Source: an uncultured Acidobacteriota bacterium (GTDB taxonomy: Bacteria > Acidobacteriota > Vicinamibacteria > Vicinamibacterales > UBA2999). From it: 64,000 nt of DNA. The notes beneath the pieces were generated by a model. It ran no database searches. It saw only the letters and a program-made list of their open reading frames with translations, and was not told the origin of the DNA. Shown here one piece after another: positions 1 through 64,000 of the stretch (positions are counted from its first letter, which is position 1; every line of letters starts with the position of its first letter). The stretch lies in assembly GCA_963707825.1 (NCBI GenBank), contig CAVPRP010000009.1:154602-218601 (forward strand). The letters are read 5' to 3'. The position numbers and the translations under genes are program-made.

Positions 1-675
1 ATCGTGCTGCCCGATGTCGATCTCGAAGCGGTGACGGCCGGGGCCGTGACCAGCAAGTTCCGCAACGGCGGGCAGGTGTGCGTAGCGCCGCAGCGGTTCC
101 TGGTCCAGCGCAGCGTGGCCGAGGCGTTCGCGGAGCGCGTGGCCAGTCGCGCGTCCCGATTGCGGCTGGGCAGCGGGCTCGATCCCGAGGTGCAGGTCGG
201 GCCGCTGATCAACGCCCGCCAGCGCGACCGGGTCGCGGCACTCGTCACCGGCGCCGCGCGCGGCGGCGTCAACGTGATGGCCGGCGGTCAGGCGCCAGCG
301 AACCTGCCGCGCGGCTACTTCTTCGAACCGACCGTGCTCTCCGGTGTCACGCCGGAGATGCCGGTGTTCGAGGAAGAGATCTTCGGGCCGGTGATGCCGA
401 TCATCACGTTCGATGAACTGGACGAGGCGATCGCGCTCGCCAACCGCACGCCGTATGGGCTGGCCGCTTACGTGTGGACCAACAATCTTGCCGCGTCGGT
501 CAAGGCCAGCGAGGGGCTGGAATTCGGCATCGTCGGCGTCAACGAGTGGGCGCCCCACGCCACCGAGGGGCCGTTTGGCGGCTGGAAGCAGAGCGGCGTC
601 GGCCACGAGAGCGGCAGCGAGGGGTTGTCGGAGTATCTGGAAACGAAGCTGATCGGCGTCGGCGGGCTGACCTAG
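1..675 (+). CDS. NAD(P)-dependent aldehyde dehydrogenase, C-terminal part (5' end lies outside the window)
   Basis: Frame is open from base 1 and ends at TAG 673-675. ALDH blocks are present: EEIFGPVMPI, PYGLAAYVWT, GWKQSGVGHESG. Confidence 0.85.
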   Translation: MVLPDVDLEAVTAGAVTSKFRNGGQVCVAPQRFLVQRSVAEAFAERVASRASRLRLGSGLDPEVQVGPLINARQRDRVAALVTGAARGGVNVMAGGQAPANLPRGYFFEPTVLSGVTPEMPVFEEEIFGPVMPIITFDELDEAIALANRTPYGLAAYVWTNNLAASVKASEGLEFGIVGVNEWAPHATEGPFGGWKQSGVGHESGSEGLSEYLETKLIGVGGLT

Positions 676-738
676 CGCGTCGCCATCGCCAGTTCGGCTC
701 GGGTCTCTCGACGACTCACGGCAGCCAGTCATGCTGCC

Positions 739-1228
739 GAAGGCCTCGCCGCATTCCGGACCGGTCGGTCGGCCGGTCAACCATGCCGGCGGCATCACAA
801 GCACTCAGGCAAACTCGCCCTGCCTTCGATGGGGCTCAAACATGCCGCGTGGGGACCGCCGGCACGGTTGTCGGCATCGCGAACGGCCGACCTCCAACGG
901 TCCGGCCTGCACCGACGCCTTCGTCAGCTGCGTGACGCTGCCCGTCGCAACTTGCCGAAGAAAGCCGCTCGCCTGACGACCGGTCTGGTGGCAAGCGAGA
1001 CCGTCGACGCATCGCTCGGCCGCGCATCGGCAGCCCTCACATGAAGAAGGCGTCGGCGTACGACAGACCGTTGGAGGTTGGCCGACTCAAGATGCCGACA
1101 ACTGCGGCGACGGGGAGCACTCGGCATGTTTGAGCGGGGCGAAGGAACGCGAGTTTGCCCAGGCGCTTGATCGACCGTCGGCGCAGTTGACCGGCCAACC
1201 GACCGGTCTGGCGGACGCCGATGCCTTC
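739..1228. repeat. Imperfect inverted duplication of about 190 bp (arms ~739-925 and ~1043-1228) in a convergent intergenic region
   Basis: The reverse complement of 1043-1228 aligns by eye with 739-925 through shared blocks: GACCGGTCGGTYGGCCGGTCAAC, GGCAAACTCGC, GCTCAAACATGCCG, GTTGTCGGCATC, GGCCRACCTCCAACGGTC, CGACGCCTTC. Confidence 0.6.
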
Positions 1229-1275
1229 TTCAGCCTATGGGCTGCGCGTCGCCAGTCGGCGTGCGGCGTCTGGCT

Positions 1276-2607
1276 TTAGTCGATCGAACCCACCGCAGCG
1301 TCGATGGCGCCGTGCAGACGGTCGGCGATGATCTCCAGGTGCGACTCCTCGACGATGAACGGCGGCGCCAGCAGGATGTGGTCGCCGCTCCGGCCGTCGA
1401 TGGTGCCGCCCATCGGGTACGTCATCAACCCGCGCGCCATGCACTCGCGCTTCACCCTGGCGTGGAGCCGGGCGTCTGGGTCGAAGGGGGTCTTGCGGTC
1501 CCGGTCCTTCACCAGTTCAATCGCCCAGAACAGCCCGCGCCCGCGGATGTCGCCGACGTGCGGGTGATGTTCGAAGCGCTCCTGCATCATCCTCTTGAAC
1601 AGCCGGCCCTTCAGCCGCACGTTCATCAGCAGCCCGTCACGCTCGATCACCTGCTGCACGGCCAGCGCCGCGGCACACGCCACGGGGTGTCCGAGATAGG
1701 TGTGCCCGTGCTGGAAGAACCCGCTGCCGCGTGACAGCGCCGAGACCACGGCCTCGTGTGCCAGCACGGCGCCAATCGGCTGGAAGCCGCCGCCGAGGCC
1801 CTTGGCGATCGTCATCAGGTCCGGGATGATGCCCTCCTGCTCGGAGGCGTGCAAGGTGCCGGTCCGCCCCATGCCGCACATCACCTCGTCGAGAATCAGC
1901 AGCACGCCGTGGCGGTCGCAGATCTCACGCACCGCCCTGAAGTAGCCCGGCGGCGCGGTGGTCGCCCCCTGGGTTGCGCCACCGACGGTTTCGGCGACGA
2001 ACGCGATCACGCGCTTCGGTCCGCACGCCTCGATCGCCGTCTCCAGCTCGGTGGCCAGCCGCGCGCCGTAGGCCTCTGGCGTCTCGTCGGCGCGCTGGTC
2101 GCGATACGCGTAACACGGCGACACGTGCTGGACGTCGATCAGTAACGGCGCGTAGAGCCGGCGCCGCGGCTCGTTGCCCCCGACCGCCAGCGCGCCCAGC
2201 GTGTTGCCGTGATAGCTCTGCCGCCGCGCGATGAAGAGGCTGCGCTCCGGCTCCCCGATCTCGACGAAGTATTGCCGCGCCAGCTTCAGCGCCGCCTCGA
2301 TCGCCTCCGACCCGCCGCTCACGAAGTAGACGCGATTCACGCCGGGCGGCGCGGTCCGCGCCAGCTGTTCGGCCAGCGCCTCCGCCGGTTCAGACGTGAA
2401 GAAACTGGTGTGAGCATAGGCCACGCGATCGATCTGCGCGTGCATCGCCGCGCGCACGTCGGGATCGCCATGCCCGAGGCACGAGACCGCCGCCCCGCCG
2501 CAGGCGTCGATGTATTGCATCCCCGACGCGTCGGTGACGAAGACCCCGTCGGCACTGGCGGCAACCGGGGGCGTGACATGCAGATGGCGATGGATGATAT
2601 GGGGCAT
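1276..2607 (-). CDS. Class-III (omega) PLP-dependent aminotransferase
   Basis: Start trimmed to ATG at 2607 (MPHIIHRH...), because the ORF-track N-terminus is non-homologous. Motifs: SGGSEAIEAALKLAR, LILDEVMCGMGRTG, HGHTYLGHP. Confidence 0.85.
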   Translation of the reverse strand: MPHIIHRHLHVTPPVAASADGVFVTDASGMQYIDACGGAAVSCLGHGDPDVRAAMHAQIDRVAYAHTSFFTSEPAEALAEQLARTAPPGVNRVYFVSGGSEAIEAALKLARQYFVEIGEPERSLFIARRQSYHGNTLGALAVGGNEPRRRLYAPLLIDVQHVSPCYAYRDQRADETPEAYGARLATELETAIEACGPKRVIAFVAETVGGATQGATTAPPGYFRAVREICDRHGVLLILDEVMCGMGRTGTLHASEQEGIIPDLMTIAKGLGGGFQPIGAVLAHEAVVSALSRGSGFFQHGHTYLGHPVACAAALAVQQVIERDGLLMNVRLKGRLFKRMMQERFEHHPHVGDIRGRGLFWAIELVKDRDRKTPFDPDARLHARVKRECMARGLMTYPMGGTIDGRSGDHILLAPPFIVEESHLEIIADRLHGAIDAAVGSID

Positions 2608-2646
2608 CGAAACACGTTGATGATACGCCGTGCCGACGGGACTACA

Positions 2647-4558
2647 ATGCGCCACATCATGAGCAGCACGGATCGGCAGCTTGGCATGGGCGCCGCAATC
2701 ACGCGGCGCGACTTCCTGAACGGCGTGGCAGTCGGAGTGGGCGGCGCGATGGTTTCCAGCGGCCTGCCCGGAGATCTCGGCGCCCTGCTCGCCCAGGGGG
2801 CTCCCTATCCGCCGGCGCTCACCGGCCTGCGCGGGTCGCACCAGGGCTCGTTCGAGGTGCTGCACGCGCTGCGGGACAGCGCGTTCTGGACCAAGGCCGG
2901 TGCCGCCTCAGGACACGCGGGAAGAGTATGACCTCGTGGTCGTCGGCGCCGGCATCAGCGGCCTTGCCGCGGCGCACTATTTCAAGCAGGCGCGGCCCGA
3001 CGCGCGCATTCTGATCCTCGACAACCACGACGACTTCGGCGGCCACGCCAAGCGCAACGAGTTCTCGCACGAGGGCCGCACCTACATCGGCTACGGCGGC
3101 ACCCAGTCGATCGACAGCCCGCAGCCGTACAGCAAGGTGGCCAAGGACCTGATCACCGAGCTCGGCATCGACGTCGCCCGCTACGCCAAGGTGCTGGACT
3201 CGGGGCTCTACAAGTCGCTCGGCCTCCGCCCCTCGATGTTCTTCAACAAGGAAGCGTTCGGCACCGACCGCCTGGTAGTTGGCGACGTCCGCGACGAGGC
3301 ATTCATCAAGGCCGCGCCGCTCACTCCCGCGGTCGCGCGCGACCTGAAGCGGTTGCAGACCGAATCGTTCGATCCGATGCCCGGTCTGTCGTCGTCGGAG
3401 AAGAAGGCGCGCCTCGCGCGTATCAGCTACACCACCTTTGTCACGACGATGTGGAAGCTCGATCCCGGCGTGCTGTGGCCCTATCAGGCGCGAACGCATG
3501 GCCTGTTCGGCGTCGGCGTGGACGGTGTCCCGGCACAGGACGCGTTCGCGTTGGGCCTGCCTGGCTTCCAGGGCATGGGGCTCGACGACAAGCCGGGCCC
3601 GGGCCAGAACTTCGACTCGATGGGCACCGAGGAAGGGGAGAACTACTACTTCCACTTCCCCGACGGCAACGCCTCGGTCGCGCGGCTGCTGGTGCGTCGT
3701 CTGATCCCCGGCGCCATCCCCGGTTCCACCATGGACGATGTGGTGACGGCGAAGGCGGATTACGGCAAGCTGGACACTGCCGGCTCCGCGGTTCGCATCC
3801 GCCTGAGCGCGCCGGTGCTGCGCGTGCGCCATACCGGACCGGCCACTGGTGATCGTCGCGTGGAGATCGCCTACCAGCAGAACGGCGTGCTGAAGAGCGT
3901 GACCGCGCGCTCGACCGTGCTCGCCTGCTGGCACACGGTGATCCCGGCGCTCTGTCCGGAGCTGCCGGCCGCGCAGAAGACCGCGCTGGACTACGCCATC
4001 AAGGTGCCGCTCGTCTACACCAACGTCTTCATCCGGCAGTGGACGGCCTTCCAGAAGCTCGGCATCCAGCGGGTGTCGATGCCCGGCATGTTTCACACGT
4101 CAGCAAACCTCGACTTCCCGGTCAGCCTCGGCACCTACAAGCACCAGACCGACCCGACGCAGCCCATCGTGCTGCACCTGAGCAAGGCCGCGTGCAAACC
4201 AGGTCTTCCGACGCGCGCGCAGCATCGCGCCGGTCGCGCCGAGTTGTTGTCCACCTCGTTCGAGACCATCGAGCGCGGCATCCGCGACTCACTCGGCCGC
4301 GCGCTCGGCGGCGGCGGGTTCGACCCCGCGCGCGACATCCTCGGCATCACCGTCAACCGCTGGCCGCACGGCTACGCCTACCAGTACAACTCGCTCGAGG
4401 ACGAGTTCTGGGTGAACGGCGGCGAACAGCCCTGCGCCGTCGCCCGCAAGCCTTTCGGGCGCATCGCCATCGCCAATGCCGACGCCGCGGCCTATTCGTA
4501 TACGGATGCGGCGATCGATCACGGCCACCGGGCAGTGGAAGAACTGTTGAAGGCGTAA
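2647..4558 (+). pseudogene. Tat-signal FAD-dependent amine oxidoreductase, spermidine-dehydrogenase (SpdH)-like; one frame change near 2895-2915
   Basis: The N-terminus (ITRRDFLNGVAVG, ...SFEVLHALRD) is in frame 1. The rest (EEYDLVVVGAGISGLAAA, DNHDDFGGHAKRNEF) is in frame 2. Removing one C from GCCGCC joins ...WTKAGA to PQDTREEYD. Confidence 0.7.
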
Positions 4559-4561
4559 GGA

Positions 4562-4667
4562 CCGGCAGACCGGCAACCGGCAGACGGCAGACGGCAGGCC
4601 AGGCCAAGACTCAAGACCCAAGACCCAAGACCCAAGACTCAAGACCGCTAGAGGCAGAAGGGCAGAC
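4562..4667 (+). repeat. Heptanucleotide tandem-repeat mosaic, locus 1 (GGCAGAC-type x4, then [C/T]CAAGAC x6)
   Basis: Direct reading: ccggcagac cggcaac cggcagac ggcagac ... ccaagac tcaagac ccaagac ccaagac ccaagac tcaagac. Confidence 0.9.
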
Positions 4668-4671
4668 ACTG

Positions 4672-6010
4672 GTGGAACCCCCGGCCCGGATTCCCCGCAC
4701 GCTGGGGCTCACCGATCTCGTCCTCCTCGGCACGGTCGCCATCGTCAACGTCAACGTGGTCCCGCCGGTGGGCGGGTTCGGCCGCGCGACGCTTGGCGCT
4801 GTGGCTGCTCGCGTGGCTGGCCTTCTTCGTCCCCGAGGCGATTGCGGTGCTCGCCCTGTCGAAGCGCTATCCCGGCGAGGGCGGGGTCTACCTGTGGGCG
4901 CGCGAGCATTTCGGCGGGCTGCACGGGTTCATCTCCGGCTGGTGCTACTGGACCAACAGCCTGTTCTACGTGCCGGTGCTGCTGGTCTATCTCGCCGGCG
5001 TGCTGGCATTCGCCGGCGGCGATCGCACGGCCGGTCTGGTGGACAATCCCTGGTTCGTCGGCGGCGTCGCCTTCGGCTGGCTGGCACTCATCACCGCGGC
5101 CAACATCCGCGGCATGGGCGTCGGCAAGTGGATCAACAACATCGGCGGCGCGGGCGGCATGGCCACCGTGGTGCTGGTCGCCATCGCCGCCGCGGTCGCG
5201 CGCTGGACCGGCACCGCGACCTCGCCGGTACTGGTGCAGGGCACCGCCTTCGACATGGCCGGCGCGCTCGGCGTGATGTGCTTCGCGTTCATCGGCATCG
5301 AGCTCGCCTCGACGATGTCGGACGAGATCCGGCACCCGGCGCGGGACGTGCCGCGATCGATCGTGATCACCGGCGTGATCGCGCTGGTCGCGTACCTGCT
5401 GGTGGCCGACGCGCTGATCGCGCTGGTGCCTCCGGGCGAGCTCGGCGCCATTCAGGGCGTGATGCAGGCCGTGCAACAGGGCGCTGCTGCCGCCGGCGCC
5501 AGCTGGCTGGTGGCCCCGATTGCGATCGTGATGGCGCTGTCGGTCGGCGGTTCGGCGTCGGCCTGGTTTGCCGGGCCGTCGCGCATTCCGTTCGTCGCCG
5601 GCCTGGATCGCGCGCTGCCGGCCGCGCTGGGGCGGGTGCACCCTCGCTGGGGCTCACCTTACGTGGCGCTGCTGACCTGCGGCGTGATCTCGGCGGCGCT
5701 GACCGCGTTGTCGCTCGCGGGATCGACGGTGGCCGAGGCGTATCAGGTGCTGCTGCGGGCGGCCGTGGTGCTGAACCTGGTGCCGTTCGTCTACGTGTTC
5801 CTGGCCTTGATGACGCTGGATACGGCCCGTGGTTTCGAGCGCGTGGCCGGAGCCGTCGGCGCCGTGGTCACGGCAGCGGGGATCGTCGCGGTGTTCCTGC
5901 CAACCGGTGACGTCGGCAACGTGTGGATCTTCGAGATGAAGATGGCCCTTGGCGTGGGCGTGCCGATCGGCGTCGGGCTGTGGTTGTACTGGCGGGCGCG
6001 GCAGGGGTGA
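4672..6010 (+). pseudogene. APC-family amino acid/polyamine permease; one frame change near 4790
   Basis: The N-terminal segment RTLGLTDLVLLGTVAIVNVNVVPP is in frame 1. The body (ALWLLAWLAFFVPEA..GEGGVYLWAREHFG, multiple TM helices) is in frame 2. One extra G in CTTGG explains the shift. The GTG start at 4672 is tentative. Confidence 0.75.
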
Positions 6011-6089
6011 ACCTCGACGCCAGTTCAAGACACTCAACAGATCAACAGCTCAGTTCATCAGATCAAGACATCACGACTTCACCAGCTAT

Positions 6090-7661
6090 CTACTTCTTGC
6101 CCGGCGTGATCACTTGTCCCGGCCGGGCTCCTGTCGCCTGAGGCTCTTCCCACACGCGGATGCCGTTCACCCAGGTGCCGCGGATCCCCGACGACAGCTT
6201 GAACGGCTCGTCGAAGGTGCTGTTGTCGATCACGGTCGCGGGATCGAACAGGACCAGGTCGGCCCACATGCCCGGCTTGATGGCGCCGCGATCGGCGAGC
6301 TTGAGGCGGGCCGCCGGCATCGTCGTCATCTTGCGGACCGCGTCCTCGAGCGTCAGCCATTTCTTCTCGCGGACGAAGCGGCCGAGCACGCGCGGGAACG
6401 TGCCGGCTCCCCGTGGATGGCGGACGCCGATGCCGCCATCGCTCGCCACCATCGTGTACGGCCACTGATAGAAGGCGCGGATGTCCTCCTCGATCATCGC
6501 CGTGCACACGACCCCGGCGCCGCCGTCCTTGACGATCTGGATGAACTGTTCGACCGGCGTGACCCCGCGCGATGCCGCCACCGCCGCCAGCGTTTTGAAC
6601 TCGTACTCGGGGTGGGCGGCGTGCCGGGTGATCAGCACGTGCGCGGCGCCTCCCACGTCATCGAGCCCCCGGGCCACGTCCACCGGATCGTCGTAGCGCT
6701 TGCTGGGAATCAGCACCGTGATGGTGGACGACCAGGCGTCGTAGGGATAGGCGTCCGCGGTTACGTCCAGCCCCCGGGCGCGCGCCTCGTCAAACAGCTT
6801 CAGCGCCTCCGCGGCCTTGCCCCACACACCAGCAGTGCCCAGCTTCAGGTGCGTGTTCTGGACCGGCAGCTTTGCCTGCTCGGCGATGGTAATCACCTCG
6901 CGCATGGCGTCGAACGCCTTGTCGGCTTCGTCGCGCACGTGCGAGATGTAGAAGCCGCCCTGGCGCGCGGCCGCGCGGGCCATCGCCACCACTTCGTCCG
7001 TCGCGGAGTAGCTGCCGACCTCGTACTCGAGGCCGGACGACAACGCCACGGCGCCTTCCTGCATCCCCTGCCCCACGTACTCCGTCATCCGCGCCACTTC
7101 ATCGGGACGGGCGACGCGCTTGTAGTCCTTCCCCATCACCAGCTCGCGGATGGTGGCATGCCCCACGGCGGTCATCACATTGACGGCCGGCGGCTCGCGC
7201 CGCAGCTTGTCGAGATAGCCGGCAATAGGCCACGGCGAGCTGCCGTCCTGTCCGACGACGAGCGTGGTGATGCCCTGCGAGATTTGCGTGGCCGCGATCG
7301 GCTCGGTGAGCAATCCCTCCGTGGAGTGGTTGTGCGTGTCGATGAAGCCCGGCGCCAGTACCAGGCCCTGCGCGTCCACCACGCGATCGCCGCTCGACGG
7401 CGTGATCGCGCCTACCTCGGTGATGCGGCCGTCCACGACACGTACCGCGGCCCGGCGCGCCGGCGCACCGGTGCCGTCGACGACCTGCGCGTTGGTGATG
7501 ACGAACGAGGCGCGCTCCTGGGCGCGGGCGGCGCCGCCCGGTTGCAGCAACGCGATCGCGGCGCAGACCAGGGCGAGACAGCCGCTCCGTGCAATACGGA
7601 CGCGGTCAGCGGGCTTCGAGTGTGTCGGCAAGACGGGCAATCTCCTCGAGCGCGCGGCCAA
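6090..7661 (-). CDS. N-acyl-D-amino-acid deacylase (D-aminoacylase) family amidohydrolase, secreted
   Basis: Signal-like N-terminus, GFIDTHNHS metal-binding motif and the DAYPYDAWSS block. The only upstream canonical start is TTG 7661, which overlaps the end of the preceding gene, so the start is uncertain. Confidence 0.85.
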   Translation of the reverse strand: MAARSRRLPVLPTHSKPADRVRIARSGCLALVCAAIALLQPGGAARAQERASFVITNAQVVDGTGAPARRAAVRVVDGRITEVGAITPSSGDRVVDAQGLVLAPGFIDTHNHSTEGLLTEPIAATQISQGITTLVVGQDGSSPWPIAGYLDKLRREPPAVNVMTAVGHATIRELVMGKDYKRVARPDEVARMTEYVGQGMQEGAVALSSGLEYEVGSYSATDEVVAMARAAARQGGFYISHVRDEADKAFDAMREVITIAEQAKLPVQNTHLKLGTAGVWGKAAEALKLFDEARARGLDVTADAYPYDAWSSTITVLIPSKRYDDPVDVARGLDDVGGAAHVLITRHAAHPEYEFKTLAAVAASRGVTPVEQFIQIVKDGGAGVVCTAMIEEDIRAFYQWPYTMVASDGGIGVRHPRGAGTFPRVLGRFVREKKWLTLEDAVRKMTTMPAARLKLADRGAIKPGMWADLVLFDPATVIDNSTFDEPFKLSSGIRGTWVNGIRVWEEPQATGARPGQVITPGKK

Positions 7662-9705
7662 ATCGGTCGAGCGCCTGTTCCAGGCGTGTGACTTCTCGGG
7701 CGACCGCTGCCGCGTCGCCGAGGCGAATCGATTCGGCCAGGCCCGGCAGTGGCTGGCCTTCGTACAACGAGTAGATGTTCCACCCGTAAATCACGTGACG
7801 ATACCACCGCGTGGCGGGCGGCTCGGATTCATCGAGCAATTGCTGCTCGAGATGCATCAGCGCGTCGTTCAGCGGACGGAGGCGAGCGGGATCGCTCGCG
7901 GCACTCGATTCCGGGCGGGCGAGACGCGCTTCGATGGCGGCGGCCCGACGAGCCGCATCGCCGGCCATGGCGCGAGCTTTCGACAGGTCCAGCGCGACCC
8001 GCTGGCGGCCGTTGTCGTCCACCGCCCACGTGCTCGCGGTGTCGATGAACTCCTGCATCTTCTGCGCGTAGTAGGAATAGCGGAACGGCAGCACCTCGGT
8101 CGAGGCCAGCCGCATCACCGTCAGCCCGAGCACGCGGGCCAGTGTCTGGCCGACCTTGAATCCCGGATCGACGTGCTTCTCGACGTACTGCCGTGTGTCG
8201 TAGTTCGAATGATACGGCCCGTAACTGCCCTCGAAGTCGAACTCCATCTGCATGGTCGGCAGGCCGAGGAAGTCCTGGAACGCGACGAAGTCGGCGCCGC
8301 TGCCGAGCGCGGCCAGGTCCACCTCGAACCCGTCCTGCCCGCGCCGGCGGCGTTCGGCTGGCTGGCGCTGCCATTCGGTGGCGCGCCACTCGTCGTAGAC
8401 CGAGCCCTTGCCATCGTAGTGCGGCACGTCGCGCGTCACCTGCACGAGGAAGTCCCGCAGCGACGGCGTGCCGCCACCGTCGAACCGTCCGCGCATCGAC
8501 AGATCGGTGTTGATGTAGACGATGGCCTTCTCGCGCAGCTCTTTTTGCAGCGCCTCGGCGTACTCGGTCGAGCCGATCAGCCCGAACTCCTCCGCGTCCC
8601 AGAACGCGAAGACGATCGTGCGCTCCGGGGTCCACCCCGATCGGGCGAGCGCGGCCAGGCCGCGCGCCACCTCGAACGTCGGGCTGAGTCCGGTGCCCGG
8701 GTCCATGCCGCCGAAGCTCCACGCGTCGTGATGCGTGCCCAGGACAATCCAACGGTCGGGGTCGCGGCCGGTGATCTTGCCGATGATGTTGCGAATGGGG
8801 CGGCGCCCGGCGTCCATCTGCACGTCGAGCTTGACCGTGACCGGCCCGGGGCCCAGGTGATACGTGAACGGCAAGGCACCCTGGAAGCCGGAGCCCGAGG
8901 GAACCACGGGGCCGCCCAACTTCGACAGGATCTTTGCGGCCTCGCGCCACGGCAGTACGACGGCGGGAATCTTCGGCAGGGTCGGTGCCGTTGCTGGATC
9001 GAGCGCCGGCGCATCGGGCGTCGCGCCGACGCCGGGCGTGAGCGGATCGCCGTGCCAGAACCAGCTGTACTTGCCGTTGCCGCTCTGCGACTGGAAGTCG
9101 GCGCGCCACGGCCCGTCCGGCCACGTCGCTCCGCGCGCGAACCCGTCATCGGCAGGGTCGGAGTAGATGATGATGCCGGCCGCGCCGGCCTGCTCCGCGG
9201 TGTGGAGCTTCACCGCGCGATGACTGCGGGCGTAGCGTGCGATGACGACCTTCCCGCGCACGTCGATGCCGGCCGCGGCCAGCCGCGCGTAGTCCGGCGG
9301 AAGACCGTAGTTCGCGTAGACCACCGGGCCGGTCACGGTTCCGGACGCGGAATAGGCCACGAACGCCGGACCGAGTTCCGGGTCGGCGCTATCGGGATCC
9401 CGTGCCAGGACCGGCTCGCGCACGGTCAACGACGCAGGCTCGGGCGACACGATGTCCACCTTGATCGAACGTGGGGTCGAGAGCTGGACGAGGTACTCGC
9501 GCACTTCGGTCTGCAGGCCCGCCTGTTCAAGCGCTTTCCGCACGCGTTCCGCCACTTCCATCGACCGCGGCGAGCCGGCGATGTGCGGGTGCTCGGTCAC
9601 CTGCTTGTGAATGGCGCTGATCGACTCGGTCGACACGCCGTTCAGGAAACGCTCCTCCATCGCCTGCGCCGCCGGAGAGCGCGGGGGCGTGGCCGCGGCG
9701 AGCAT
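7606..9705 (-). CDS. M28-family metallopeptidase with PA domain and transferrin-receptor-like dimerisation domain (glutamate carboxypeptidase II-like)
   Basis: Motifs: VVYANYGLPPDY..GKVVIARY (PA), GTHHDAWSFGG and FWDAEEFGLIGS (M28 zinc site), and a helical C-terminal dimerisation region. The start is placed at the first in-frame ATG (9705). The frame stays open upstream into the CocE/NonD gene. Confidence 0.8.
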   Translation of the reverse strand: MLAAATPPRSPAAQAMEERFLNGVSTESISAIHKQVTEHPHIAGSPRSMEVAERVRKALEQAGLQTEVREYLVQLSTPRSIKVDIVSPEPASLTVREPVLARDPDSADPELGPAFVAYSASGTVTGPVVYANYGLPPDYARLAAAGIDVRGKVVIARYARSHRAVKLHTAEQAGAAGIIIYSDPADDGFARGATWPDGPWRADFQSQSGNGKYSWFWHGDPLTPGVGATPDAPALDPATAPTLPKIPAVVLPWREAAKILSKLGGPVVPSGSGFQGALPFTYHLGPGPVTVKLDVQMDAGRRPIRNIIGKITGRDPDRWIVLGTHHDAWSFGGMDPGTGLSPTFEVARGLAALARSGWTPERTIVFAFWDAEEFGLIGSTEYAEALQKELREKAIVYINTDLSMRGRFDGGGTPSLRDFLVQVTRDVPHYDGKGSVYDEWRATEWQRQPAERRRRGQDGFEVDLAALGSGADFVAFQDFLGLPTMQMEFDFEGSYGPYHSNYDTRQYVEKHVDPGFKVGQTLARVLGLTVMRLASTEVLPFRYSYYAQKMQEFIDTASTWAVDDNGRQRVALDLSKARAMAGDAARRAAAIEARLARPESSAASDPARLRPLNDALMHLEQQLLDESEPPATRWYRHVIYGWNIYSLYEGQPLPGLAESIRLGDAAAVAREVTRLEQALDRFGRALEEIARLADTLEAR

Positions 9706-11546
9706 GGGCGCAACCGGCGCGGAAGCCGCCGGCGTCGGCGGCGACTGGCGGGCGACGATCGGCAGCAGCAACCGCGAGGGATGCGCCGCGTCGTGCAGGA
9801 TCGTCTGGGTGGCCGGCACGCCCGCGGGATCCTCGCCGAACACGCCACCGGTATTCAGATTGCGATCGAAGCGCGGAAAGTTGCTGCTCGACACCTCCAG
9901 CCGGATGCGATGCCCGGCGCGGAACAGGTTCGAAGTCGCGCCCAGGTCGATCGTCACCTCGGTCGGCTCGCCCGGCGTCAGCAGCGACGGCGTGGTCTTG
10001 CCGTTGCGATAGCGGGCGCGGAGGATGCCGTCGGCCAGCGCGCGTGCCGTGCCGTCGGGGAACACGTCCACCAGCGTGCCGGTGAAGTCGGTGTCCCGAG
10101 CCGTGGACTGAATCCACAGCGTCAGCGCCAGGGGCCCGGTCACCTCCACGTCTTCCGTCAACGCCGGCGTCTGGTAGACCAGCACGTCCTTGCGCTGTTC
10201 CACCTCGCGCCGATCCATCGGCGTGCGCGAGTAGCCGCCACTGGCGCCGGTCGGCACCGGATCCTTCGGGTCGTAGACGAACTGGTCGGCGGGCTCGCCC
10301 GCCGGCGGCATCGGTTCCAGCCGGCCGTCGCCCGACACCGTCACCGCCCGTCCGGCGCTCCGCAGGTAGAACGGTGTGGTGCGGGCGCGAGCCAACGGCC
10401 ATTCCTGCTCGTCGCGCCACCGGTTCTCGCCCATCACGAACAGGCGGATGGGCGCTGTATCCACCGGCGGCGCGGTCGCCGCCCTTCAACCAGTGGTCGA
10501 ACCAGCCGATCATCGCTTCGTCGGACTCGAAGCCACCGTCGGCGCCGAAGTCGACCTCGCCGATCTTCGTGGACGCGCGGGTCGGGCGCGCGTGGGTCCA
10601 GGGGCCCACCACCAGCCGCTGGTAGCGCCGCGCGGTCTCGTTGGCGGCGTGCTCGCGCAGTCCCGTGAAGTTGCGCAGGGTGCCGGTCAGCAGCGTGTCG
10701 TACCAGCCGGTGAGGTGGAAGGCCGGCACCTCGAAGCGATCGTGCAGGCTCTCGATGTCGCCCGGCGCCCAGTACGCGTCGGCGTCGGGGTGCGACAGCA
10801 TCTGGCGGTAGCCTGGCGCAAAGCGTTCCAGGTCGAACTCGTTGAACGACTTCAGCGGCAGGTGCCACAGCCATGTGGACCGGAGTTGCGCCGACTGGGC
10901 CGGAGCTGAGGCCGATGGGGCCGTCGCGATCGACGGCGGGAGTCAGGACACGCCGGCGGACGTCCATGGCCTGCCCGAGGTTCCAGCCGAGCCCGTCGCT
11001 CAGGTAGAACGCACCGCCCTGGAACACCATGTCGTGACGCCGGCTATAGGACGAGGCGGGAAACAGCGCCACGAGCGCCGGCGGACGCCGGGTGGCGGCC
11101 TCCAACTGAGTGGTGGCGAGATAGCTGCCGCCGAACATCCCCACCTTCCCGTTCACTCCGGGCAGGGCCGCGGCCCACTGCACCGAGTCGTAGCCATCGT
11201 CGGCCTCGTCGTGCGGGACGGCGACCCCGTCGGAGGTATAGCGGCCGCGGGTGTCCTGAACCACGACCACATAGCCACGCGCGGCAATCGCGCTGAACCG
11301 GCGGGCCGCGTCGCGATCGTTCTTCGAATAGGGCGTGCGCTGCAGCAGGGCCGGCCACGAACGGTCCCCAGACGGGCGGTAGACGTCGGCCCGCAGCAGC
11401 ACGCCGTCACGCATGCGACCTGGCACGTTCTTCTCGAGGCGGACGCCGGTCGCCAGGGTCTCCTGACCCGCGCCCCCCGCCGCCAGCCAGCCGGCGGAGG
11501 CCAGCAGCAGGACGACTCCCAGGGAAAGGGTGGCAAACCAGGTCAT
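9706..11546 (-). pseudogene. CocE/NonD-family (X-Pro dipeptidyl-peptidase-like) serine hydrolase; two frame changes (~10895, ~10465) and no stop before the M28 gene
   Basis: Signal peptide MTWFATLSLGVVLLLASAG. Motifs: RTPYSKN, GMFGGSYLA (GxSxG-type nucleophile), HLTGWYD, and the C-terminal beta-sandwich FRAGHRIRLEVSSSNFPRFDRN. The pieces lie in three frames. Confidence 0.75.
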
Positions 11547-11823
11547 CTCTCGGCGGAAGGGATGGGGGGGCATGCGTTTCGGGACGGTAGCCCTCCCATC
11601 GCCCACTGTCAACGACCCACTGGTCCCGGGGATTCAACCCATCACTCCTCCCAATCGCCGACCAGGCGTTCGGAAATGCACGTTGACTCCTGCGACACCC
11701 CGGCCGGATAATTCGCCCATCCGGAAACGGGTCCGTCATACGTGCGTACTGCGTGTGACTGTCCTTGAACGGTGTCGTTGGCGCCAGCGGCTGGCGCTTA
11801 TGTCTTTTCTTGGAGGAAACCCA

Positions 11824-14567
11824 ATGCGGCGTTGCTTAGTTTTTCTATGCACGATCGTCGCGCTCGGAGCCATACCCTGGACCACCTCGGCCCAGCAGAC
11901 GACTGGTAGCATCCGCGGCGTCATCACCGATGAATCGGGCGCCGTCCTGCCCGGTGTCACCGTCACCCTGAAGGGACGCGCCGTCCCCGGCACTCCCACC
12001 ACCGTCAGCAACGAAACCGGCGTCTACCGGTTCCCGAACCTCACACCCGGCACCTACGACATCTCTGCGGAGTTGGCCGGCTTCACGACGACCGCGCAGA
12101 CCGGCATCCCGGTGGCGCTCGGCGGCACGGCCGAAGTCAACGTCCAGATGAAGCTGAGCACCCAGTCCGAGACCATCACGGTGACGGCGGAGTCGCCGGT
12201 GGTGGATGCGACCAGCACCGAAGTGTCCACGAACTACTCGCGTGAGTGGGTCGAGAACGCCCCGGTTCCCCGTTTCTCGTTCTTCGACCTGATCAACGCT
12301 GCACCAGGCGTCAGCGCCGCGACCTCGACGAGCTCGCGGTCGCAGTCGTTCGGGTCGGCGACCAACGAGAACCTCTACCTGATCGACGGCACGGACTTCA
12401 CCGCGCCGCTGAGCGGCGCGGCGTGGCCGTGGCCGAACACCGATGCGATCGAGGAAATCCAGGTGCTGTCGCTGGGCGCGCCCGCCGATTACGGCAACCT
12501 GGGAGGCGCGGTGTTCAACGTGGTGACCCGCCAGGGCAGCAACGCCTTCCATGGCGATGGCAACTTCTACTTCCAGGACCAGAACCTGACCGGTCGGAAC
12601 ACCGACGACGCCATGGACGGTGGCCTGCCCTACAACCGCGACGAGTACAAGGACACCACCTGGCAGCTCGGCGGGCCGGTCGTGCGCGACAAGTTCTGGT
12701 TCTTTGGTTCCTACCAGTACCAGCGCGACTACGCGTCGCAGCCCGGCACCGACCCGACCCAGCCGGCGAAGTTCACCGCGAAGCGCTACTTCTTCAAGTT
12801 GAACTACCAGATCAACCAGGACAACCGGCTGCAGTTCCAGCAGCACGACGACTTCTACCGCATTCCCGGCCGGGCGAGCGCGACCACGGCGCCCAGCACC
12901 ATTTCGGTGGAGAACGGCCACAACCCGTCGCCCGGGTTCCTCTGGTCGTCGGTCCTCAGCCCGACGACGGTGGTCGAGGCCCGTTACTCCGGCTTCTACG
13001 GCGTGGATCACGGCGATCCACTCGACGGTGGCCCACGCGTGGCGCGGCGCTACAACGACCTCGACACCGGCCAGATTACCGGCGGCATCTACTCGTGGTA
13101 CGACGGCAAGAGCCAGAAGACCAGCTTCTCCGGCCGGGTCACCAAGTATGCCGACTCGTTCATGGGCGGCAGCCACGACTTCAAGGTGGGCGTCCAGTAC
13201 AACAGCGGCCTGGGCGAGTACACCTACGGACTGAACGACTACATCTACACCTACGGCTCGACTCCGGCCTACGGCTACACCCAGGTGCCGTACACGCAGG
13301 GCGGCCGCATGAAGGCCATCGGCATCTATGCCGACGACACCTATCAGCTCGGGCGGGCGACCCTGAATCTGGGGCTGCGCTACGACGACAGCAAGGCCTA
13401 CTTCGCGGAGCAGGATATCCTCGATGCGAGCGGCAACCCCACCGGCCAGAAGTCGCGCGCCGTGGACGAGGTCTTCCGGTGGCAGGTGCTGTCGCCCCGC
13501 CTGGGTGTCACCTTCAAGCTGACCGACAGCGGCTCGTCAGCTGGTCAAGGCCCACTACGGCCGCTACTACCGGGGCATCGTGACCGGCGAGTTCGACAAC
13601 ACCACGCCGTCGATCAGCCCGAGGTACACGTTCGACGGCACCTTACAACTCCGCGGGCGTCCCGCAGGGCAAGGAGCTGTTCTCAGACACCTCGCAGCTG
13701 ACCGTGGATCCGGATCTGAAGAACCCCTACACCGACCAGTACATCCTGGCCTGGGAACAGCAGGCTGGCGCGGACGTCGGATTCTCAGTGAGCTACGTCC
13801 ACAAGGAGAGCGAGAGGCAGACCGCGTTCCCCGACATCGGCGGCACTTACCGGCTGGTGCCCTTCACCTCACCGGCGGGCGTCAACATCAGCGAGGTGTA
13901 TCAGCTGACGAGCGGCGCCTCATCGCGCCTGTTCCAGTTGCGGAACGACGACCGGATGCACTCGAAGTACAACGGCGTTGCGTTCGAAGTGAAGAAGCGG
14001 ATGTCACACCGCTGGCAGGCCAACTTCGGCCTCACGCTGTCGAAGTCGGAGGGCCGCCTCGGCTCGAGCTCGGCGCGCTCGACGCCGTTGACCACCCAGA
14101 CCAGCACCGCTGGCATCTTCGGTCAGAATCTGAACGACTTCATCAACAGCGACGGCCGGCTGCAAAGCGATCGCCCAGTCGTCCTGAAAACCCAGTTCGT
14201 CTACCAGATGGGCTGGGGATTGTTGGCCTCGTTCAACTTCCAGAGCCAGAGCGGCAAGCCGATCATCGAAGAGGCCCGCCTCTCGAGCGCCGTCACCGGC
14301 ATCCCCGGCACCAACCGCGCGGTCGCCAATTTCGTGGACGGCGAGCTGCGCACCGACACCTGGACGACCCTGGACGCGCGCCTCGAAAAGGCCTTCAACC
14401 TGGGCGGCTCGAGGGAACTGGCCGCCTTCGGTGACTTCCTGAACCTGTTCAACAGCGACGCCAACGAGAGTGTGCTCGACCGTCGTCCCGGCAACGTGAA
14501 CTACCTCGTGCCATCCCGCTTCATCGCCCCGCGGCGACTGATGCTGGGCGCGAAGATTCGGTTCTAG
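11824..14567 (+). pseudogene. TonB-dependent receptor with N-terminal carboxypeptidase-regulatory-like domain; two frame changes (~13540, ~13645)
   Basis: GGAGGA lies 7 nt before ATG 11824. Signal peptide, then QQTTGSIRGVITDESGAVLPGVTVTL. The C-terminus is ...RLMLGAKIRF (aromatic terminal residue). The frame-2 bridge reads LVKAHYGRYYRGIVTGEFDN. Confidence 0.8.
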
Positions 14568-14571
14568 GACG

Positions 14572-14872
14572 AGAAGGCAAAAGGCAAAAGGCAAAAGGCA
14601 AAAGAACGGCAGACGGCAACCGGCAGTCGGCAGACGTAGAGCCTGAAGCCTGAAGACAGAGACGCCCGGGGTTGCGACATACGCGGCCCCGGGCGATTCT
14701 CTGTACGGAAGGCAAAAAGGAAAAGGCAAAAGGCAGAAGGACCGGCAGCCGGCAGACGGAGGCAGAAGGCACAACGGCGGCCGACAGCTGGCCCTGGCCG
14801 CAAGCCCCAAGACTCAAGACCCAAGACCCAAGACCCAAGACCCAAGCTTCAGCGCAAGCCCCAAGACCTAAG
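14572..14872 (+). repeat. Heptanucleotide tandem-repeat mosaic, locus 2 (two sub-arrays split by a hairpin)
   Basis: AAGGCAA x4, GGCAGAC-type x4, GCCTGAA x2, then a hairpin. After it: AAGGCAA-type x4, CGGCAGC/GGCAGAC, [C/T]CAAGAC x6, and AAGCCCC-type units. Confidence 0.9.
14663..14695. terminator. GC hairpin between convergent genes (possible bidirectional terminator)
   Basis: CGCCCGGGG (14663-14671) pairs with CCCCGGGCG (14687-14695) around a 15-nt loop. It lies between stops at 14567 (+) and 14875 (-). There is no strong T-tract. Confidence 0.45.
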
Positions 14873-14874
14873 CC

Positions 14875-17145
14875 CTACTTGAGCGCCTCCAACTGCTGTC
14901 GTGCGGGCGCGAACTGTGGGTCGATCTCCAGCGCGCGGCGGAAGGCGGTCTCGGCTTCGGCGCGTTTGTTCTGTCGCGCCAGGGCCAGGCCGAGGTTGAA
15001 GGCATACTGCGCGTTCGTGCCGTCGCGCGTGTTGGCTTCACGAAACGCCTGCTCGCCGGCCGCGAGGTCGCCGTTCCCCGCGAGAATCATCCCCAGCGAG
15101 TTCCAGTACGACGCGGTGCCCGGATCGAGCTGCACCGCTTCGCGAAGCAGCCGCGCCGCGTCGGCCGCGCGGCCGAGGTCGCGGTACAGCTCGCCCAGCT
15201 TCACCCGCACCAGTGCATCCTTCGGGGCCAGCTGCGCCACGCGCTCGTAGGCGCGCACGGCGGCGACCGGGTCGTCCATCCGCCGCGCCACGTCGCCTTC
15301 GCGCTCGATCAGCCGCGGGTCATCGGGCGCCACCTTCAAGCCGCGCCGCACCGCCTCGAGCGCCAGGTTCGGCTTGCCATCCGCCAGATGCACTTCGGCC
15401 AGGCCGATGTAGGCGGCGGTGTAGGCCGGCAGCTTCTGCAACGCCCCTTCGTAGTGCGTCGCCGCCTCGCGCCAGCGCTTGAGGCCGACCAGCGCGCGCG
15501 CAGCGTAGTAGTGCGCCTCGAAGCTGTCGATGCCCCTCGCAAACAGCTGCTGGAACCCGGCGTAGCTGGCGGCGAACCGGCCTTCGCGCAGGTTGACCAG
15601 CCCCTCGCGCATCAGCGTGTTGACGATCTGGTACTCCTCGATCTTGTCCTTCGGATCGGCGCCGGACGCACGAGATGCCGCCGGTCCGGACGAACTGACG
15701 TAACCAAGCGCGCCCAGCTTCTCGAGCAGATCGGCGGGGACCGAGGCGGCGGCCGGCCCGGTGTCGCGCAGCAGGGCCTGCTCTTCACGGAGGCGCTGCT
15801 CGATGCCCGATCGATACGCGCGGGCGCGTTGCGGCTCCTTGTCGATCAGGTTCTGCCGCTCGTGGGGGTCCTGTCCCAGGTCGTACAACTCCGGACGCGG
15901 CGCGAGGATGTACTTCCATTGGCCGTCGCGGACCGCGCGCAGGTCGCTCCATCCGTAATGGACCAGCGGCACCAGCGACTCGGCAAACGTCGGCTCCTCG
16001 TCCTGCGGCGTGCCACGTAGCGCCCCGGCCAGCGATCGACCGGACACCTTCGGCGTCTTCGCCGCCAGCCCGAGCAGGTCGAGCACGGTCGGCATGACGT
16101 CAACGTTGCGCGTCACCGCCTTCAGCCTGGTGCCGGGCCTAATCCCGGGCCCGCGCATCAGCAGCGGCACGGCGAGCGTGGACTCGTAGACGAAGAAGCC
16201 GTGCACCGCTTCCTTGTGCTCGTCGAGGCCCTCGCCGTGATCGGACGTGACGATGAGGAGCGTGTCGTCGCGAAGCTTTGCCGACGCCAGGGCCGCGTCG
16301 AGCCGGCCCACCAGTTCGTCGGACCACGCCACTTCCCCGTCGTAGGGACGTCCGGCGTACTTCGTCGCGTATGGCTCCGGCGGTTCGTAGGGATCGTGCG
16401 GATCGTATAGATGGACCCACGCAAACCGCCGGTCCGCACCCGCGGCACCCAGCCACGCCGTCGCCTCCGCCACCGTGGCGTCGCCGCGCTTCTGAATCGT
16501 GTTGAGGAAGCGGGCATCGTCCTCGCCGATGTCGAACTTGTCCGAGTAGTCGGCGAACCCGCGCGCCAGCCCGGACTGCCGCGACAGGACGATCGACGAG
16601 ACGAACGCCGCGGTCTTGAACCCGTTCTGCTGGAGGATCTCCGCCAGCACCGGCACCTTGCCGCCGAGCGGCGGCGAGACGTTGTCACGAATGCCATGCT
16701 CGGCCGGATAGAGCCCGGTGAAGAGCGAAATGTGGGACGGCCGCGTCAGCGGCACGTGCACCGAAGCGTGTTCGGCCATCGCGCCTTCCGAGGCCAGGCG
16801 ATCCAGGTTCGGCGTCGCGACCGTCGTGTTGCCATAGACGCCGAGACGATCGGCCCGCAGCGTGTCGATGGTGACGATCACCACGTGCTTCGGCACGCGA
16901 GCCGCGGCGGGCGGGCCGGACGGCGCCGACGAGCCGCACGCGGCGACGCTCAGGAGGACAGCCACCACCGCGGCCGCAAGCAGGGGGACGCGGCTGGCGG
17001 CTCGGCTTGCGTCTTGAGTCTTGGGTCTTGGGTCTTGGGGCTGTGCCGGCTGCCGGCTGCCGGCTGCCGTTTTGCCTTCTGCCTTGTGCCTTTTGCCTTC
17101 TGTCTTCCGTCTGCCGTCTGCCGCCTGCCGTCTGCCGATACTCAC
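14875..17145 (-). CDS. Sulfatase-fold (alkaline-phosphatase superfamily) + TPR lipoprotein, paralog 1
   Basis: Motifs: IDTLRADRLGVYG, VPLTRPSHISLFTGLYPAEHGIRDN, SDHGEGLDEHKE, lipobox LLSVAAC, and a C-terminal TPR-like region. The only canonical start upstream of the lipobox is GTG 17145 (GTGA overlap with the upstream stop). That start would translate repeat locus 3. The alternative is CTG ~16983. Confidence 0.8.
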   Translation of the reverse strand: MSIGRRQAADGRRKTEGKRHKAEGKTAAGSRQPAQPQDPRPKTQDASRAASRVPLLAAAVVAVLLSVAACGSSAPSGPPAAARVPKHVVIVTIDTLRADRLGVYGNTTVATPNLDRLASEGAMAEHASVHVPLTRPSHISLFTGLYPAEHGIRDNVSPPLGGKVPVLAEILQQNGFKTAAFVSSIVLSRQSGLARGFADYSDKFDIGEDDARFLNTIQKRGDATVAEATAWLGAAGADRRFAWVHLYDPHDPYEPPEPYATKYAGRPYDGEVAWSDELVGRLDAALASAKLRDDTLLIVTSDHGEGLDEHKEAVHGFFVYESTLAVPLLMRGPGIRPGTRLKAVTRNVDVMPTVLDLLGLAAKTPKVSGRSLAGALRGTPQDEEPTFAESLVPLVHYGWSDLRAVRDGQWKYILAPRPELYDLGQDPHERQNLIDKEPQRARAYRSGIEQRLREEQALLRDTGPAAASVPADLLEKLGALGYVSSSGPAASRASGADPKDKIEEYQIVNTLMREGLVNLREGRFAASYAGFQQLFARGIDSFEAHYYAARALVGLKRWREAATHYEGALQKLPAYTAAYIGLAEVHLADGKPNLALEAVRRGLKVAPDDPRLIEREGDVARRMDDPVAAVRAYERVAQLAPKDALVRVKLGELYRDLGRAADAARLLREAVQLDPGTASYWNSLGMILAGNGDLAAGEQAFREANTRDGTNAQYAFNLGLALARQNKRAEAETAFRRALEIDPQFAPARQQLEALK
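17008..17138 (-). repeat. Heptanucleotide tandem-repeat mosaic, locus 3 (inverted relative to locus 2)
   Basis: Plus strand reads GTCTTG[A/G] x4, GGCTGCC x3, TTGCCTT-type x5 and GTCTGCC-type x4. These are the reverse complements of CCAAGAC, GGCAGCC, AAGGCAA and GGCAGAC. Confidence 0.9.
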
Positions 17146-19439
17146 TGCCTCCCCCCAGCCAGCCGTTCGGCGCGCTGCCCGGCCGCGACGTGACGCTGTG
17201 CCTCGGCCTCGCGCCCCAGCCGCGAGTAGACATCGGCCAGCACGTAATGGCCGAGCGGCGCCATCGCGGGGTCTGGCGCGGAGGCGAGTCCCTTCACGGC
17301 GGCCTGTTCGGCCTCTTTCAAATCACCGGCGTCGAGCGCTGCCTTGGCGAGGTACAGGTAACCGGTGCCGAAGTCCGGCTTCTTCTCGACGGCGGCGCGA
17401 TAGTGAGCCAGCGCCTCTCCCGCGCGTCCCGTCTTCGACAGCAGCTTCGCAAGGTTGAACTCCGGCTGGAACAGCTTCGGGCTGCGGGCGATCTCGGCTT
17501 CGTACGCGGCCATCGCGGCCGGCAGGTTTTCGCGGACCTCGTACACCAGGCCGAGATCGTAATGCGCCATGGCCTGGTCGCCCTTGGCCGCAATCGCCTC
17601 GGTCAGCGCCTTCTCCGCCGCATCGAACTGCTTGAGTTCGATGCGCGCTTCGCCCAGCTTCACGAGAAAGGCCGCGCGATCGGCGTCGAGCGTCAGTCCT
17701 TTCTCGAGGAGGGCCGCTGCCTCGGCGAACTGGCCCTTCTCCATCGACAACTCCGCCAGCTGATACAGCGGCTTGGCACCGCGGGGATTCAGCTGCATCA
17801 CCCGTTCGAACCCGGCCCGCGCCTCGTCGTCTTTGCCGGCGGTGCGATAGGCGAGCGCCAGGCTCCACGCCGCGCCCTCGTGCTCGGGATCGACGGCGAG
17901 CGCTCGCTGATAGGCCGCAATCGCGTCCGCCGGACGGCCGGCCTTGGTGTGCATGTTGCCGAGCATGGTGAACGCTTCGATCACTTCCGGATCGGCGGCG
18001 AGCACTTCGCGCACCTTCGCAATGCCGTCATCGAGCTTGCCATCGACGGAATCCTGGGCGGCGCGCTTCAGCAGGTTGTAGAGACCGATCTTGTCCTTGG
18101 GATCGCCGCGCGGCTTGTCGGCCATCGCCGCGCGCGTGACGCCGGAGGCGACGTAGCCAAGCGCGCGCAGTTGCTGCTCGACGGCCGGATCCACCGCGCG
18201 TGGCTGCTGCGGCACCGCCTGCGCCGCGGTCTTGCCGGCCATGTCGCGCAGGCCCCGTTCGAGCGCGTCGGCCATGCGCGGGTTCTCGGCGGAGAGGTCC
18301 TTCAACTCGCCGGGATCGGCCTGGATGTCGTAGAGCTCTCGACGTGGCGCGGCGATGAACTTGAAGCGGCCGTCGCGCACCGCGGTCAATTCGCTCCACC
18401 CGTAGTGATAACGCGGATACCAGGTCTCGCTGAACGCCAGCAGGTCCAGCGGCTCGCCGCGCCCCATCGGCACCAGGCTCGTCCCCTGCACGGCGGCCGG
18501 CACCTCCGCCCCTACGAGATCCAGGATCGTCGGCATCACATCCACGATGCGCACCTGCTCGCGCACCGCGCGCGCCGGGACGTCTGGACCGGCGACGATC
18601 AGCGGAATCCGAACCGCTGCGTCGTAGACGAAAAAGCCGTGCTGCTGCTCGCCGTGCTCGCCCAGCATCTCACCGTGATCGCCGACCACGACGACGATGG
18701 TGGAAGCCAGCCGTCCACTGGCCTCGAGGGACGCCAGCAGGCGGCCGACCTGCGCGTCGGTGGCCGCGACCTCGCCGTCGTAGGCTCCTTGCGCCGTCGC
18801 GGGAAATTGCGAGCGATAGGGTTCCGGCGGTTCGTACGGTCCGTGCGGATCGTAAAGGTGCACCCACGCGAAGAACGGTTGGGTGGTGTCCTTCTCGAGC
18901 CACGCCAGCGCGTGATCGACCACCTCGCGGCCCGGCCGCTGGGCCGCATCGAGGCCGCCGGCCATCTCGAATTTCGACAAGTCGAACTGGTCGAAGTACT
19001 CGCTGAACCCCTGCGCGATGCCCCAGCGCCGGTCCAATACGAACGCGCCGACGAATCCACCGGTCCGGTAGCCGCGCGGCTGCAGCACCTCGGCCAGCGT
19101 GGTCAGCGAGTCGTCCAGGTAGAACGCGCCGTTGTCGCGCACGCCGTGGAAGGCGGGGAACGTGCCCGTCATCAGCGAGCTGTGCGCGGGCAGGGTGAGC
19201 GGCACCACCGTCGCCGCCTGTTCGAAGCGCAGGCCGCGCGCCGCCAGCGCGTCGAGCACCGGCGTCGCCGCCGCCTTGTAGCCGTAGCTGCCGAGTCGAT
19301 CGGCTCGCAGAGTATCGATACTGATGAGGAGGACCGACTTGGCCCCCGAGGCGCGTCCCCCCACCCATCCACGCTGCGCGGCGTACCAGACCGCCGCAAG
19401 CGCCGCCACCATCACGGCGGCGGCAATCACCTTCCGCAT
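17142..19439 (-). CDS. Sulfatase-fold + TPR protein, paralog 2
   Basis: Intact 765-aa ORF. Motifs: ISIDTLRADRLGSYG, VPLTLPAHSSLMTGTFPAFHGVRDNG, GDHGEMLGEHGE, and a long C-terminal TPR region. Confidence 0.85.
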   Translation of the reverse strand: MRKVIAAAVMVAALAAVWYAAQRGWVGGRASGAKSVLLISIDTLRADRLGSYGYKAAATPVLDALAARGLRFEQAATVVPLTLPAHSSLMTGTFPAFHGVRDNGAFYLDDSLTTLAEVLQPRGYRTGGFVGAFVLDRRWGIAQGFSEYFDQFDLSKFEMAGGLDAAQRPGREVVDHALAWLEKDTTQPFFAWVHLYDPHGPYEPPEPYRSQFPATAQGAYDGEVAATDAQVGRLLASLEASGRLASTIVVVVGDHGEMLGEHGEQQHGFFVYDAAVRIPLIVAGPDVPARAVREQVRIVDVMPTILDLVGAEVPAAVQGTSLVPMGRGEPLDLLAFSETWYPRYHYGWSELTAVRDGRFKFIAAPRRELYDIQADPGELKDLSAENPRMADALERGLRDMAGKTAAQAVPQQPRAVDPAVEQQLRALGYVASGVTRAAMADKPRGDPKDKIGLYNLLKRAAQDSVDGKLDDGIAKVREVLAADPEVIEAFTMLGNMHTKAGRPADAIAAYQRALAVDPEHEGAAWSLALAYRTAGKDDEARAGFERVMQLNPRGAKPLYQLAELSMEKGQFAEAAALLEKGLTLDADRAAFLVKLGEARIELKQFDAAEKALTEAIAAKGDQAMAHYDLGLVYEVRENLPAAMAAYEAEIARSPKLFQPEFNLAKLLSKTGRAGEALAHYRAAVEKKPDFGTGYLYLAKAALDAGDLKEAEQAAVKGLASAPDPAMAPLGHYVLADVYSRLGREAEAQRHVAAGQRAERLAGGRQ

Positions 19440-19497
19440 GGCGTTATCGTATCAACCGGGTCGGGCGCTGTCGCGTTCGGGCACCGCATTTCGGGGC

Positions 19498-21081
19498 ATG
19501 ATGATCGGAAACGCCATGGCGACACGACGCGGGCCGTCCGTTTGGGGGCGACGATGCGCGGCAGCCGCGCTTGCTGCGATGGTGGCCTGGCCCCTGGGAG
19601 CCCAGGGACCGCTGCCCCCTGCCGTGGTTGCTGTCCGGGAACCCCTCGACGCCGCCCCCGACCGCGAGCGGCAGATGGACGGCGTGCTCGGAGATCTGTT
19701 CCCGGGCGTGACCATTCAGCCCCTGCCGGGAATCGGCCGACGCCCCGAAGGGCTCAACCTCTCGTTCGCCGAGGCCTTCGAGATCTACCGGGGGAACAGG
19801 GTAGCGTTGCAGACGCTCCGTGACCGCGAGTGCGCGGGCATCAGGGGTGCGACCTGTGGCGACAACCTGCCAGTACGCGCGCGGAAGGTGCTCGATTATC
19901 ACGACCAGCTCGCCAGCCAGACGCTCACCCAACTTGCCGAGGGTATCCGCCAGTCCGCCGCAGCCGGTCGGACAACGGTCGTGTTCGCCAGCAGCGGCCT
20001 TCCCTTCCGGGTCGCGCCCCTCCGTGGGCTCGACGCGGTTCGCAACGCCCTGCGCGAGTCCCGGGCAACGTTGATTGTCCTGGACGTGAACGCCGAAGGG
20101 CGGGCCCTCGAGGGGCTCAAGCGGCTGGTGGACGCGGTTCGCGCCGAGCGCTTCGTCACCACTCCTGACGATCGTTCGAAGTTGCGCGTCCGGCTGAACG
20201 ACCTGGTGGCGATCGAAGACAGCCGCCGGGCCCAGTCGGCCAGCGTTCCGTCGGCGCCTTCGGCCACCAAACCTGCGCCGGCCTTCATGAAGACCGCGAT
20301 TCAACATGCGATCGCGTTCGCCGCCCAGAGCGCATCGCTCGTGGCCGACGAGCACTACGTGCAGGAAGTGAAGGTGCGTCCCTCGATGAGCGCCCTCTCC
20401 CCCGGTTCGTCGGCCGGAATCACCATCGAACGGCGCGTCCTCGAGTCGGAAGTCGCGCTGATTCATGTCGTGGACGGGGAACTCTGGCTGCTCGCTCGCG
20501 ATGTCTTGCAGGTGGACGGGAAGCCCTTGCCCGACGCCGATCGCGTCCGGCTGCCTTCCGTGCACCCATCCTCGACCCCGGAAGCCCTGCGGCTGTTCGA
20601 GCGGATCGCGCAGCAAGGGTCGCGGTTCAATATCGGCGTCATCCCGCGCACGCTCAACACCCCGACCCTGGCGATGTGGCTGCTGACGCCCGCGATCAGC
20701 CCCCGGTTCGAATTCAAGCGCGCCGGCGCCGAGACGATCGACGGCAACCCGTGCGACGTGATCGAATTTCGCGAGCGAACCGCGCCCTATCTGTTCGTCG
20801 TGGCTGATCGGCCCACCCCGGTCGGCGGCCGCTTCTGGGTGGAGCGTCGCCGCGGAGCGGTCGTGAAGACCGAACTGTTGCTGCCGGCGCAATCGGTGGA
20901 GTGGAGCCCATCGCGGGCCAGGCTGATCGTGACCTACGTCCGGGACGCGGCGTTGTCGGCCTGGGTGCCGCGCACCATGACGGAACGCTACGACTCGCCG
21001 ACGTTGAAGCAGTTCGTCATCACCGAGTCCACCTACGCGAACTACCGCCAGTTCACCACCAGCGGCCGCATCGTCAAATAA
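19498..21081 (+). CDS. Hypothetical secreted protein
   Basis: Start trimmed to ATG 19498 (MMIGNAMATRRGPSVWGRRCAAAALAAMVAWPLGAQG, signal-like). I recognise no family. The antisense ORF 19444..21084 is Arg/Gly-rich and judged spurious. Confidence 0.55.
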   Translation: MMIGNAMATRRGPSVWGRRCAAAALAAMVAWPLGAQGPLPPAVVAVREPLDAAPDRERQMDGVLGDLFPGVTIQPLPGIGRRPEGLNLSFAEAFEIYRGNRVALQTLRDRECAGIRGATCGDNLPVRARKVLDYHDQLASQTLTQLAEGIRQSAAAGRTTVVFASSGLPFRVAPLRGLDAVRNALRESRATLIVLDVNAEGRALEGLKRLVDAVRAERFVTTPDDRSKLRVRLNDLVAIEDSRRAQSASVPSAPSATKPAPAFMKTAIQHAIAFAAQSASLVADEHYVQEVKVRPSMSALSPGSSAGITIERRVLESEVALIHVVDGELWLLARDVLQVDGKPLPDADRVRLPSVHPSSTPEALRLFERIAQQGSRFNIGVIPRTLNTPTLAMWLLTPAISPRFEFKRAGAETIDGNPCDVIEFRERTAPYLFVVADRPTPVGGRFWVERRRGAVVKTELLLPAQSVEWSPSRARLIVTYVRDAALSAWVPRTMTERYDSPTLKQFVITESTYANYRQFTTSGRIVK

Positions 21082-21090
21082 CACGTCCCA

Positions 21091-21884
21091 TCAGGTCGCC
21101 TGTCGCAGCATCAGCAGGCCGACGGCGAGCAGGACCATGCCCAGGCTGACGCGCAGCAGGGCCTGAGGCACGCGCGATCCGACGGCCGCGCCGGCAACGG
21201 CCGCGGGAACGGAACCGACGAGCAGATCGCGGAGCAGCCCGCCATCGACCTGGCTGATGGCCAGGTGCCCGATGCCAGCGCAGAGAGCCAACGGGATGGC
21301 GTGCGCGATGTCGGTCGCGACCAGCCGCGAGGGTGTGAGCCTGGTGGGATAGAGATGATAGAGGAAGACGGCGCCCAGCGCTCCGGCGCCGACCGAGGTG
21401 AGCGTGACCAGCGTCCCCAGGGCGATGCCGGCCGCGACGGTCAACATCCCTTCCCATCGCCAGGTCCCGTCCCGTACGCGACAGCGGCCGCGCCGCGAGT
21501 GGACGGCCGCGCAAGGGAGCGAGGCAGCACCAGGCTGAGCGCGGTGATGCAGACCGCGATCGCAATCGCGATCTTCACGAACGTCACGCTCGCCTCGTCC
21601 ATCGGGTGACGCGCCATCCACATCACGGTGAGGATCGACGCCGGCAGGCTCCCGGTCCATAAGCGCCTCACCACCAGCCAGTCGATCAGGCCCTGGCGCA
21701 CGTGCAAGCCCGACACCGCGATCTTGGTGATGGCGGCAAACCACAGATCCGTGCCCACGGCCGTGAGCGGAGCGGTGCCGAACACGAGCAGCAGGATCGG
21801 CGTCATCAGCGCGCCGCCACCCACTCCCGTCATACCGACGACGAAGCCCGTGAGGGCGCCGGCGGCCACGCGCATCGGGTCCAT
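21091..21884 (-). pseudogene. TauE/SafE-family sulfite/sulfonate exporter; one frame change near 21500
   Basis: The N-half ([19 protein letters not shown]) and C-half ([18 protein letters not shown] ... MLRQAT) lie in different frames. Both halves carry the family's repeated glycine-rich motif. Confidence 0.7.
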
Positions 21885-21887
21885 GGC

Positions 21888-23735
21888 TCAGGAAACGACG
21901 GCCAGGATCTGCTCGACGCACTCGTCCACGGTCCGGCCCGTGGTGCGGACGTGCAGCTCGGGATGCTCCGGCGGCTCGTAGGGGCTGTCGATGCCGGTGA
22001 AGTTCGGCAGCGCGCCCGCGCGCGCCTTCGCGTACAGCCCCTTGGGGTCGCGGCGCTCGCACTCGTCGAGCGGCGTGTCCACGAACACCTCGATGAACTC
22101 TCCCTCCGCGAACAGCGCCGCGCGCCAGCTCGCGCTCGGCGCGGAACGGCGAGATGAACGCCACCAGCACGATCAGGCCGGCATCCACCATCAGCCGCGC
22201 CACTTCGGCGACGCGACGGATGTTCTCGGCGCGATCGGCCTCGGTGAAGCCGAGGTCGCGATTCAAGCCGTGGCGGATGTTGTCGCCATCGAGCAGGTAG
22301 GTGTGCCGGCCGGCGGCGAACAGCCGCTGCTCGAGCCGGTTGGCGATCGACGACTTGCCCGGATCCCGACAGCCCGGTGAACCACACGCAGCGCGGCTGC
22401 TGCTGCTTCTGCAGCGCGCGCGCGGAGCGGTTGACCTCGAGCGCCTGCCAGTGCACGTTCGAGGCCCGGCGCAGCGCGAAGTCGATCATGCCCCGCGCCC
22501 ACCGTCTCGAAGGTGAGCGGGTCGATCAGGATGAAGCCGCCGAGCGTCCGGTTCACGGCGTAGGGCTCGAACGCGAGCGGCTGCGCAGTCGACAGATTGA
22601 CGACGCCGATCTCGTTCAGGGCCAGCGTCTTCGCCGCCAGGTGCGCGTCGCTCTCGATGTCGACGCGATGCTTGATCGCGGTCACCGAGGCGCGCACCTC
22701 CTTGGCGTGCGTCTTCAGCAGGTACGACGCGCCCGGGAATCAGGGCGTGCTCGCCCATCCACAGCAGCCGTGGCCTCGAACTGATCGGCCACCTGCGGCG
22801 GCTCCGCCGCGGCGGCGATGACATCGCCGCGGCTCGACGTCCACTTCGTCGGTCAGCGTCAGCGTGATCGAGTCGCCGGCCTCGGCGCGGCTGCGCGTCC
22901 CGTCCAGGGTGACGATGGCGTCGACCTGGGTTTCAACGCCGGACGGCAGCACCCGCACCCGATCGCCGGGGTGCACCGCGCCCGATGCAGACGCGTCCGG
23001 CAAGCGCCGCGGAAGTCCGGGCCCGGTCGGTTGACCACTGGATCGGCATCCGGAACGCGCCGGCCGACGGCGGGCCCGACACTTCGACGTTCTCGAGGTA
23101 GCTCATCACGGTCGGCCCGTCGTACCACGGCATGCGCGGGCTCGGCGCCCGTCAGATGATCGCCTTCGAGCGCCGAGATCGGGATCGGCCGCACGGCCGT
23201 CACCCCGCACTGAGCCGCGAACGCGGCGTACTCGTCGACGATGGCGTCGAAGACCTGCTGGCCGTAGTCCACCAGGTCCATCTTGTTCACGGCCAGCAGC
23301 ACGTGCCGGATCCCCATCATCGCGACGATGCGGGTGTGGCGGCGGGTCTGCGGCAGCACGCCCTTGCGCGCGTCGATCAGGATGATGGCGAGGTCCGCGG
23401 TCGACGCGCCGGTCGCCATGTTGCGCGTGTACTGCTCGTGACCGGGCGTGTCGGCGACGATGAACCGTCGCGGCGGCGGTGGCGAAGAAGCGATAGGCGA
23501 CGTCGATGGTGATGCCCTGCTCGCGCTCGGCCTGCAGGCCATCGACGAGCAGCGCGAAATCGAGGCGCGCGCCCTGCGTGCCGAACCGGCGCGAGTCGGC
23601 TTCGAGCGCGCGCAGCTGATCCTCGAAGACCGCGCCGCGACTCGTACAGCAGCCGTCCGATCAGCGTCGACTTGCCATCGTCCACGCTGCCGCAGGTGAT
23701 CAGGCGAAGCAGGGCCGCGCTCAGAAGTAGCCCTC
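21888..23735 (-). pseudogene. cysN: Bifunctional sulfate adenylyltransferase subunit 1 / adenylylsulfate kinase (CysN-CysC fusion); about 11 frame changes
   Basis: Motifs are spread over three frames. GTPase: [37 protein letters not shown] kinase: [10 protein letters not shown](K)[47 protein letters not shown]. The 5' end is uncertain. Confidence 0.8.
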
Positions 23736-24616
23736 CCGCTTCTTCTTCTCCATCGAGGACGGGCTGGTCGCTGTCGATCAGCCGCCCCTGACGCTCGGAG
23801 ACCGCGGCGGCCGCCGTCTCGGCGACGATCTCGGCGACGGTCGTGGCCGGGCTCTCGATGGCGCCGCTCAGCGGATAGCAGCCAAGGGTGCGGAACCGCA
23901 CGAGCCGGCGCTGCGGCTGCTCGCCCGCGAGCAGCGGGAACCGTTCGTCGTCGACCATGATCAACGTGCCGTCGCGGTCCACGACCGGGCGCTCCTCGGC
24001 AAAGTAGAGCGGAACGATCGGGATGGGCTCGCGTTCGATGTAGCGCCAGATGTCGAGCTCGGTCCAGTTCGAGAGCGGGAAGACGCGAATGCTCTCGCCG
24101 GGATGAATCCGCAGGTTGTAGATCGCCCACAGCTCGGGGCGCTGCGCCTTCGGATCCCAGCGGTGGCCCTGCGAGCGGAACGAGCAGATCCGCTCCTTGG
24201 CGCGCGAGGCTTCCTCGTCGCGGCGCGCGCCGCCGAAGATGACGTCGAAGCGATGCGCGTCGAGCGCCTGCCGCAGCGCCTCGGTCTTCATCACGTCGGT
24301 GTAGTAGCTGGAGCCGTGGGTGAAGGGCGTGACGCCCGCGGCCAGGCCCTCGGCGTTGGTGTGGACGATGAGACGCGCATGCCGGCTTCGCGGACCATGC
24401 GCTCGCGGTGCGCGTACATGTCCTTGAACTTCCAGGTGGTGTCGACGTGGAGCAGCGGAAACGGCAGCGGGCGCCGGGTGGAACGCCTTGCGCGCCAGGT
24501 GCAGCAGCACCGACGAGTCCTTGCCGATCGAGTACAGCAGCACCGGGCGCTCGCCCGCCGCCACGCGCCTCGCGCAGGATCTCGATGCTCTCCGATTCCA
24601 GGGCGTCCAGCGCCAT
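23721..24616 (-). pseudogene. cysD: Sulfate adenylyltransferase subunit 2 (CysD); about 4 frame changes
   Basis: Starts [17 protein letters not shown]. Motifs: [17 protein letters not shown] (PP-loop), [18 protein letters not shown] in another frame, [13 protein letters not shown], and the terminal [12 protein letters not shown] in another frame. Confidence 0.85.
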
Positions 24617-24680
24617 CAGCGTTTCATCATGGCACAGGCACGTTGAGCGCCGCGACCCGGCATATCATCGCTGTTGGCCC

Positions 24681-26749
24681 GTGACCATCATTCGTCGCTT
24701 CGTCCTCGCCGCTCTGGCGGCCGCGATCGCCTCGGGCGGTTGCCGGCCTGCGCCAACACCAGCCCCGGCACCGGCGCGCGCGAACATCCTGCTGGTCACG
24801 CTCGACACCTTTCGCGCGGATCGCGCTCGGCCGCGGGTTCACGCCGGCGCTCGACCGGCTGGCGGCGCAAGGCCTGCGCTTCACCGAGGCGCGCAGCGTG
24901 GTACCGCTCACCCTGCCCGCGCACGCCTCGATCATGACCGGCCAGTGGCCACCGGCGCATGGCCTGCGCCTGAACGGTTCGCCGCGACTGGACGGCGCCG
25001 CCACCCTGGCGACGCAGTTGAAGCAGGCCGGCTATCAGACGCGCGCGGTGGTCGGTGCCTTCGTGCTGGATCGGCGATTCGGTCTCGATGCCGGCTTCGA
25101 CCAGTACGACGATCGCATCGCGCGTGATCCGCGGGCCACCGATGTTCTGCAGGCGGAACGGCCGGCGTCGGCGGTCGCCGGCACCGCGCTAGCGCAGCTC
25201 GATCGGATCAGCGCCGATGCGCCGTGGCTGCTGTGGGTGCACTTCTACGACGCGCACGCGCCGTATACGCCACCGGACGATGCGCGGCAGCGCGCCGGCG
25301 GCGATGCCTACAACGGTGAGATCGCGTATGTGGACGCGCAGGTGGAGCGGCTGCTGGCCGCGATCGAGCGACGCGCGGATGCCGCCCGGACGGCGGTCGT
25401 CGTGGTTGGCGATCATGGTGAGAGCCTTGGCGCGCACGGCGAGCCGACGCACGGCATGCTGCTGTTCGAGCCGGCGCTGCGGGTGCCACTGATCGTGCGC
25501 GCCCCAGGGGTGGCCCCGGCCGAGCGGGCCGATGCCGCGAGCCTGGTGGATATCGCGCCGACGGTGATGGCGCTCGCTGGCGTGAGCGCCGCGGCGACGC
25601 CTGGCCGCAGCCTGCTTGCACTGCCCGTCGACCGACATCGAGACCTACGCGGAGAGCGAGTATCCGACGGTCGCCGCCTGGACGCCGGTGCGGGCGCTGA
25701 TTCGCGAGCGCTGGAAGCTGGTCGCATCGAGCACGCCGAAGCTGTTCGACCTCTCGACCGACCCGGGCGAGCTGTCCGACGTGTCGGCGACGAAAGCTCC
25801 CACGACCAGGGCGATGACTGCCCGCCTGGCCGAGATCAGGCGCCCCTCAACCGGCGCTCGCGCCGGAGGCGCCCCGGTTGTGTCGGCGGAAACAGCGGCG
25901 CGCTTGCAGTCCCTCGGCTACGTGGCGCCGAGCCCCGCAACGGTGCCCGACACCGGCGGCGTCGATGCCGCCACGGCAATGGATGCGTGGGCTTCGTTCG
26001 AAGCCGCGCTCGCCGAGGTCACTGCCGGCGACGCGGCCAGGGCGCTGCCGGCGCTGTCGAAGCTGACTGCGCGCTATCCGGGCTCGCCGATCTTCGCGTC
26101 CACCTACGCTCGGGCGCTGGCGTCAGCGGGACGTGGACGAGACGCGCTGGCCCGGTTGCGGGCTGCCGTCAAGCAGTGGCCTGGCGACTGGTCGCTCTAC
26201 CACGAGCTCGCGGTCGTCGCGCGCGATCTGGGCGAGGCCGACGAGGCACGGCGCGCGGAAGACGCCGCACTGGCGCTCCGTCCGGACGAACCGTCCGCCC
26301 TGAACGGACGCGGTCTGCTGCTGGCCGATGCCGGCCGGCACGATGACGCGGCACGCGCGTTCGACCACGCGGCCAGGCAGGACCCGACCAACGGCGTGTA
26401 TTTCGCCAACCTCGGTAATTCGCGGCGGGCCCTTGGTGACCTCGATGGCGCGGCGGTCGCTTACCAGACGGCACTCGACCGCGCCCCTGATCTCGGCGAT
26501 GCGCTCAACGGGCTCGGCGTGGTGCTGGTCCAGCAGCGGCGGGCAGCCGACGCCGTGCCGTGGCTCGAACGCGCGGCGCAGGACCCAGGGTTCGTCGAGG
26601 CGCAGCTGAACCTGGGCATCGCCCTGCAAGAGTCGGGAAACGTCCCGCGCGCGGTGACGCAGTATCGGAAGGTGTTGTCGACGCCAGGCCCCTTCGCGCG
26701 CGAGCGCGAAGCGGCGCGCACCCTGCTTGGCAACCTGGAGCGCCGATGA
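24681..26749 (+). pseudogene. Sulfatase-fold + TPR lipoprotein, paralog 3; two frame changes (~24825, ~25620)
   Basis: GTG 24681 with lipobox AIASGGC. Motifs: LVTLDTFRADR, VPLTLPAHASIMTGQWPPAHGLRLNG, GDHGESLGAHGE, then a TPR region ending ...LLGNLERR*. Confidence 0.8.
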
Positions 26750-28579
26750 CGCGCGCGCTTCTGGCTGATCGGCCTGGTGGCCGGTCTCTCCGCGTGCACG
26801 CCGGCACCGCCCCCCGAACCGGCGCAGAAGCGTGCTGCTCGTCACCATCGACACGCTGCGTGCCGATCACGTCGGCGCTTACGGCGCCACAACAGCGCGC
26901 ACGCCGGCGCTCGACACCCTGGCGCGCGAAGGCGCGCGGTTCGATCGCGCGTGGGCGCCGGCCCCGATTACCCTGCCGTCGCACGCCAGCCTGCTGTCGG
27001 GCCGATATCCGCCAGGTCACGGCGCCCGACACAACGGGATGGCGATGCAGGCCGTCCCGACGCTGGCCACCACGTTCAAGGCGGCCGGCTTCGCGACCGC
27101 GGCATTCGTGTCGGCCTTCCCTCTCGACAAGCGCTTCGGGCTCACCCGCGGCTTCGATCACTACGACGATGAACTGCCGCGCGGGACGGACGGCCGGCCG
27201 TTGAACGAACGGCCCGGCGCCGACACCGTGTCCCGGGCGCTCACGTGGCTGCAGGCCCACGGCGACGAGCGGTTCTTTCTCTGGGTTCACGTCTTCGAGC
27301 CCCACGCGCCGTACGGCACACCCGGCTCGGGCGCGCCGGTCGCAGGCGCGCTACGACGACGACATCGCCGTCGCGGATCGCGAGTTGGGAAGACTCCTCG
27401 CGGCGCTCGGCGGCCGGGCGGCCACTCACGCTCGTGATCGGCGCCAGCGATCACGGCGAGGCCTTCGGCGAGCACGGCGAAATCGGGCACAGCATCTTCG
27501 TCTACGACACGACACTGCGGGTACCGCTGGTCATGCGTGGCCCCGGCGTGCGCGCCGGGTACCGTCGTGCCGGGCGACGTGTCGCTGGTGGACCTGGCTC
27601 CGACGCTTCGCGCGCTCACGGGCACGCCGGCGATGGAAGGGGACGGGCTGTCGCTGACCCCGGCACTTGCGGGCGGCACCCTGCCTGCGCGGCAGCTCTA
27701 CGCCGAGTCGTACGCGCCGCTCCTCGACTTCGGATGGGCCGGCCTGCGGGCGGTGCGGGAAGGGCCGTGGAAGTACATCGCCGCCCCGCGGGCCGAGCTG
27801 TACGACATCTCGCGCGATCCCGGGGAGTCGGCCAACCGGATCGGCGAGAATCCCGAGCTCGAGGCCCGCCTGGACGGAGACGCCAGGCAGCGCAGCCCTG
27901 CCGAGCCGGGCGCTTCCCCGGCCATGGCGCCGGAGGCCGTCGCGCGGCTTCAGAGCCTGGGGTATCTCAGCGGCTCCGCACGTCCCGGGAGTGCGACAAC
28001 CCGGCCGGATCCCAAGGATCGGATTACGGTGGCGTCGCGCCTGGCCACGGTCACCTCGGGCGAGGTGCGCGGCGACGAGCTGATTGCCACCCTCGAGGCC
28101 GTGCTCCGCGACGACCCGCCCAATCCGCAGGCGCACCTCCGACTGGGCTTTGCGGAGATCGAGCGCGGGCGATGTGCGCAGGCCGAGCCGCACCTGCGGG
28201 CCGCGCTCGATGCCGGCATGCCGTCGGCCGATGCCGGCCTGGGGTTGGCCGCCTGTTTCGGGCAGGCCGGCAACCTGACGGCCGCCCGCGAGGCGCTGCT
28301 GGCGGCGCGCCGAGCCGAGCCCGGCAACCCGGTGGTTGCCGCCAACCTGGGGATCCTGGAACTCGCCCAGGGGCGCGTGGGGCCGGCCATCGCCGAACTG
28401 CGCACCGCCCTGGCCGCCGAGCCCGGGCTGCTGGAGGCGCGGTTCGCGCTGGCCCGCGCGCTGGCCCGGTCGGGCGACCGCGAGGGGCGGCGGCCGAAGC
28501 CAACACCCTGCTGGGCCAGTTGCCGCCGGGCGCGCCACAACGCGCAGAAGTGCGGCGTTTGCTCGACGCCCTCCGCTAG
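26746..28579 (+). pseudogene. Sulfatase-fold + TPR lipoprotein, paralog 4; about 6 frame changes
   Basis: ATG 26746 overlaps the paralog-3 stop (ATGA). Lipobox LVAGLSAC. Motifs: LLVTIDTLRADHVGAYG, APITLPSHASLLSGRYPPGHGARHNG, SDHGEAFGEHGE, and a TPR tail ending ...RRLLDALR*. Confidence 0.75.
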
Positions 28580-28728
28580 GCGCTGGCCCCGTCTGGGGCG
28601 ATTCATCTGGGACGAACGGTCAAAACTGCGCAATTTCTGCGCAACTTCTTTCGATTCATGGCCTTACGGGCAGGGACAGCGCCTTGACAGGAGGGGGTCT
28701 GTAGTGTTCAGCTTCTTAATTGTTGTTC

Positions 28729-28757
28729 TGTTGTTGATTGTTGTTACTTCCCAAGGA
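28729..28757 (+). promoter_or_regulatory. T/G-rich low-GC leader with three tandem 9-mers directly upstream of the TonB-receptor-2 RBS
   Basis: TTGTTGTTC TGTTGTTGA TTGTTGTTA is followed by cttcccAAGGAGAgcttctATG (28766). A TTGACA hexamer lies at 28685-28690. Confidence 0.3.
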
Positions 28758-28765
28758 GAGCTTCT

Positions 28766-31712
28766 ATGTCAACGATGCGGCGAGCCGTGTGGCTCCTGGC
28801 GTTGTTCCTACTCACCAGCGTCTCGGCATCGGCGCAGCAGACGACCGGCACCATTGTCGGTCGCGTGCTCGATGACCAGGGCGCGGCCATTCCCGGCGCC
28901 ACGGTCATCGCCTCGAGTGCCTCGACCGGCTTCACGCGCGAAGCGATCTCGCGATGCCGAAGGCGTCTACCGCCTGAACGCGCTGCCGGTCGGCCGCTAC
29001 GACCTGACGGTCGAGCTCGCCGGCTTCAGCCAGCGTCGAACGCAAGGACGTCGTCGTCAACGTCGGCCAGACGATCACGCTCGACTTCACGCTGCAAGCG
29101 TGGCGACCGTCGCGGAGACGATCACCGTCACCGCCGCAGGCGCCGCTGATCGAGTCGTCGGTGTCGTCGGTCGGCGGCGTCGTCGACATCGGCCGCATCG
29201 AGAGCATTCCGCTCAACGGCCGCCAGTTCGCGAACCTCGCCGCGACGCTGCCCGGCGTCGGCCTCGGCAACCACTCCGATCCGACCAAGAGCACGCAGTA
29301 CTCGCCGCAGATCAACGGCGGCAACGGCCGCAACGTGAACTACCAGATCGACGGCGGCGACAACAACGACGACACCGTCGGCGGCCTGCTGCAGCTGTTC
29401 CCGCTCGAGGCGATCCAGGAATTCAACTTCGTCACCTCGCGCGTCGAAGGCCGAGAACGGCCGCAGCAACGGCGGCGTGATGAACATCGTCACCAAGAGC
29501 GGCACCAACAACGCTCCGCGGCAGCTTCTTCACGCTGTTCCGCGACGATTCGATGAACGCGAAGACGACCACCGAGAAGAACAACAACAGCGACAAGCAG
29601 GACTACCGCCGCTACCAGTACGGCGGCAGCTTCGGCGGCCCGATCGTCAAGGACAAGGTCGCACTACTTCGGCGCGGTCGAGCGCACGCAGCAGGACACC
29701 TTCCAGGTCGGTGTCAACACGAGGGTCTGTTCCCGGCGCAAGACGGCACCTACGCCACGCCGTATCGCGAGACGCTGCTGAACGTGAAGGTGACCGCCAA
29801 CATCACCCCGAGCCAGTACCTGTCGGTTCGCTACGGCCGCAACCAGAACTCGCAGCCGTACGGCGCCGACGTCGAACCGCGCGCCGAGCAACTGGGGCGA
29901 CAGCACCAACGACGTTCAACTCGATCAACCTGAACCACAACTGGGTGCTCGGCGGCACCAAGCTGAACGAGTTCATCTTCCAGTACGCCGACTTCGCCGA
30001 ACGACATCACGGCGCGCAGCCACGATCCCTACCAGATCTTCCCGAACGGCGTGGCCGTCGGGCAGAGCCCGAACACGCCGCAGACCACGCGAGCAGAAGA
30101 AGTGGCAGTTCCGCGACGACTTCTCGTGGCACCTCACCGGCAAGGGCGGCGTCGGCCACGACTTCAAGACCGGCGTGAACTTCATCAACGAGCCGACGCC
30201 TGTACATCAGTTCAACACGCGGCAAGGGCGTCGTGCAGTACACCCACCTGACCGACAACGTCGAACGGACCGATTTCGACGGTCACCCTCAACGACGGCG
30301 ACGCGTCGGCCAACATCCCGCTGAAGCAGTACGCGTTCTTCGTCCAGGACGACTGGGCGGTGAACGACAAGCTGACGCTGAACGTCGGCCTGCGCTACGA
30401 CCTGATCGACGGCTACCAGTTCGACCAGTCGAAGAACCCGAACTTCGTCAAGATGCAGGACGCCGGCCGCGCCGGGCAGCTCACCGGCATCAAGGGCCTG
30501 GAGAACTTCGGCCAGGATCCCGAAGGACGACACCAACAACTGGCAGCCGCGCCTCGGGCTTCGCCTACGACGTGCGCGGCAACGGCAAGGACGTGATCCG
30601 CGGCGGCTGGGGCATCTACATGGACATGGCCTACACCAACTCGAACGCGCTGTTCGCGGCCAGCGACGCCACCGGCAAGGGCTTCGGCGCCGTGCTGTCG
30701 GTCGACAACCAGCCGGGCATTCGCAACCCGGACGGCACGCTTCTACCAGGCCGGCCAGCCGCTGTCGAACATCGCGAGCCAGAACCAGTCGAATCCGAAC
30801 GCGCTGCCGCTGTTCGGCCAGTTCACCGATCCGCGCCTGCAGATGCCGTACACGCGGCAGACCTCGCTCGGCTGGTCGCACGAGCTGTCGCCGAGCACCG
30901 TGTTCACGGCCGACTTCGTCCGCGCCGACGGCCGCGACCTCAACGTCCGGCCGCGCATCAACACGCGCATCATCCCGAACGGCGCCGCGCGTGCTGGCGT
31001 TCCTGAACCTCGCTGCCCAACGCGATCGGCACGCGGCCGGCGATCAGCCGCGGCGAGAGCGAAGTACACCGCGCTCATCACCGGCGTCAAGCGCCGCATG
31101 ACGAACAACATCGATTTCGCGGTCACCTACACGCTGGCCGAAGCGCGCAGCCAGATCGGCACGGCGTCCGACGAGCTGAACGCCAACCTGCTGCAGGACG
31201 CCGACGCTGCTGTACGACGACCCGCGCGTCTACGGCCCGACGTCGCGCACCGATGCGCGGCACTCGGGCTCGCTCGTCGATGGTCTGGCTGGTGAAGGGC
31301 TTCACCATCGCGCCGACCTACTTCTACCGTTCGCCGCTGCCGGTGCAGACCATCACGGGCGTCGACGCCAACCTCAACGGCGAGAACAACGACCTGCCGG
31401 AGCGCGCCTACCAGTTCACGGACGTCGGCCAGGCGCCGGAGGACATCGGCGCGTGCGAGACCTGGAACTGCAGCCGCGGCGCGTGGCGCACGCAGATGAA
31501 CCTGCGCGTCTCGCATGGCTTCGGCCTGGGCGGGCAGCGCGCGCATCGAGGCGATTGCCGAGGTGTTCAACCTGCTGAACGCCAAGAACCCGAACTTCAC
31601 CATCGTCAACAACCAGACGAGCGCGCTGTTCATGCAGCCCGACGCGTTCGCGGGTGACTTCCAGCAGCGCGAACAGCGCGTCGGCCAGATCGGCTTCCGC
31701 TTCTCGTTCTAG
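28766..31712 (+). pseudogene. TonB-dependent receptor with carboxypeptidase-regulatory-like domain (paralog 2); about 25 frame changes
   Basis: Starts MSTMRRAVWLLALFLLTSVSASAQQTTGTIVGRVLDDQGAAIPGATV. Recognisable receptor blocks hop between all three frames: IESIPLNGRQFANL, GVMNIVTKSGTNN, DKLTLNVGLRYD, GWGIYMDMAYT, VFNLLNAKNPNF. The gene ends ...QIGFRFSF*. Confidence 0.8.
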
Positions 31713-31742
31713 TCCGGATCGACGACTCGACCGAGTCTGACA

Positions 31743-31773
31743 GGGGCGCGGTGACCGACCGGTTACCGCGCCC
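31743..31773 (+). terminator. Hairpin terminator candidate after TonB receptor 2
   Basis: GGGCGCGGT (31744-31752) pairs with ACCGCGCCC (31765-31773) around a 12-nt loop, followed by TTCGTCTGT. Confidence 0.5.
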
Positions 31774-31784
31774 TTCGTCTGTAC

Positions 31785-31920
31785 GGCCGGCTTCTGGCGC
31801 GGTAGGGGTATGGCCGCGCTTTGGCGCGGGAGGCCGGCTTTCGCCGGTAGGATGCAAGGCCGCGCCGCAGGCGCGCCCTCCGAGGCTCGCCCCGTCTTAC
31901 CTACGCGCCGAAGGCGCGCC
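31785..31920. repeat. Cluster of 4-5 short GC hairpins (REP-like) upstream of coaA
   Basis: Stems: CCGCGC/GCGCGG (31814-31829), CCGGC/GCCGG (31834-31847), GCGCC/GGCGC (31862-31874), CGCGCC/GGCGCG (31904-31918). Each has a 3-4-nt loop, and several are followed by (T)AGG. Confidence 0.4.
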
Positions 31921-31981
31921 TCACGGGCTCCCCGGTTGACCGAGACAGGGTTCCGGAGGATGCTGGACCACGGTCCTGTTG

Positions 31982-32935
31982 ATGCCGCCCCCACCCGCCA
32001 CGGCGCCGCTGTCACGCTTCCTCACTTTCGATCGTGACGCCTGGGCCAAACTCCGAGACAGCACGCCGATGACGCTCTCCGAGGACGACCTGGACGCGCT
32101 GCGGGGCCTCAACGAGAAGCTGTCACTGCAGGAAGTCGCGGAGATCTACCTGCCGTTGTCGCGGCTGCTGAACCTGCACGTCCTGGCGGCGCAGTCGCTC
32201 TATCGCGCCTCGCAGACCTTCCTCGGCAACCAGGCGGAGAAGGTGCCGTTCATCATCGGCCTGGCCGGCAGCGTCGCCGTCGGCAAGAGCACGACCGCGC
32301 GCGTGCTGCAAGCACTGCTCTCGCGCTGGCCCAATCACCCGTCGGTGGCGCTGATCACGACGGACGGATTTCTCTTCCCCAACGCGGTGCTGGAAGCCCG
32401 TGGCCTGATGCACCGGAAAGGCTTTCCCGAGAGCTACGATCGGGCCGCCCTGGTCCGCTTCCTGGCGGATCTCAAGGCCGGCTATCCCGAAGTGCACGCC
32501 CCCGTCTATTCACACCAGCGCTACGACATCGTCCCTGGCGCGGCGCAGACGGTGCGGCACCCCGACGTCGTGATCGTCGAGGGCCTGAACGTGCTGCAGG
32601 CGCCGCCGGCCAGCTACACCGAGAACCAGCTGTTCGCGTCCGACTTCTTCGACTACTCGCTCTACGTCGACGCCCGCGAGCGCGACATCGAGTCGTGGTA
32701 CGTCGAGCGCTTCCTGCGGCTGCGCGATACGGTGTTCCAGGATCCCCTGTCGTATTTCCATCGCTACGCCGACGTCAGCGAAGACGAGGCGCGGACGATC
32801 GCCGCGGACATCTGGGCTCGCATCAACGGCGTGAACCTGCGCGAGAACATCCTGCCGACGCGGATGCGCGCGCACCTGATCCTGCAGAAGGGCGCCGACC
32901 ATCGCGTGGAACGCGTGCAGCTGCGCCGCGTCTGA
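31982..32935 (+). CDS. coaA: Type I pantothenate kinase
   Basis: Blocks are near-identical to E. coli CoaA as I recall it: [78 protein letters not shown]. Confidence 0.9.
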
Positions 32936-32968
32936 AACCGCGTCACCCGCAGGTAATCGAGGACGACC

Positions 32969-33274
32969 ATGGCGCTTTTGATTCCGGTGCTGAGGGCGGT
33001 GCTGCCGCACCTCGGCACGATCCTGTCGGCGGCGTCGCCGGCGTTCTCGTCGCGCACCGCCGATCCGGAGATCGCCGAACTGCGCGCGGCCGTGTCCCGG
33101 AACGCCGCCCACACCAAGGAGCTGGCAGAGCAGCTCGAGCGCACGGTGACCGCGCTCGACGAGACCGCGCGCGTTGCCGAAGCGCGCCTGCGCCTGGCCC
33201 TGTGGATGGCCGGCGGCGCCCTGGCGCTGGCCGCCGTGGCGCTGGTGCTGGCGATCGTCGCGTTCAGCCGCTAA
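32969..33274 (+). CDS. Small hypothetical protein with a C-terminal transmembrane helix
   Basis: 101-aa ORF starting at ATG. Coiled-coil-like middle section and a C-terminal hydrophobic stretch, LALWMAGGALALAAVALVLAIVAF. Confidence 0.45.
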   Translation: MALLIPVLRAVLPHLGTILSAASPAFSSRTADPEIAELRAAVSRNAAHTKELAEQLERTVTALDETARVAEARLRLALWMAGGALALAAVALVLAIVAFSR

Positions 33275-33357
33275 TCCGCCGATTTCAGTAGATGCCGGGG
33301 TCGGCGTCCGACGGCCATCGGTGTGGGGCCGAGGGTTCTCGGGCAGCTCGATGGCAG

Positions 33358-33918
33358 CTAGCGGAAGAGCCGGGCGAGCGGCAGGCTGAATCCCGGCAGC
33401 AATGGCGTCGTCAACAACCGATCGGCGCGCTCGTGCGCCACCTTGGGGAAATCGCCACCCGGCGCCCGGCGATAGACGGTCACGTCGCAGGCCTTCGGAT
33501 CGATCACCCAGTATTCCCTCACGCCGCCGCGATCGAAGAGGTCTCTCTTGATGCCCAGATCCCGCTTGCGGGTGCCGGGCGACAGGATCTCGACGACCAG
33601 CGCTGGTGCGCCCTGGATGTTCGGCTCCGTGAGAATTTCCAGCTGATCGCCCGCCACGAACACCAGGTCGGGTTCAACCACGTCCCAAGGGGAGAAGACG
33701 GTGTCGAGCGGTGAGAGCAACACCTGACCGACGTCGGACCGCTCTTCCAGAAAATTGGCGATCGCCAGATACAGCCGGCCCAATAGTTTCTGGTGCCGCA
33801 ACACGGGCGAAGGCGTCACGTAGTGCGCCCCATCAATGAGCTCGTGCCGCATCCCGTCGTCAGGGAATCGCACGAAGTCGTCGTAGGTGAGGCGCGTATC
33901 GCGGTGAGCGGTCGGCAT
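33358..33918 (-). CDS. Uma2-family (DUF820) endonuclease-fold protein
   Basis: Motifs: HELIDGAHYVTPSP, VEPDLVFV and VVEILSPGTRKRDLGIKRDLF..GVREYWVIDP, matching the PD-(D/E)xK pattern of the family. Confidence 0.75.
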   Translation of the reverse strand: MPTAHRDTRLTYDDFVRFPDDGMRHELIDGAHYVTPSPVLRHQKLLGRLYLAIANFLEERSDVGQVLLSPLDTVFSPWDVVEPDLVFVAGDQLEILTEPNIQGAPALVVEILSPGTRKRDLGIKRDLFDRGGVREYWVIDPKACDVTVYRRAPGGDFPKVAHERADRLLTTPLLPGFSLPLARLFR

Positions 33919-34114
33919 GGCGTTCTCCCCGTCCACGAGTCGATCTTACACCTCGTCACGGCGCAACTTAGAGCGAGAGGCATGCCACGCCGTGACGCGG
34001 TGATCGAGCGTGGACGAGCGGCGAACGCCGCAGAAAGTTTCGTTTTGAAGCCTGCGCTGATTGCAGTAATTGCGGACTGCTGCTGGCGGCCAAGCCTGGC
34101 GTTATAGTCGGACC

Positions 34115-34606
34115 ATGGCCGAGAACAACGCCGACGTGGATCGCCTCAACGCCGTGGGCGTGCTCACCCGCCGCGAAATCGAAGCTCGCATCCTTGCTCC
34201 CGTCGTGAACGCGCTCGGTCAGGAGTTCGGGCGCGAGCGTGTGATCGAGATCGTGCGCGACGTCATCGTCGGGCTGGCGCGGGAGCAGGGCCGGGCAATG
34301 GCCGAGGCGCGACAGGATGCGTCACTCTCGAGTTTTGCCGCCACGCTGGAACCCTGGACCCGCGACGGAGCGCTGGCGATGACGGTGCGAGCACAGTCGG
34401 ATGACGAGCTGGCGTTCGACGTCACCCGCTGCCGCTACGCCGAGATGTATCGTGCGCTCGGCATCCCTGAGCTGGGGGCGGTGCTGTCCTGTAATCGTGA
34501 TGCGGCGCTGATTGAAGGCTTCAATCCCGAGGTCCACTTCAGCCGGACGCAGACGATCATGGGCGGCGCCAGCCACTGTGATTTCCGTTACCGCAAATCG
34601 CGCTGA
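34115..34606 (+). CDS. L-2-amino-thiazoline-4-carboxylic acid hydrolase-like protein
   Basis: Start trimmed to ATG 34115. C-terminal CRYAEMY...VLSCNRDAAL...GGASHCDFRYRK resembles the ATC-hydrolase family from memory only. Confidence 0.55.
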   Translation: MAENNADVDRLNAVGVLTRREIEARILAPVVNALGQEFGRERVIEIVRDVIVGLAREQGRAMAEARQDASLSSFAATLEPWTRDGALAMTVRAQSDDELAFDVTRCRYAEMYRALGIPELGAVLSCNRDAALIEGFNPEVHFSRTQTIMGGASHCDFRYRKSR

Positions 34607-34662
34607 CCCGGTCGCGTTTGCGCTATCATCGGGCCGCCTGCCTGGGTCGCCGGAGGACTCAC

Positions 34663-35559
34663 ATGTTCCGCGCCAGGATCTTCCCGCTCGTCGGCGTTGC
34701 CGCAGCCGTGGCGCTCTCCGTGTTGCCCGCCGGTGCCGACCAGCGGGGCGGACACCGTGACGGCGGAAGCGGCCAGCCGCAGGCGACTCCCCCACCCGAT
34801 ACCGGACGCCACGCGGTGCCACGGCCCGTTGACGGTGGCCCGGCTGCCGGTGGCGCCGGTCGTGATGTCGTCGTGATGACGCCGGGCGTCGGCGCGCAGC
34901 ACTACCGACCTCCGTATGCCTACCCGGGTCCCGTCTACGGCCCGTACCGCCACCCCGTCTATAACTCGTTCCGCGGCCCGACCTACGGCCCGTACCCCGG
35001 TCCCGTCTACGGTTCGCCGTACCGCTACTCGCATCCGTACTACGCGTTCCGGCCGCACACGACGCTCGGCATCGGGTTCTACGCAGGGTTCGCGGTACCG
35101 TTCCCGAGTTTTGCCTACGGAGGCTTCTCTCCCTACTACGGCGGCGCGTACGGGTATCCCGCGCCCTACCCGGTGCCGTATCCGGTGCCCTATCCCTCGC
35201 CGTACCCGTCGACCGGCTATCCCGCCTACAACTCGTCCGGATATCCCCCGATTGGTAGTCCGGGGCAGGTTCCGCCGCCGGGCGGCATCACGATGGTGCC
35301 GGGGTCCACGGCTCCAGGGACGGTGGCCTACGGAGGCGTCAGCATCGAGGTGACGCCCAGGGACGCGGAGGTGTGGGTCGATGGCGGTTACGCCGGACGC
35401 GCGGACGACTTCGGTCCGCAGGACCGGCCGCTGACGCTGGCGACCGGCGTGCATCGCGTCGAACTGCGCGCGCCGGGCTATCAGCCGCTCGCGTTCGACG
35501 TCAACGTCGCGGCTGGGTATGTGGTGCCGTTCCAGGGAGTCCTGCAACCGCAGCCGTAA
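34663..35559 (+). CDS. Secreted Pro/Tyr-rich protein with a C-terminal PEGA domain
   Basis: Signal peptide MFRARIFPLVGVAAAVALSVLPAGA. Low-complexity P/Y/G region (YPAPYPVPYPVPYPSPYPS). PEGA-like VSIEVTPRDAEVWVDGGYAG...VELRAPGYQP. Confidence 0.7.
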   Translation: MFRARIFPLVGVAAAVALSVLPAGADQRGGHRDGGSGQPQATPPPDTGRHAVPRPVDGGPAAGGAGRDVVVMTPGVGAQHYRPPYAYPGPVYGPYRHPVYNSFRGPTYGPYPGPVYGSPYRYSHPYYAFRPHTTLGIGFYAGFAVPFPSFAYGGFSPYYGGAYGYPAPYPVPYPVPYPSPYPSTGYPAYNSSGYPPIGSPGQVPPPGGITMVPGSTAPGTVAYGGVSIEVTPRDAEVWVDGGYAGRADDFGPQDRPLTLATGVHRVELRAPGYQPLAFDVNVAAGYVVPFQGVLQPQP

Positions 35560-35669
35560 TCGCGCGCCGACGGATGCGCCCCGCGGCCGGGGACCATCCG
35601 GAACACGTATAATCCGGGCACGCCCGGGGTGGCATTCGACCCCTCCCGGCGCGTCCTGGAGGATTCGTG

Positions 35670-36314
35670 ATGACGAAGCATGTGAAGGGACGCCGGCAGC
35701 TGATGACCGGCCTGGGTGTGACTGCGACTGCCGTGGCACTGGGCGCGGCATCGATCGACGCGCAGTCGCCGGCCGGCACGTTCGCGCCCGCCCGCCACGA
35801 GCCCGACGAGTGGATGGGGAAGCTGCCCGGCAAGCACCGGGTCGTCCTCGACGTCACGTCGCCTGCCGGAATCCCCGATGCCATCCGCTTCACCGGCAAT
35901 CTCTTCACCGGCAACAAGACCGGCTACGGCGTGGACGAGGCGGACGTGGCCATCATCATGGTGCTGCGACACTCCGCCACGGCCTATGGCTACACCGACG
36001 CCATCTGGTCGAAGTACGGCAAGTCGATGGCCAGCGGTGGCGACCCCGCCGCGCCGCCGCCGACAACTAACAGTTTCAACACCGGCGATCGCATGCAGCT
36101 GGCGGATCTCGCCAAGCGGGGCGTGCGCTTCATGGTCTGCGGCACCGCCAGCCGCGGACTGTCGCGCCGCATCGCCGGCCAGACGGCCGATGCGGATGCG
36201 GTCTTGAAGGAAATGGAAGCCAACCTCATTCCGAGCGCGCGCCTCGTCGCGGCGGGCGTGGTGGGTGTGACCCACGCGCAGGAGTACGGCTTCAGCCTGT
36301 TGTTCGTCGGATAA
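35670..36314 (+). CDS. Tat-signal DsrE/DsrF-like family protein
   Basis: GGAGGA lies 7 nt before the ATG. Twin-arginine signal GRRQLMTGLGV. Motifs: KHRVVLDVTS, GVRFMVCGTA, and the C-terminal QEYGFSLLFVG. The pattern fits COG1416-type DsrE-like proteins from memory. Confidence 0.5.
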   Translation: MTKHVKGRRQLMTGLGVTATAVALGAASIDAQSPAGTFAPARHEPDEWMGKLPGKHRVVLDVTSPAGIPDAIRFTGNLFTGNKTGYGVDEADVAIIMVLRHSATAYGYTDAIWSKYGKSMASGGDPAAPPPTTNSFNTGDRMQLADLAKRGVRFMVCGTASRGLSRRIAGQTADADAVLKEMEANLIPSARLVAAGVVGVTHAQEYGFSLLFVG

Positions 36315-36410
36315 GGCGCCTCCTTCGCGGTCAGTGACGGGAGGGCGCCGCGCGCCAGCCGTCGTGTGATTTGTGCCTCATGTGAACCCGATGTCTCCGA
36401 GGAGTTGTCC

Positions 36411-37109
36411 ATGCATGACACCAGCACGCACCCCCGTCGCGGCTTCCTCGCCGGATTGTTCGGCGTGGCGGCAGCCGCCAGTCTGCCCTCCGTCGCGGCC
36501 GCACAAGTTGGTGGCGGCGACGCCTGGATCAAGGAAGTGCCGGGGAAATACCGGTGCTTCTTCGACTGCCCGCAGCACATGAACGGCTTCGGGCTGTTGC
36601 ACGTCCTCAACTATCTGTCGACCTACGCGGCCACCGGCGCCGCCGCCGGCCAGGCCGGCGCGGTGAGCTCGTTCTACAGCGTCGGCTCCGCCTCCAGCAT
36701 CGGCCTTGGATTCAACGACGCGATGTGGGCGAAGTACGGGCTCGGTGAATACCTGGGGCTGAAGGATGCGAGCGGGAAGCCGTACACGCGGAACGTGTTC
36801 GCCAGTCCGACCAAGGAAGATGGCCACCTGCTGACCCAGCGGATTCAGATGCCCCTGATCCCGATGGCTGGCGAGGCCATGACGGGCCTGGCGATTCCCA
36901 ACCTGCAGAAGATGGGCACCAAGTTCCTGCTGTGCGACAACGCGCTCGGCTTGTGGACGCTGGAACTCGAAGCCAAGGGCAAGGGCGCCGCGGCGGCGAT
37001 CGGCAAGGACCTGCGCGCCAACCTGCTGCCCGGTGTCACGATCGTGCCGGCGATGGTCATCGCGATCCAGCAGGCGCAGGCCGCGGGCATTTCGTACAAC
37101 AGGCAGTGA
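36411..37109 (+). CDS. Tat-signal protein, possibly a distant DsrE-like paralog of the preceding gene
   Basis: GAGGAG RBS and twin-arginine signal PRRGFLAGLFGVAAAAS. Motifs: GKYRCFFDC, GTKFLLCDNA, and the C-terminal QAAGISYNRQ. Architecture parallels the preceding gene. Confidence 0.4.
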   Translation: MHDTSTHPRRGFLAGLFGVAAAASLPSVAAAQVGGGDAWIKEVPGKYRCFFDCPQHMNGFGLLHVLNYLSTYAATGAAAGQAGAVSSFYSVGSASSIGLGFNDAMWAKYGLGEYLGLKDASGKPYTRNVFASPTKEDGHLLTQRIQMPLIPMAGEAMTGLAIPNLQKMGTKFLLCDNALGLWTLELEAKGKGAAAAIGKDLRANLLPGVTIVPAMVIAIQQAQAAGISYNRQ

Positions 37110-37149
37110 CGATTCGTTCGTCCGTGGTTTCGATGGTCAAGGAGGCAGC

Positions 37150-38241
37150 ATGAAGAAGTCGATCGGCGTACTCGCGGTCCTGGCGCTCGCCAGCCCGTGG
37201 ATGGCCGCCGCCCAAACACCCACCGCCGAGGCGCAGATCACCGAGGCCGTCTCGATCCTGCCCGACGATCTGCGCGCCGGGGCCACCGTGGTCACCTACG
37301 ACGCGACCACCGGCGAACGCAAGGTGCTCCGGCAGGGCACGAACTTCCTCGAGTGCCAGCCGAAGATGGCCGACGGATTCGAGCGCTGCTACCACAAGGC
37401 GTTCGGGCCGCGCCGCGATCTCGAGGCCAAGCTCACCGCGCAGAAGAAGTCCGAGAAGGAAGTCAGCGAGGCCGTCGCCGCCGCGCAGAAGGCCGGGACC
37501 CTTCCAGCGCCGCCGCCGGGGATGATGTCCTACCGCGGCTACGACAAGCGCGATCGCATCCAGAACCTCTGGGTCTGGTCGCAGCCCAACGCGACGCCGG
37601 AGCAGATTGGCGTCTCGACCACCAGCCAGCGCGACAACGCGCTCGAAGGGCACGGGCTGCCCTGGATGATGCTGCCCGGCACCCCGGGCTCGCACATCAT
37701 GATCCCGATCAACCCGACGCCCAAGACCTCGTCGATCACCGACGAAGCGGCAGATGAAATCACCCAGGCGACGCTGCCGTTGCCGGAGGACCTGCGCGCG
37801 GGCGCGGCGGTCTACAAGTACGATCCGAAGACCGGCGATCGCATCGCGCTGCGCCCGGGCACCAACGCCCTCGAGTGCATGCCACGCGGGGCGGACGGCT
37901 TCACCTGGTGCTACAACAAGGTCAGCGCGCCCCGCCGCGACATGTCAGCCAAGCTCAGGGCGCAGGGCGCGGACGACAAGGCGATCCAACTCGCGGTCGA
38001 GGAGGCCACCAAGGCCGGGACCCTCAAGCCGACGCCGTTCGGCACGATGTCGTACCGGCTCTATGGCAAGCGCGATCGCATCCAGTTGCTGTGGGTCCTG
38101 TCGGTGCCGGGCGCCACGCCGGACACGATCGGCGTGACGACGGCAAGCGCGCGTGAGGACGCGCTGGAACTGCGCGGGACGCCGTGGCTGATGCTGCCCG
38201 GAACACCCGGAGCGCACATCATGATCCCGATCAACAAGTAG
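37150..38241 (+). CDS. Secreted protein of unknown function built from two ~175-aa internal repeats
   Basis: AAGGAGG RBS and signal peptide MKKSIGVLAVLALASPWMAAAQ. Both halves share LP(D/E)DLRAGA, GTNxLEC..(10)..C, MSYR.Y.KRDRIQ.LWV, and PW(M/L)MLPGTPG(S/A)HIMIPIN. Confidence 0.6.
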   Translation: MKKSIGVLAVLALASPWMAAAQTPTAEAQITEAVSILPDDLRAGATVVTYDATTGERKVLRQGTNFLECQPKMADGFERCYHKAFGPRRDLEAKLTAQKKSEKEVSEAVAAAQKAGTLPAPPPGMMSYRGYDKRDRIQNLWVWSQPNATPEQIGVSTTSQRDNALEGHGLPWMMLPGTPGSHIMIPINPTPKTSSITDEAADEITQATLPLPEDLRAGAAVYKYDPKTGDRIALRPGTNALECMPRGADGFTWCYNKVSAPRRDMSAKLRAQGADDKAIQLAVEEATKAGTLKPTPFGTMSYRLYGKRDRIQLLWVLSVPGATPDTIGVTTASAREDALELRGTPWLMLPGTPGAHIMIPINK

Positions 38242-38275
38242 GCGGTCCGGTCTGGCATTACGCGCTTCTGCTCCA

Positions 38276-39676
38276 TTGGTCGAGACGCGGCTCGTGCACG
38301 CGCACGGTCTCGCGTCGCTCGTCACCCTGCTCGTCTCGGCCACCTTCGGGATCATCGTTTCGCTGCAATTGCTGATGCCCGATCTCGGGCAGGACGTGGC
38401 GTGGCTCGGCTGGGGCCGGCTGCGCTACGCCCATACGCAGGGCATCATGCTGGGTTGGCTGGGGAACGCGTTCCTCGCGTTCCTCTACCACGGCGTCCCG
38501 CTCCTCACCGGCCAACCCGTCACCAGCCGCCGCCTCGGCCTCTGGCTGTTCGGGCTGTGGAACTTCGCGGTGATGCTGCCCGGATGGATCCTGGTGCTCT
38601 CCGGCGTCAGCCAGCCGCTCGAGTGGGCCGAGTTCCCGCTCGTGGTGGACGTCTTCGTCATGGTGGGGATGGTGATGGCCGCGGTGCAGTTCCTGCCGTC
38701 GTTCTTCACCCGCGGGCTGGAATCGCTCTACGTCTCCAGCTGGTACATCCTCGGCGGCCTGGTGTTCACCATGCTCGCCTACCCGATGGGCAACATCGTG
38801 CCCGAGTTGATCCCCGGCGCCAGCGGCGCGGCCTTCAGCGGGCTCTGGATTCACGATGCGATCGGATTGTTCGTCACGCCGCTCGCGCTCGCGGTCATCT
38901 ACTTCGTCATCCCGGCGTCCACCGGCCGGCCGATCTACAGCCACTTCCTGTCGATGCTGGGGTTCTGGCTGCTGTTCTTCCTGTATCCGCTGAACGGCAC
39001 GCACCACTACGTGTTCTCCGTGATTCCGATGGCGGCGCAGATCGGCGCGATCACGGCCTCGACCCTGCTGGGCGTGGACGTGATCATCGTCATCACCAAC
39101 CTGTTCCTGTCGCTGCGCGGCGCCGGCTATGTCGCGCGCGATCCCGCGCTGCGATTCGTCGCCACCGGCACGCTGTTCTACTTCATCGTCAGCATGCAGG
39201 GCGCCGCGCAGGCGCAGATGGCCGTGAATCAGGCGGTGCACTTCACCGACTGGGTGATCGGCCACTCGCACCTGGCGATGCTCGGCTTCGCCACGTTCTC
39301 GGCGGCCGGCGGGCTGGTCCACGTGTGGCAACGCATCCCGTGGGCGCGCTACAACGCGCGCGCCATCGAGTGGTCCTACTGGCTGCTGGTCGTGGGCCTG
39401 GTGGTGATGGTGTCGGACCTGACCATTGCCGGCCTGGTCCAGGGACAGCTGTGGACCTCGGGCGCGCCGTGGATCGAGTCGGTGAAGGCGACGCGGCCGT
39501 ACTGGATCGTGCGCTCGCTGTCGGCGATTCCGCTGGCCGCCGGCTTCATCTCGCTGCTGGCAGGCCTCACCACCGGCCCTCGCGGCGCCGGCCTGCACGC
39601 CATCGATTCCCGCATCGGCGCGGAGCCCGTGCCGGCGATCGCGCCCGGCCTCGCCACTCCCGTGGAGGTCGCATGA
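38276..39676 (+). CDS. ccoN: C-family (cbb3-type) haem-copper oxidase catalytic subunit
   Basis: Motifs: RLRYAHTQG (haem b His), GLWIHDAIG (CuB His), LYPLNGTHHY (Tyr six residues before HH, the cbb3 cross-link position), and VIGHSHLAMLG (HxH). The TTG start at 38276 is uncertain. Confidence 0.8.
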   Translation: MVETRLVHAHGLASLVTLLVSATFGIIVSLQLLMPDLGQDVAWLGWGRLRYAHTQGIMLGWLGNAFLAFLYHGVPLLTGQPVTSRRLGLWLFGLWNFAVMLPGWILVLSGVSQPLEWAEFPLVVDVFVMVGMVMAAVQFLPSFFTRGLESLYVSSWYILGGLVFTMLAYPMGNIVPELIPGASGAAFSGLWIHDAIGLFVTPLALAVIYFVIPASTGRPIYSHFLSMLGFWLLFFLYPLNGTHHYVFSVIPMAAQIGAITASTLLGVDVIIVITNLFLSLRGAGYVARDPALRFVATGTLFYFIVSMQGAAQAQMAVNQAVHFTDWVIGHSHLAMLGFATFSAAGGLVHVWQRIPWARYNARAIEWSYWLLVVGLVVMVSDLTIAGLVQGQLWTSGAPWIESVKATRPYWIVRSLSAIPLAAGFISLLAGLTTGPRGAGLHAIDSRIGAEPVPAIAPGLATPVEVA

Positions 39677-40921
39677 GCGCCCAGCCACAGCGTGCGCTGC
39701 GCATGGCCTACGTAGTGGCGAGCGTCGCCGGCGTCGCGTTCTTCGTGATGTCGGTCGTGCTCCTGGGGGTGTGGCCCAAGCGCGTGCTCGACGAGCAGAC
39801 CCGGCTGATGTCGCCGGAGAAGCCGCTCGGGCTGAGTGCCAGCGCCCGGCGCGGGCGCGCCATCTACAGCCGCGAAGGCTGCGCCTACTGCCACACCCAG
39901 CAGATTCGCTACCTGCACTCCGACATGCAGCGGTTCGGCGCCCCGACGCTGGCCTGGGAGACGCGCCTCGACTACCCGCACCTGTGGGGCACGCGGCGCA
40001 TCGGGCCCGACCTGACGCGGGCCGGCGGTACGCGCGCCAGCGACTGGCAATACACGCACCTGTTCTCGCCGCGCGCCGTGGTCCCCGATTCGGTGATGCC
40101 GCCGTATCGCGCGTTGTTCGACGGCTCGCCCGATCGCCCCCGTCAGGAAGCCCTCGATCTCGTCACCTACCTCGACACGCTGGGGCGGGCGCGCGAACTG
40201 GCCGGCCCGGAGGGCGAGGCCCACGCGCGCGAGGCCTGCAACTGCCCCGATGACGAGATGGCGCAGATGGCGTTCGGAGCGCCGCTGAACGCGAGCGCCT
40301 CACGCACCCGCCGGACACACGAAGCGCCGGCGCTGCCGCCGGCCAACGACCTGGCGCGCGGGCAACAGCTTTACGCGCGCCACTGCGCGACGTGTCACGG
40401 CGCGAGTGGCGAAGGGAGACGGACCGGGCGGGACCGCCCTGCTGCCCGTCCCTACCAACCTGGCGGCCCACGACTACTCGCTGACCCGATTGTCCGACGT
40501 GCTCTGGAACGGCGTGGACGGCACCGCGATGCCCGCGTGGCGGGCCCACGCCGCGGAGGATCGGGCGGCGATTGCGCAGGCGGTGCGGGCGCTGCGGGCC
40601 CGCGACGTCGCCGAACCAGCGTTGCCCGAGCACCTGCTCGAAATCGGCCAGCGCGTCTACGCCGCCAACTGTCAGCAGTGCCACGGCGAGCGCGGCGACG
40701 GCAGCGGAACGGCTGCTCAGTCGCTGCCGGTGGCGCCGGTCAGCTTCAGGCGGCAACGGCCGACCTTGCCCGAGAGCCTGCGCGTGCTGCGGAACGGCAT
40801 CGAGGGCACGTCCATGGCGCCATGGACGTCGCGCCTGTCGGACGCGGAGCTCGTCGCGGTGGCACACTATGTACGGAGCTTCTATGCGGGCGAGGCCGCC
40901 CCGGGAGACACCGGCCGATGA
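39673..40921 (+). pseudogene. ccoO: Fused CcoO-like monohaem plus CcoP-like dihaem cytochrome c subunit (three CxxCH); one frame change near 40417
   Basis: ATGA overlap with the ccoN stop. Motifs: GRAIYSREGCAYCHTQQIR, PHLWGTRRIGPDLTRAG, then CATCHGASGEG / (frame change) DGPGGTALLPVPTNL..GVDGTAMPAW, and CQQCHGERGDG..GIEGTSMAPW. Confidence 0.75.
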
Positions 40922-41103
40922 TCACCGACCTCATCGTTCTGGCCTCCGTGCTGTTCACGGTGGCGTTCATCGCCGCGTGGGCCGTGTCACCGGCCCTGCG
41001 TGCCTGGATCGAGCGGCCGAAGCACCGCTTCCACGATCAGACGACCGGCTACGACCGGTCGCAGCAGCGTGACGCCGAGGCCCGGCAGGAGCAGGTGTCG
41101 TGA
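40918..41103 (+). CDS. Small single-pass membrane protein in the CcoQ-like position
   Basis: ATGA overlap with the upstream stop. 61 aa with the N-terminal helix MITDLIVLASVLFTVAFIAAWAV. Confidence 0.45.
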   Translation: MITDLIVLASVLFTVAFIAAWAVSPALRAWIERPKHRFHDQTTGYDRSQQRDAEARQEQVS

Positions 41104-42098
41104 CCGATCTCGAGCCTCGCCCGGACTCCGGGGGATTCACCGTCGTCATTGCGGTCTCGCTGGTCGTTGGCGCGCTGGTCGTCGGCGCCGCGCTCTACGG
41201 CGTGCCCGGAGCGTCGCCGTTGCGCCCGCGCACCGCGGAAGGTGATGCGCCCGCGCGCGTGGTGCCGGCCAACGCTACCGAGGAGTACGGCCGGCGGCTG
41301 ATTGCCCACACCGCCGAACTGCTCGGCCAGGATCATCTGGATCCGGAGCGACGCTACATCAACAGCCGGCTGAACTGCGGCTCGTGCCATCTGGCCACGG
41401 GCACCGAGCCCGGGACGCTCACGCTGCTCCAGACCGACGAGCACTACCCGCGCTTCTCGGGCCGCGCCGGCACCCAGACCGACATCGAGGATCGCATCAA
41501 CGAGTGCATGACGCGCAGCATGAACGGCAAGCCGCTGCCGATGGACAGCCCCGAGATGATGGCAATGGCCGCCTACCTCCGGTCGCTCGGCTCGCAGTAC
41601 GACGCGATGGGCGCGTCGCTCAAGAAAGCCGAGGAGCCGGCGCCGTTCAAGACCCCGGCGCGGGCCGCCGACCTAGCCAAGGGGCAGGAGGTCTACGGGA
41701 CGCGCTGCGCGCAGTGCCATGGCAACGACGGCCTGGGACTGCTGGCCACGACCAGCCGCAGCCAGGGGTACCTGTTCCCGCCGCTGTGGGGACCGGACAG
41801 CTTCAACACCGGCGCCGGCATGCACCGCGTTCTGACCGCCGCGCGCTTCATCAAGGCGCGCATGCCGCTTGGCCAGGCAACGCTCACGGACGAAGAGGCG
41901 TTCGACGTCTCGGCGTTCATCAACTCCCAGCCGCGGCCGGCGATGGCAAATCTCGAGCACGACTATCCGGACAAGGCCACCAAGCCGGTGGACAATCCCT
42001 ACGGGCCTTACGCCGACGACTTCAGCGAGGAGCAGCACCGGTTCGGGCCGTTCCAGCCGATCGAGGAACACTACAAGGCGCTGAAGAAGACGAAGTAG
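41100..42098 (+). CDS. Membrane-anchored dihaem cytochrome c, TsdA (thiosulfate dehydrogenase)-like
   Basis: GTGA overlap with the upstream stop. N-terminal helix FTVVIAVSLVVGALVVGAALYG. Motifs: CGSCH and CAQCH, RINECMTRSMNG, and YLFPPLWGPDSFNTGAGM, as in COG3258/TsdA-type cytochromes (from memory). Confidence 0.6.
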   Translation: MTDLEPRPDSGGFTVVIAVSLVVGALVVGAALYGVPGASPLRPRTAEGDAPARVVPANATEEYGRRLIAHTAELLGQDHLDPERRYINSRLNCGSCHLATGTEPGTLTLLQTDEHYPRFSGRAGTQTDIEDRINECMTRSMNGKPLPMDSPEMMAMAAYLRSLGSQYDAMGASLKKAEEPAPFKTPARAADLAKGQEVYGTRCAQCHGNDGLGLLATTSRSQGYLFPPLWGPDSFNTGAGMHRVLTAARFIKARMPLGQATLTDEEAFDVSAFINSQPRPAMANLEHDYPDKATKPVDNPYGPYADDFSEEQHRFGPFQPIEEHYKALKKTK

Positions 42099-42107
42099 CG
42101 ACGGTCG

Positions 42108-42713
42108 TCAGCGCTTCGCCGCGTGGCGGCGGGTGCCGCCCGCCGCAGCGGGCCGGCTTCTGCGGGCGGGCGATGAACGCGGTGGCGTGTCCCGGGCCGG
42201 TGCGCCCGTCGCGATCCACGCCTCCAGCACCGGCAGCATCCTGAACAATCCCTCGCGGACCGCGGCCACGTGCCGCGAGCCGATTCGTTCGGCGAGCGCT
42301 GCCTCGTAGAACGCCAGCACGTCGTGCCCGTGGGTATATGCCGCCGCGCCGGCCACGGTGAGGCGCACCAGCCGTGCCCGCCCATCCGCGGGATCGATCA
42401 CCAGCTCCACGAACTTCAGCCGCTCCAACTCGCGCAGCGCCTGCCCCACCGCCTGCTTACTGACATCGACCCGCCGGGCGAGCTCGGTCGGCCTGACGCC
42501 GTCGCGCGAGAGGTGCGGCAGCAGCCGCACCAGCGCCGGGGTCAGCAGCCGCCGGCCGGCTTCGCGGTTCACCTCGGCCTGGGCCACCTCGTCGAGCAGG
42601 CGGGCGCACTCGAACAGCAGCGGCCCGAGGCCGGAGGACGACGGCGGCTGGCTCGACGGCGAGGCGAGGCGGGGCACGCGCCGATCATTCCCGAGGCTCT
42701 GGTAATTAGTCAA
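42108..42713 (-). CDS. MarR-family transcriptional regulator
   Basis: Winged-helix segment VRPTELARRVDVSKQAVGQALRELERLKFVELV..DGRARLVRLT. The start is uncertain: TTG 42713, or an internal GTG near 42678. Confidence 0.8.
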   Translation of the reverse strand: MTNYQSLGNDRRVPRLASPSSQPPSSSGLGPLLFECARLLDEVAQAEVNREAGRRLLTPALVRLLPHLSRDGVRPTELARRVDVSKQAVGQALRELERLKFVELVIDPADGRARLVRLTVAGAAAYTHGHDVLAFYEAALAERIGSRHVAAVREGLFRMLPVLEAWIATGAPARDTPPRSSPARRSRPAAAGGTRRHAAKR

Positions 42714-42749
42714 GCCATATTGACCTATTCAATCAAGCATGATTGACTA
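42707..42749. promoter_or_regulatory. AT-rich divergent promoter region with inverted repeat TAGTCAA...TTGACTA (candidate MarR operator)
   Basis: TAGTCAA (42707-42713) and TTGACTA (42743-42749) are reverse complements. The inner sequences TTGACCTA and TCAATCAAG are related half-sites. The site lies between the MarR gene and the hydrolase ATG at 42756. Confidence 0.35.
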
Positions 42750-42755
42750 TCGGCC

Positions 42756-43637
42756 ATGAGCACGCCCGAGTGGCTGGACCGCGCCGGCTGGCCCTACCCG
42801 CCGCGTTTCGTCGCGCTTCCCGAGGGCCGTCTGCACTACGTGGACGAAGGGACGGGCGACACGGTGGTGCTGGTGCACGGCACCCCGACCTGGAGCTACG
42901 AGTGGCGTCACGTGATCGCCGCGCTGAAGGACACGCACCGGATGATCGCCGTCGATCATCTGGGCTTCGGCCTGTCGGATCGACCTACCGGCGCCGGCTA
43001 CTCGCCGGAGGACCACGCGCGGCGGTTCCGCGACGCGATGGCGCACCTCGCGCCAGCTGATCCGATCACGCTGGTGGTGCACGACTTCGGCGGTCCCATC
43101 GCGCTCGACTGGGCGCTCGATCATGCCGCCCGCCTGGCGCGCGTGGTGGTGGTCAATTCATGGATGTGGTCGTTCGACGACGACCCGTCGATGCGGCGAA
43201 AGGCGGCGATGATCGGCGGGGCGCTCGGCCGTTGGCTCTATCGCCGGCTGAACGTGTCGCAGCGGCTGATCATGCCATCCGCCTACGGTGATCGCCGCCG
43301 CCTCACGCCGGCCATCCACGAGCAGTATCTGCGGCTGTTCCCCGATCCCGATTCGCGCGAACGGGTGCTGTTCGCGCTGGCAAAGTCGCTGCTGGGCTCC
43401 AGCGTGTTCTTCGATCGGCTCTGGCAACGGCGAGACCGGCTGGCCGGCGTGCCGGTGCATCTCCTCTGGGGCATGCGCGACACCGCGTTTCCACCGTCCG
43501 TTCTCGAACGCTGGCAGCGGGTCCTGCCCCACGCACACACCACCCGCATCGACGCGGCCGGGCACTGGCCCCACGAGGAAGAGCCGGAGGCCTTCGTGCG
43601 GGCCCTGCGGCGTGTCTGGACAACCGACGGCGGATAG
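42756..43637 (+). CDS. Alpha/beta-fold hydrolase, haloalkane-dehalogenase-like
   Basis: Motifs: VVLVHGTPTWSYEWRH, DHLGFGLSDRP, VVHDFGGPIAL (Asp-nucleophile elbow) and AGHWPHEE. Confidence 0.8.
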   Translation: MSTPEWLDRAGWPYPPRFVALPEGRLHYVDEGTGDTVVLVHGTPTWSYEWRHVIAALKDTHRMIAVDHLGFGLSDRPTGAGYSPEDHARRFRDAMAHLAPADPITLVVHDFGGPIALDWALDHAARLARVVVVNSWMWSFDDDPSMRRKAAMIGGALGRWLYRRLNVSQRLIMPSAYGDRRRLTPAIHEQYLRLFPDPDSRERVLFALAKSLLGSSVFFDRLWQRRDRLAGVPVHLLWGMRDTAFPPSVLERWQRVLPHAHTTRIDAAGHWPHEEEPEAFVRALRRVWTTDGG

Positions 43638-43651
43638 GCGCACACTGTGAA

Positions 43652-45649
43652 TTGCCAAAGGCGCGCTTAACCCGCGCCACGGGGGACCCACCGGTGGGGC
43701 GCATCCAGGATTCACCTGGTAGAGGACTTCAAACCTCGAGCCCGTCAGCTAACCTCGTCGGCAGTTTTGGAGGCTTTCTGTCCAGCGCCGTTCCCCATCG
43801 CGCTCTCTTTCCCCTCACGCTCGCAGCCGTCGGCATCGTTTACGGAGACATCGGCACCAGTCCTCTGTATGCGATGCGCGAGTGCTTCTTCGGCTCGCAT
43901 TCCGTGCCGCCGACGCACGACAACGTGCTCGGTGTCCTCTCGCTGATCGTCTACGCACTGGTGATGGTCATCTCGATCAAGTACATCGCGCTCGTGATGC
44001 GCGCCGACAATCACGGGGAGGGCGGCATCCTCGCGCTTGCGGCGTTGCTGCCGGCGCGCCCCAACACCGGCGCGCCGCCGCCGATGCTGGTGCTGCTCGG
44101 GCTGTTCGGCGCCGCCCTGCTCTACGGGGACGGCATGATCACGCCCGCGATCACGGTGCTGAGCGCGGTGGAGGGCATGAAGGTCATCACGCCGCTCTTC
44201 GAGCCCTACATCGTGCCGGTCACCCTGGGCATCCTCGTCGGGGTCTTCGGCATCCAGCGGCACGGCACCGCCAGGGTGGGCCGGCTGTTCGGGCCGGTGA
44301 TGGTGGTCTGGTTCTTCACCATCGCGGCGCTTGGCTTCAGCGAGATGATGGCCGCCCCCGAAGTGCTCGGCGCCCTCGATCCACGCCATGCCGTGACCTT
44401 CTTCGCCGAGCACGGTCTGCACGGCGTGGCGGTGATGGGCGCGGTGTTCCTGGTGGTGACCGGAGGCGAAGCTCTCTATGCCGACATGGGTCACTTCGGC
44501 AAGAAGCCGATCCGCGTCGCGTGGTTCTCGCTGGTGTTGCCTGCCCTGCTGATCAACTACTTCGGGCAAGGCGCGCTGCTGCTGACGACACCGGGCGCCG
44601 CCGAGAACCCGTTCTTCCTGCTCGCGCCCGAATGGGCGGTGCTGCCGCTGGTGGCGCTCGCCACCGCCGCCGCGATCATCGCATCGCAGGCGCTGATCTC
44701 AGGCGTGTTCTCGCTCACGCGCCAGGCGATTCAGCTCGGCTACTGCCCGCGCCTCGACATCGACCACACCTCGTCCGCCGAGATCGGCCAGGTCTACGTG
44801 CCGCAGGCCAACTGGGCGCTGATGATCAGCACGATGGCCATCGTCATCGGCTTCGGCTCGTCGAGCGCGCTGGCTGCCGCCTACGGCATCGCGGTCACGC
44901 TGACGATGGTGATCACCGCGGTGTTGCTGCACGTGGTCGCCATCGAGCGGTGGGGCTGGCCCCGCCCGGTGGTGTTTGCGGTCACCGGCGTGTTCCTGAC
45001 CATCGACCTGGCGTTCTTCGGCGCCAACGCGCTGAAGATCACCCACGGCGGCTGGCTGCCGCTGGTGATTGGGGCCGCCCTGTTCACGATGATGACGACC
45101 TGGAAGACCGGCCGGCGCATTGTCGCCGAGCGCCTGACCTCGCGGGCCATCCCGATTTCGGCGTTCCTGGAGAGCGTCGAGCGGAAGCACCCGGCCCGGG
45201 TGTCGGGCACGGCGGTGTTCATGACCGCCCAGCCGCGCGGCACGCCGCCGGCGCTGGCGCACAACCTGCACCACAACAAGGTGCTGCACGAACGCGTGCT
45301 CACGCTGCTGGTGACGACCATGCCGGTGCCGTACGTGGAAGACGCCGATCGGCTGACGGTGCAACCACTGGGCCTCGGCGTGTTCGCGGTGACGATGCGA
45401 TACGGCTTCATGGAGGACGTGGACGTGCCCAACGATCTCCAGCGGTATGCTCCGGCCGGCCTGGTGCCGGAGGACGACACCACCTACTTCCTCGGCCGCG
45501 AGACGCTGCTCGTGACCGCGGCGCCCGGCATGGCCAAGTGGCGCGAGCAGCTCTTCGTGCTGATGGCGCGCAACGCCGGCCGGGCCGCCGGCTTCTTCCG
45601 GCTGCCGCCGGAGCGGGTCGTCGAACTCGGCGTCCAGGTCGAACTGTAG
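43652..45649 (+). CDS. kup: KUP/HAK/KT-family potassium transporter
   Basis: Motifs: LAAVGIVYGDIGTSPLYAMREC, GEGGILAL, and the long C-terminal cytoplasmic domain. The start is uncertain: only TTG 43652 is canonical, while GGAGG at 43768 is followed by a CTG. Confidence 0.85.
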   Translation: MPKARLTRATGDPPVGRIQDSPGRGLQTSSPSANLVGSFGGFLSSAVPHRALFPLTLAAVGIVYGDIGTSPLYAMRECFFGSHSVPPTHDNVLGVLSLIVYALVMVISIKYIALVMRADNHGEGGILALAALLPARPNTGAPPPMLVLLGLFGAALLYGDGMITPAITVLSAVEGMKVITPLFEPYIVPVTLGILVGVFGIQRHGTARVGRLFGPVMVVWFFTIAALGFSEMMAAPEVLGALDPRHAVTFFAEHGLHGVAVMGAVFLVVTGGEALYADMGHFGKKPIRVAWFSLVLPALLINYFGQGALLLTTPGAAENPFFLLAPEWAVLPLVALATAAAIIASQALISGVFSLTRQAIQLGYCPRLDIDHTSSAEIGQVYVPQANWALMISTMAIVIGFGSSSALAAAYGIAVTLTMVITAVLLHVVAIERWGWPRPVVFAVTGVFLTIDLAFFGANALKITHGGWLPLVIGAALFTMMTTWKTGRRIVAERLTSRAIPISAFLESVERKHPARVSGTAVFMTAQPRGTPPALAHNLHHNKVLHERVLTLLVTTMPVPYVEDADRLTVQPLGLGVFAVTMRYGFMEDVDVPNDLQRYAPAGLVPEDDTTYFLGRETLLVTAAPGMAKWREQLFVLMARNAGRAAGFFRLPPERVVELGVQVEL

Positions 45650-45668
45650 CCGCAGGTAGCATAGGCGC

Positions 45669-46925
45669 GTGCCGCTGAACCTCACTGACGGCGATTCAAG
45701 CCTGCTCCACGGCGAGGCGGGCGCCACGGCGGCGGCGGCGATGCAGGTGCTCGCGGCGTTCTCGCGTGCCGTCGGCGCCGAGCGGCTGCTGGACATCTCG
45801 CGGGCGCACATCGACGGCTGTCTCTATCACGGCCAGGCCAGCCTGGACTTCGCCGAGCGGCTGACCGCGGGAGGCGGCCGCGTCCGGGTGCCCACCACGC
45901 TGAACGTCGGCTCGATAGACCTGATCCATCCGGAGCTGATCCGCTTGTCGCCGGCGCAGGCGGCGCCCGGGAAGCGGCTGATGCAGGCGCACCTGGCGCT
46001 CGGGTGCGAGCCCTCGTTCACGTGCGCGCCCTATCAAACGCGCTTCCGTCCGGTCGTTCGGCGAACAGATCGCATGGGGCGAGTCGAACGCGATCGTGTT
46101 CGCGAATTCGGTGATCGGCGCGCGCACCAACCGCTACGGCGACTTCATCGATCTGTGCTGCGCGCTCACCGGCCGGGCGCCGGCATGGGGGCTGCACCTC
46201 GACGGGCCTCGCCGGGGACAACTGCTGTTCCGGCTGCAAGGCTTCGGCGACTCGCCCACGCCCACCGACGCGCTGTTCGTCGCGATCGGCCTGATCATCG
46301 GTTCGCGGAGCGGCGATCGCATTCCCGTGATCGAAGGGTTGCCGATGCCGCTCCACGAGGACCAGCTGAAAGGCATGGGCGCGGCCGCGGCCTCGTCCGG
46401 CTCGGTCGCCCTCTTTCATGCGGTCGGCATCACCCGGAGGCGCCGACGCTGGGCGACGCGCTCGGTGGCGGCACGCCCGACGACACGCAGGTCATCACCC
46501 CGGCGGATGTGGCACGCGCGCTGGAATCGCTCTCCACGGTCCCCGCCGGAACCGCGATCACGGCGGTCTGCCTCGGCACGCCGCACTTCTCGCTGGAGGA
46601 ATGGGATCGGCTGCTGCCGCTCTTGAGGGCCGAGGCGCCGTCACGCGGCATTCCCGTCTACGTCAACACCGGCCGGGCGACACTGCGGCAGCTGGAACTG
46701 GATGGGCGCATCGACGGCGCACGCGAGCTCGGTGTGATCCCGGTGGTGGACACCTGCACCTACCTCACGCCCATCCTCGAGCGGCTCGATGGCGCGGTGA
46801 TGACCAACTCCGGCAAGTGGGCGCACTACGCGCCCGGCAACATCGGCGTGCAGGTGGCGTTCGGCTCGCTCGAAGACTGTGTCCGGTCCGCCGCGGAAGG
46901 CCGCGTCACCCGGGTGGCGACATGA
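45669..46925 (+). pseudogene. Aconitase X catalytic (large, DUF521) subunit; two frame changes (~46050, ~46432)
   Basis: Motifs: ISRAHIDGCLYHG, CAPYQ, then [29 protein letters not shown] in the second frame, then back to the first. At 46432 ACCCGG has three Cs where four are needed to read GITPEAPTLG. Confidence 0.75.
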
Positions 46926-47341
46926 GGCGCGAGGCGCAGTCACTGGCCCGCGGCGAGGCCGAGGGCCCGGCGCTCGTGCTCTCGGAGCCGCTCAGTTTCT
47001 GGGGCGGCATCGACGTGGACACCGGCGCGATCATCGACCACTCGCACCCGCAGCGGGGACTGAATGTGGCCGGCCGCGTGCTGGTGATGCCCGGCGGGCG
47101 CGGGTCGTCGTCTTCGTCCGCGGTGCTGGCGGAGGTCATTCGGCTGGGCACCGGGCCCGTCGCGATCGTTCTGGCCACGCCGGATCCCATCCTGACGGTG
47201 GGCGCCATTGTTGCCGCGTTCCTGTACGGACTGAGTTGCCCGATCGCGGTGTGTGACATCGACGGCATCGCGTCAGGGGACCGGCTCCGCGTTCGCGCCG
47301 CTGACGTGGGACCCGCTGACGTGACCGTGCTGGAGGGATGA
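46922..47341 (+). CDS. Aconitase X swivel (small, DUF126) subunit
   Basis: ATGA overlap with the large-subunit stop. Motifs: LSFWGGID..GAIID, GRVLVMPGGRGSSSSSAVL, and PDPILTVGAIVA. Confidence 0.75.
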   Translation: MRREAQSLARGEAEGPALVLSEPLSFWGGIDVDTGAIIDHSHPQRGLNVAGRVLVMPGGRGSSSSSAVLAEVIRLGTGPVAIVLATPDPILTVGAIVAAFLYGLSCPIAVCDIDGIASGDRLRVRAADVGPADVTVLEG

Positions 47342-47390
47342 CGGCCGCGACCGGCCGAGCGCCGGTGGACCGAGGTCCCACTCGCGACCG

Positions 47391-48480
47391 TCAGTCCCCC
47401 GGAGGACGCCGGTCGAGCGGCTTCAGCGACACCGTGAAGCTGACCGGCACCCGCGCCGGGTTGAAGCACACCCGATCGTCGCAGGCCTGGTACTCCAACG
47501 CGCCGGTGATGGTCACCGACGACATCGCGGCCAGCTGCTTTTGCGCCTCGGGCGTGGCCAGCAGCGTGACCTCGCGGGTGAGGCGGAACGGCTTCGCATA
47601 GACCTCCACGCGCTCGTCCAGCGGCTTGAAGTGATAGATCTCCGACGACGGGTAGGCCGTCGCCTGCGCGCGCAGCCACGGCTGCGGATCGATGGTCAGC
47701 TGCACCACCTGGTAGTCGTGCTTCCCCGGCGCGTACAGATGCATCGTCGGGCGCGGCGTCACGTTGACGACGATCGCCATGCGCGAGCCTGGCGCGGCCA
47801 CGCTGTCGCTGATGGACGCGGTGAGCGACAGGTGCGGGGTGCTGGCCGTCATCGGCGCCGGCCGGAAGATCCACGCCCTGAGCGGCGAGGATGGTCGCCG
47901 GTGGTGAAGCGCTCCTGGTATGCCTGCTCGAAGAAGCGTGCGACGACCACGCCCTGGCGATCGACGATGAACGTGCCCGGGTGCGGCACGCCGTAGAACC
48001 GGGACTTCGGGTCCATGGTCTCGTTGAGCAGCCCGTAGCGCTTGATGATCGCGGACCCCGGGTCGGAGATCAGCGGGAACGTGATCCCGCGCGAGGCGGC
48101 GAAGGCCTTCAGCGTGTCGGGCGCGTCGTAGCTGATGGCGACGAGGGTCAGCCCCTGCTTCCGGATGTCGTCATACCGGCTTTGCAGCTCCACGAGCTGC
48201 GTCTTGCAGTACGGTCACCAGTCCGACGGAACGGAAGAAGACGAGCATGGCGCCTTTGGCGCCGAGCGACGACTGGAGGGTATGGGCGACGCCGAACTGG
48301 TCGGTGCCGGAGAACGGCAGGCACCGCGGCACCGACCTGCGGGCCGATCGTCGAGGTGTCTACCTGGGCCGGCTGCTGCCGTGCGCCGGGGACCGCAACG
48401 CACACCGAGACCGCGAGCGCCGCGGCGAGGACCAGAGGTCGCAACACGAGTGATGCCTTTCTCCACCGCGGACAGGGCAT
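47391..48480 (-). pseudogene. Secreted AhpC/TSA-redoxin-fold protein fused to a DsbC/DsbD-N-terminal-like domain; about 4 frame changes plus an in-frame TGA at the first position of the xPYC active-site motif
   Basis: Signal peptide MPCPRWRKASLVLRPLVLAAALAVSV. Redoxin block AMLVFFRS(x)DW-TGA-PYCKTQLVELQSRYDDIRKQGLTLVAISYD. C-terminal domain PHLSLTASISDS...ALEYQACDDRVCF. Confidence 0.65.
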
Positions 48481-48512
48481 CCGGCCGCGACTGTCGATGA
48501 GATGCCGGTAGA

Positions 48513-48541
48513 GCGCCGGCGGTGTCCGTCACCGCCGGCGC
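48513..48541 (-). terminator. Hairpin after LVIVD paralog A
   Basis: GCGCCGGCGGTG (48513-48524) pairs with CACCGCCGGCGC (48530-48541) around a 5-nt loop, 7 nt downstream of the stop at 48548. Confidence 0.5.
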
Positions 48542-48547
48542 CACGGT

Positions 48548-50425
48548 TCAGCGCAGCTGCGCGGCGCGCCCCTTGAGCGTCTCGGCCATCGCGCGCATGC
48601 GCGACTGATCGCGCCCGGTGGCAGTCGCCGCGTCGCGCTCGAGCTCACCGGCCAGGGTCACCAGTTCGGCCGCGGCCGGGGCCGCGCCGCGGTCGCTGCT
48701 GCGAATGCGATCGGCGCGGTCCAGCGTCGACGAAATGGCGCTCGCCCGGGCGTCCGGGATCGCCTTGCTGCGCTTCAGCTGATCGAGATAGGCGCGGGCC
48801 ACGACCACCGACGAAGGCCAGGTGACCTTCGGCTGCTGCTGCGAGTTGAACTCCTCCCACCGCACCAGCGCCGCGGCGTCGAGCTCGTTCTGCGACAGGT
48901 ACTGGCTCGGCAGCAGGCGGAAGATGTCGATGCCGCGGGCAATCTCGGCGCCGTAGAGGAAGCCGTTGTAGTAGTAGGTGGACCAGTAGCCGCCCGACAT
49001 CAGGTTGGCAGCGTCCACCGGTCCGCGATCGAAGATACGCGATCTCAACCGGGTTCGCCGAATCGGTGAAGTCGAAGATCGACACGCCGCCCTGGTACCA
49101 CGACTGCACCATGATGTCGCGCCCCGGCACCGGAATCAGCGAGCCGTTGTGCGCGACGCAGTTCTCCTGGTCGGTCTGCGGCGCCGGCATCTTGTAGTAG
49201 CCCTTGAACTGCAGCTTCTTGTCGACGATGTCGAAGATCGCGTCGGCGCCCCAGGTGATGGGATCGGTGGCGCGGCAGCGCGGCCGCGCGCCGCCGCCCC
49301 ACTCGTCGGTGAACACCACCTTGGTGCCGTCGTTGTTGAACGTCGCCGAGTGCCAGTACGCAGAAGCCCTTGTCGACGACGTGGTCGAGCCGCTTCGGGT
49401 TCATCGGGTCGGAGATGTCCATCAGCAGGCCGTTGCCCGAGCAGGCGCCGGCGGCAAGGCCGATGGTCGGGTAGACCGTGATGTCGTGGCACTGGTTGGT
49501 CATGCGCGAGGTCTGCGTGCCCTCGCCGTGGTTGCCGCCCTGCCACAGGCCCGCGAGGTTACCGGTCTTCTCGTCCATGAAGATGCGGGGACGGTTGACG
49601 ATCTTCGCGTTCTGGGGCGCGCCGAGCGGCACCTCGATCACGTCGATGCTGAAGAGCGCGGTGTTCGGATCCTCTTTCGGGTCGAGGCCCGAGCAGCCCT
49701 CGAGCTCCTCGCCCGGACGCACCGAGCTGGTGCCGGACCCATAGACGAACAGGTGCGACGGGTTCTTCGGATCGGGCACCAGCGTGTGGGTGTGCGAGCC
49801 GCGGCACGTCTGCACGGCCGCCACCTGGCGCGGCTTGCGGAGGTCGCTGATGTCGAAGATGCGGACGCCGCGGAAGCGATCCTTGCTGACCGTCTCGGTC
49901 ACGCCCTGCAGGCCGCAGTCGAGGCGCCCGCGCGTCTGTTCCACCGACATGAACAGCAGGTTGCCCCACACCGAGACGTCACCCTGCCCGCCGGGGCAGA
50001 CGATCGAGGTCATCAGGCGCGGTTTGCGGACGTTCTCGACGTCGTAGATGTTGAAGCCGTGATAGTTGCCGACCACCACGTGAGTGCCGAAGAAGGCGAG
50101 GTCGGAGTTCGTGAAGCCCGAGCCGCGCGGCGGCGGAGGGGGCGGCGTGCCTGGCTCCGGCGTGGGCTCGGGGGGCGCGCCCGGCGCGCGCTCGGGCGGC
50201 GTCGGCGACCCGGCCGGGGCTTCCGGATCGAAGAACCCCTCGGGCTTCGGCATGTTCGCCAGCAACTCCATGTTCATGCGCCGCAGTGCCCGCGTCGCGG
50301 AGCCCGGCCTTGAGGCCGATGCGGGGATCCTTGGGGTTCGGCGGCGCCTGCTGGGCGCTCGTCAATCCGACGACCGAGGCCACACCCACACTGATCGCAA
50401 AGATGGTGAAACGGTTGAGCTTCAT
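48548..50425 (-). pseudogene. LVIVD-repeat beta-propeller protein, paralog A; three frame changes (~50280, ~49362, ~49036)
   Basis: AGGAGA RBS and ATG 50425 (MKLNRFTIFAISVGVASVVGLTSAQQ). Collinear with the intact paralog at 57640-59583, for example GGQGDVSVWGNLLFMSVEQTRGR and FKGYYKMPAPQTDQENCVAHNGSLIP. Confidence 0.75.
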
Positions 50426-50467
50426 CGATCGGTCTCCTGAAACGAGTCGGGCGGATTGTACTCTGGT

Positions 50468-50674
50468 GGGCTTGAGGCTTGGGGCTTGGGGCTTGGGGCT
50501 TGGGGCTTGGGGCTTAGGACGTCTTGGGGCTTGGGGTCTTGGGTCTTGGGTCTTGGGTCTTGCGGTCTCCGGCTCCGGTCCCCGTCTGCCGTCTGCCGTG
50601 CTCTGCCTTTTGCCTTTTGCCTTTTGCCATCTGCCATCGGGTACCGGATCCCGGATACCGGATGCCGGATCCCG
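50468..50674 (-). repeat. Heptanucleotide tandem-repeat mosaic, locus 4 (about seven unit types)
   Basis: Plus strand reads GGCTTGG x7, GGTCTTG x4, CGGTCTC/CGGCTCC, GTCTGCC x2, CTTTTGC x3, CATCTGC x2 and CCGGAT[CAG] x4. Confidence 0.9.
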
Positions 50675-50675
50675 G

Positions 50676-51335
50676 TCAGTAGGTTTTTCCCCGCTGCCTT
50701 GCGATGTCGAACTTCGCGGTGTCGGCAATCGCCATCACCGCCATGACGCCGGCCTGCAGCGGGTCGGTGACGACCAGGTCTGCGGCTTCGCGCACGCTGC
50801 CGACCATGTTCAGCGAGATGACGAGCAGCCCCTGCCGCCGGATTTCGCGCACCGCCTCGGCGATCTCGCCGCCCATGATCGCGCCGGCCAGCACCAGGAT
50901 CTTCGCGCGCGGCAGGCGGGCCACCGCATGGACCGCCGCGGCCAGGGCCTGTTCGCCCACCAGCGGAATCGTGTCCACCGAGATCCGCTCGCCGCGGATG
51001 TTGTGCCGATCGGCTTCGCTGATCGCGCCCACCGCCACCTGCCCCACCTGCGCGCCACCGCCGATGATGATCACGCGCTTGCCGTAGATGGACAGCAGCG
51101 ACGGCTCGAGCGTCACCCGGTGCACCAGCGGCAGCGCGGTGAGGTCGCGCACCAGCGCCCCGAGATCGGCGCCGTCGCCGACCTCGATGGTCATCGTGGC
51201 GCGGCCGCCGGCAGCCGTCAGCGTCTGGATGCCCGAGATGTTCGCGTCGTGCGCGGCGAACACCGCCGCCACTCGCGACAGCACGCCGGGCACATCGTCG
51301 GCTTCGAGCAGCAGCGTGCGCGCCGGATCGGGCAT
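50676..51335 (-). CDS. ACT-domain protein with a C-terminal glycine-rich Rossmann-like domain, function unknown
   Basis: Start trimmed to ATG 51335 (MPDPARTLLLEADDVPGVLSRVAAVFAAHDANISG = ACT). C-terminal GKRVIIIGGGAQVGQVAVGA...LVLAGAIMGGEI. Confidence 0.6.
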   Translation of the reverse strand: MPDPARTLLLEADDVPGVLSRVAAVFAAHDANISGIQTLTAAGGRATMTIEVGDGADLGALVRDLTALPLVHRVTLEPSLLSIYGKRVIIIGGGAQVGQVAVGAISEADRHNIRGERISVDTIPLVGEQALAAAVHAVARLPRAKILVLAGAIMGGEIAEAVREIRRQGLLVISLNMVGSVREAADLVVTDPLQAGVMAVMAIADTAKFDIARQRGKTY

Positions 51336-51337
51336 GG

Positions 51338-51770
51338 TCACTCGGTGATGACGAAGGCGGAGAGGCCCGATTCGGCGATCGGCTTGCCGTCGCGCTGCGC
51401 GGTCACCGCCCAGAAGTAGGTGCCGAACGGCAGGTCCAGCCCCTCCGGCCATGCCAGCGTCGTGGCCGTGAGCCCCGACTGCTCGAACACCTTCACGTCG
51501 ACTTCGTTCCACACGTGCAGCGTGTAGCCTTCGACGTTCTTGACCGCGGTCCACGTGAAGCGGGCCGGCCGCGGGCCCACCGAATCGCGACGGGGCTCCA
51601 GGTGATCGATGTCCTGTGGCTTGGCTTGTGCCGCTGCTGGCCGCTCCGCTTTCCGCGACGGGGTTCGGCGCGGCGCCGCAGGCCACGGCCATCGAGACGC
51701 ACAGGATGGCGGCCCACCAGGAGCCGTGGCACTTCGCCGGAGACACCGAGAGTCCACGAGTGATCACCAA
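51338..51770 (-). pseudogene. Small lipoprotein with an FN3-like C-terminal domain; one frame change near 51620-51690
   Basis: Lipobox AILCVSMAVACG is in one frame. KPQDIDHLEP...FTWTAVKNVEGYTLHVWNE...GTYFWAVTA is in another. The stop lies 2 nt before the next gene's start. The start (GTG 51770 or TTG 51773) is tentative. Confidence 0.45.
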
Positions 51771-51811
51771 CAAAGCTTAGCACCTGCGGAGGCTCTGGTA
51801 GACTGCCGCGC

Positions 51812-52720
51812 ATGAGAACCGGCGTCCTTGCTCTGATCCTGCTGCTTGCCTCGCACGCTCCCGCTTTTGCCACGTGGTCGGTCATCGCGCTCGACGCCCG
51901 CACCGGCCAGGTGATCATCGCCTCGGCGACCTGCGTCCGCCAGAGCGGCTTTCCGGAACGAAAGCCGAATGGCGCGCGCGACCTGATGGACGTGCAGGCG
52001 GTGATCGTCCCCGGCGTCGGTGTGGCCGCCTGTCAGTCGGGGGTGGACAACACGCGTGACAATCAGATGCTCGTCTACAACGAATTGAAGAAGGGCACGC
52101 CGCCGCCGCAGATCCTCGAACTGCTGAAGGAGCAGGAGGCCGCGCGCAAGCCCGAGAACCAGATGGAACGGCGCCAGTTCGGCATCCTCGCCATGCCGAA
52201 CGGCGGCACCATCACCGCGCGCAACAACCGCGCCGGCTTCAACGGGACCGGCAACTCGCAGTCGTCGCTCTACTTCGGCGGCCAGGTCGGTCCGGACATC
52301 TTCTACCAGGTGCAGGGCAATACCCTGCTCGGCGATGCGGTGATGCACCAGGCCGCGTTGGCCTTCACCCGCGCCACCGGCACGCTGGCCGACCGCGTGA
52401 TGGCCGCGATGGAAGCCGCCGACGCCAATGGCGGCGACCATCGCTGCAACTGCGGAGCGAACCCGATGGAGTTCGTCCCCTGCGACAACAAGACCGCGCA
52501 CGTCGCCTACATCGCCATCGCCGAGAAGACCGATCAGCCCGGCGTGACGCACAACGATGGGAAGTACTACGCCTACATCAGCGTGACCGACGACAACATC
52601 AAGGCGGGCGAGAGCGGCAATCCGGTGAAGACGCTGCGGCTTCGTTACAACACCTGGGTGCGCTCGGGCTCGCCGCGCCTGCCAGAGCCAGGAGCAACGC
52701 TCTACCAGCCGAAGAGCTGA
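51812..52720 (+). CDS. Secreted DUF1028-family (Ntn-hydrolase-fold) protein
   Basis: Signal peptide ends ...APAFA, followed by TWSVIALDARTGQVIIASATC, which matches the DUF1028 N-terminal T(F/W)S(I/V)(V/I)A.D pattern. Confidence 0.7.
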   Translation: MRTGVLALILLLASHAPAFATWSVIALDARTGQVIIASATCVRQSGFPERKPNGARDLMDVQAVIVPGVGVAACQSGVDNTRDNQMLVYNELKKGTPPPQILELLKEQEAARKPENQMERRQFGILAMPNGGTITARNNRAGFNGTGNSQSSLYFGGQVGPDIFYQVQGNTLLGDAVMHQAALAFTRATGTLADRVMAAMEAADANGGDHRCNCGANPMEFVPCDNKTAHVAYIAIAEKTDQPGVTHNDGKYYAYISVTDDNIKAGESGNPVKTLRLRYNTWVRSGSPRLPEPGATLYQPKS

Positions 52721-52728
52721 GGAACCCA

Positions 52729-52965
52729 ATGACCACCACCTCATTCGCCGTCACCGGCATGACCTGCGGCAACTGTGAACGTCACGTGCGCCAGGCCGCC
52801 GAAAAGGTGACCGGAGTCGCCAGCGTGGTCGTCGATCGGCCGGGCAATCGCGCCACCGTGTCGTTCGACCCGGCGCAGACATCGCCGGAGGCCATCGCCG
52901 CCGCCATCACCGCCGCCGGGTACGACACCACCGTGTCGAGCGGCGGCGCCAGCGGCAGCTGGTGA
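52729..52965 (+). CDS. copZ: Heavy-metal-associated (HMA) domain metallochaperone
   Basis: GMTCGNCERHV metal-binding motif in a 78-aa ferredoxin-like-fold-sized ORF. Confidence 0.85.
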   Translation: MTTTSFAVTGMTCGNCERHVRQAAEKVTGVASVVVDRPGNRATVSFDPAQTSPEAIAAAITAAGYDTTVSSGGASGSW

Positions 52966-52975
52966 ACGGCTCGCG

Positions 52976-54221
52976 ATGCGACCGGTCGATCTCAGCCCGA
53001 TCAGCGCCGACGAGCAGATTCAGCGGCCGTTCGACCTCTTCCTCATCTTCGTTGGCGCGAACATCGTCGCCACCACGCTGCAGGTGGGCGCCAGCCTGCC
53101 GGCGACCTTCTCGCTGTCGGCCGCCGTGACGGTGATTGCCGTGGGCGCCGTCGGCGGGGCGCTCTTGACCGCCGCGCTGGCGCCGATCGGGACGCGGCTG
53201 CGCGTGCCGTCCATCGTCGCCGTCGAGGGCGGCGCTGGGGTTGTCGGGCGCGCAGACGCTGGCGCTGCTGCTGTTCGTCACGAACTTCGCGTGGATTGCG
53301 CTCAACAACGTGATTGCCGCCTCGATCACGGCACGGTTGACGAACCTCGGCACGCCTGCGGCGTGGGCCGTCGGGCTCGGCCTCGCGGCCACGCTGATCG
53401 TGCTCGGCGGCCCGCGGGCCGCGGCGCTCGTCGATCGCGTCGCCGTGCCGATCCTGCTGCTCTCGGGCGCGGTGTTCACCGTGGCCTGCTGGCGCGCACC
53501 CACGCCGTCGTGGCCGGACGGCCCGGTGCCACCGGCCGACATCGTGCGAGGCCTCGACATCGTGGCCGGGTATCAGGTGTCGTGGCTACTGATGTTCGCC
53601 GACTATCCCCGATACGTGCGTTCGGCCCGCGCCGCGGGCGTCGCGGTGTTCGCCGGGCTCGCGCTGACCGCCTTGTGGTTCATGCCGCTCGGGCTGATCG
53701 CCGCGGCGCTGGCGCACTCGGCAGATCCGGGCGACATGGTGTTTTCGCTGGGCCTCGGCTGGTGGGGCGCGACGCTGCTGGCGCTGGCGGCGCTCACCAC
53801 GAACTTCGTCAACATCTACATGTCCGCGCTGGCGCTGAAGAGCCTGCGGCCGGCGCTCGGCGACAGCGTGGTGATCTGGCTGATCGGCGGCATCGGTGCC
53901 GCGCTCGGGCTGATGTCCAGCGCCTGGCTCGAGCAGTTCGCGTCGTTCACCCTGGTCCTGGCCGGGTCGCTGGTGCCCATTGGCGGCATCCTGCTCGCCC
54001 ACTACTTCGTGCTGCGGCGCCCCGTGAACGTGGCGGACCTGTACGACAAGTCCGGCCCCTACGCCACGCATCGCGGCTGGTCCATCGCCGGCGTCTCGGC
54101 GTGGGTCGTGGGCGCGGGGGTGTTCTACGCCGCAGGGAGCATCGGGGCGACGCTGCCCAGCCTCGCCGCGTCGATCCTCGTGTACGCCGCGATCACCCGG
54201 CTGCTCGAACGCAGGCGCTAG
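52976..54221 (+). pseudogene. NCS1-family (purine-cytosine / CytX-like) permease; one frame change near 53225
   Basis: N-terminal FDLFLIFVGANIVATTLQVGA is in one frame. The remaining roughly 10 TM helices (NFAWIALNNVIAA, YPRYVRS, NFVNIYMSALAL) are in another. Confidence 0.6.
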
Positions 54222-55475
54222 CGCAGCAGGCGATCGAGCGCGTCGGCGGCGCTGGAGGCACCCCGCTCCGCCGCGACCACCGCCCCCACCTCGCGGGCGC
54301 GCGCGGCAAAGTGCTCGTCAACCAGCAGGGCGCCGAGCGCCCGCTCGACCGCCGGCACCGTGTAGCGCGTTGGATACACCGTGCGAGAGATGCCCAGCCG
54401 CTCCACCCGATGCGCGTTATCCGGCTGATCGTGCGCGTGCGGCACCACCAGCGTGGGCCGGCCCGCGCAGCAGGGCCTGGTGCAGCGTGCCGGCGCCGCC
54501 CTGGTGAACAATCGCCGCCGCCCGCGGGAACAGCGTCGCGTGCGGCGCATAGTCCACCGCCAGCACGTCCGGCCCGGTGGCGCGCGGGCGATTGCGGGCA
54601 TGGCGACCGACCAGCAGCACCGCCCTTCGCGAGAGGCGGCGGGCCGCTTCGGCGCTGACGTCGTAGAACGATCCCGCGGCCTCGACCGCCGACGTGCCCA
54701 GCGTGAACACGATTGGCGGGTCGCCTTCAGCGAGGAAACGTTCGAGTTCCGCTGAGGCCTCTGGTGTGGCGGCGCCGTTGAACAGAATCGCGCCCGCCAC
54801 CACGGTGTGCGCGGGCCAGTCGGGCTGCGGGTCGGCCAGCACGCGCGAGAACAGCGCCAGGACCAGCTGCGGCGAGTGCTGCCCTGCCAGCACCGGATTC
54901 GGACCTTCGGCCAGGCCCAGGGCGACGCGGAAACGCTGCACCGGCGCCACCCATCGCCGCGTGATGCGATCCGACAGCCAGCCAAAGGCGCGGCTTGCCG
55001 CCCGCGATCGCACCAGCAGCGGGTGCAGCCACGGCGCGGGCGGCGGCACCATCGGATCCGAGACCGAGAAGAAGGAAAGCGGCGCCAGGACCGAGGACGC
55101 CCACGGCAGCTGCCGCTTTTGCGCCAGGATTGGGCCCACCAGCGAGGCCGGGTGCGTCACGATCAGATCGGCGCCTTCCGCGGCCGCGGCGAGATCGTCG
55201 TAGCTCGCCTGCAGCTGCGGCACCAGCAACTCCGTGAAGAGCGTCTCCGGGCCGCGAGCCGAATCCATGATCCGCGCGGTCAGTGCCGCATCGTCGGGGT
55301 CGAGGTCGGGGCGGACGGCCGCGAACGCCAGGCCCTCGCGCTCGACGGACTCGCGGAAGATGCCAGGCATCGCGAGCACCGGATGATGGCCGCGCCGTTG
55401 CAGTTCCAGGCCAAGGCCGATGTAGGGATTGACGTCGCCGAACGATCCGAAAGTCGTGATGACGATGCGCGACAT
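54218..55475 (-). pseudogene. GT-B glycosyltransferase, family 1 MGT/UDP-glycosyltransferase-like; one frame change near 54460
   Basis: N-terminal MSRIVITTFGSFGDVNPYIGLGLELQRRGH. Motif VHQGGAGTLHQAL, then the frame shifts to GRPTLVVPHAHDQPDNA. Confidence 0.7.
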
Positions 55476-55543
55476 GAGGCCAGTACATTACACGGGCCGG
55501 GAGCGTGTGCCCCCGGCCCGGTGGTGCAAAGCGACGTCGCGCG

Positions 55544-56951
55544 TCAGAGCGCCGTGGACAGTGTCGCCGGCTTCAGCGCCGCCGCCACGTTGGTGAGCGC
55601 CTTCTCGAGCGTCTTGCGCGAGGTGCCGATGTTCATGCGCACGTGGTTCTCGCCGCCCTTGCCGTAGCCGGCGCCCTGGTTCATGTGCACCTTGGCGTAC
55701 TTCACCAGCCAGCGCTCGAGCATCTGCTCGGGCTTGAGCATCGGCTCGTTGGCGGGCTTCGACTGGTTGTAGCGCCTCGGCCAGCGCCTTGGTGTTGATC
55801 TTCTCGGCGAGGTCCGTCATGTTGAGCCACATCAAGTAGGTGCCCTGCGCCTTGCTGTAGGTCTTCACCATCGGGATGTTCTTCTTGATGAAGTCCAGCG
55901 CGAACTCGTGGTTGCCGTCCACGTAGTCGACGGCCTGCACCAGCCAGTCCTCGCCCGACGGCGTATACGCGCCCTGGTTGGCGACGATGCCCAGCGTGTT
56001 CAGCTCGGCGCGGTGGTTGACCTTGATGCGGGCAAGGTAGTCCGGGTTGGTCGTATAGAACCAGGCGATCTTGTGAGCGGCCAGGCCGAACGACTTGCTC
56101 GCCGCCTTGAACGTGATGCTGTTGTTCACCACGTCCTTGTTGGACAGGCTCGCAAACGGCGTGTACTTCTGCCCCTTGGTCACCCAGTCGCAGTGGATCT
56201 CGTCAGCCAGCACGACGACGCGGTGCTTCAGGCAGATTTCGCCGATGCGCAGCAGGTCTTCGGCGCTCCAGCAGTTGCCGGTCGGGTTCTGCGGGTTGCA
56301 CAGGATGAACGAGTTGGTGTCGACGCTGATCTGCTTCTCGAACGCCTCGAAGTCCATCTGGAAGGTGCCGTTGACGAGCTTGAGCGGCACTTCCTCGGCG
56401 AGCGTCTGGGTGGCGGTGAGGTCGCCGTAGAAGCCGTTGTACGTCGGCGTCTGCAGCAGCACCTTGGTGCCCTTGGGCGAGAACGTCTTGAGGGTGGCAA
56501 TCAGCCCCGGGTGGACGCCCATCGTGATCACCATCTGCGACGGCTCGAAGGTGACGCCGTAGTGGCGCTTGTTCCAGCTGACGATGTTCTCGGTGAACGA
56601 CGCGGGCAGGTCGAGATAGCCCCAGTTTTCGTGGAGCAGACGCTCCTGCAGAGCCTTGGTGATGGACGGCGCCGCCTTGAAGTCGATATCGGCGATGCCC
56701 ATGCCGACCTCGACGCTGTTGGGACCGTAGATGCGAATCTGCTGGTCGTACTTCACCGAGTTCGTGCCGAACCGGTTGTACGGAGTGTCGAAGTCGTACT
56801 TCCCACCCGCGCCCTGCGCGAGCGCGCCTGTGGACCCCGCGAACGGGGCAGCCGCGAGAGGGGCGCCAGCGCCAGCCGCACCCGCGGCCAGTGCCGTCAA
56901 ACCCGCGTTTCTCAGAAACGATCGTCGGTTCAGGCCTTCGTGCTGTGGCAT
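55544..56951 (-). pseudogene. Tat-signal MalY/PatB-type PLP-dependent C-S lyase (class I/II aminotransferase fold); one frame change near 55770
   Basis: Twin-arginine signal LNRRSFLRNAGLTALAAGAAG. Motifs: NRFGTNSVKYD, ILCNPQNPTGNCW, AASKSFGLA (PLP Lys). The tail MLKPEQMLERWLVKYAKVHMNQGAGYG is in the second frame. Confidence 0.75.
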
Positions 56952-57090
56952 ACGCTGGGGCTCCCTGATGTCTATGACACCCATCTGACGGGGACATACT
57001 ACACCTGCACGTCGCGCATGTAACGAATTGTTGTCAACGGCCGAGCCCGAGAGGCGGGGGGCCGGAGCGAGGGTGGGAAACCGTACAGCA

Positions 57091-57128
57091 CTCTCTCCTT
57101 CGCGCGGGGGGCGGGCGAAGAGAGAGAG
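57091..57128 (-). terminator. Imperfect hairpin downstream of the STAS gene
   Basis: CTCTCTCCTTCGC ... GCGAAGAGAGAGAG are imperfectly complementary. On the minus strand the hairpin is followed by a GTTTCCC stretch. Confidence 0.3.
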
Positions 57129-57168
57129 GCAGGCGCCCCGGAAGCCGGCGCGCCGACGGCCAGCCGCG

Positions 57169-57519
57169 TCAGGCCTGGGCGGGCGTACCGAAGCTGGCGA
57201 TGGCCTCGGCTTCCGTGTCGAAGTTCTCGAACACCGTCACCAGGCGAGTGATGGCCAGCAAGTCCTTGATGCGGTCGGTCGTCTGCGCCAGCTTCACCGT
57301 GCCGCCCGCCTTGCGGACCTTCGAGTAGCACGACACGACGTCGCCAAGGCCGCTGCTGTCCATGTAGTTCATGTGGCCAAGGTTGAGCACGAAGTTCATG
57401 TGGCCTTCGGTCAGCAGCCGCGCCACGCGCTCGGCCAGAATGCCGCCATCAGTCGACGTGAGCCGGCCTACCAGGTCCATCACGACGACGCCTTGCACTT
57501 CTCGGTGATTCAGTTCCAT
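57169..57519 (-). CDS. STAS-domain anti-sigma-factor antagonist (SpoIIAA-like)
   Basis: Start trimmed to ATG 57519 (MELNHREVQGVVVMDLVGRL). Motif MNYMDSSGLGDVV carries the conserved phosphorylatable-Ser context. Confidence 0.8.
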   Translation of the reverse strand: MELNHREVQGVVVMDLVGRLTSTDGGILAERVARLLTEGHMNFVLNLGHMNYMDSSGLGDVVSCYSKVRKAGGTVKLAQTTDRIKDLLAITRLVTVFENFDTEAEAIASFGTPAQA

Positions 57520-57597
57520 AAGGGGCTGACGATAGCAGAGTTTGAAGCGAGCGCTGTTCAAAAACGAACAACGGGCGAAATTCCGAGGAGATTTCCG

Positions 57598-57627
57598 CCC
57601 GTCGGCGCCCAAAGGGGCGCCGACGGG
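57598..57627 (-). terminator. Strong hairpin after LVIVD paralog B
   Basis: CCCGTCGGCGCCC (57598-57610) pairs with GGGCGCCGACGGG (57615-57627) around a 4-nt loop, 13 nt downstream of the stop at 57640. Confidence 0.5.
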
Positions 57628-57639
57628 AAGAGGGCTGAG

Positions 57640-59583
57640 CTAACGAAGCCGGGCGGCCCGGGCCTTGAGTGTGTCGGCGAGCGCCTTCAGACGCATCTGA
57701 TCGCGGCCCGACGCCGCAGCGGCGTCGGTCTCCAGCTGCGTCGCCAGGGTGCCGAGTTGATCGGCCGCGGCGCTGGCGCCGCGATCTTTCGGCGAGCGCA
57801 TCTGCTCGGCCCGGTCCATGGCCGTGACTACGGCCGCCGCCCGCTCCGGCAGGATACCCCTGGTGCGATTGAGCTGATCGACGTAGGCCTTGGCCACGAC
57901 CGCAGTCGCCGGCCAGGTCACCTTGGGCTGCTGCTGCGGATTGAACTCCTCGTGCCGCACGAGCATCGCGGCGTCGATCTCGTTCTGCGACAGGTAGTTG
58001 CTCGGCAGCAGGCGGAAGATGTCGATGCCGCGCGCGATTTCCGAGGCGTAGATGTTGCCGTTGTACCAGTAGGTGGACCAGTAACCGCCGGTGATGAGGT
58101 CCTTGGCGTCGAGCGGACCGCGGTCGAAGAACGCCACTTCGACCGGCGTGGCCGAGTCGGTGAAGTCGAACACCGACAGGCCGCCCTGATACCAGCCCTG
58201 CACCATGAGGTCGCGGCCCGGGATCGGAATCAGCGAGCCGTTGTGCGCCACGCAGTTCTCCTGGTCGGTCTGCGGCGCGGGCATCTTGTAGTAGCCCTTG
58301 AACTGCAGCTTCTTGTCGACGATGTCGAAGATCGCGTCAGCGCCCCAGTTCGGCAGGTCGGTCGCGCGGCAGCGCGGCCGCGTGCCACCGCCCCACTCGT
58401 CGGTGAAGATCACCTTGGTGCCATCGTTGTTGAACGTGGCCGAGTGCCAGTAGGCGAAGTTCTTGTCGTTCACCGCATCGAGCCGCTTGGGCTCCACCGG
58501 GTTCGAGATGTCCATCAGGATGCCGTTGCCCGAGCACGCGCCCGCGGCCAGCCCCACTTCGGGGAACACCGTGATGTCGTGGCACTGGTTGGTCCGGCTG
58601 GTGCTTTGCGTGCCGGGGCCGTGATCGCCGCCTTTCCAGAGTCCGGCGATGTTCCCGGTCTCGTCGGCGAAGATGCGCGGCCGGCTGATGATCTTCGCGG
58701 TCTGCGGCGCGGCGATCGGCACTTCGATCACGTCGATGCTGAAGAGGGCGGTGTTGCCGTCCTTCTCCGGCTCCTCGCCCGAGCAGCCGTCGAGCTCTTC
58801 ACCCGACCGCACCGAGCCGGTGCCCGAGCCGTAGATGTAGATCCGCGACTTGTCGTTCTTGTCCGGCACCAGCGTGTGGGTGTGCGAGCCGCGGCAGGTC
58901 TGGACCGCCGCCACCTGGCGGGGCTTGCGCATGTCGCTGATGTCGAAGATGCGGACGCCGCGGAAGCGTTCCTTGCTCACGGTGTCGCCGACGCCCTGCA
59001 CGCCGCAATCGATGCGGCCGCGGGTCTGCTCCACCGACATGAACAGCAGGTTGCCCCACACCGAGACGTCACCCTGCCCGCCGGGGCAGACCACCGAGGC
59101 AATCAGCTGCGGCTTCTTCGGGTTCTCGACGTCGTAGGTATTGAAGCCATGGAAGTTGCCGACCCACATGTGGGTGCCGGCAAACGCCATGTCGGAGTTC
59201 GCGAAGTCGAGACCGCCGGGCCCGCGAGGCGGCGCCGGCTTCGCGCCATCGGCCGAAGCGACGGGCGCGCCAGGCGCCGCGGTGGCAGCGGGAGCCGCCG
59301 GTGCGGCCGGTGCCGCGTCGGCGGCCGGCGGCGGCGTCCCCGGTGCCCGCTCGGGCGAGGACGGGTCGCCGGCGGGCTTCTTCGGATCGAAGAACCCATC
59401 GGGACGCGGCATCGTCGCCGTCAATTCCATGTTGCGCGCGGCCGTACCCGCATCTCGCAGCCCCGGCTTGAGGCCTATCCGCGGATCCTTGGGATCGGCC
59501 GGCGCCTGTTGCGCCGCTCCCACCAGCACCACACCGCCCAGCAGGGCGGCGACAGTCCACACGCGTGTCGTCACAGACTTCAT
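57640..59583 (-). CDS. LVIVD-repeat beta-propeller protein, paralog B (intact)
   Basis: ATG 59583 overlaps the DUF305 stop (ATGA). Signal peptide MKSVTTRVWTVAALLGGVVLVGAAQQ. Pro/Ala-rich linker, propeller blocks, and a helical C-terminal tail. Confidence 0.8.
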   Translation of the reverse strand: MKSVTTRVWTVAALLGGVVLVGAAQQAPADPKDPRIGLKPGLRDAGTAARNMELTATMPRPDGFFDPKKPAGDPSSPERAPGTPPPAADAAPAAPAAPAATAAPGAPVASADGAKPAPPRGPGGLDFANSDMAFAGTHMWVGNFHGFNTYDVENPKKPQLIASVVCPGGQGDVSVWGNLLFMSVEQTRGRIDCGVQGVGDTVSKERFRGVRIFDISDMRKPRQVAAVQTCRGSHTHTLVPDKNDKSRIYIYGSGTGSVRSGEELDGCSGEEPEKDGNTALFSIDVIEVPIAAPQTAKIISRPRIFADETGNIAGLWKGGDHGPGTQSTSRTNQCHDITVFPEVGLAAGACSGNGILMDISNPVEPKRLDAVNDKNFAYWHSATFNNDGTKVIFTDEWGGGTRPRCRATDLPNWGADAIFDIVDKKLQFKGYYKMPAPQTDQENCVAHNGSLIPIPGRDLMVQGWYQGGLSVFDFTDSATPVEVAFFDRGPLDAKDLITGGYWSTYWYNGNIYASEIARGIDIFRLLPSNYLSQNEIDAAMLVRHEEFNPQQQPKVTWPATAVVAKAYVDQLNRTRGILPERAAAVVTAMDRAEQMRSPKDRGASAAADQLGTLATQLETDAAAASGRDQMRLKALADTLKARAARLR

Positions 59584-60266
59584 TTCAGCTCCTTCAGCAA
59601 CGCACCCATCCGATCGATCTCCATCTGCTGATCGGCTTCGACGTCCGACGCGAACGCGAAGATATCGCTGTCCTGCCCCGCTCCGGGCGAGGCGAACAGA
59701 TCCCGCACCATCGTCAGCGCGCCGCCGTGGTGCCGGATCATGCCTTCCAGGAACAGCCGATCGAACTGCACGCCGTGAGCGGCGGTCAGCTGCTCCATCT
59801 GCTCCGGTGACAGCATCCCCGGCATCAGCACGGCGTCGTGCTGGTGATGCGCGTGGGGGTCCGGCAGCGTCTGGCCGCGCGACTTCAGCCACACCTGCAT
59901 CATCTGGATTTCATCGAGCTGCGAGACCTCGATGCGCTTGGCCAGCAACTTCATGTCGTCGCGGCTCGTGCGGGTCGGCAGCAGCGCGGCCATCTCGATG
60001 GCCTGCTGGTGGTGCCCGATCATGCCCTGCATGAACTTGACGTCGGCGGGCGTGAACTGGACCTTGGAGAGGTCGGTGGAGTCGGCCACGCTCATCGTGC
60101 GTCCGTCCTGCCCGGGCGCGCCCGGCTGAATCAGTCCGGGGCTGCCGGCGGCAGGGCTCGATGGCGTGGCGGGTGCCGCGCCGGCCACGGGGCTGGCGCT
60201 GCGACAGGCGGCGCCTGCGGCCACGAGCAGGCAAAGGGCCGTGATGCGAAGAATATGGGTCGGCAT
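59580..60266 (-). CDS. DUF305-family (ferritin-like, metal-resistance-associated) lipoprotein
   Basis: Lipobox LLVAAGAAC. Duplicated motif FMQGMIGHHQQAIEMA / FLEGMIRHHGGALTMV. Confidence 0.85.
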   Translation of the reverse strand: MPTHILRITALCLLVAAGAACRSASPVAGAAPATPSSPAAGSPGLIQPGAPGQDGRTMSVADSTDLSKVQFTPADVKFMQGMIGHHQQAIEMAALLPTRTSRDDMKLLAKRIEVSQLDEIQMMQVWLKSRGQTLPDPHAHHQHDAVLMPGMLSPEQMEQLTAAHGVQFDRLFLEGMIRHHGGALTMVRDLFASPGAGQDSDIFAFASDVEADQQMEIDRMGALLKELK

Positions 60267-60269
60267 CGG

Positions 60270-60292
60270 TACTCTACAGAGTATCGCGATAC
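60270..60292. promoter_or_regulatory. Two overlapping perfect palindromes 4 nt upstream of the DUF305 start codon
   Basis: TACTCTACAGAGTA (60270-60283) and GTATCGCGATAC (60281-60292). This is a locally AT-rich patch in a GC-rich context. Confidence 0.3.
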
Positions 60293-60380
60293 GGGCGGCC
60301 CTGGGCAGCCCCTTGCTCGGCCGGTCGCCGCGCGTCCACCGCCCTGGGGTGAGCGGTGGGACGCGCGCGATTCCGAGTGC

Positions 60381-61289
60381 CTAGAGGCCGGGGCCGGGAG
60401 GGGTGCGCCCGCCGCGCGGCTGCGGCGGGTTCTTGAGCAGGCGGTACTGGCTGATGCCCGCATTCACCTTGAATTCGATGCCCATGCGCCCAATCTCGGC
60501 GGTCGCCCTGGACGGATCGCCGGTGACGCCCGAGTCCTTGGCGCCGCCCCACGGCAGGATCTGCGCCTTGCGCACGCCGGCCGGGTAGACGTGAAGCATC
60601 TGCGAGGTGTCGCTGATCCCCGCATGGCTGCCGACGACGTCATCGTCGTATCCGAAGGCGGCCATCAGCCACGCCCGGTAGTTGTCGCGGCCGACGTTGT
60701 AGTAGTCGGTCAGGCCATAGACCCTGGTGCCGGCCTGGGCCCACTCCTCGTTCAGCTTGGCGGCCACTGCCGTCATCCCGGCCTGGTTGCCGCCGCTGTC
60801 GCCGATGAACAGGATCTCGGTGAAGCCGTGCGCCTTGAGGCTCCGCGCCGCGGCGTCGAGCAGCATGTCGTAGGCCGGCGACGGCAGGGTGATCGCGCCC
60901 TGGTTCTGGCGATCGGGATCACCCTCGGGCACGTACTGGATGACCGGCGCCACCAGCGCGTTTCCCAACCGGCGCGCCATCACGTTGGCGGCGTGAGTGA
61001 CGACGTAATTGTGCTTGCCGAGAACCATGTGGTACCCGTTCTTCTCGGTACCTCCGGTGGGGATGATGACCGTGGTCTTCCCCGCCTTCAGCGCGTCGCG
61101 CGTTTCTTCCCACGTCAGTTCGTCGATGAAGACGGTGTCAGGAGCGTGCGTCGGCGTCTTGCTCGCCGGAGCGGTCTCCACGGTGGGACGGCGTGGGCCT
61201 GCTGGCGGCGCTGGACGTGGGCCGCGGGCGCCACCGCCGGCCCCGGCGGGAGGGGCGGGCAACGGCCGGCACGGGCGGCTCGGCGCCAC
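60381..61289 (-). CDS. Creatininase-family amidohydrolase, paralog 1
   Basis: Motifs: ELTWEETRDALKAGKTTVIIPTGGTEKNGYHM, ILFIGDSGGNQ, and GSHAGISDTSQML. The start is uncertain (GTG 61289 or GTG ~61186). No signal peptide is visible. Confidence 0.75.
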   Translation of the reverse strand: MAPSRPCRPLPAPPAGAGGGARGPRPAPPAGPRRPTVETAPASKTPTHAPDTVFIDELTWEETRDALKAGKTTVIIPTGGTEKNGYHMVLGKHNYVVTHAANVMARRLGNALVAPVIQYVPEGDPDRQNQGAITLPSPAYDMLLDAAARSLKAHGFTEILFIGDSGGNQAGMTAVAAKLNEEWAQAGTRVYGLTDYYNVGRDNYRAWLMAAFGYDDDVVGSHAGISDTSQMLHVYPAGVRKAQILPWGGAKDSGVTGDPSRATAEIGRMGIEFKVNAGISQYRLLKNPPQPRGGRTPPGPGL

Positions 61290-62125
61290 TCAGCATCCGC
61301 TTGTACTGCGCCAGCGCCAGGTCCATCTTGATCTGCAGGAGCTGGCGGCCGATCTCGGGCGAAGACTTCGCCTGGTTGTTGCCGCTGACGCCGTTGTTCT
61401 CGTAGTCGTTGCCGACGAGTCGATCGCGGCGGATGTGCTGCGGCGCCACGAACAGCAACTCGGAGGTGTCGAGGATGTTGGCGTGGTTGCCCACCTGGGC
61501 CTCGGGCACGCCGAGGAACCTTCGCCGCCATCACTTCCTGATCGTGATGCGCCTTGGTGTAGTAGTCGTCCACCCAGTAGGCGGTGGCGCTGCCCTTCCA
61601 CAGGGTGTTCAGCTGCTCGGCCGCGGTGCGCATGCCGGTGCGGTTGCCGCCCGATTCACCCAGGAACACGACCTTGGTGAAGCCGCCGGCCTTGAGGCTG
61701 CGCCCGGCGTTGACCAGCAGATCGACAAAGCGTTCTTCGGGGAGTGTGATCGTGCCGGGCTTCCCCATGTGGCCGCCCACCGTCTCCCAGCTGCCCTCCG
61801 GCACATAGGTGACGACCGGCGCGACCAGCGTGCGGCCCATGCCGCGGGCAATCTTGTCGGCGGTGTAGGTCATGACGAACTTGTGCTCGCCATCGACCAT
61901 GTGCGGTCCCTTCTGTTCGGTGCCCGCGGTGCCGATGATGACAGTGGTCCACCCGTCCTTGATCAGGTCGCGGGTCTCGGCCCAGGTGAGCTCTTCGAGC
62001 ATCACGGTGTCGGGCGGTTTGCCGGAGGGCGCGGTGGCGGGCGCATCGGCGGGACGCTGCGCGGCCACGGTCATCGTGGTCAACAGGCAGGCGCCGAGAA
62101 AAGCTGACGGGACGCGGTAATTCAT
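61138..62125 (-). pseudogene. Creatininase-family amidohydrolase, paralog 2 (secreted); one frame change near 61524
   Basis: GGAGA RBS and ATG 62125. Signal peptide MNYRVPSAFLGACLLTTMTVAAQ. Motifs: ELTWAETRDLIKDGWTTVIIGTAGTEQKGPHM, VVFLGESGGNR, and after the shift FLGVPEAQVGNHANILDTSELLF. The 3' end is ambiguous. Confidence 0.7.
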
Positions 62126-62173
62126 GGGCAAGTCTCCGGATTTGACCCGACAAGAGTACACGAAGGGAGGGGA

Positions 62174-62274
62174 ACCGGCAGACGGCAACCGGCAGACGGC
62201 AGACGGCAGACGGCAGACGGGAGACGGGAGACGGGAGTCGGGAGTCGGGAGTCGGGAGTCGGGAGTCGGGAGAC
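62174..62274 (+). repeat. Heptanucleotide tandem-repeat mosaic, locus 5 (GGCAGAC x5, GGGAGAC x2-3, GGGAGTC x5)
   Basis: Direct reading: ccggcagac ggcaacc ggcagac x4, gggagac x2, gggagtc x5, gggagac. Confidence 0.9.
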
Positions 62275-62303
62275 CTTTTATCGGCAGCGCGGTCGTCTGG
62301 TTG

Positions 62304-62718
62304 CTAGGACGAGGGCGTGACGAGCACGATCTCGTCAACGACGATGGACCAGAGCAGGCCCGAGGAGCTCACCATCAAGTTGTACTGACGCGGGATCGTC
62401 CTCGAAGTTGAACGTGCCTTCGCCGACGCCGCGTTGGTCAACGACTTCCTGCAACGGGCGGCCGCTGACCGCGCTGTGCACGGTGAGATGGAACACGCCG
62501 TCGGGCCGACCCGGCTCGGGACGCGTTGCCCAGCGGATGCGGAACTTGCCGGAGTTGCTGACGAATCCAATGGTGTGATCGCCGCTGCCTTCCCACGCGC
62601 CGACCTGCTGCGGAATGCCGATCGGCGCGCGTGGCGGCGTCGTGGATCGACGACAGTCAACCCCGAGGGCGACTAAAGTCGCGACCGAGACGTACCACCA
62701 CAACTTTCGACGCGTCAT
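62304..62718 (-). pseudogene. Small hypothetical lipoprotein; one frame change near 62400
   Basis: ATG 62718 (MTRRKLWWYVSVATLVALGVDC, lipobox). The body reads ...GVFHLTVHSAVSG...GEGTFNFEDDP. The tail RQYNLMVSSSGLLWSIVVDEIVLVTPSS* is in a second frame. Confidence 0.45.
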
Positions 62719-62798
62719 CAGCACAGAAATCAACGATAGCCTATCGGCGCATGAGGTGGAGCACTGTATAGTTCTCATCCAGGAGGCGCCTCCCCCCT

Positions 62799-63824
62799 TT
62801 GAGCGCACCACTTCCGGTTCGAGGTCCGTACTGCGTCGCCGTCGTGCAGGCGGCGCCAGTCGCGTTCGATGTCGAGCGCACGCTGCAGAAACTTGGTGAC
62901 CTGACCGCCGATGCCGGACGGCGCGGCGCGCATCTCGCGCTGTTCCCCGAGGCGTTCGTCGCCGGCTATCCACGCGGCCTCGATTTCGGCGCGGTCGTCG
63001 GCTCGCGCACCGCGGAGGGCCGCGAGCAGTTCCGCCGTCACTGGGAGAGCGCCATCGACGTGCCCGGCCCGCACGTCGATCGGATGGCCGGACTCGCCCG
63101 CGCCAATCGCGCGCACCTGGTCGTCGGCGTCGTCGAGCGCAGCGGCGGCACGCTGTACTGCACCGTGGTCTTCCTCGGCTCGGATGGGCGTTATCTCGGC
63201 AAGCATCGCAAGCTGATGCCGACCGCGTCCGAGCGCCTGGTCTGGGGCTTTGGCGACGGCTCGACGCTCACCGTCGCGGACACCGACATCGGCCGCATCG
63301 GCGCGGTGATCTGCTGGGAGAACTACATGCCGCTGCTCCGCGCGGCGATGTACGCCAAGGGTGTGGAGATTTACTGCGCGCCTACCGCCGACGCGCGAGC
63401 CACCTGGCTGCCGAGCATGCGGCACATCGCGCAGGAAGGCCGCTGCTTCGTGCTCTCGGCCAACCAGTTCGCCCGCCGCAAGGACTATCCCAGCGACTAC
63501 CCGACCGAGTTCGGCGACGATCCGCAGACGGTGATCTCGCGCGGCGGCAGCTGCATCATCGGCCCGCTCGGCGAGGTGCTGGCCGGGCCCGACTTCAGCG
63601 GCGAGACCATCCTGACCGCGGAAATCGATCTGCACGACATCGCCCGCGCGCGGATGGATTTCGACGCCGTCGGCCATTACGCACGGCCGGACGTCTTTCA
63701 GCTGATCGTCGACGAGTCGAGCCGCACACCGGTCACGTTCCACAGCGGACAGCGGCCACCCGGGGCGATGCCGAACCCGCGCGACGTGGATCGCCGTGCC
63801 GGCTCGCGGCCGCCGGGCCGCTAG
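62799..63824 (+). CDS. Nitrilase / cyanide-hydratase-family carbon-nitrogen hydrolase
   Basis: The Glu-Lys-Cys triad contexts are [22 protein letters not shown] and [18 protein letters not shown] lies 12 nt before the TTG start at 62799. Confidence 0.85.
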
Positions 63825-64000
63825 CCGCGCTGCTTGCGGTAGGAGTTCTTCAAGGCGATCTTCCCGCCCTGCAGCGTGAAGACGTCGCAGCCGTTCACCT
63901 CGATTCTGGTGCCGTCCTTCGTCGTGCCGGTGAACGTCCATTCCGAGACCGCGCGATCACCGGCGACGAAGTGCGCCGGGTGGTTCCACCGGGCGTCGGC
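63821..64000 (-). CDS. SnoaL/NTF2-like small protein, C-terminal part (5' end lies outside the window)
   Basis: Minus-strand translation reads ...[50 protein letters not shown]. Its stop overlaps the nitrilase stop (CTAG). This ORF is not in the supplied track. Confidence 0.4.

Follow-up and report, generated by a model that had tools for sequence, protein, structure and literature searches.

A compound heptanucleotide repeat array between two genes of an uncultured Acidobacteriota bacterium

The array and its flanking genes

The DNA analysed was a stretch of 64,000 nucleotides from an uncultured soil Acidobacteriota bacterium, referred to here as the window, and the feature of interest lies in the gap between two genes on its minus strand. 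The upstream gene (50676-51335) encodes an ACT and DUF5612 protein of 219 aa, the close homologues of which bear PF01842, PF13291, PF22629 and PF18462; its stop codon, TGA, occupies 50678-50676, in agreement with the original prediction, which had placed the stop at 50676. The protein is identical to P0122 (ERZ25039510 contig_7961), and the DNA of that contig is 94.5% identical to the window. The downstream gene (48714-50425, with its ATG at 50425) encodes a secreted protein beginning MKLNRF and carries at least four frameshifts in the window, such that an intact 571-aa orthologue, from locus L205, was matched by tblastn in frames -1/-2/-3/-1/-3. This gene had been called an LVIVD paralog, an identification for which no support was found: the gene, its intact orthologue and paralog B gave no Pfam match even at E<=5, PF08309 (LVIVD) included, and the match of the downstream protein to TIGR04312 (choice_anch_B) was sub-threshold, at 43-45 bits against a cut-off of 100.

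The gap, from the ACT/DUF5612 stop to the start signals of the next gene, is filled by a 207-base intergenic array of seven-base tandem repeats of several unit types (50468-50674; A4 in what follows). Self-identity of the array at lag 7 was 0.76, against 0.30±0.03 and a maximum of 0.41 in 2000 shuffles, and was 0.63 at lag 14 and 0.53 at lag 21. TRF returned period 7 for 50468-50562 (13 copies, GGGCTTG), 50582-50599 (CCGTCTG), 50604-50628 (TGCCTTT, 100% match) and 50644-50675 (CCGGATC), with scores reaching 119, which places the tandem copies far beyond chance. In a scan of the 64-kb window, no arrays with periods of 5, 6, 8 or 9 were detected at the threshold used for period 7. The multi-type heptamer array that had been proposed to fill this gap is thus real, and our re-reading of its units on the minus strand agreed with the list originally given.

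Read on that strand, the array opens 5 nt past the stop codon with four units of the form ATCCGG[C/T/G/T] (block T, 50643-50670; TRF and unit reading), followed by two GGCAGAT units (50625-50638), a variant of the D-type unit. Block K (50601-50624; TRF) consists of three AAGGCAA-type units and then one AAGGCAG, and block D (50582-50600; TRF) of two GGCAGAC units preceded by a junction, AGAGCAC, that is kept in orthologues. Two copies of a 6-nt unit, CCGGAG (50563-50579), form a transition zone from the G-rich half to the C-rich half, which comprises block P, four CCAAGAC units (50535-50562; complement GGGTCTT), and block Q, seven to eight CCCAAGC-type units (50468-50534; complement GGGGCTT) with one irregular unit, GACGTCCTAAGC, among them. 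Units that deviate by a single base (6- and 8-mers) might reflect consensus errors, and are suspect because the window carries many frameshifts and is probably a long-read assembly.

Directly downstream of the array on the minus strand lies a −10-like element, GAGTACAAT (50455-50463), with the hexamer TACAAT at 50460-50455, and beyond it the downstream gene's Shine-Dalgarno sequence, AGGAGA (50433-50438). In alignment A1, GTA[C/G]AAT was invariant at 10 orthologous loci, two array-less ones included, and the GGAGA was likewise invariant. We infer that TACAAT would serve as a promoter −10 box; a sigma-70 two-hexamer scan of the region found no full promoter. The array ends 7 nt before TACAAT, 29 nt before AGGAGA and 42 nt before the ATG, so that the spacing of about 40 nt to the ribosome-binding site suggested earlier was slightly off. 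Because the array is separated from the ribosome-binding site by the conserved TACAAT, it is probably upstream of the transcription start; its placement in the 5' region of the gene therefore holds in that it lies upstream, but it is probably outside the 5' UTR. No intrinsic terminator (GC-rich hairpin plus U-tract) was found on either strand at 50200-50900, and the sole match of the array region to Rfam covariance models was to RT-13, outside the array, at 20 bits against a gathering threshold of 69.1 (E=0.5). The units adjoin one another, are strand-asymmetric and form no palindromes, and no shared flanks were found, which sets the array apart from CRISPR-, REP- and MITE-type repeats.

The same site in relatives

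Comparison at the A4 site took in nine orthologous arrays and two array-less relatives (L118 and L204), with ACT proteins 87-100% identical; in the close strains these proteins were identical or differed by 1-2 residues, and the three loci whose flanks span several kb (L205, L208 and L210) were 94-95% identical to the window in DNA. Where an array was present, array/intergenic lengths ranged from about 115 to 290 nt. As a string of blocks the window reads T5 D2 K4 D3 P4 Q9, L205 reads T4 K4 D7 R4 P/Q 13, L210 reads D6 K5 D4 R3 Q8 and L209 reads D5 P/Q 10. Strains about 95% identical in DNA kept block order and junctions and differed in copy number in all blocks; the junction AAGGCAGA(A/G)CACGGCAGAC, for instance, was common to the window, L205, L206, L207, L208 and L210. 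In the two array-less relatives (about 87% DNA identity) the gap measures 40-66 nt and GAGAGTACAAT…AGGAGAC…ATG is kept. Within some 5-13% of sequence divergence, the site thus grades from the absence of an array to short arrays and on to mosaics of 290 nt.

The outer unit types had been taken as a sign of modular growth at the array ends, a reading that the orthologues did not support. The end blocks were the most conserved, the ATCCGGN type persisting down to about 85-88% DNA identity (as (A/G)TCCGGT in 3-5 copies in L205-L208, L203 and L119) and the CCCAAGC type occurring in eight of the nine orthologous arrays; the ninth, L206, breaks off inside its CCTAGAA-type block. Blocks that had been gained or lost were internal (AAGGCAA, CCTAGAA-type and CCAAGAC), and the two CCGGAG units were missing in orthologues, with CCTAGAA-type units occupying their place. 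Nor is CCCAAGC an extra peculiar to A4, as had been supposed, since L117 and the stretch 14801-14886 have it as well. Neighbouring blocks grade into each other in register, through 1-2 substitutions, and the landmarks at their junctions are conserved; both features point to units that mutate in place and to slippage along the whole array. The changes in copy number are best read as replication slippage, to judge from differences in 7-nt steps between conserved junctions.

An artefact of assembly or sequencing might be suspected from the frameshifts in the window and from the contigs of L202 and L207, which terminate inside the array. However, at least nine independent assemblies, which differ in sample and technology and comprise both short-read JGI/ENA contigs and long-read MAGs, have arrays at this site, with consistent flanks; this explanation is effectively refuted, single-base details of units alone being uncertain. 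In distant relatives the same intergenic site holds unrelated small arrays (an octamer array in L120 and a heptamer array in L130), and such recurrence could mean that the site favours or uses repeats.

Sister arrays, strand polarity and possible roles

The window contains five heptamer mosaics, all between open reading frames backed by GC3 codon bias. A1 (4560-4646, plus strand) consists of five GGCAGAC-type units followed by six CCAAGAC units and lies between the stop of an FAD-oxidoreductase gene (4558) and the GTG of an amino-acid permease gene (4664). A2 (14570-14886, plus strand), between convergent genes, runs K-D-AGCCTGA, then a conserved hairpin (14664-14697), then K-D-K-Q-P-Q; its G-rich strand begins at the TAG of a minus-strand sulfatase gene, and the part denoted A2b begins at a stop codon, with the G-rich strand sense, in three genomes. 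A3 (17006-17137, minus strand), between two sulfatase-TPR genes, reads D5 K4 D4 Q1 P4 and displays an in-register substitution gradient, CGGCAGA > CGGAAGA > CAGAAGG > CAAAAGG. It was also observed that A3 lies in frame between a GTG at 17145 and a lipoprotein signal peptide. A5 (62173-62274, plus strand) has seven CGGCAGA units and then nine CGGGAGA/CGGGAGT units, and its C-rich complement stands upstream of a minus-strand creatininase-family gene (ATG 62125), at a distance of about 45 nt. Eight period-7 blocks were counted in the 64-kb window versus two in 423 kb of control Acidobacteriota loci, which were not repeat-selected and came from a metagenome scan with the ACT protein, mostly from relatives at about 60% identity. 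Over 1.37 Mb, bystander arrays numbered 37 for period 7 and 19 for periods 4-12 combined.

On the T-poor strand the arrays share a 5'→3' order, with AAGGCAA/GGCAGAC types preceding CCAAGAC/CCCAAGC. The original prediction that A4 has its block order in common with the arrays at 14570-14886 and 17006-17137 was borne out: across the five non-orthologous arrays 49 block pairs were concordant and 2 discordant, a result equalled by none of 20,000 within-array permutations. Polarity of the T-poor strand was alike in all five (random-flip P=0.06), and L010 provided a sixth concordant locus. Recurrence of both vocabulary and polarity at 6/6 non-orthologous loci means that pure independent slippage is insufficient and that copying or a shared constraint is needed. 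A replication-strand cause of the polarity was rejected, as the T-poor strand alternates between plus and minus inside the 64 kb. Also rejected was a 'stratigraphy' generated by templated end-addition, which predicts one and the same current unit at the end of all arrays: the last unit is P in A1 but E in A5, A2a and L117a/c are without P/Q, and orthologues differ mostly in mid-array.

Copying would explain the shared order if the arrays were dispersed copies of one mosaic, spread by gene conversion, ectopic recombination or an unrecognised mobile element. Consistent with this, a whole mosaic is tandemly duplicated in L212, at the site orthologous to A3 (17006-17137) and not at the A4 site, and the same units were found in L120, a 76% relative. 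However, searches outside the arrays found no shared flanks, terminal repeats or target-site duplications and no adjacent transposase, and junction sequences were unlike between non-orthologous loci. Dispersal thus seems very unlikely, and in any case it would complement slippage and not substitute for it.

The polarity is accompanied by a marked strand asymmetry in composition. T accounts for 5% of A4 on one strand, where 15.7% would be expected (P=3e-6), and RNA of the T-poor strand is predicted to be far less structured than background (−57.9 versus −92.3±10.3 kcal/mol). Over 78 nt of the P/Q block the minus-strand C/G ratio was 3.7, the maximum in the 64 kb on either strand, the gene-sense strand of A5 coming second at 3.0; sense RNAs of A1-A4, and the minus strand of A5, fell among the least-structured 0-2% of background windows. 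This is the composition of a rut site, and the array might act in the sense RNA, either as a Rho loading site that ends read-through from the ACT gene ahead of the next promoter, in a gap without an intrinsic terminator, or, where no promoter intervenes (A1 and A3), as an intercistronic leader or standby site free of structure. The C-rich strand is indeed sense in 4/4 window arrays adjoining a gene start. However, the −10-like box between A4 and the ribosome-binding site implies that the array is probably not in the downstream mRNA, the 116 CCAAGAC arrays that were surveyed displayed no orientation bias to flanking genes (35:26 and 30:35), arrays between co-directional genes in close relatives occurred in both orientations (3 sense, 2 antisense), and near stop codons it was the G-rich strand that was more commonly sense (16 vs 4 within 10 nt, p=0.012). 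We consider a role in the sense RNA distinctly improbable.

As to position relative to genes, the C-rich end adjoined the next open reading frame in 45 arrays versus 18 (p=9e-4). Rehm et al. (2015) described, for the intergenic heptamers of Xanthomonas and Nostoc, a rule by which the G-rich strand is antisense when the repeat lies up to 50 bp upstream of an open reading frame, or sense when it follows a stop codon by up to 50 bp (PMC4692102), and this rule was recovered for CCAAGAC arrays across phyla. Such a rule hints at a constraint. An asymmetry in start-codon proximity (9 vs 0 within 30 nt) was set aside as probably inflated by crude start calling, because the T-poor strand is without start codons.

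The rule bears on whether the G-rich strand forms a regulatory element. The 64 kb contain seven (G3+N1-7)x4 motifs, five of which fall within heptamer arrays; A4 holds two, at 50481-50505 and 50526-50550 in its P/Q half, both on the plus strand and hence antisense to the downstream gene. A G-quadruplex formed by (GGGGCTT)7/(GGGTCTT)4 on the template strand, or an i-motif on the C-rich strand, might tune the promoter or block read-through polymerase, and the same reading has been proposed for GGGNATC heptamers in Xanthomonas and Nostoc (PMC4692102). Recovery of the rule across phyla would fit, as would the position of A2b. On the other hand, G3+ tracts are confined to the P/Q half of the mosaic, blocks T, D and K having GG at most; A1 and A3 contain only three G-tracts; the 87% relatives without an array keep the promoter-like box and ribosome-binding site; copy number is not near the four units reported as preferred by Rehm et al., who themselves could not show a regulatory role for their repeats (PMC4692102). 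On balance a G-quadruplex element is unlikely.

Binding of protein along the repeat, with one monomer per 7-nt unit, was considered by analogy with cold-shock-domain proteins, which might form a filament on the DNA or RNA. Each monomer of Bacillus subtilis CspB binds a single heptanucleotide, the consensus being GTCTTTG/T with T2, C3 and T4 preferred (PMC1904285); the units GTCTTGG and GCCTTTT on the A-poor strand match that consensus at 6/7 positions, GTCTGCC and GTCTCCC share its GTCT, and MacGregor made a like suggestion for TAACTGA repeats (PMC4679880). Some likeness to the CspB site is nevertheless expected for any pyrimidine/G-rich heptamer, the matching strand is antisense to both genes flanking A4, and the unit types are too varied for one specific binder, all of which makes such a platform highly improbable.

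A description of A4 as a genetically inert spacer, free of stops, ATG or TAnnnT on either strand, was dropped, as the counts were indistinguishable from high-GC background: stops numbered 3 versus 6.4 expected (background fraction at or below, 0.10) and TAnnnT 0 versus 0.3. GTG/TTG was enriched in A4. A more ambitious proposal would see the mosaics as lineage-wide polar 'punctuation', with the G-run side facing incoming gene ends and the C-rich, start-codon-free and structure-free side facing gene starts. They would then act as bidirectional transcription insulators, arrays that, like A3, are placed between an overlapping start codon and a lipoprotein signal peptide could add a 7-nt frameshift switch whose translated part would be discarded with the signal peptide, and the block order shared by unrelated loci would stem from function or active copying and not from chance. 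We hold this to be quite doubtful; if the polarity were functional, the arrays would offer an accessible model for the insulation of neighbouring bacterial genes.

Proposed origin and relation to known repeat classes

The account that we favour, and consider probable on these sequence comparisons, is that A4 is a slippage-driven compound heptanucleotide microsatellite of a lineage-specific family, a hypermutable spacer that is neutral for the most part, its polarity being restricted to arrangements that are tolerated near gene starts and stops. The family belongs to an uncultured, Vicinamibacterales-like Acidobacteriota genome, and the array occupies dispensable DNA between fixed signals, the ACT/DUF5612 stop on one side and TACAAT, AGGAGA and ATG on the other. 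As the comparison shows, units are gained and lost in 7-nt steps anywhere in the array; new unit types arise by point mutation of an adjacent unit and then in-place amplification, giving the in-register gradients; and whole blocks, even whole mosaics, are deleted or duplicated. Slipped-strand mispairing together with unequal or ectopic recombination between repeats is the likely mechanism, and the array presumably encodes no sequence-coded product. Its presence stretches the distance from the upstream stop to the −10-like box to about 215 bp, versus 24-36 bp in array-less relatives, gives the sense strand a tract that is rich in C, poor in G and in structure and almost free of U, and places G-quadruplex motifs, (GGGGCTT)n/(GGGTCTT)n, on the antisense strand right before the −10 box. 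The array may modestly affect read-through or promoter activity.

There are practical consequences for MAGs of soil Acidobacteriota. Arrays of this kind contain few or no stop codons, so that ORF finders read through them, and short-read contigs break within them; both affect gene calls. A literature search found no description of such repeats in Acidobacteriota.

Intergenic heptanucleotide repeats are the most common long microsatellites of bacteria. They form the commonest class of long simple sequence repeats (LSSRs), vary widely in length among close relatives and have been hypothesised to arise by polymerase slippage (PMC4679880; PMC4692102). The LSSRs of Mrázek, Guo and Shah (2007), with units of 5-11 nt, resemble A4, as summarised in those two later papers, in their tandem 7-nt units and strong non-coding bias, A4 lying in the gap bounded by the stop (50676) and the ATG (50425), and its family in heptamer predominance, lineage-specific abundance, length variation in close relatives and proposed slippage origin. 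A4 differs, on the same summaries, in chaining several unit types in a fixed polarity and in its host, an uncultured Acidobacteriota lineage.

The heptamers of Rehm et al. (2015), GGGNATC and GGGGA(C/T)T, resemble the P/Q half of A4, which is also intergenic with one G3-4 tract per unit (PMC4692102). A4 has at least four consecutive G3+ units in that half alone, blocks T, D and K having none such, and its own units are GGGTCTT and GGGGCTT. Its placement, with the G-rich strand antisense and 42 nt separating it from the ATG, follows the rule of those authors. The rule has independent support from a different unit, CCAAGAC/GGGTCTT, in many phyla. Inverted pairs able to form hairpins, another feature of the Rehm repeats, were found in L016, L020, L089 and L130; the preference for four units (PMC4692102) is not shared by the A4 family.

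The TAACTGA and mixed heptamers that MacGregor (2015) described in Beggiatoaceae, Cyanobacteria and Bacteroidetes are likewise intergenic direct repeats, often just upstream of starts and in the 'forward' orientation, with different heptamers mixed within an intergenic region and contigs that often end in repeats (PMC4679880). The TAACTGA sets differ in their units, in being short (2-6 copies) and in containing stop codons (PMC4679880), whereas arrays of the A4 type are nearly T-free.

With phase-variation repeats A4 shares a slippage-prone copy number that varies between strains and a unit length that is not a multiple of 3, but it lies neither in an open reading frame nor between a −35 and a −10 element, so that a change in copy number shifts neither the reading frame nor the promoter spacing. 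The repeat itself covers the −35 position, so that resizing leaves the local sequence and spacing unchanged. A3 is possibly unlike A4 in this regard. Cyanobacterial STRR heptamers are comparable intergenic heptamer direct repeats. A4 is a further case of a known and enigmatic class of bacterial intergenic heptamers (Mrázek et al., 2007; Rehm et al., 2015; MacGregor, 2015), and not a new kind of system.

Structure of array A4 and its site in relatives

The minus strand from 50678 to 50425 reads as a TGA, the array A4 (50468-50674), CCACCAGAGTACAATCCGCCCGACTCGTTTC, AGGAGA, ACCGATCG and an ATG; the TGA is the stop codon of a 219-aa ACT/DUF5612 protein, the ATG begins the secreted MKLNR… protein ('LVIVD paralog A' in the original prediction), and the array lies 29 nt from the RBS and 42 nt from the ATG. 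Re-reading of this strand bore out the units and coordinates originally predicted, the order being ATCCGGN x4, GGCAGAT x2, AAGGCAA x3, AAGGCAG, GGCAGAC x2, CCGGAG x2, CCAAGAC x4 and CCCAAGC-type x7-8. Tandem Repeats Finder gave four period-7 arrays within 50468-50675, the lag-7 self-identity was 0.76 (0.30 ± 0.03 in shuffles), and a scan of the whole window at periods 5, 6, 8 and 9 found no tracts of this kind, which occurred at period 7 only. On the array strand read in the direction of both flanking genes, T made up 5%, versus 15.7% expected (P = 3e-6).

The order DUF1028, small ORF, ACT/DUF5612 and MKLNR… protein is conserved in relatives. The ACT protein of the window is identical to the database protein P0122 (ERZ25039510 contig_7961 = CAVRPA010000020.1, 'uncultured Acidobacteriota bacterium MFD03066.bin.2.161'), but DNA identity to that contig is only 94.5%, so that the window represents a sister strain or species. 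Arrays were tokenised into unit families (T, ATCCGGN; D, GGCAGAC-type; K, AAGGCAA/G; E, GGGAGAC/T; R, CCTAGAA-type; P, CCAAGAC; Q, CCCAAGC) to obtain block strings, in which digits are copy numbers. The window has a 207-nt mosaic at the A4 site; loci in other assemblies with 94-95% DNA identity carry about 290 nt (L205, T4 D1 K4 D7 R… Q; L208, T5 K5 D5 R/P… Q8; L210, D6 K5 D4 R3 Q8), and L206 and L207, with identical ACT proteins and 94% DNA identity, carry T5 K3 D4 E1 K1 R…, both incomplete, the L207 contig ending in the array. Where the ACT protein differs by one residue (L209) the array measures about 115 nt (D5 P/Q 10); it reads D5 Q13 at 98% ACT identity (L202), T3 D4 K7 D5 R9 Q2 at 95% (L203) and T5 D4 Q4 at 93% (L119). 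The array is absent at 87-89% (L118 and L204, gap 40-66 nt) and at 79% (L122), and at 76% the site holds a small octamer array (CACCCCTG; L120 6680-6730, same site in L121). A4 is a real, non-coding and hypervariable compound heptanucleotide repeat.

The junction landmark AAGGCAGA(A/G)CACGGCAGAC was common to the window, L205, L206, L207, L208 and L210, with varying copy numbers on either side, and by this comparison both the junctions and the polarity of A4 are conserved. GTA[C/G]AAT, GGAGA and ATGAA were invariant in 10/10 complete loci, array-less ones included (alignment A1, distinct from the array of that name). Because this proximal element is kept even where the array is missing, as in slightly more distant relatives with the same predicted expression signals, A4 is a fast-evolving insertion between the stop codon and a conserved, putative −10-like box and RBS. 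The end blocks (T and Q) were the most conserved and the internal blocks (K, R and P) came and went, which contradicts the modular growth at array ends proposed originally. Slippage and unequal recombination would generate and change A4, which would be largely dispensable. At the A3 site of L212 a whole mosaic is duplicated in tandem (D5 K4 D3 P4 followed by K4 D5 K3 D2 Q P4). The 76% relative L120 has a separate AAGGCAA/AAGGCAG array after the stop of the downstream gene (8638-8683, on a 4.6-Mb contig), and thus the K-type unit predates the split between this relative and the close clade of the window.

Block order in the five arrays of the window

Besides A4 (T5 D2 K4 D3 E1 P4 Q2 P1 Q7), the window holds A1 (4560-4646, D5 P6), A2 (14570-14886; A2a K5 D4, A2b K3 D3 K2 Q2 P6 Q2), A3 (17006-17137, D5 K4 D4 Q1 P4) and A5 (62173-62274, D7 E9). 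All five are flanked by ORFs with GC3 codon-bias support and border genes of ordinary kinds (those for an FAD oxidoreductase and an amino-acid permease, one for an outer-membrane barrel protein, two of sulfatase-TPR type and two of the creatininase family). On the T-poor strand the purine-rich G≥C blocks (K, D, E) always lie 5' of the C-rich blocks (P, Q). The claim that A4 shares its block order with other loci held up: across the five non-orthologous arrays 49 block pairs were concordant and two discordant, a concordance matched by none of 20,000 within-array block permutations. Random flips of whole arrays gave P = 0.06 for shared polarity, with L010 as a sixth concordant locus. By these tests the common block order is real and the common polarity suggestive.

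Block boundaries are graded and in register (in A3, for example, CGGCAGA > CGGAAGA > CAGAAGG > CAAAAGG), the expected product of in-place mutation and local amplification. Period-7 blocks numbered eight in the 64 kb of the window versus two in 423 kb of control Acidobacteriota loci. Recurrence of the same units and order at unrelated loci could reflect copying between arrays or a shared constraint.

At least four frameshifts set the gene downstream of A4 (48714-50425, minus) apart from its intact 571-aa L205 orthologue; an outer-membrane receptor gene (11530-14567, split 13701/13704) and one creatininase paralog (61115-62125) also seem frameshifted. Indel errors in what is probably a long-read assembly would account for this, unless the window contains several pseudogenes; given such probable errors, odd 6- or 8-nt units should not be over-read. 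The arrays hold only 0-6 stop codons each over both strands, so long spurious ORFs cross them (49979-50728, 61115-62338 and 14875-17145, all minus, are examples), and short-read contigs break off inside them (L202, L207), which makes heptamer arrays a practical gene-calling trap.

A3 is in frame from a GTG (GTGA at 17145, overlapping the stop of the upstream gene) to the core and lipobox (…RVPLLAAAVVAVLLSVAAC) of a sulfatase-TPR lipoprotein (16990-17145, minus), and no other in-frame ATG, GTG or TTG was found upstream of the hydrophobic core. The database call P0154 starts at a GTG GTG (V60-V61) within that core, which would give an 11-residue signal peptide without a charged N-terminus. In the 87% orthologue (L211 3001-3200, P0159, MRTGRRQ…) this layout recurs and is in frame, in the 96% orthologue (L212 2576-2960) the overlap is a TTGA and the layout is out of frame, and orthologues of 82% or less have ordinary short signal peptides. 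A3 may, from its reading frame, be translated as a disposable signal-peptide part or act as a 7-nt frame switch; being in frame in 2/3 is not significant, and the count is confounded by long-read indels. Between the halves of A2 lies a GC-rich hairpin (CCCGGGG…CCCCGGG, 14664-14697), kept in three genomes (L211 about 5360-5400; L212 about 5310-5350) while the flanking arrays differ, and probably a real terminator between convergent genes.

An intact second paralog of the gene downstream of A4 (57838-59583, 71% aa identity) is preceded by a DUF305-like stretch (MQGMIGHHQQAIEMA; region 57640-60266), for which a Pfam match was not obtained. Relatives (L120 and L205) have genes for HMA, cupredoxin, P-type ATPase and multicopper-oxidase proteins close by, which suggests a copper-related neighbourhood.

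Strand, position and possible function

Canonical G4 motifs are concentrated in the arrays (5/7 of those in the 64 kb), and A4 holds two, on the strand antisense to the downstream gene; with these motifs beside the putative −10-like box, A4 might modulate the promoter through G4 formation, and the array-less relatives have the same predicted signals. The T-poor-strand RNA of A4 folds at −57.9 kcal/mol versus −92.3 ± 10.3 for background, that of A1-A4 is far less structured than background, and in A5 it is the strand sense to the neighbouring gene that has little structure. Nowhere else in the 64 kb does C exceed G as strongly as in the P/Q block of A4 (C/G 3.7), and Rho might load on such a transcript. 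By analogy, cold-shock proteins might bind the units, as the CspB consensus GTCTTTG/T (PMC1904285) resembles array units GTCTTGG and GCCTTTT. Among the matches listed, array orientation relative to flanking genes was unbiased across phyla (35:26 and 30:35), as it was in close relatives, a result that speaks against a general, strand-specific role at the RNA level.

With distances measured from the outer limits of whole arrays, the C-rich 3' end was nearer the next ORF in 45/63 arrays (p = 9e-4; medians 49 versus 129 nt), and a stop codon lay within 10 nt on the G-rich-sense side of 16 arrays versus four on the other side (p = 0.012), both among the matches listed. Rehm et al. reported an equivalent rule for GGGNATC repeats (PMC4692102), and A4 follows it. 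Its polarity may stem from what is tolerated or mildly useful beside gene starts and stops.

Scans of the A4 region for an intrinsic terminator, a full sigma-70 promoter and Rfam families found none. Counts bearing on an 'inert spacer' idea were indistinguishable from the high-GC background and were set aside as evidence. The 64 kb contains two copies of AGAGTACA, versus 0.16 expected, at 50457-50464 (minus) and 62153-62160 (plus), each flanking a heptamer array (A4, A5). TACAAT/TACTCT hexamers lie ~30-40 nt upstream of the start codons at 50425, 62125 and 60266 (site 60285-60300) and, by sequence and spacing, may be the −10 boxes of this lineage.

Breadth of heptamer arrays and known repeat classes

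An exact (CCAAGAC)x3 search, the one heptamer scanned, with one genome per species, gave at least 117 loci (L001-L117). Hosts among the matches listed were Acidobacteriota, Planctomycetota, Verrucomicrobiota, Bacteroidota (Kordia, 34% GC), Omnitrophota, one archaeal MAG and others; most of the listed arrays were short, with graded unit variants. In 1.37 Mb examined, arrays outside the search selection had period 7 in 37 cases versus 19 with any other period between 4 and 12, and were strongly strand-asymmetric (A+C vs G+T). Among the matches listed, loci sharing the repeat vocabulary came from Vicinamibacterales and other Acidobacteriota MAGs, and the K/D→P grammar was confined to the window's own lineage. 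Inverted array pairs (L016 2944-3035; L020 2705-2836; L089 4097-4201; L130 866-975, directly downstream of the ACT orthologue of a 59% identical relative) could fold as long imperfect intergenic hairpins, a configuration also noted by Rehm et al. (PMC4692102).

A classical phase-variation repeat was rejected for the A4 site, as were a terminator, a CRISPR/REP/MITE element and a known RNA. A hypothesis based on the polymerase footprint is all that the literature provides on the period of 7 (PMC4679880, PMC4692102). Cyanobacteria and Bacteroidetes also have assemblages of mixed heptamers, according to MacGregor (PMC4679880), and our literature search found no description of such repeats in Acidobacteriota. 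A4 has the characteristics that define a prokaryotic heptanucleotide long SSR; it shares the G-tracts and position of the G4 heptamer class of Rehm et al. (PMC4692102), with G4 folding predicted, but differs in unit sequence. To this known repeat class A4 adds a useful comparative series and a lineage-wide block grammar.

Follow-up and report, generated by a model that had tools for sequence, protein, structure and literature searches.

Within the window, by which we mean the whole stretch of 64,000 nucleotides analysed here, an array of 14 head-to-tail heptamers (98 bp) was read from the sequence at positions 62177-62274. This array, called locus 5 below, sits in a 178-bp spacer (62126-62303) between two genes of the minus strand. 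The distance from the array to the stop codon of the upstream gene is 29 nt, and that to the ATG of the downstream gene, which belongs to the creatininase family, is 51 nt. The features of this region are listed below by position.

61115..62125 (-): creatininase-family gene ('paralog 2'), ATG at 62123-62125, downstream of the array
62126..62176 (-): promoter-proximal spacer, conserved in relatives without the array
62132-62137: SD sequence GGAGAC of the creatininase-family gene, within the promoter-proximal spacer
62155-62160: -10-like TACTCT, within the promoter-proximal spacer
62169-62176: boundary GGGGAACC, the edge of the promoter-proximal spacer beside the array
62177..62218 (+): head block of the array, GGCAGAC, GGCAACC and GGCAGAC x4, homologous to the head of the composite element at other window loci
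62219..62274 (+): derived block of the array, GGGAGAC x2, GGGAGTC x5 and GGGAGAC, found at locus 5 alone
62275..62303 (-): distal spacer, 29 nt from the upstream stop codon to the array, with no counterpart in relatives
62304..62717 (-): upstream small gene of about 137 aa, secreted or lipoprotein-like, with no Pfam family

Sequence and setting of the array

Read from 62177 through both blocks, the units follow each other exactly in the order given by an earlier note on this DNA. The same note placed the array at 62174-62274. Its end is correct, but the three letters ACC at 62174-62176 belong to the flank GGGGAACC, which is conserved in relatives that have no array. The hexamer AACCGG at 62173-62178 overlaps the first array unit and matches the head of the array family described in the next section.

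TRF assigned a period of 7 to locus 5, with 96% matches. Dimers of GGGAG[AT]C (allowing at most one mismatch) occur eight times in the window, as opposed to 0.19 expected from dinucleotide-preserving shuffles, and all eight fall within this array. Neither GGGAGAC nor GGGAGTC was found outside locus 5 in the window or in 83 related loci. When the order of the 14 units was shuffled, five or fewer block boundaries were obtained in 0.3% of trials, and a summed Hamming distance between neighbours of seven or less in 0.04%. Thus, chance does not account for blocks that are contiguous and differ by one-substitution steps (P about 0.0004-0.003), and in unit identity beyond chance locus 5 agrees with a simple sequence repeat (SSR). 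The derived block consists of eight consecutive G3N4 units on the plus strand (62219-62274), and a regular expression for G-quadruplexes (G4s) matches from 62219.

Several other kinds of elements were considered. A CRISPR array was rejected, the units here being 7 nt long and directly abutting with no spacers between them (CRISPR repeats measure about 24-48 nt), and a tRNA-linked element was rejected on the anatomy of the locus. At the Rfam gathering threshold, the sole match in the whole window was a c-di-AMP riboswitch away from locus 5, and at E<=1 there was no Rfam match in the region 62050-62350.

Both flanking genes contain apparent frameshifts relative to intact orthologues. In the upstream small gene, which ends with a TAG stop codon at 62304-62306, an apparent 1-nt indel is located near 62392, and reading through the creatininase-family gene requires two compensating frameshifts (about 61510 to 61140). 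An orthologue of the latter gene, P0001, was assigned to Pfam family PF02633. These frameshifts suggest that the window was probably assembled from long reads with indel errors, or that the flanking genes are decaying. If the assembly is indeed error-prone, the exact copy number of the locus 5 array could be off. The downstream creatininase-family gene may be a pseudogene.

A -10-like TAnnnT element located 25-35 nt upstream of the creatininase ATG is conserved across many relatives, in some of which TTGACA is present 20 nt further upstream, and the locus 5 array abuts this conserved segment. A consensus scan for promoters and terminators over 61900-62500 found none, and no sigma-70 consensus promoter. 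On the other side of the array, the distal spacer (62275..62303) holds TATCGGCAG, which is similar to the beginning of another array of the window (locus 3, see below).

A dispersed family and its variation among related genomes

Period-7 arrays were detected by TRF at five loci of the window, and period 7 accounts for 10 of the 11 window arrays having at least 3.5 copies. Besides locus 5, the loci are as follows.

Locus 1, 4560..4646 (+): blocks of GACCGGCA/GACGGCA, then CCAAGAC; sense, between plus-strand genes; the array begins 1 nt past the upstream stop codon (4556-4558)
Locus 2, 14574..14877 (+): two composite arrays (14574-14655 and 14709-14877) between convergent genes, with a conserved hairpin at about 14657-14704 between the two
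Locus 3, 17006..17137 (-): within the N-terminal coding region of a sulfatase-TPR gene, preceded by the GTGA-overlap start codon (17143-17145), followed by the signal-peptide core, and open in frame
Locus 4, 50468..50675 (-): blocks of CCGGATN, AAGGCAA, GGCAGAC, CAAGACC and CAAGCCC; directly after the upstream stop codon (50676-50678), with 40 nt to the next ATG (50426-50428)

The same units recur across these loci (GGCAGAC, AAGGCAA, CGGCAGC, CCAAGAC and CAAGCCC). GGCAGAC-type units are present at all five loci in 64 kb, CCAAGAC at four and AAGGCAA at three. A multiple alignment of all five window loci with two arrays of L204, an independent assembly, revealed one composite element of about 130-190 bp with a conserved order of blocks, i.e., GGCAGAC-type, then AAGGCAA-type, CGGCAGC-type, CCAAGAC-type and CAAGCCC-type. 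Locus 5 corresponds to the head block of this element alone. Its positions 62183-62209 are identical to 4571-4597 of locus 1 over 27 nt (100%), reading GGCAACC-GGCAGAC-GGCAGAC and then GGCAG, and strings similar to its head lie at 14607-14633 and, as the reverse complement, at 17097-17137. The variant GGCAACC is part of one unit string shared by loci 1, 2 and 5 and by one relative, and GGCAGAC-GGCAACC-GGCAG(A/T)C-GGCAGAC is present also at locus 2 and in L204. Away from the head, 4604-4643 and 14807-14846 form a 40-nt match at 98%, TCAAGAC included. The GGCAGAC-type arrays are a dispersed heptanucleotide family, similar to the STRR sequences discussed in the last section and located mostly at non-coding loci.

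At loci 1-4, the arrays begin 0-6 nt past the upstream stop codon and, where the next start codon lies outside the array, about 25-50 nt separate the array end from it. At locus 5, the array goes no further than a segment of about 50 nt, -10-like element included, which is conserved in all of the close relatives. The arrays thus fill spacer DNA up to functional boundaries.

We also examined the orientation of the arrays, with gene strands fixed by codon-position GC around each array and by comparison with orthologues. The mRNA-sense strand is poor in T at loci 1, 3 and 4 (1-5% T), whereas at locus 5 it is poor in A (5% A). Thus, locus 5 is inverted with respect to these three loci, in agreement with the earlier note. 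At locus 2, the two halves of the array share one strand polarity, which makes the array antisense to one of the two convergent neighbours. Among the co-directional contexts (loci 1, 3, 4 and 5, together with 4448-4512 of L082), four are sense and one is antisense, which is not significant. A link between orientation and replication direction was rejected, as no consistent relation was found across loci 1, 2 and 3: loci 1 and 2 (+) and locus 3 (-) lie on the same side of a weak cumulative GC-skew minimum. One strand of every array in the source genome is almost free of T.

For comparison, we collected 80 genome loci encoding relatives of the downstream protein, all of them from MAGs and mostly labelled Acidobacteriota or Vicinamibacterales. 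The closest genomes (L081, L082, L083 and L001) share 94-99% creatininase protein identity with the window and about 87-92% identity in the flanking DNA. Identical arrays in relatives, which according to the earlier note would weaken the slippage model, were not seen, and at the site of locus 5 none of these four genomes has an array. BLAST homology to the relatives breaks at 62304 and resumes at 62171-62178. In L001 and L083, the site is occupied by a 69-bp spacer containing CCGGACACCGGATCC, and in L081 by GGGGGAACCGGGATCCGATG together with an unrelated insertion of about 950 bp. Both CCGGACACCGGATCC and GGGGGAACCGGGATCCGATG resemble one- or two-unit remnants of family units (CCGGATC), suggesting that the site has probably cycled through arrays before. 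Among the compared genomes, the variation seen at locus 5 is presence versus absence, with no series of copy numbers, and a metagenome scan for same-species variants with a degenerate pattern of the conserved flank gave no matches.

The sister loci vary in length as well. At locus 3, there is no array in L205 (91% protein identity), where the two genes overlap by GTGA and a single seed AACCGGCAGACGG, encoding TGRR, is found within the coding sequence. The array measures 132 bp in the window and about 330 bp in L204 (96% protein identity), which has the same blocks in the same numbers as the window plus a second composite. In the AACCGGCAGACGG of L204 and L205, the boundary hexamer AACCGG also starts the family head. 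At locus 2, L204 has kept the central hairpin, around which block lengths and units differ from those of the window; units of the CAAG(A/C)CC type extend over 137 bp there versus 77 bp in the window. Around a SnoaL gene, L082 carries arrays of the window's family that are absent from the window itself, and the near-identical L001 and L083 differ by one AGGAACT unit in another array.

Further heptamer arrays were found upstream of the creatininase gene, at the same site as locus 5, in L018, L020, L043, L063 and L078, and these are unrelated in sequence. In 1.2 Mb from 80 Vicinamibacterales genomes, period 7 is the commonest (43 arrays), and the heptamer unit sequences differ from genome to genome. 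GGCAGAC arrays were also present in more than 120 metagenome contigs of 40-72% GC. One high-GC contig of the metagenomes (L099) contains a step from GTCTGCC to GTCTCCC like that at locus 5.

Origin of the array and alternative explanations

It seems likely that locus 5 is a hypervariable heptanucleotide SSR and one copy of a lineage-specific dispersed composite family that fills non-essential spacer DNA. The earlier note attributed the array to stepwise slippage with amplification of mutated units. This description suits the right half, whose derived units are confined to locus 5, contiguous and separated by one-substitution steps, and on these grounds the best explanation for the GGGAGAC and GGGAGTC blocks appears to be that a unit mutated and was then amplified locally. 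The absence of both units elsewhere in the window and in the 83 loci suggests that this half evolved in place. A lone GGGAGAC remains beyond the GGGAGTC block, on its far side. The description does not suit the left half, which is shared with other loci. The same two-substitution variant, GGCAACC, at the same position is not expected from independent slippage, which argues for a copy by descent, and an order of variants common to several loci requires copying between loci. The left half thus appears to be inherited from the dispersed family.

According to this reading, locus 5 would have gained or refreshed its head from another array, copied by ectopic recombination or template switching, for which the shared boundary AACCGG may have provided the microhomology. 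A C-to-G change in a unit would have produced GGGAGAC, and an A-to-T change inside the GGGAGAC run would have produced GGGAGTC; replication slippage or unequal exchange would then have multiplied each new unit in place. The array would be tolerated at locus 5 because of its position between the upstream stop codon and the conserved promoter/ribosome-binding segment of the creatininase-family gene. No dedicated function would be needed, and any effect on expression would be a by-product. Length instability of locus 5 itself is inferred from the other loci of the family and from relatives sharing about 90% nucleotide identity, and the array is probably both unstable and non-essential. Slippage leaves unexplained why period 7 is favoured and why one strand is almost free of T; these two properties could reflect a constraint or a dedicated mechanism.

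A different possibility, which we regard as unlikely, is that the creatininase-family gene is regulated in cis by the array, in a manner tunable by copy number, through tandem anti-SD units and/or a G-quadruplex on the template strand. In the anti-SD form, the GUCUCC(C) and GACUCC(C) units of a minus-strand transcript would pair with the SD GGAGAC and lower translation. GTCTCC, the complement within GGGAGAC, corresponds exactly to the reverse complement of the SD (62132-62137), and such perfect complementarity of a derived unit could mean selection rather than neutrality. Partition-function folding of the transcript from the stop codon to +33 predicted a mean probability of 0.003 for the SD to be unpaired with the array present. 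Deleting the array raised this value to 0.41 and inverting it to 0.62, while shuffled arrays gave 0.28 +/- 0.14 (none of 100 shuffles was as low as the native sequence); the same folding gave 0.5 in L001 and L081. This predicted sequestration applies only if the array is transcribed, and the conserved TAnnnT element, accompanied by TTGACA in some relatives, suggests that the gene is served by a promoter of its own on the downstream side of the array, in which case the main creatininase transcript may lack the array. The predicted pairing would moreover have to close a loop of about 130 nt. In the G-quadruplex form, a G4 folded by the G3N4 run of the template DNA strand would impede read-through transcription from the upstream gene. 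The eight consecutive G3N4 units of the derived block satisfy the G4 motif, and G-rich heptamers of Xanthomonas and Nostoc, which form G4s in vitro, prefer an upstream position on the non-coding strand, as is the case at locus 5. A precedent for tuning of expression by 5'-UTR heptamer repeats, via an RNA hairpin, is known from hmw of H. influenzae (PMC12721329). Both forms are weakened by the lack of the array in close relatives and by the possible pseudogene status of the downstream gene. Arrays at the same site in other genomes are composed of unrelated units without the CUCC motif, and a general anti-SD role for arrays at this site was rejected for this reason. Nothing observed at locus 5 requires a function.

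A broader version of the regulatory idea, rather improbable in our view, holds that the arrays are a self-propagating composite that is copied from spacer to spacer in either orientation and is exploited by the cell as a length-tunable switch, ON/OFF at locus 3 and a throttle at locus 5. If this were true, a sense array in the 5' coding region of locus 3 would turn secreted proteins ON or OFF depending on the reading frame, and the anti-SD and G-quadruplex units of the inverted locus 5 would throttle the creatininase-family gene in proportion to copy number.

The shared variant units and conserved block order of one composite at no fewer than five loci and in both orientations might also be read as the trace of a non-autonomous mobile element (MITE/REP-like) or of an enzyme-written element, with a reverse transcriptase or a template-repeating polymerase as the writer, which was inserted inverted at locus 5. 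The presence or absence of arrays among close relatives, the second full composite inserted beside the first in L204, and the GGCAGAC-type arrays of more than 120 metagenome contigs would fit such an element. By inspection, however, locus 5 has neither terminal inverted repeats nor a target-site duplication, and its flanks GGGGAACC and CTTTTATC have nothing in common. The copies have no fixed length or ends and grade into flanking seeds, such as the single AACCGGCAGACGG in L205. A MITE was rejected on this anatomy (no defined ends and no target-site duplication). As to an enzyme, a non-systematic look beside the arrays found no candidate gene, and a single template would not predict units that differ between genomes. 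We therefore consider a mobile or enzyme-written origin to be improbable.

Two further explanations concern the reality and the coding status of the array. Apparent indel errors in both neighbouring genes are typical of uncorrected long reads, and the array itself could in principle be an assembly or sequencing artefact of a long-read metagenome. This is very unlikely, since the orthologous arrays of L204, which was assembled independently, show the same order of blocks, heptamer arrays are found in many short-read MAGs of the order, array-encoded N-terminal extensions are present in independently called JGI and NCBI proteins, and ordered blocks of perfect heptamers are not a product of sequencing errors. 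Finally, a protein-coding role of the array, whether it added an N-terminal extension to the creatininase-family protein or encoded a small peptide of repeats, is hardly credible. On the minus strand, a mechanical ORF (61115-62338) does run through the array in frame with the creatininase ATG, and the sister array of locus 3 lies within an N-terminal coding region. However, this ORF begins at a TTG inside the upstream gene; no ATG, GTG or TTG is present between the upstream stop codon and the array; the orthologues begin at a conserved ATG (MNYR/MNHR) preceded by GGAGAC; and the lack of A in one of its strands is enough to leave the array open in all frames.

Comparison with known heptamer arrays

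Heptamer arrays have been an over-represented yet unexplained class of bacterial repeats for more than 30 years (STRR, Xanthomonas/Nostoc and Beggiatoa), and locus 5 extends this class to soil Acidobacteriota (Vicinamibacterales). Our literature search found no report of heptamer arrays for Vicinamibacterales or Acidobacteria. The region offers a readable series, consisting of a conserved seed, a head apparently copied from elsewhere in the genome and two point mutations that each seem to have been amplified in place, and the orthologous sites in related genomes show absence, presence and doubling of arrays. It is thus a good natural system for studying the preference for period 7, the spread of arrays from locus to locus, and any effect on expression. 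On the practical side, such arrays yield spurious long ORFs, misplaced start codons (as at locus 3) and fragile assemblies.

The STRR heptanucleotide sequences of heterocystous cyanobacteria (Calothrix and Anabaena/Nostoc) were reportedly described by Mazel et al. in 1990. As with STRR, the arrays of the window are composed of tandem 7-nt units, with a few unit types repeated at numerous, mostly intergenic loci scattered over one genome. They differ from STRR in the host, which is a cyanobacterium there and a member of the Vicinamibacterales with 68% GC here, and in the units, which are unrelated to the STRR sequences. Moreover, the window blocks are arranged in a conserved order within a composite of about 130-190 bp; a conserved block order is not known to have been described for STRR. 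Calothrix heptanucleotides are also mentioned in PMC4692102. That paper describes heptamers as the over-represented long simple-sequence repeat in many bacteria and cites a polymerase-footprint hypothesis that was proposed for their excess.

In Xanthomonas, close relatives carry heptamer arrays between the same genes, with differences in length and sequence, and G4s are formed in vitro by the G-rich heptamers GGGAATC (Xanthomonas) and GGGGA(C/T)T (Nostoc), as described in PMC4692102. The GGGAGTC and GGGAGAC units of locus 5 resemble GGGAATC in being G3N4, one substitution away, intergenic, close upstream of a gene and on the non-coding strand. In contrast to Xanthomonas and Nostoc, the G-rich unit is confined to one locus here and appears to be derived from GGCAGAC, which is not a G4 unit; neither a genome-wide G4 family nor a preference for four units is seen, and the G4 of locus 5 is a predicted one.

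The (ATCTTTC)n repeat in the 5'-UTR of hmw1A/hmw2A of H. influenzae has a variable copy number and mediates both phase variation and tuning (PMC12721329). Locus 5 is likewise pyrimidine-rich on the sense strand upstream of a coding sequence, with a predicted pairing to a purine-rich segment. The hmw array is transcribed, processed by RNase III and controls an adhesin (PMC12721329), whereas the gene next to locus 5 codes for a creatininase-family enzyme and probably has its promoter on the downstream side of the array.

A resemblance to neuO, the E. coli K1 O-acetyltransferase gene, concerns locus 3 only, where the array separates the start codon from the main part of the gene and can be read only when its length keeps the frame. 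In neuO, AAGACTC repeats in the 5' coding region are said to switch the gene (Deszo et al. in 2005). The array of locus 3 would likewise be translated, as a hydrophilic repeat, and TCAAGAC is a rotation of AAGACTC. NeuO is referred to as phase-variable in PMC13001214. Locus 5 differs from neuO in lying outside any coding sequence.

Finally, TAACTGA direct repeats occur in Beggiatoaceae, cyanobacteria and Bacteroidetes, where they are intergenic and close to the start codons of functionally unrelated genes, and a post-transcriptional role has been proposed for them (PMC4679880). These repeats are based on one unit conserved across phyla, mostly in 2-6 copies, whereas the arrays described here comprise many lineage-specific units in longer arrays.

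Composition of the heptamer arrays and their occurrence elsewhere

T is nearly absent from one strand of every heptamer array in the window (all five loci), amounting to 1-5% at loci 1-4. Because this strand is almost devoid of T, all six reading frames through the arrays are free of stop codons, and the T-poor strand carries no ATG, GTG or TTG. Such stop-free and start-free tracts give rise to long spurious ORFs and mask true start codons.

A difference in copy number was observed between L001 and L083, two related genomes that lack an array at the locus 5 site and are nearly identical to each other. An AGGAACT array has four copies in L001 (7111-7138) and three in L083 (about 7111-7135), with small changes also directly adjoining it, and the neighboring CCCCAAG array shows no difference between the two. 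L099 (988-1053), an unrelated contig, reads GTCTGCC x4, GACTGCC and GTCTCCC x3, a unit change identical to that of locus 5. In L163 (9350-9523), 16 copies of GAAGGCA are followed by seven units of the reverse-complement type (GTCTGCC/TTCTGCC), forming a long imperfect inverted repeat. (GGCAGAC) arrays of about 30 bp, almost always with four copies, were found in many termite-gut-type metagenome contigs of about 50% GC (L088, L091, L096, L100, L108, L111-L113, L119-L129 and others); L108 has three of them at a spacing of ~215 bp. These arrays look like a different element of fixed length that uses the same heptamer.

The locus 5 site and the creatininase promoter candidate

Between locus 5 and creatininase paralog 2, the following element was detected:

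62155-62160, minus strand: TAnnnT element, also present 5' of the creatininase ATG in the related loci L002-L024

It takes the form TAGGCT, TAGTCT, TACTCT or TATAGT and is conserved 10-35 nt 5' of the creatininase ATG; in several genomes, TTGACA lies exactly 20 nt 5' of it. The two motifs are a candidate promoter with unusual spacing, and the spacing in L018 and L020 suggests a leaderless mRNA.

In the relative L081, an insertion of ~950 bp (8994-9947), similar to the C-terminal portion of a LysR-type substrate-binding domain, occupies exactly the position of the locus 5 array in the window, with the stop codon of the small gene on one side and the conserved proximal segment on the other. This position appears to be a hotspot of rearrangement. 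Both flanking genes appear to be frameshifted: creatininase paralog 2 twice, with the two shifts compensating each other (about 61140-61510), and the upstream small gene once (about 62392; GATCCCGCGTCAG vs GATCCACGTCAG in L001). The shifts reflect either indel errors of long reads or pseudogenisation.

Hairpin, riboswitch and duplication

Three further features were identified in the window:

14657-14704 (about 12305-12350 in the relative L204): GC-rich hairpin between the two composite arrays (series of heptamer blocks in a conserved order) of locus 2
43643-43778, plus strand: c-di-AMP (ydaO/yuaA) riboswitch, 76 bits, E = 7e-16
48701-50274 and 57796-59433: segmental duplication of ~1.6 kb, minus-strand paralogous genes, 74-88% identity

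The hairpin, ACAGAGACGCCCGGGG...CCCCGGGCG..TCTCTGT, is flanked by convergent genes and is probably a bidirectional terminator; L204 retains it, with the surrounding arrays altered. An ORF of 665 aa lies downstream of the riboswitch, and heptamer locus 4 adjoins the end of the first duplication copy. Cumulative GC skew over the whole window is lowest at about 44-46 kb, declining before that point and climbing after it, a weak signal.

The locus 3 array within a coding region

A sulfatase-TPR gene carries the array of locus 3 within its 5' end, where the array separates a stop/start overlap, GTGA, with its GTG at 17143-17145, from the core of a lipoprotein signal peptide:

17006-17145, minus strand: locus 3 array and start; counterparts at 9573-9960 in L204 and 9095-9180 in L205

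The in-frame reading through the array is open and gives VSIGRRQAADGRRKTEGK...VAVLLSVAAC. The L205 site is devoid of an array and reads VTTGRRSYRPLALF..., and the array in L204 is doubled and out of frame relative to a TTG start, with no canonical start codon 3' of it. Array-encoded hydrophilic N-terminal extensions of differing lengths are also present in three orthologues (P0123, P0241 and P0243). This layout resembles frame-dependent switching of the neuO type.
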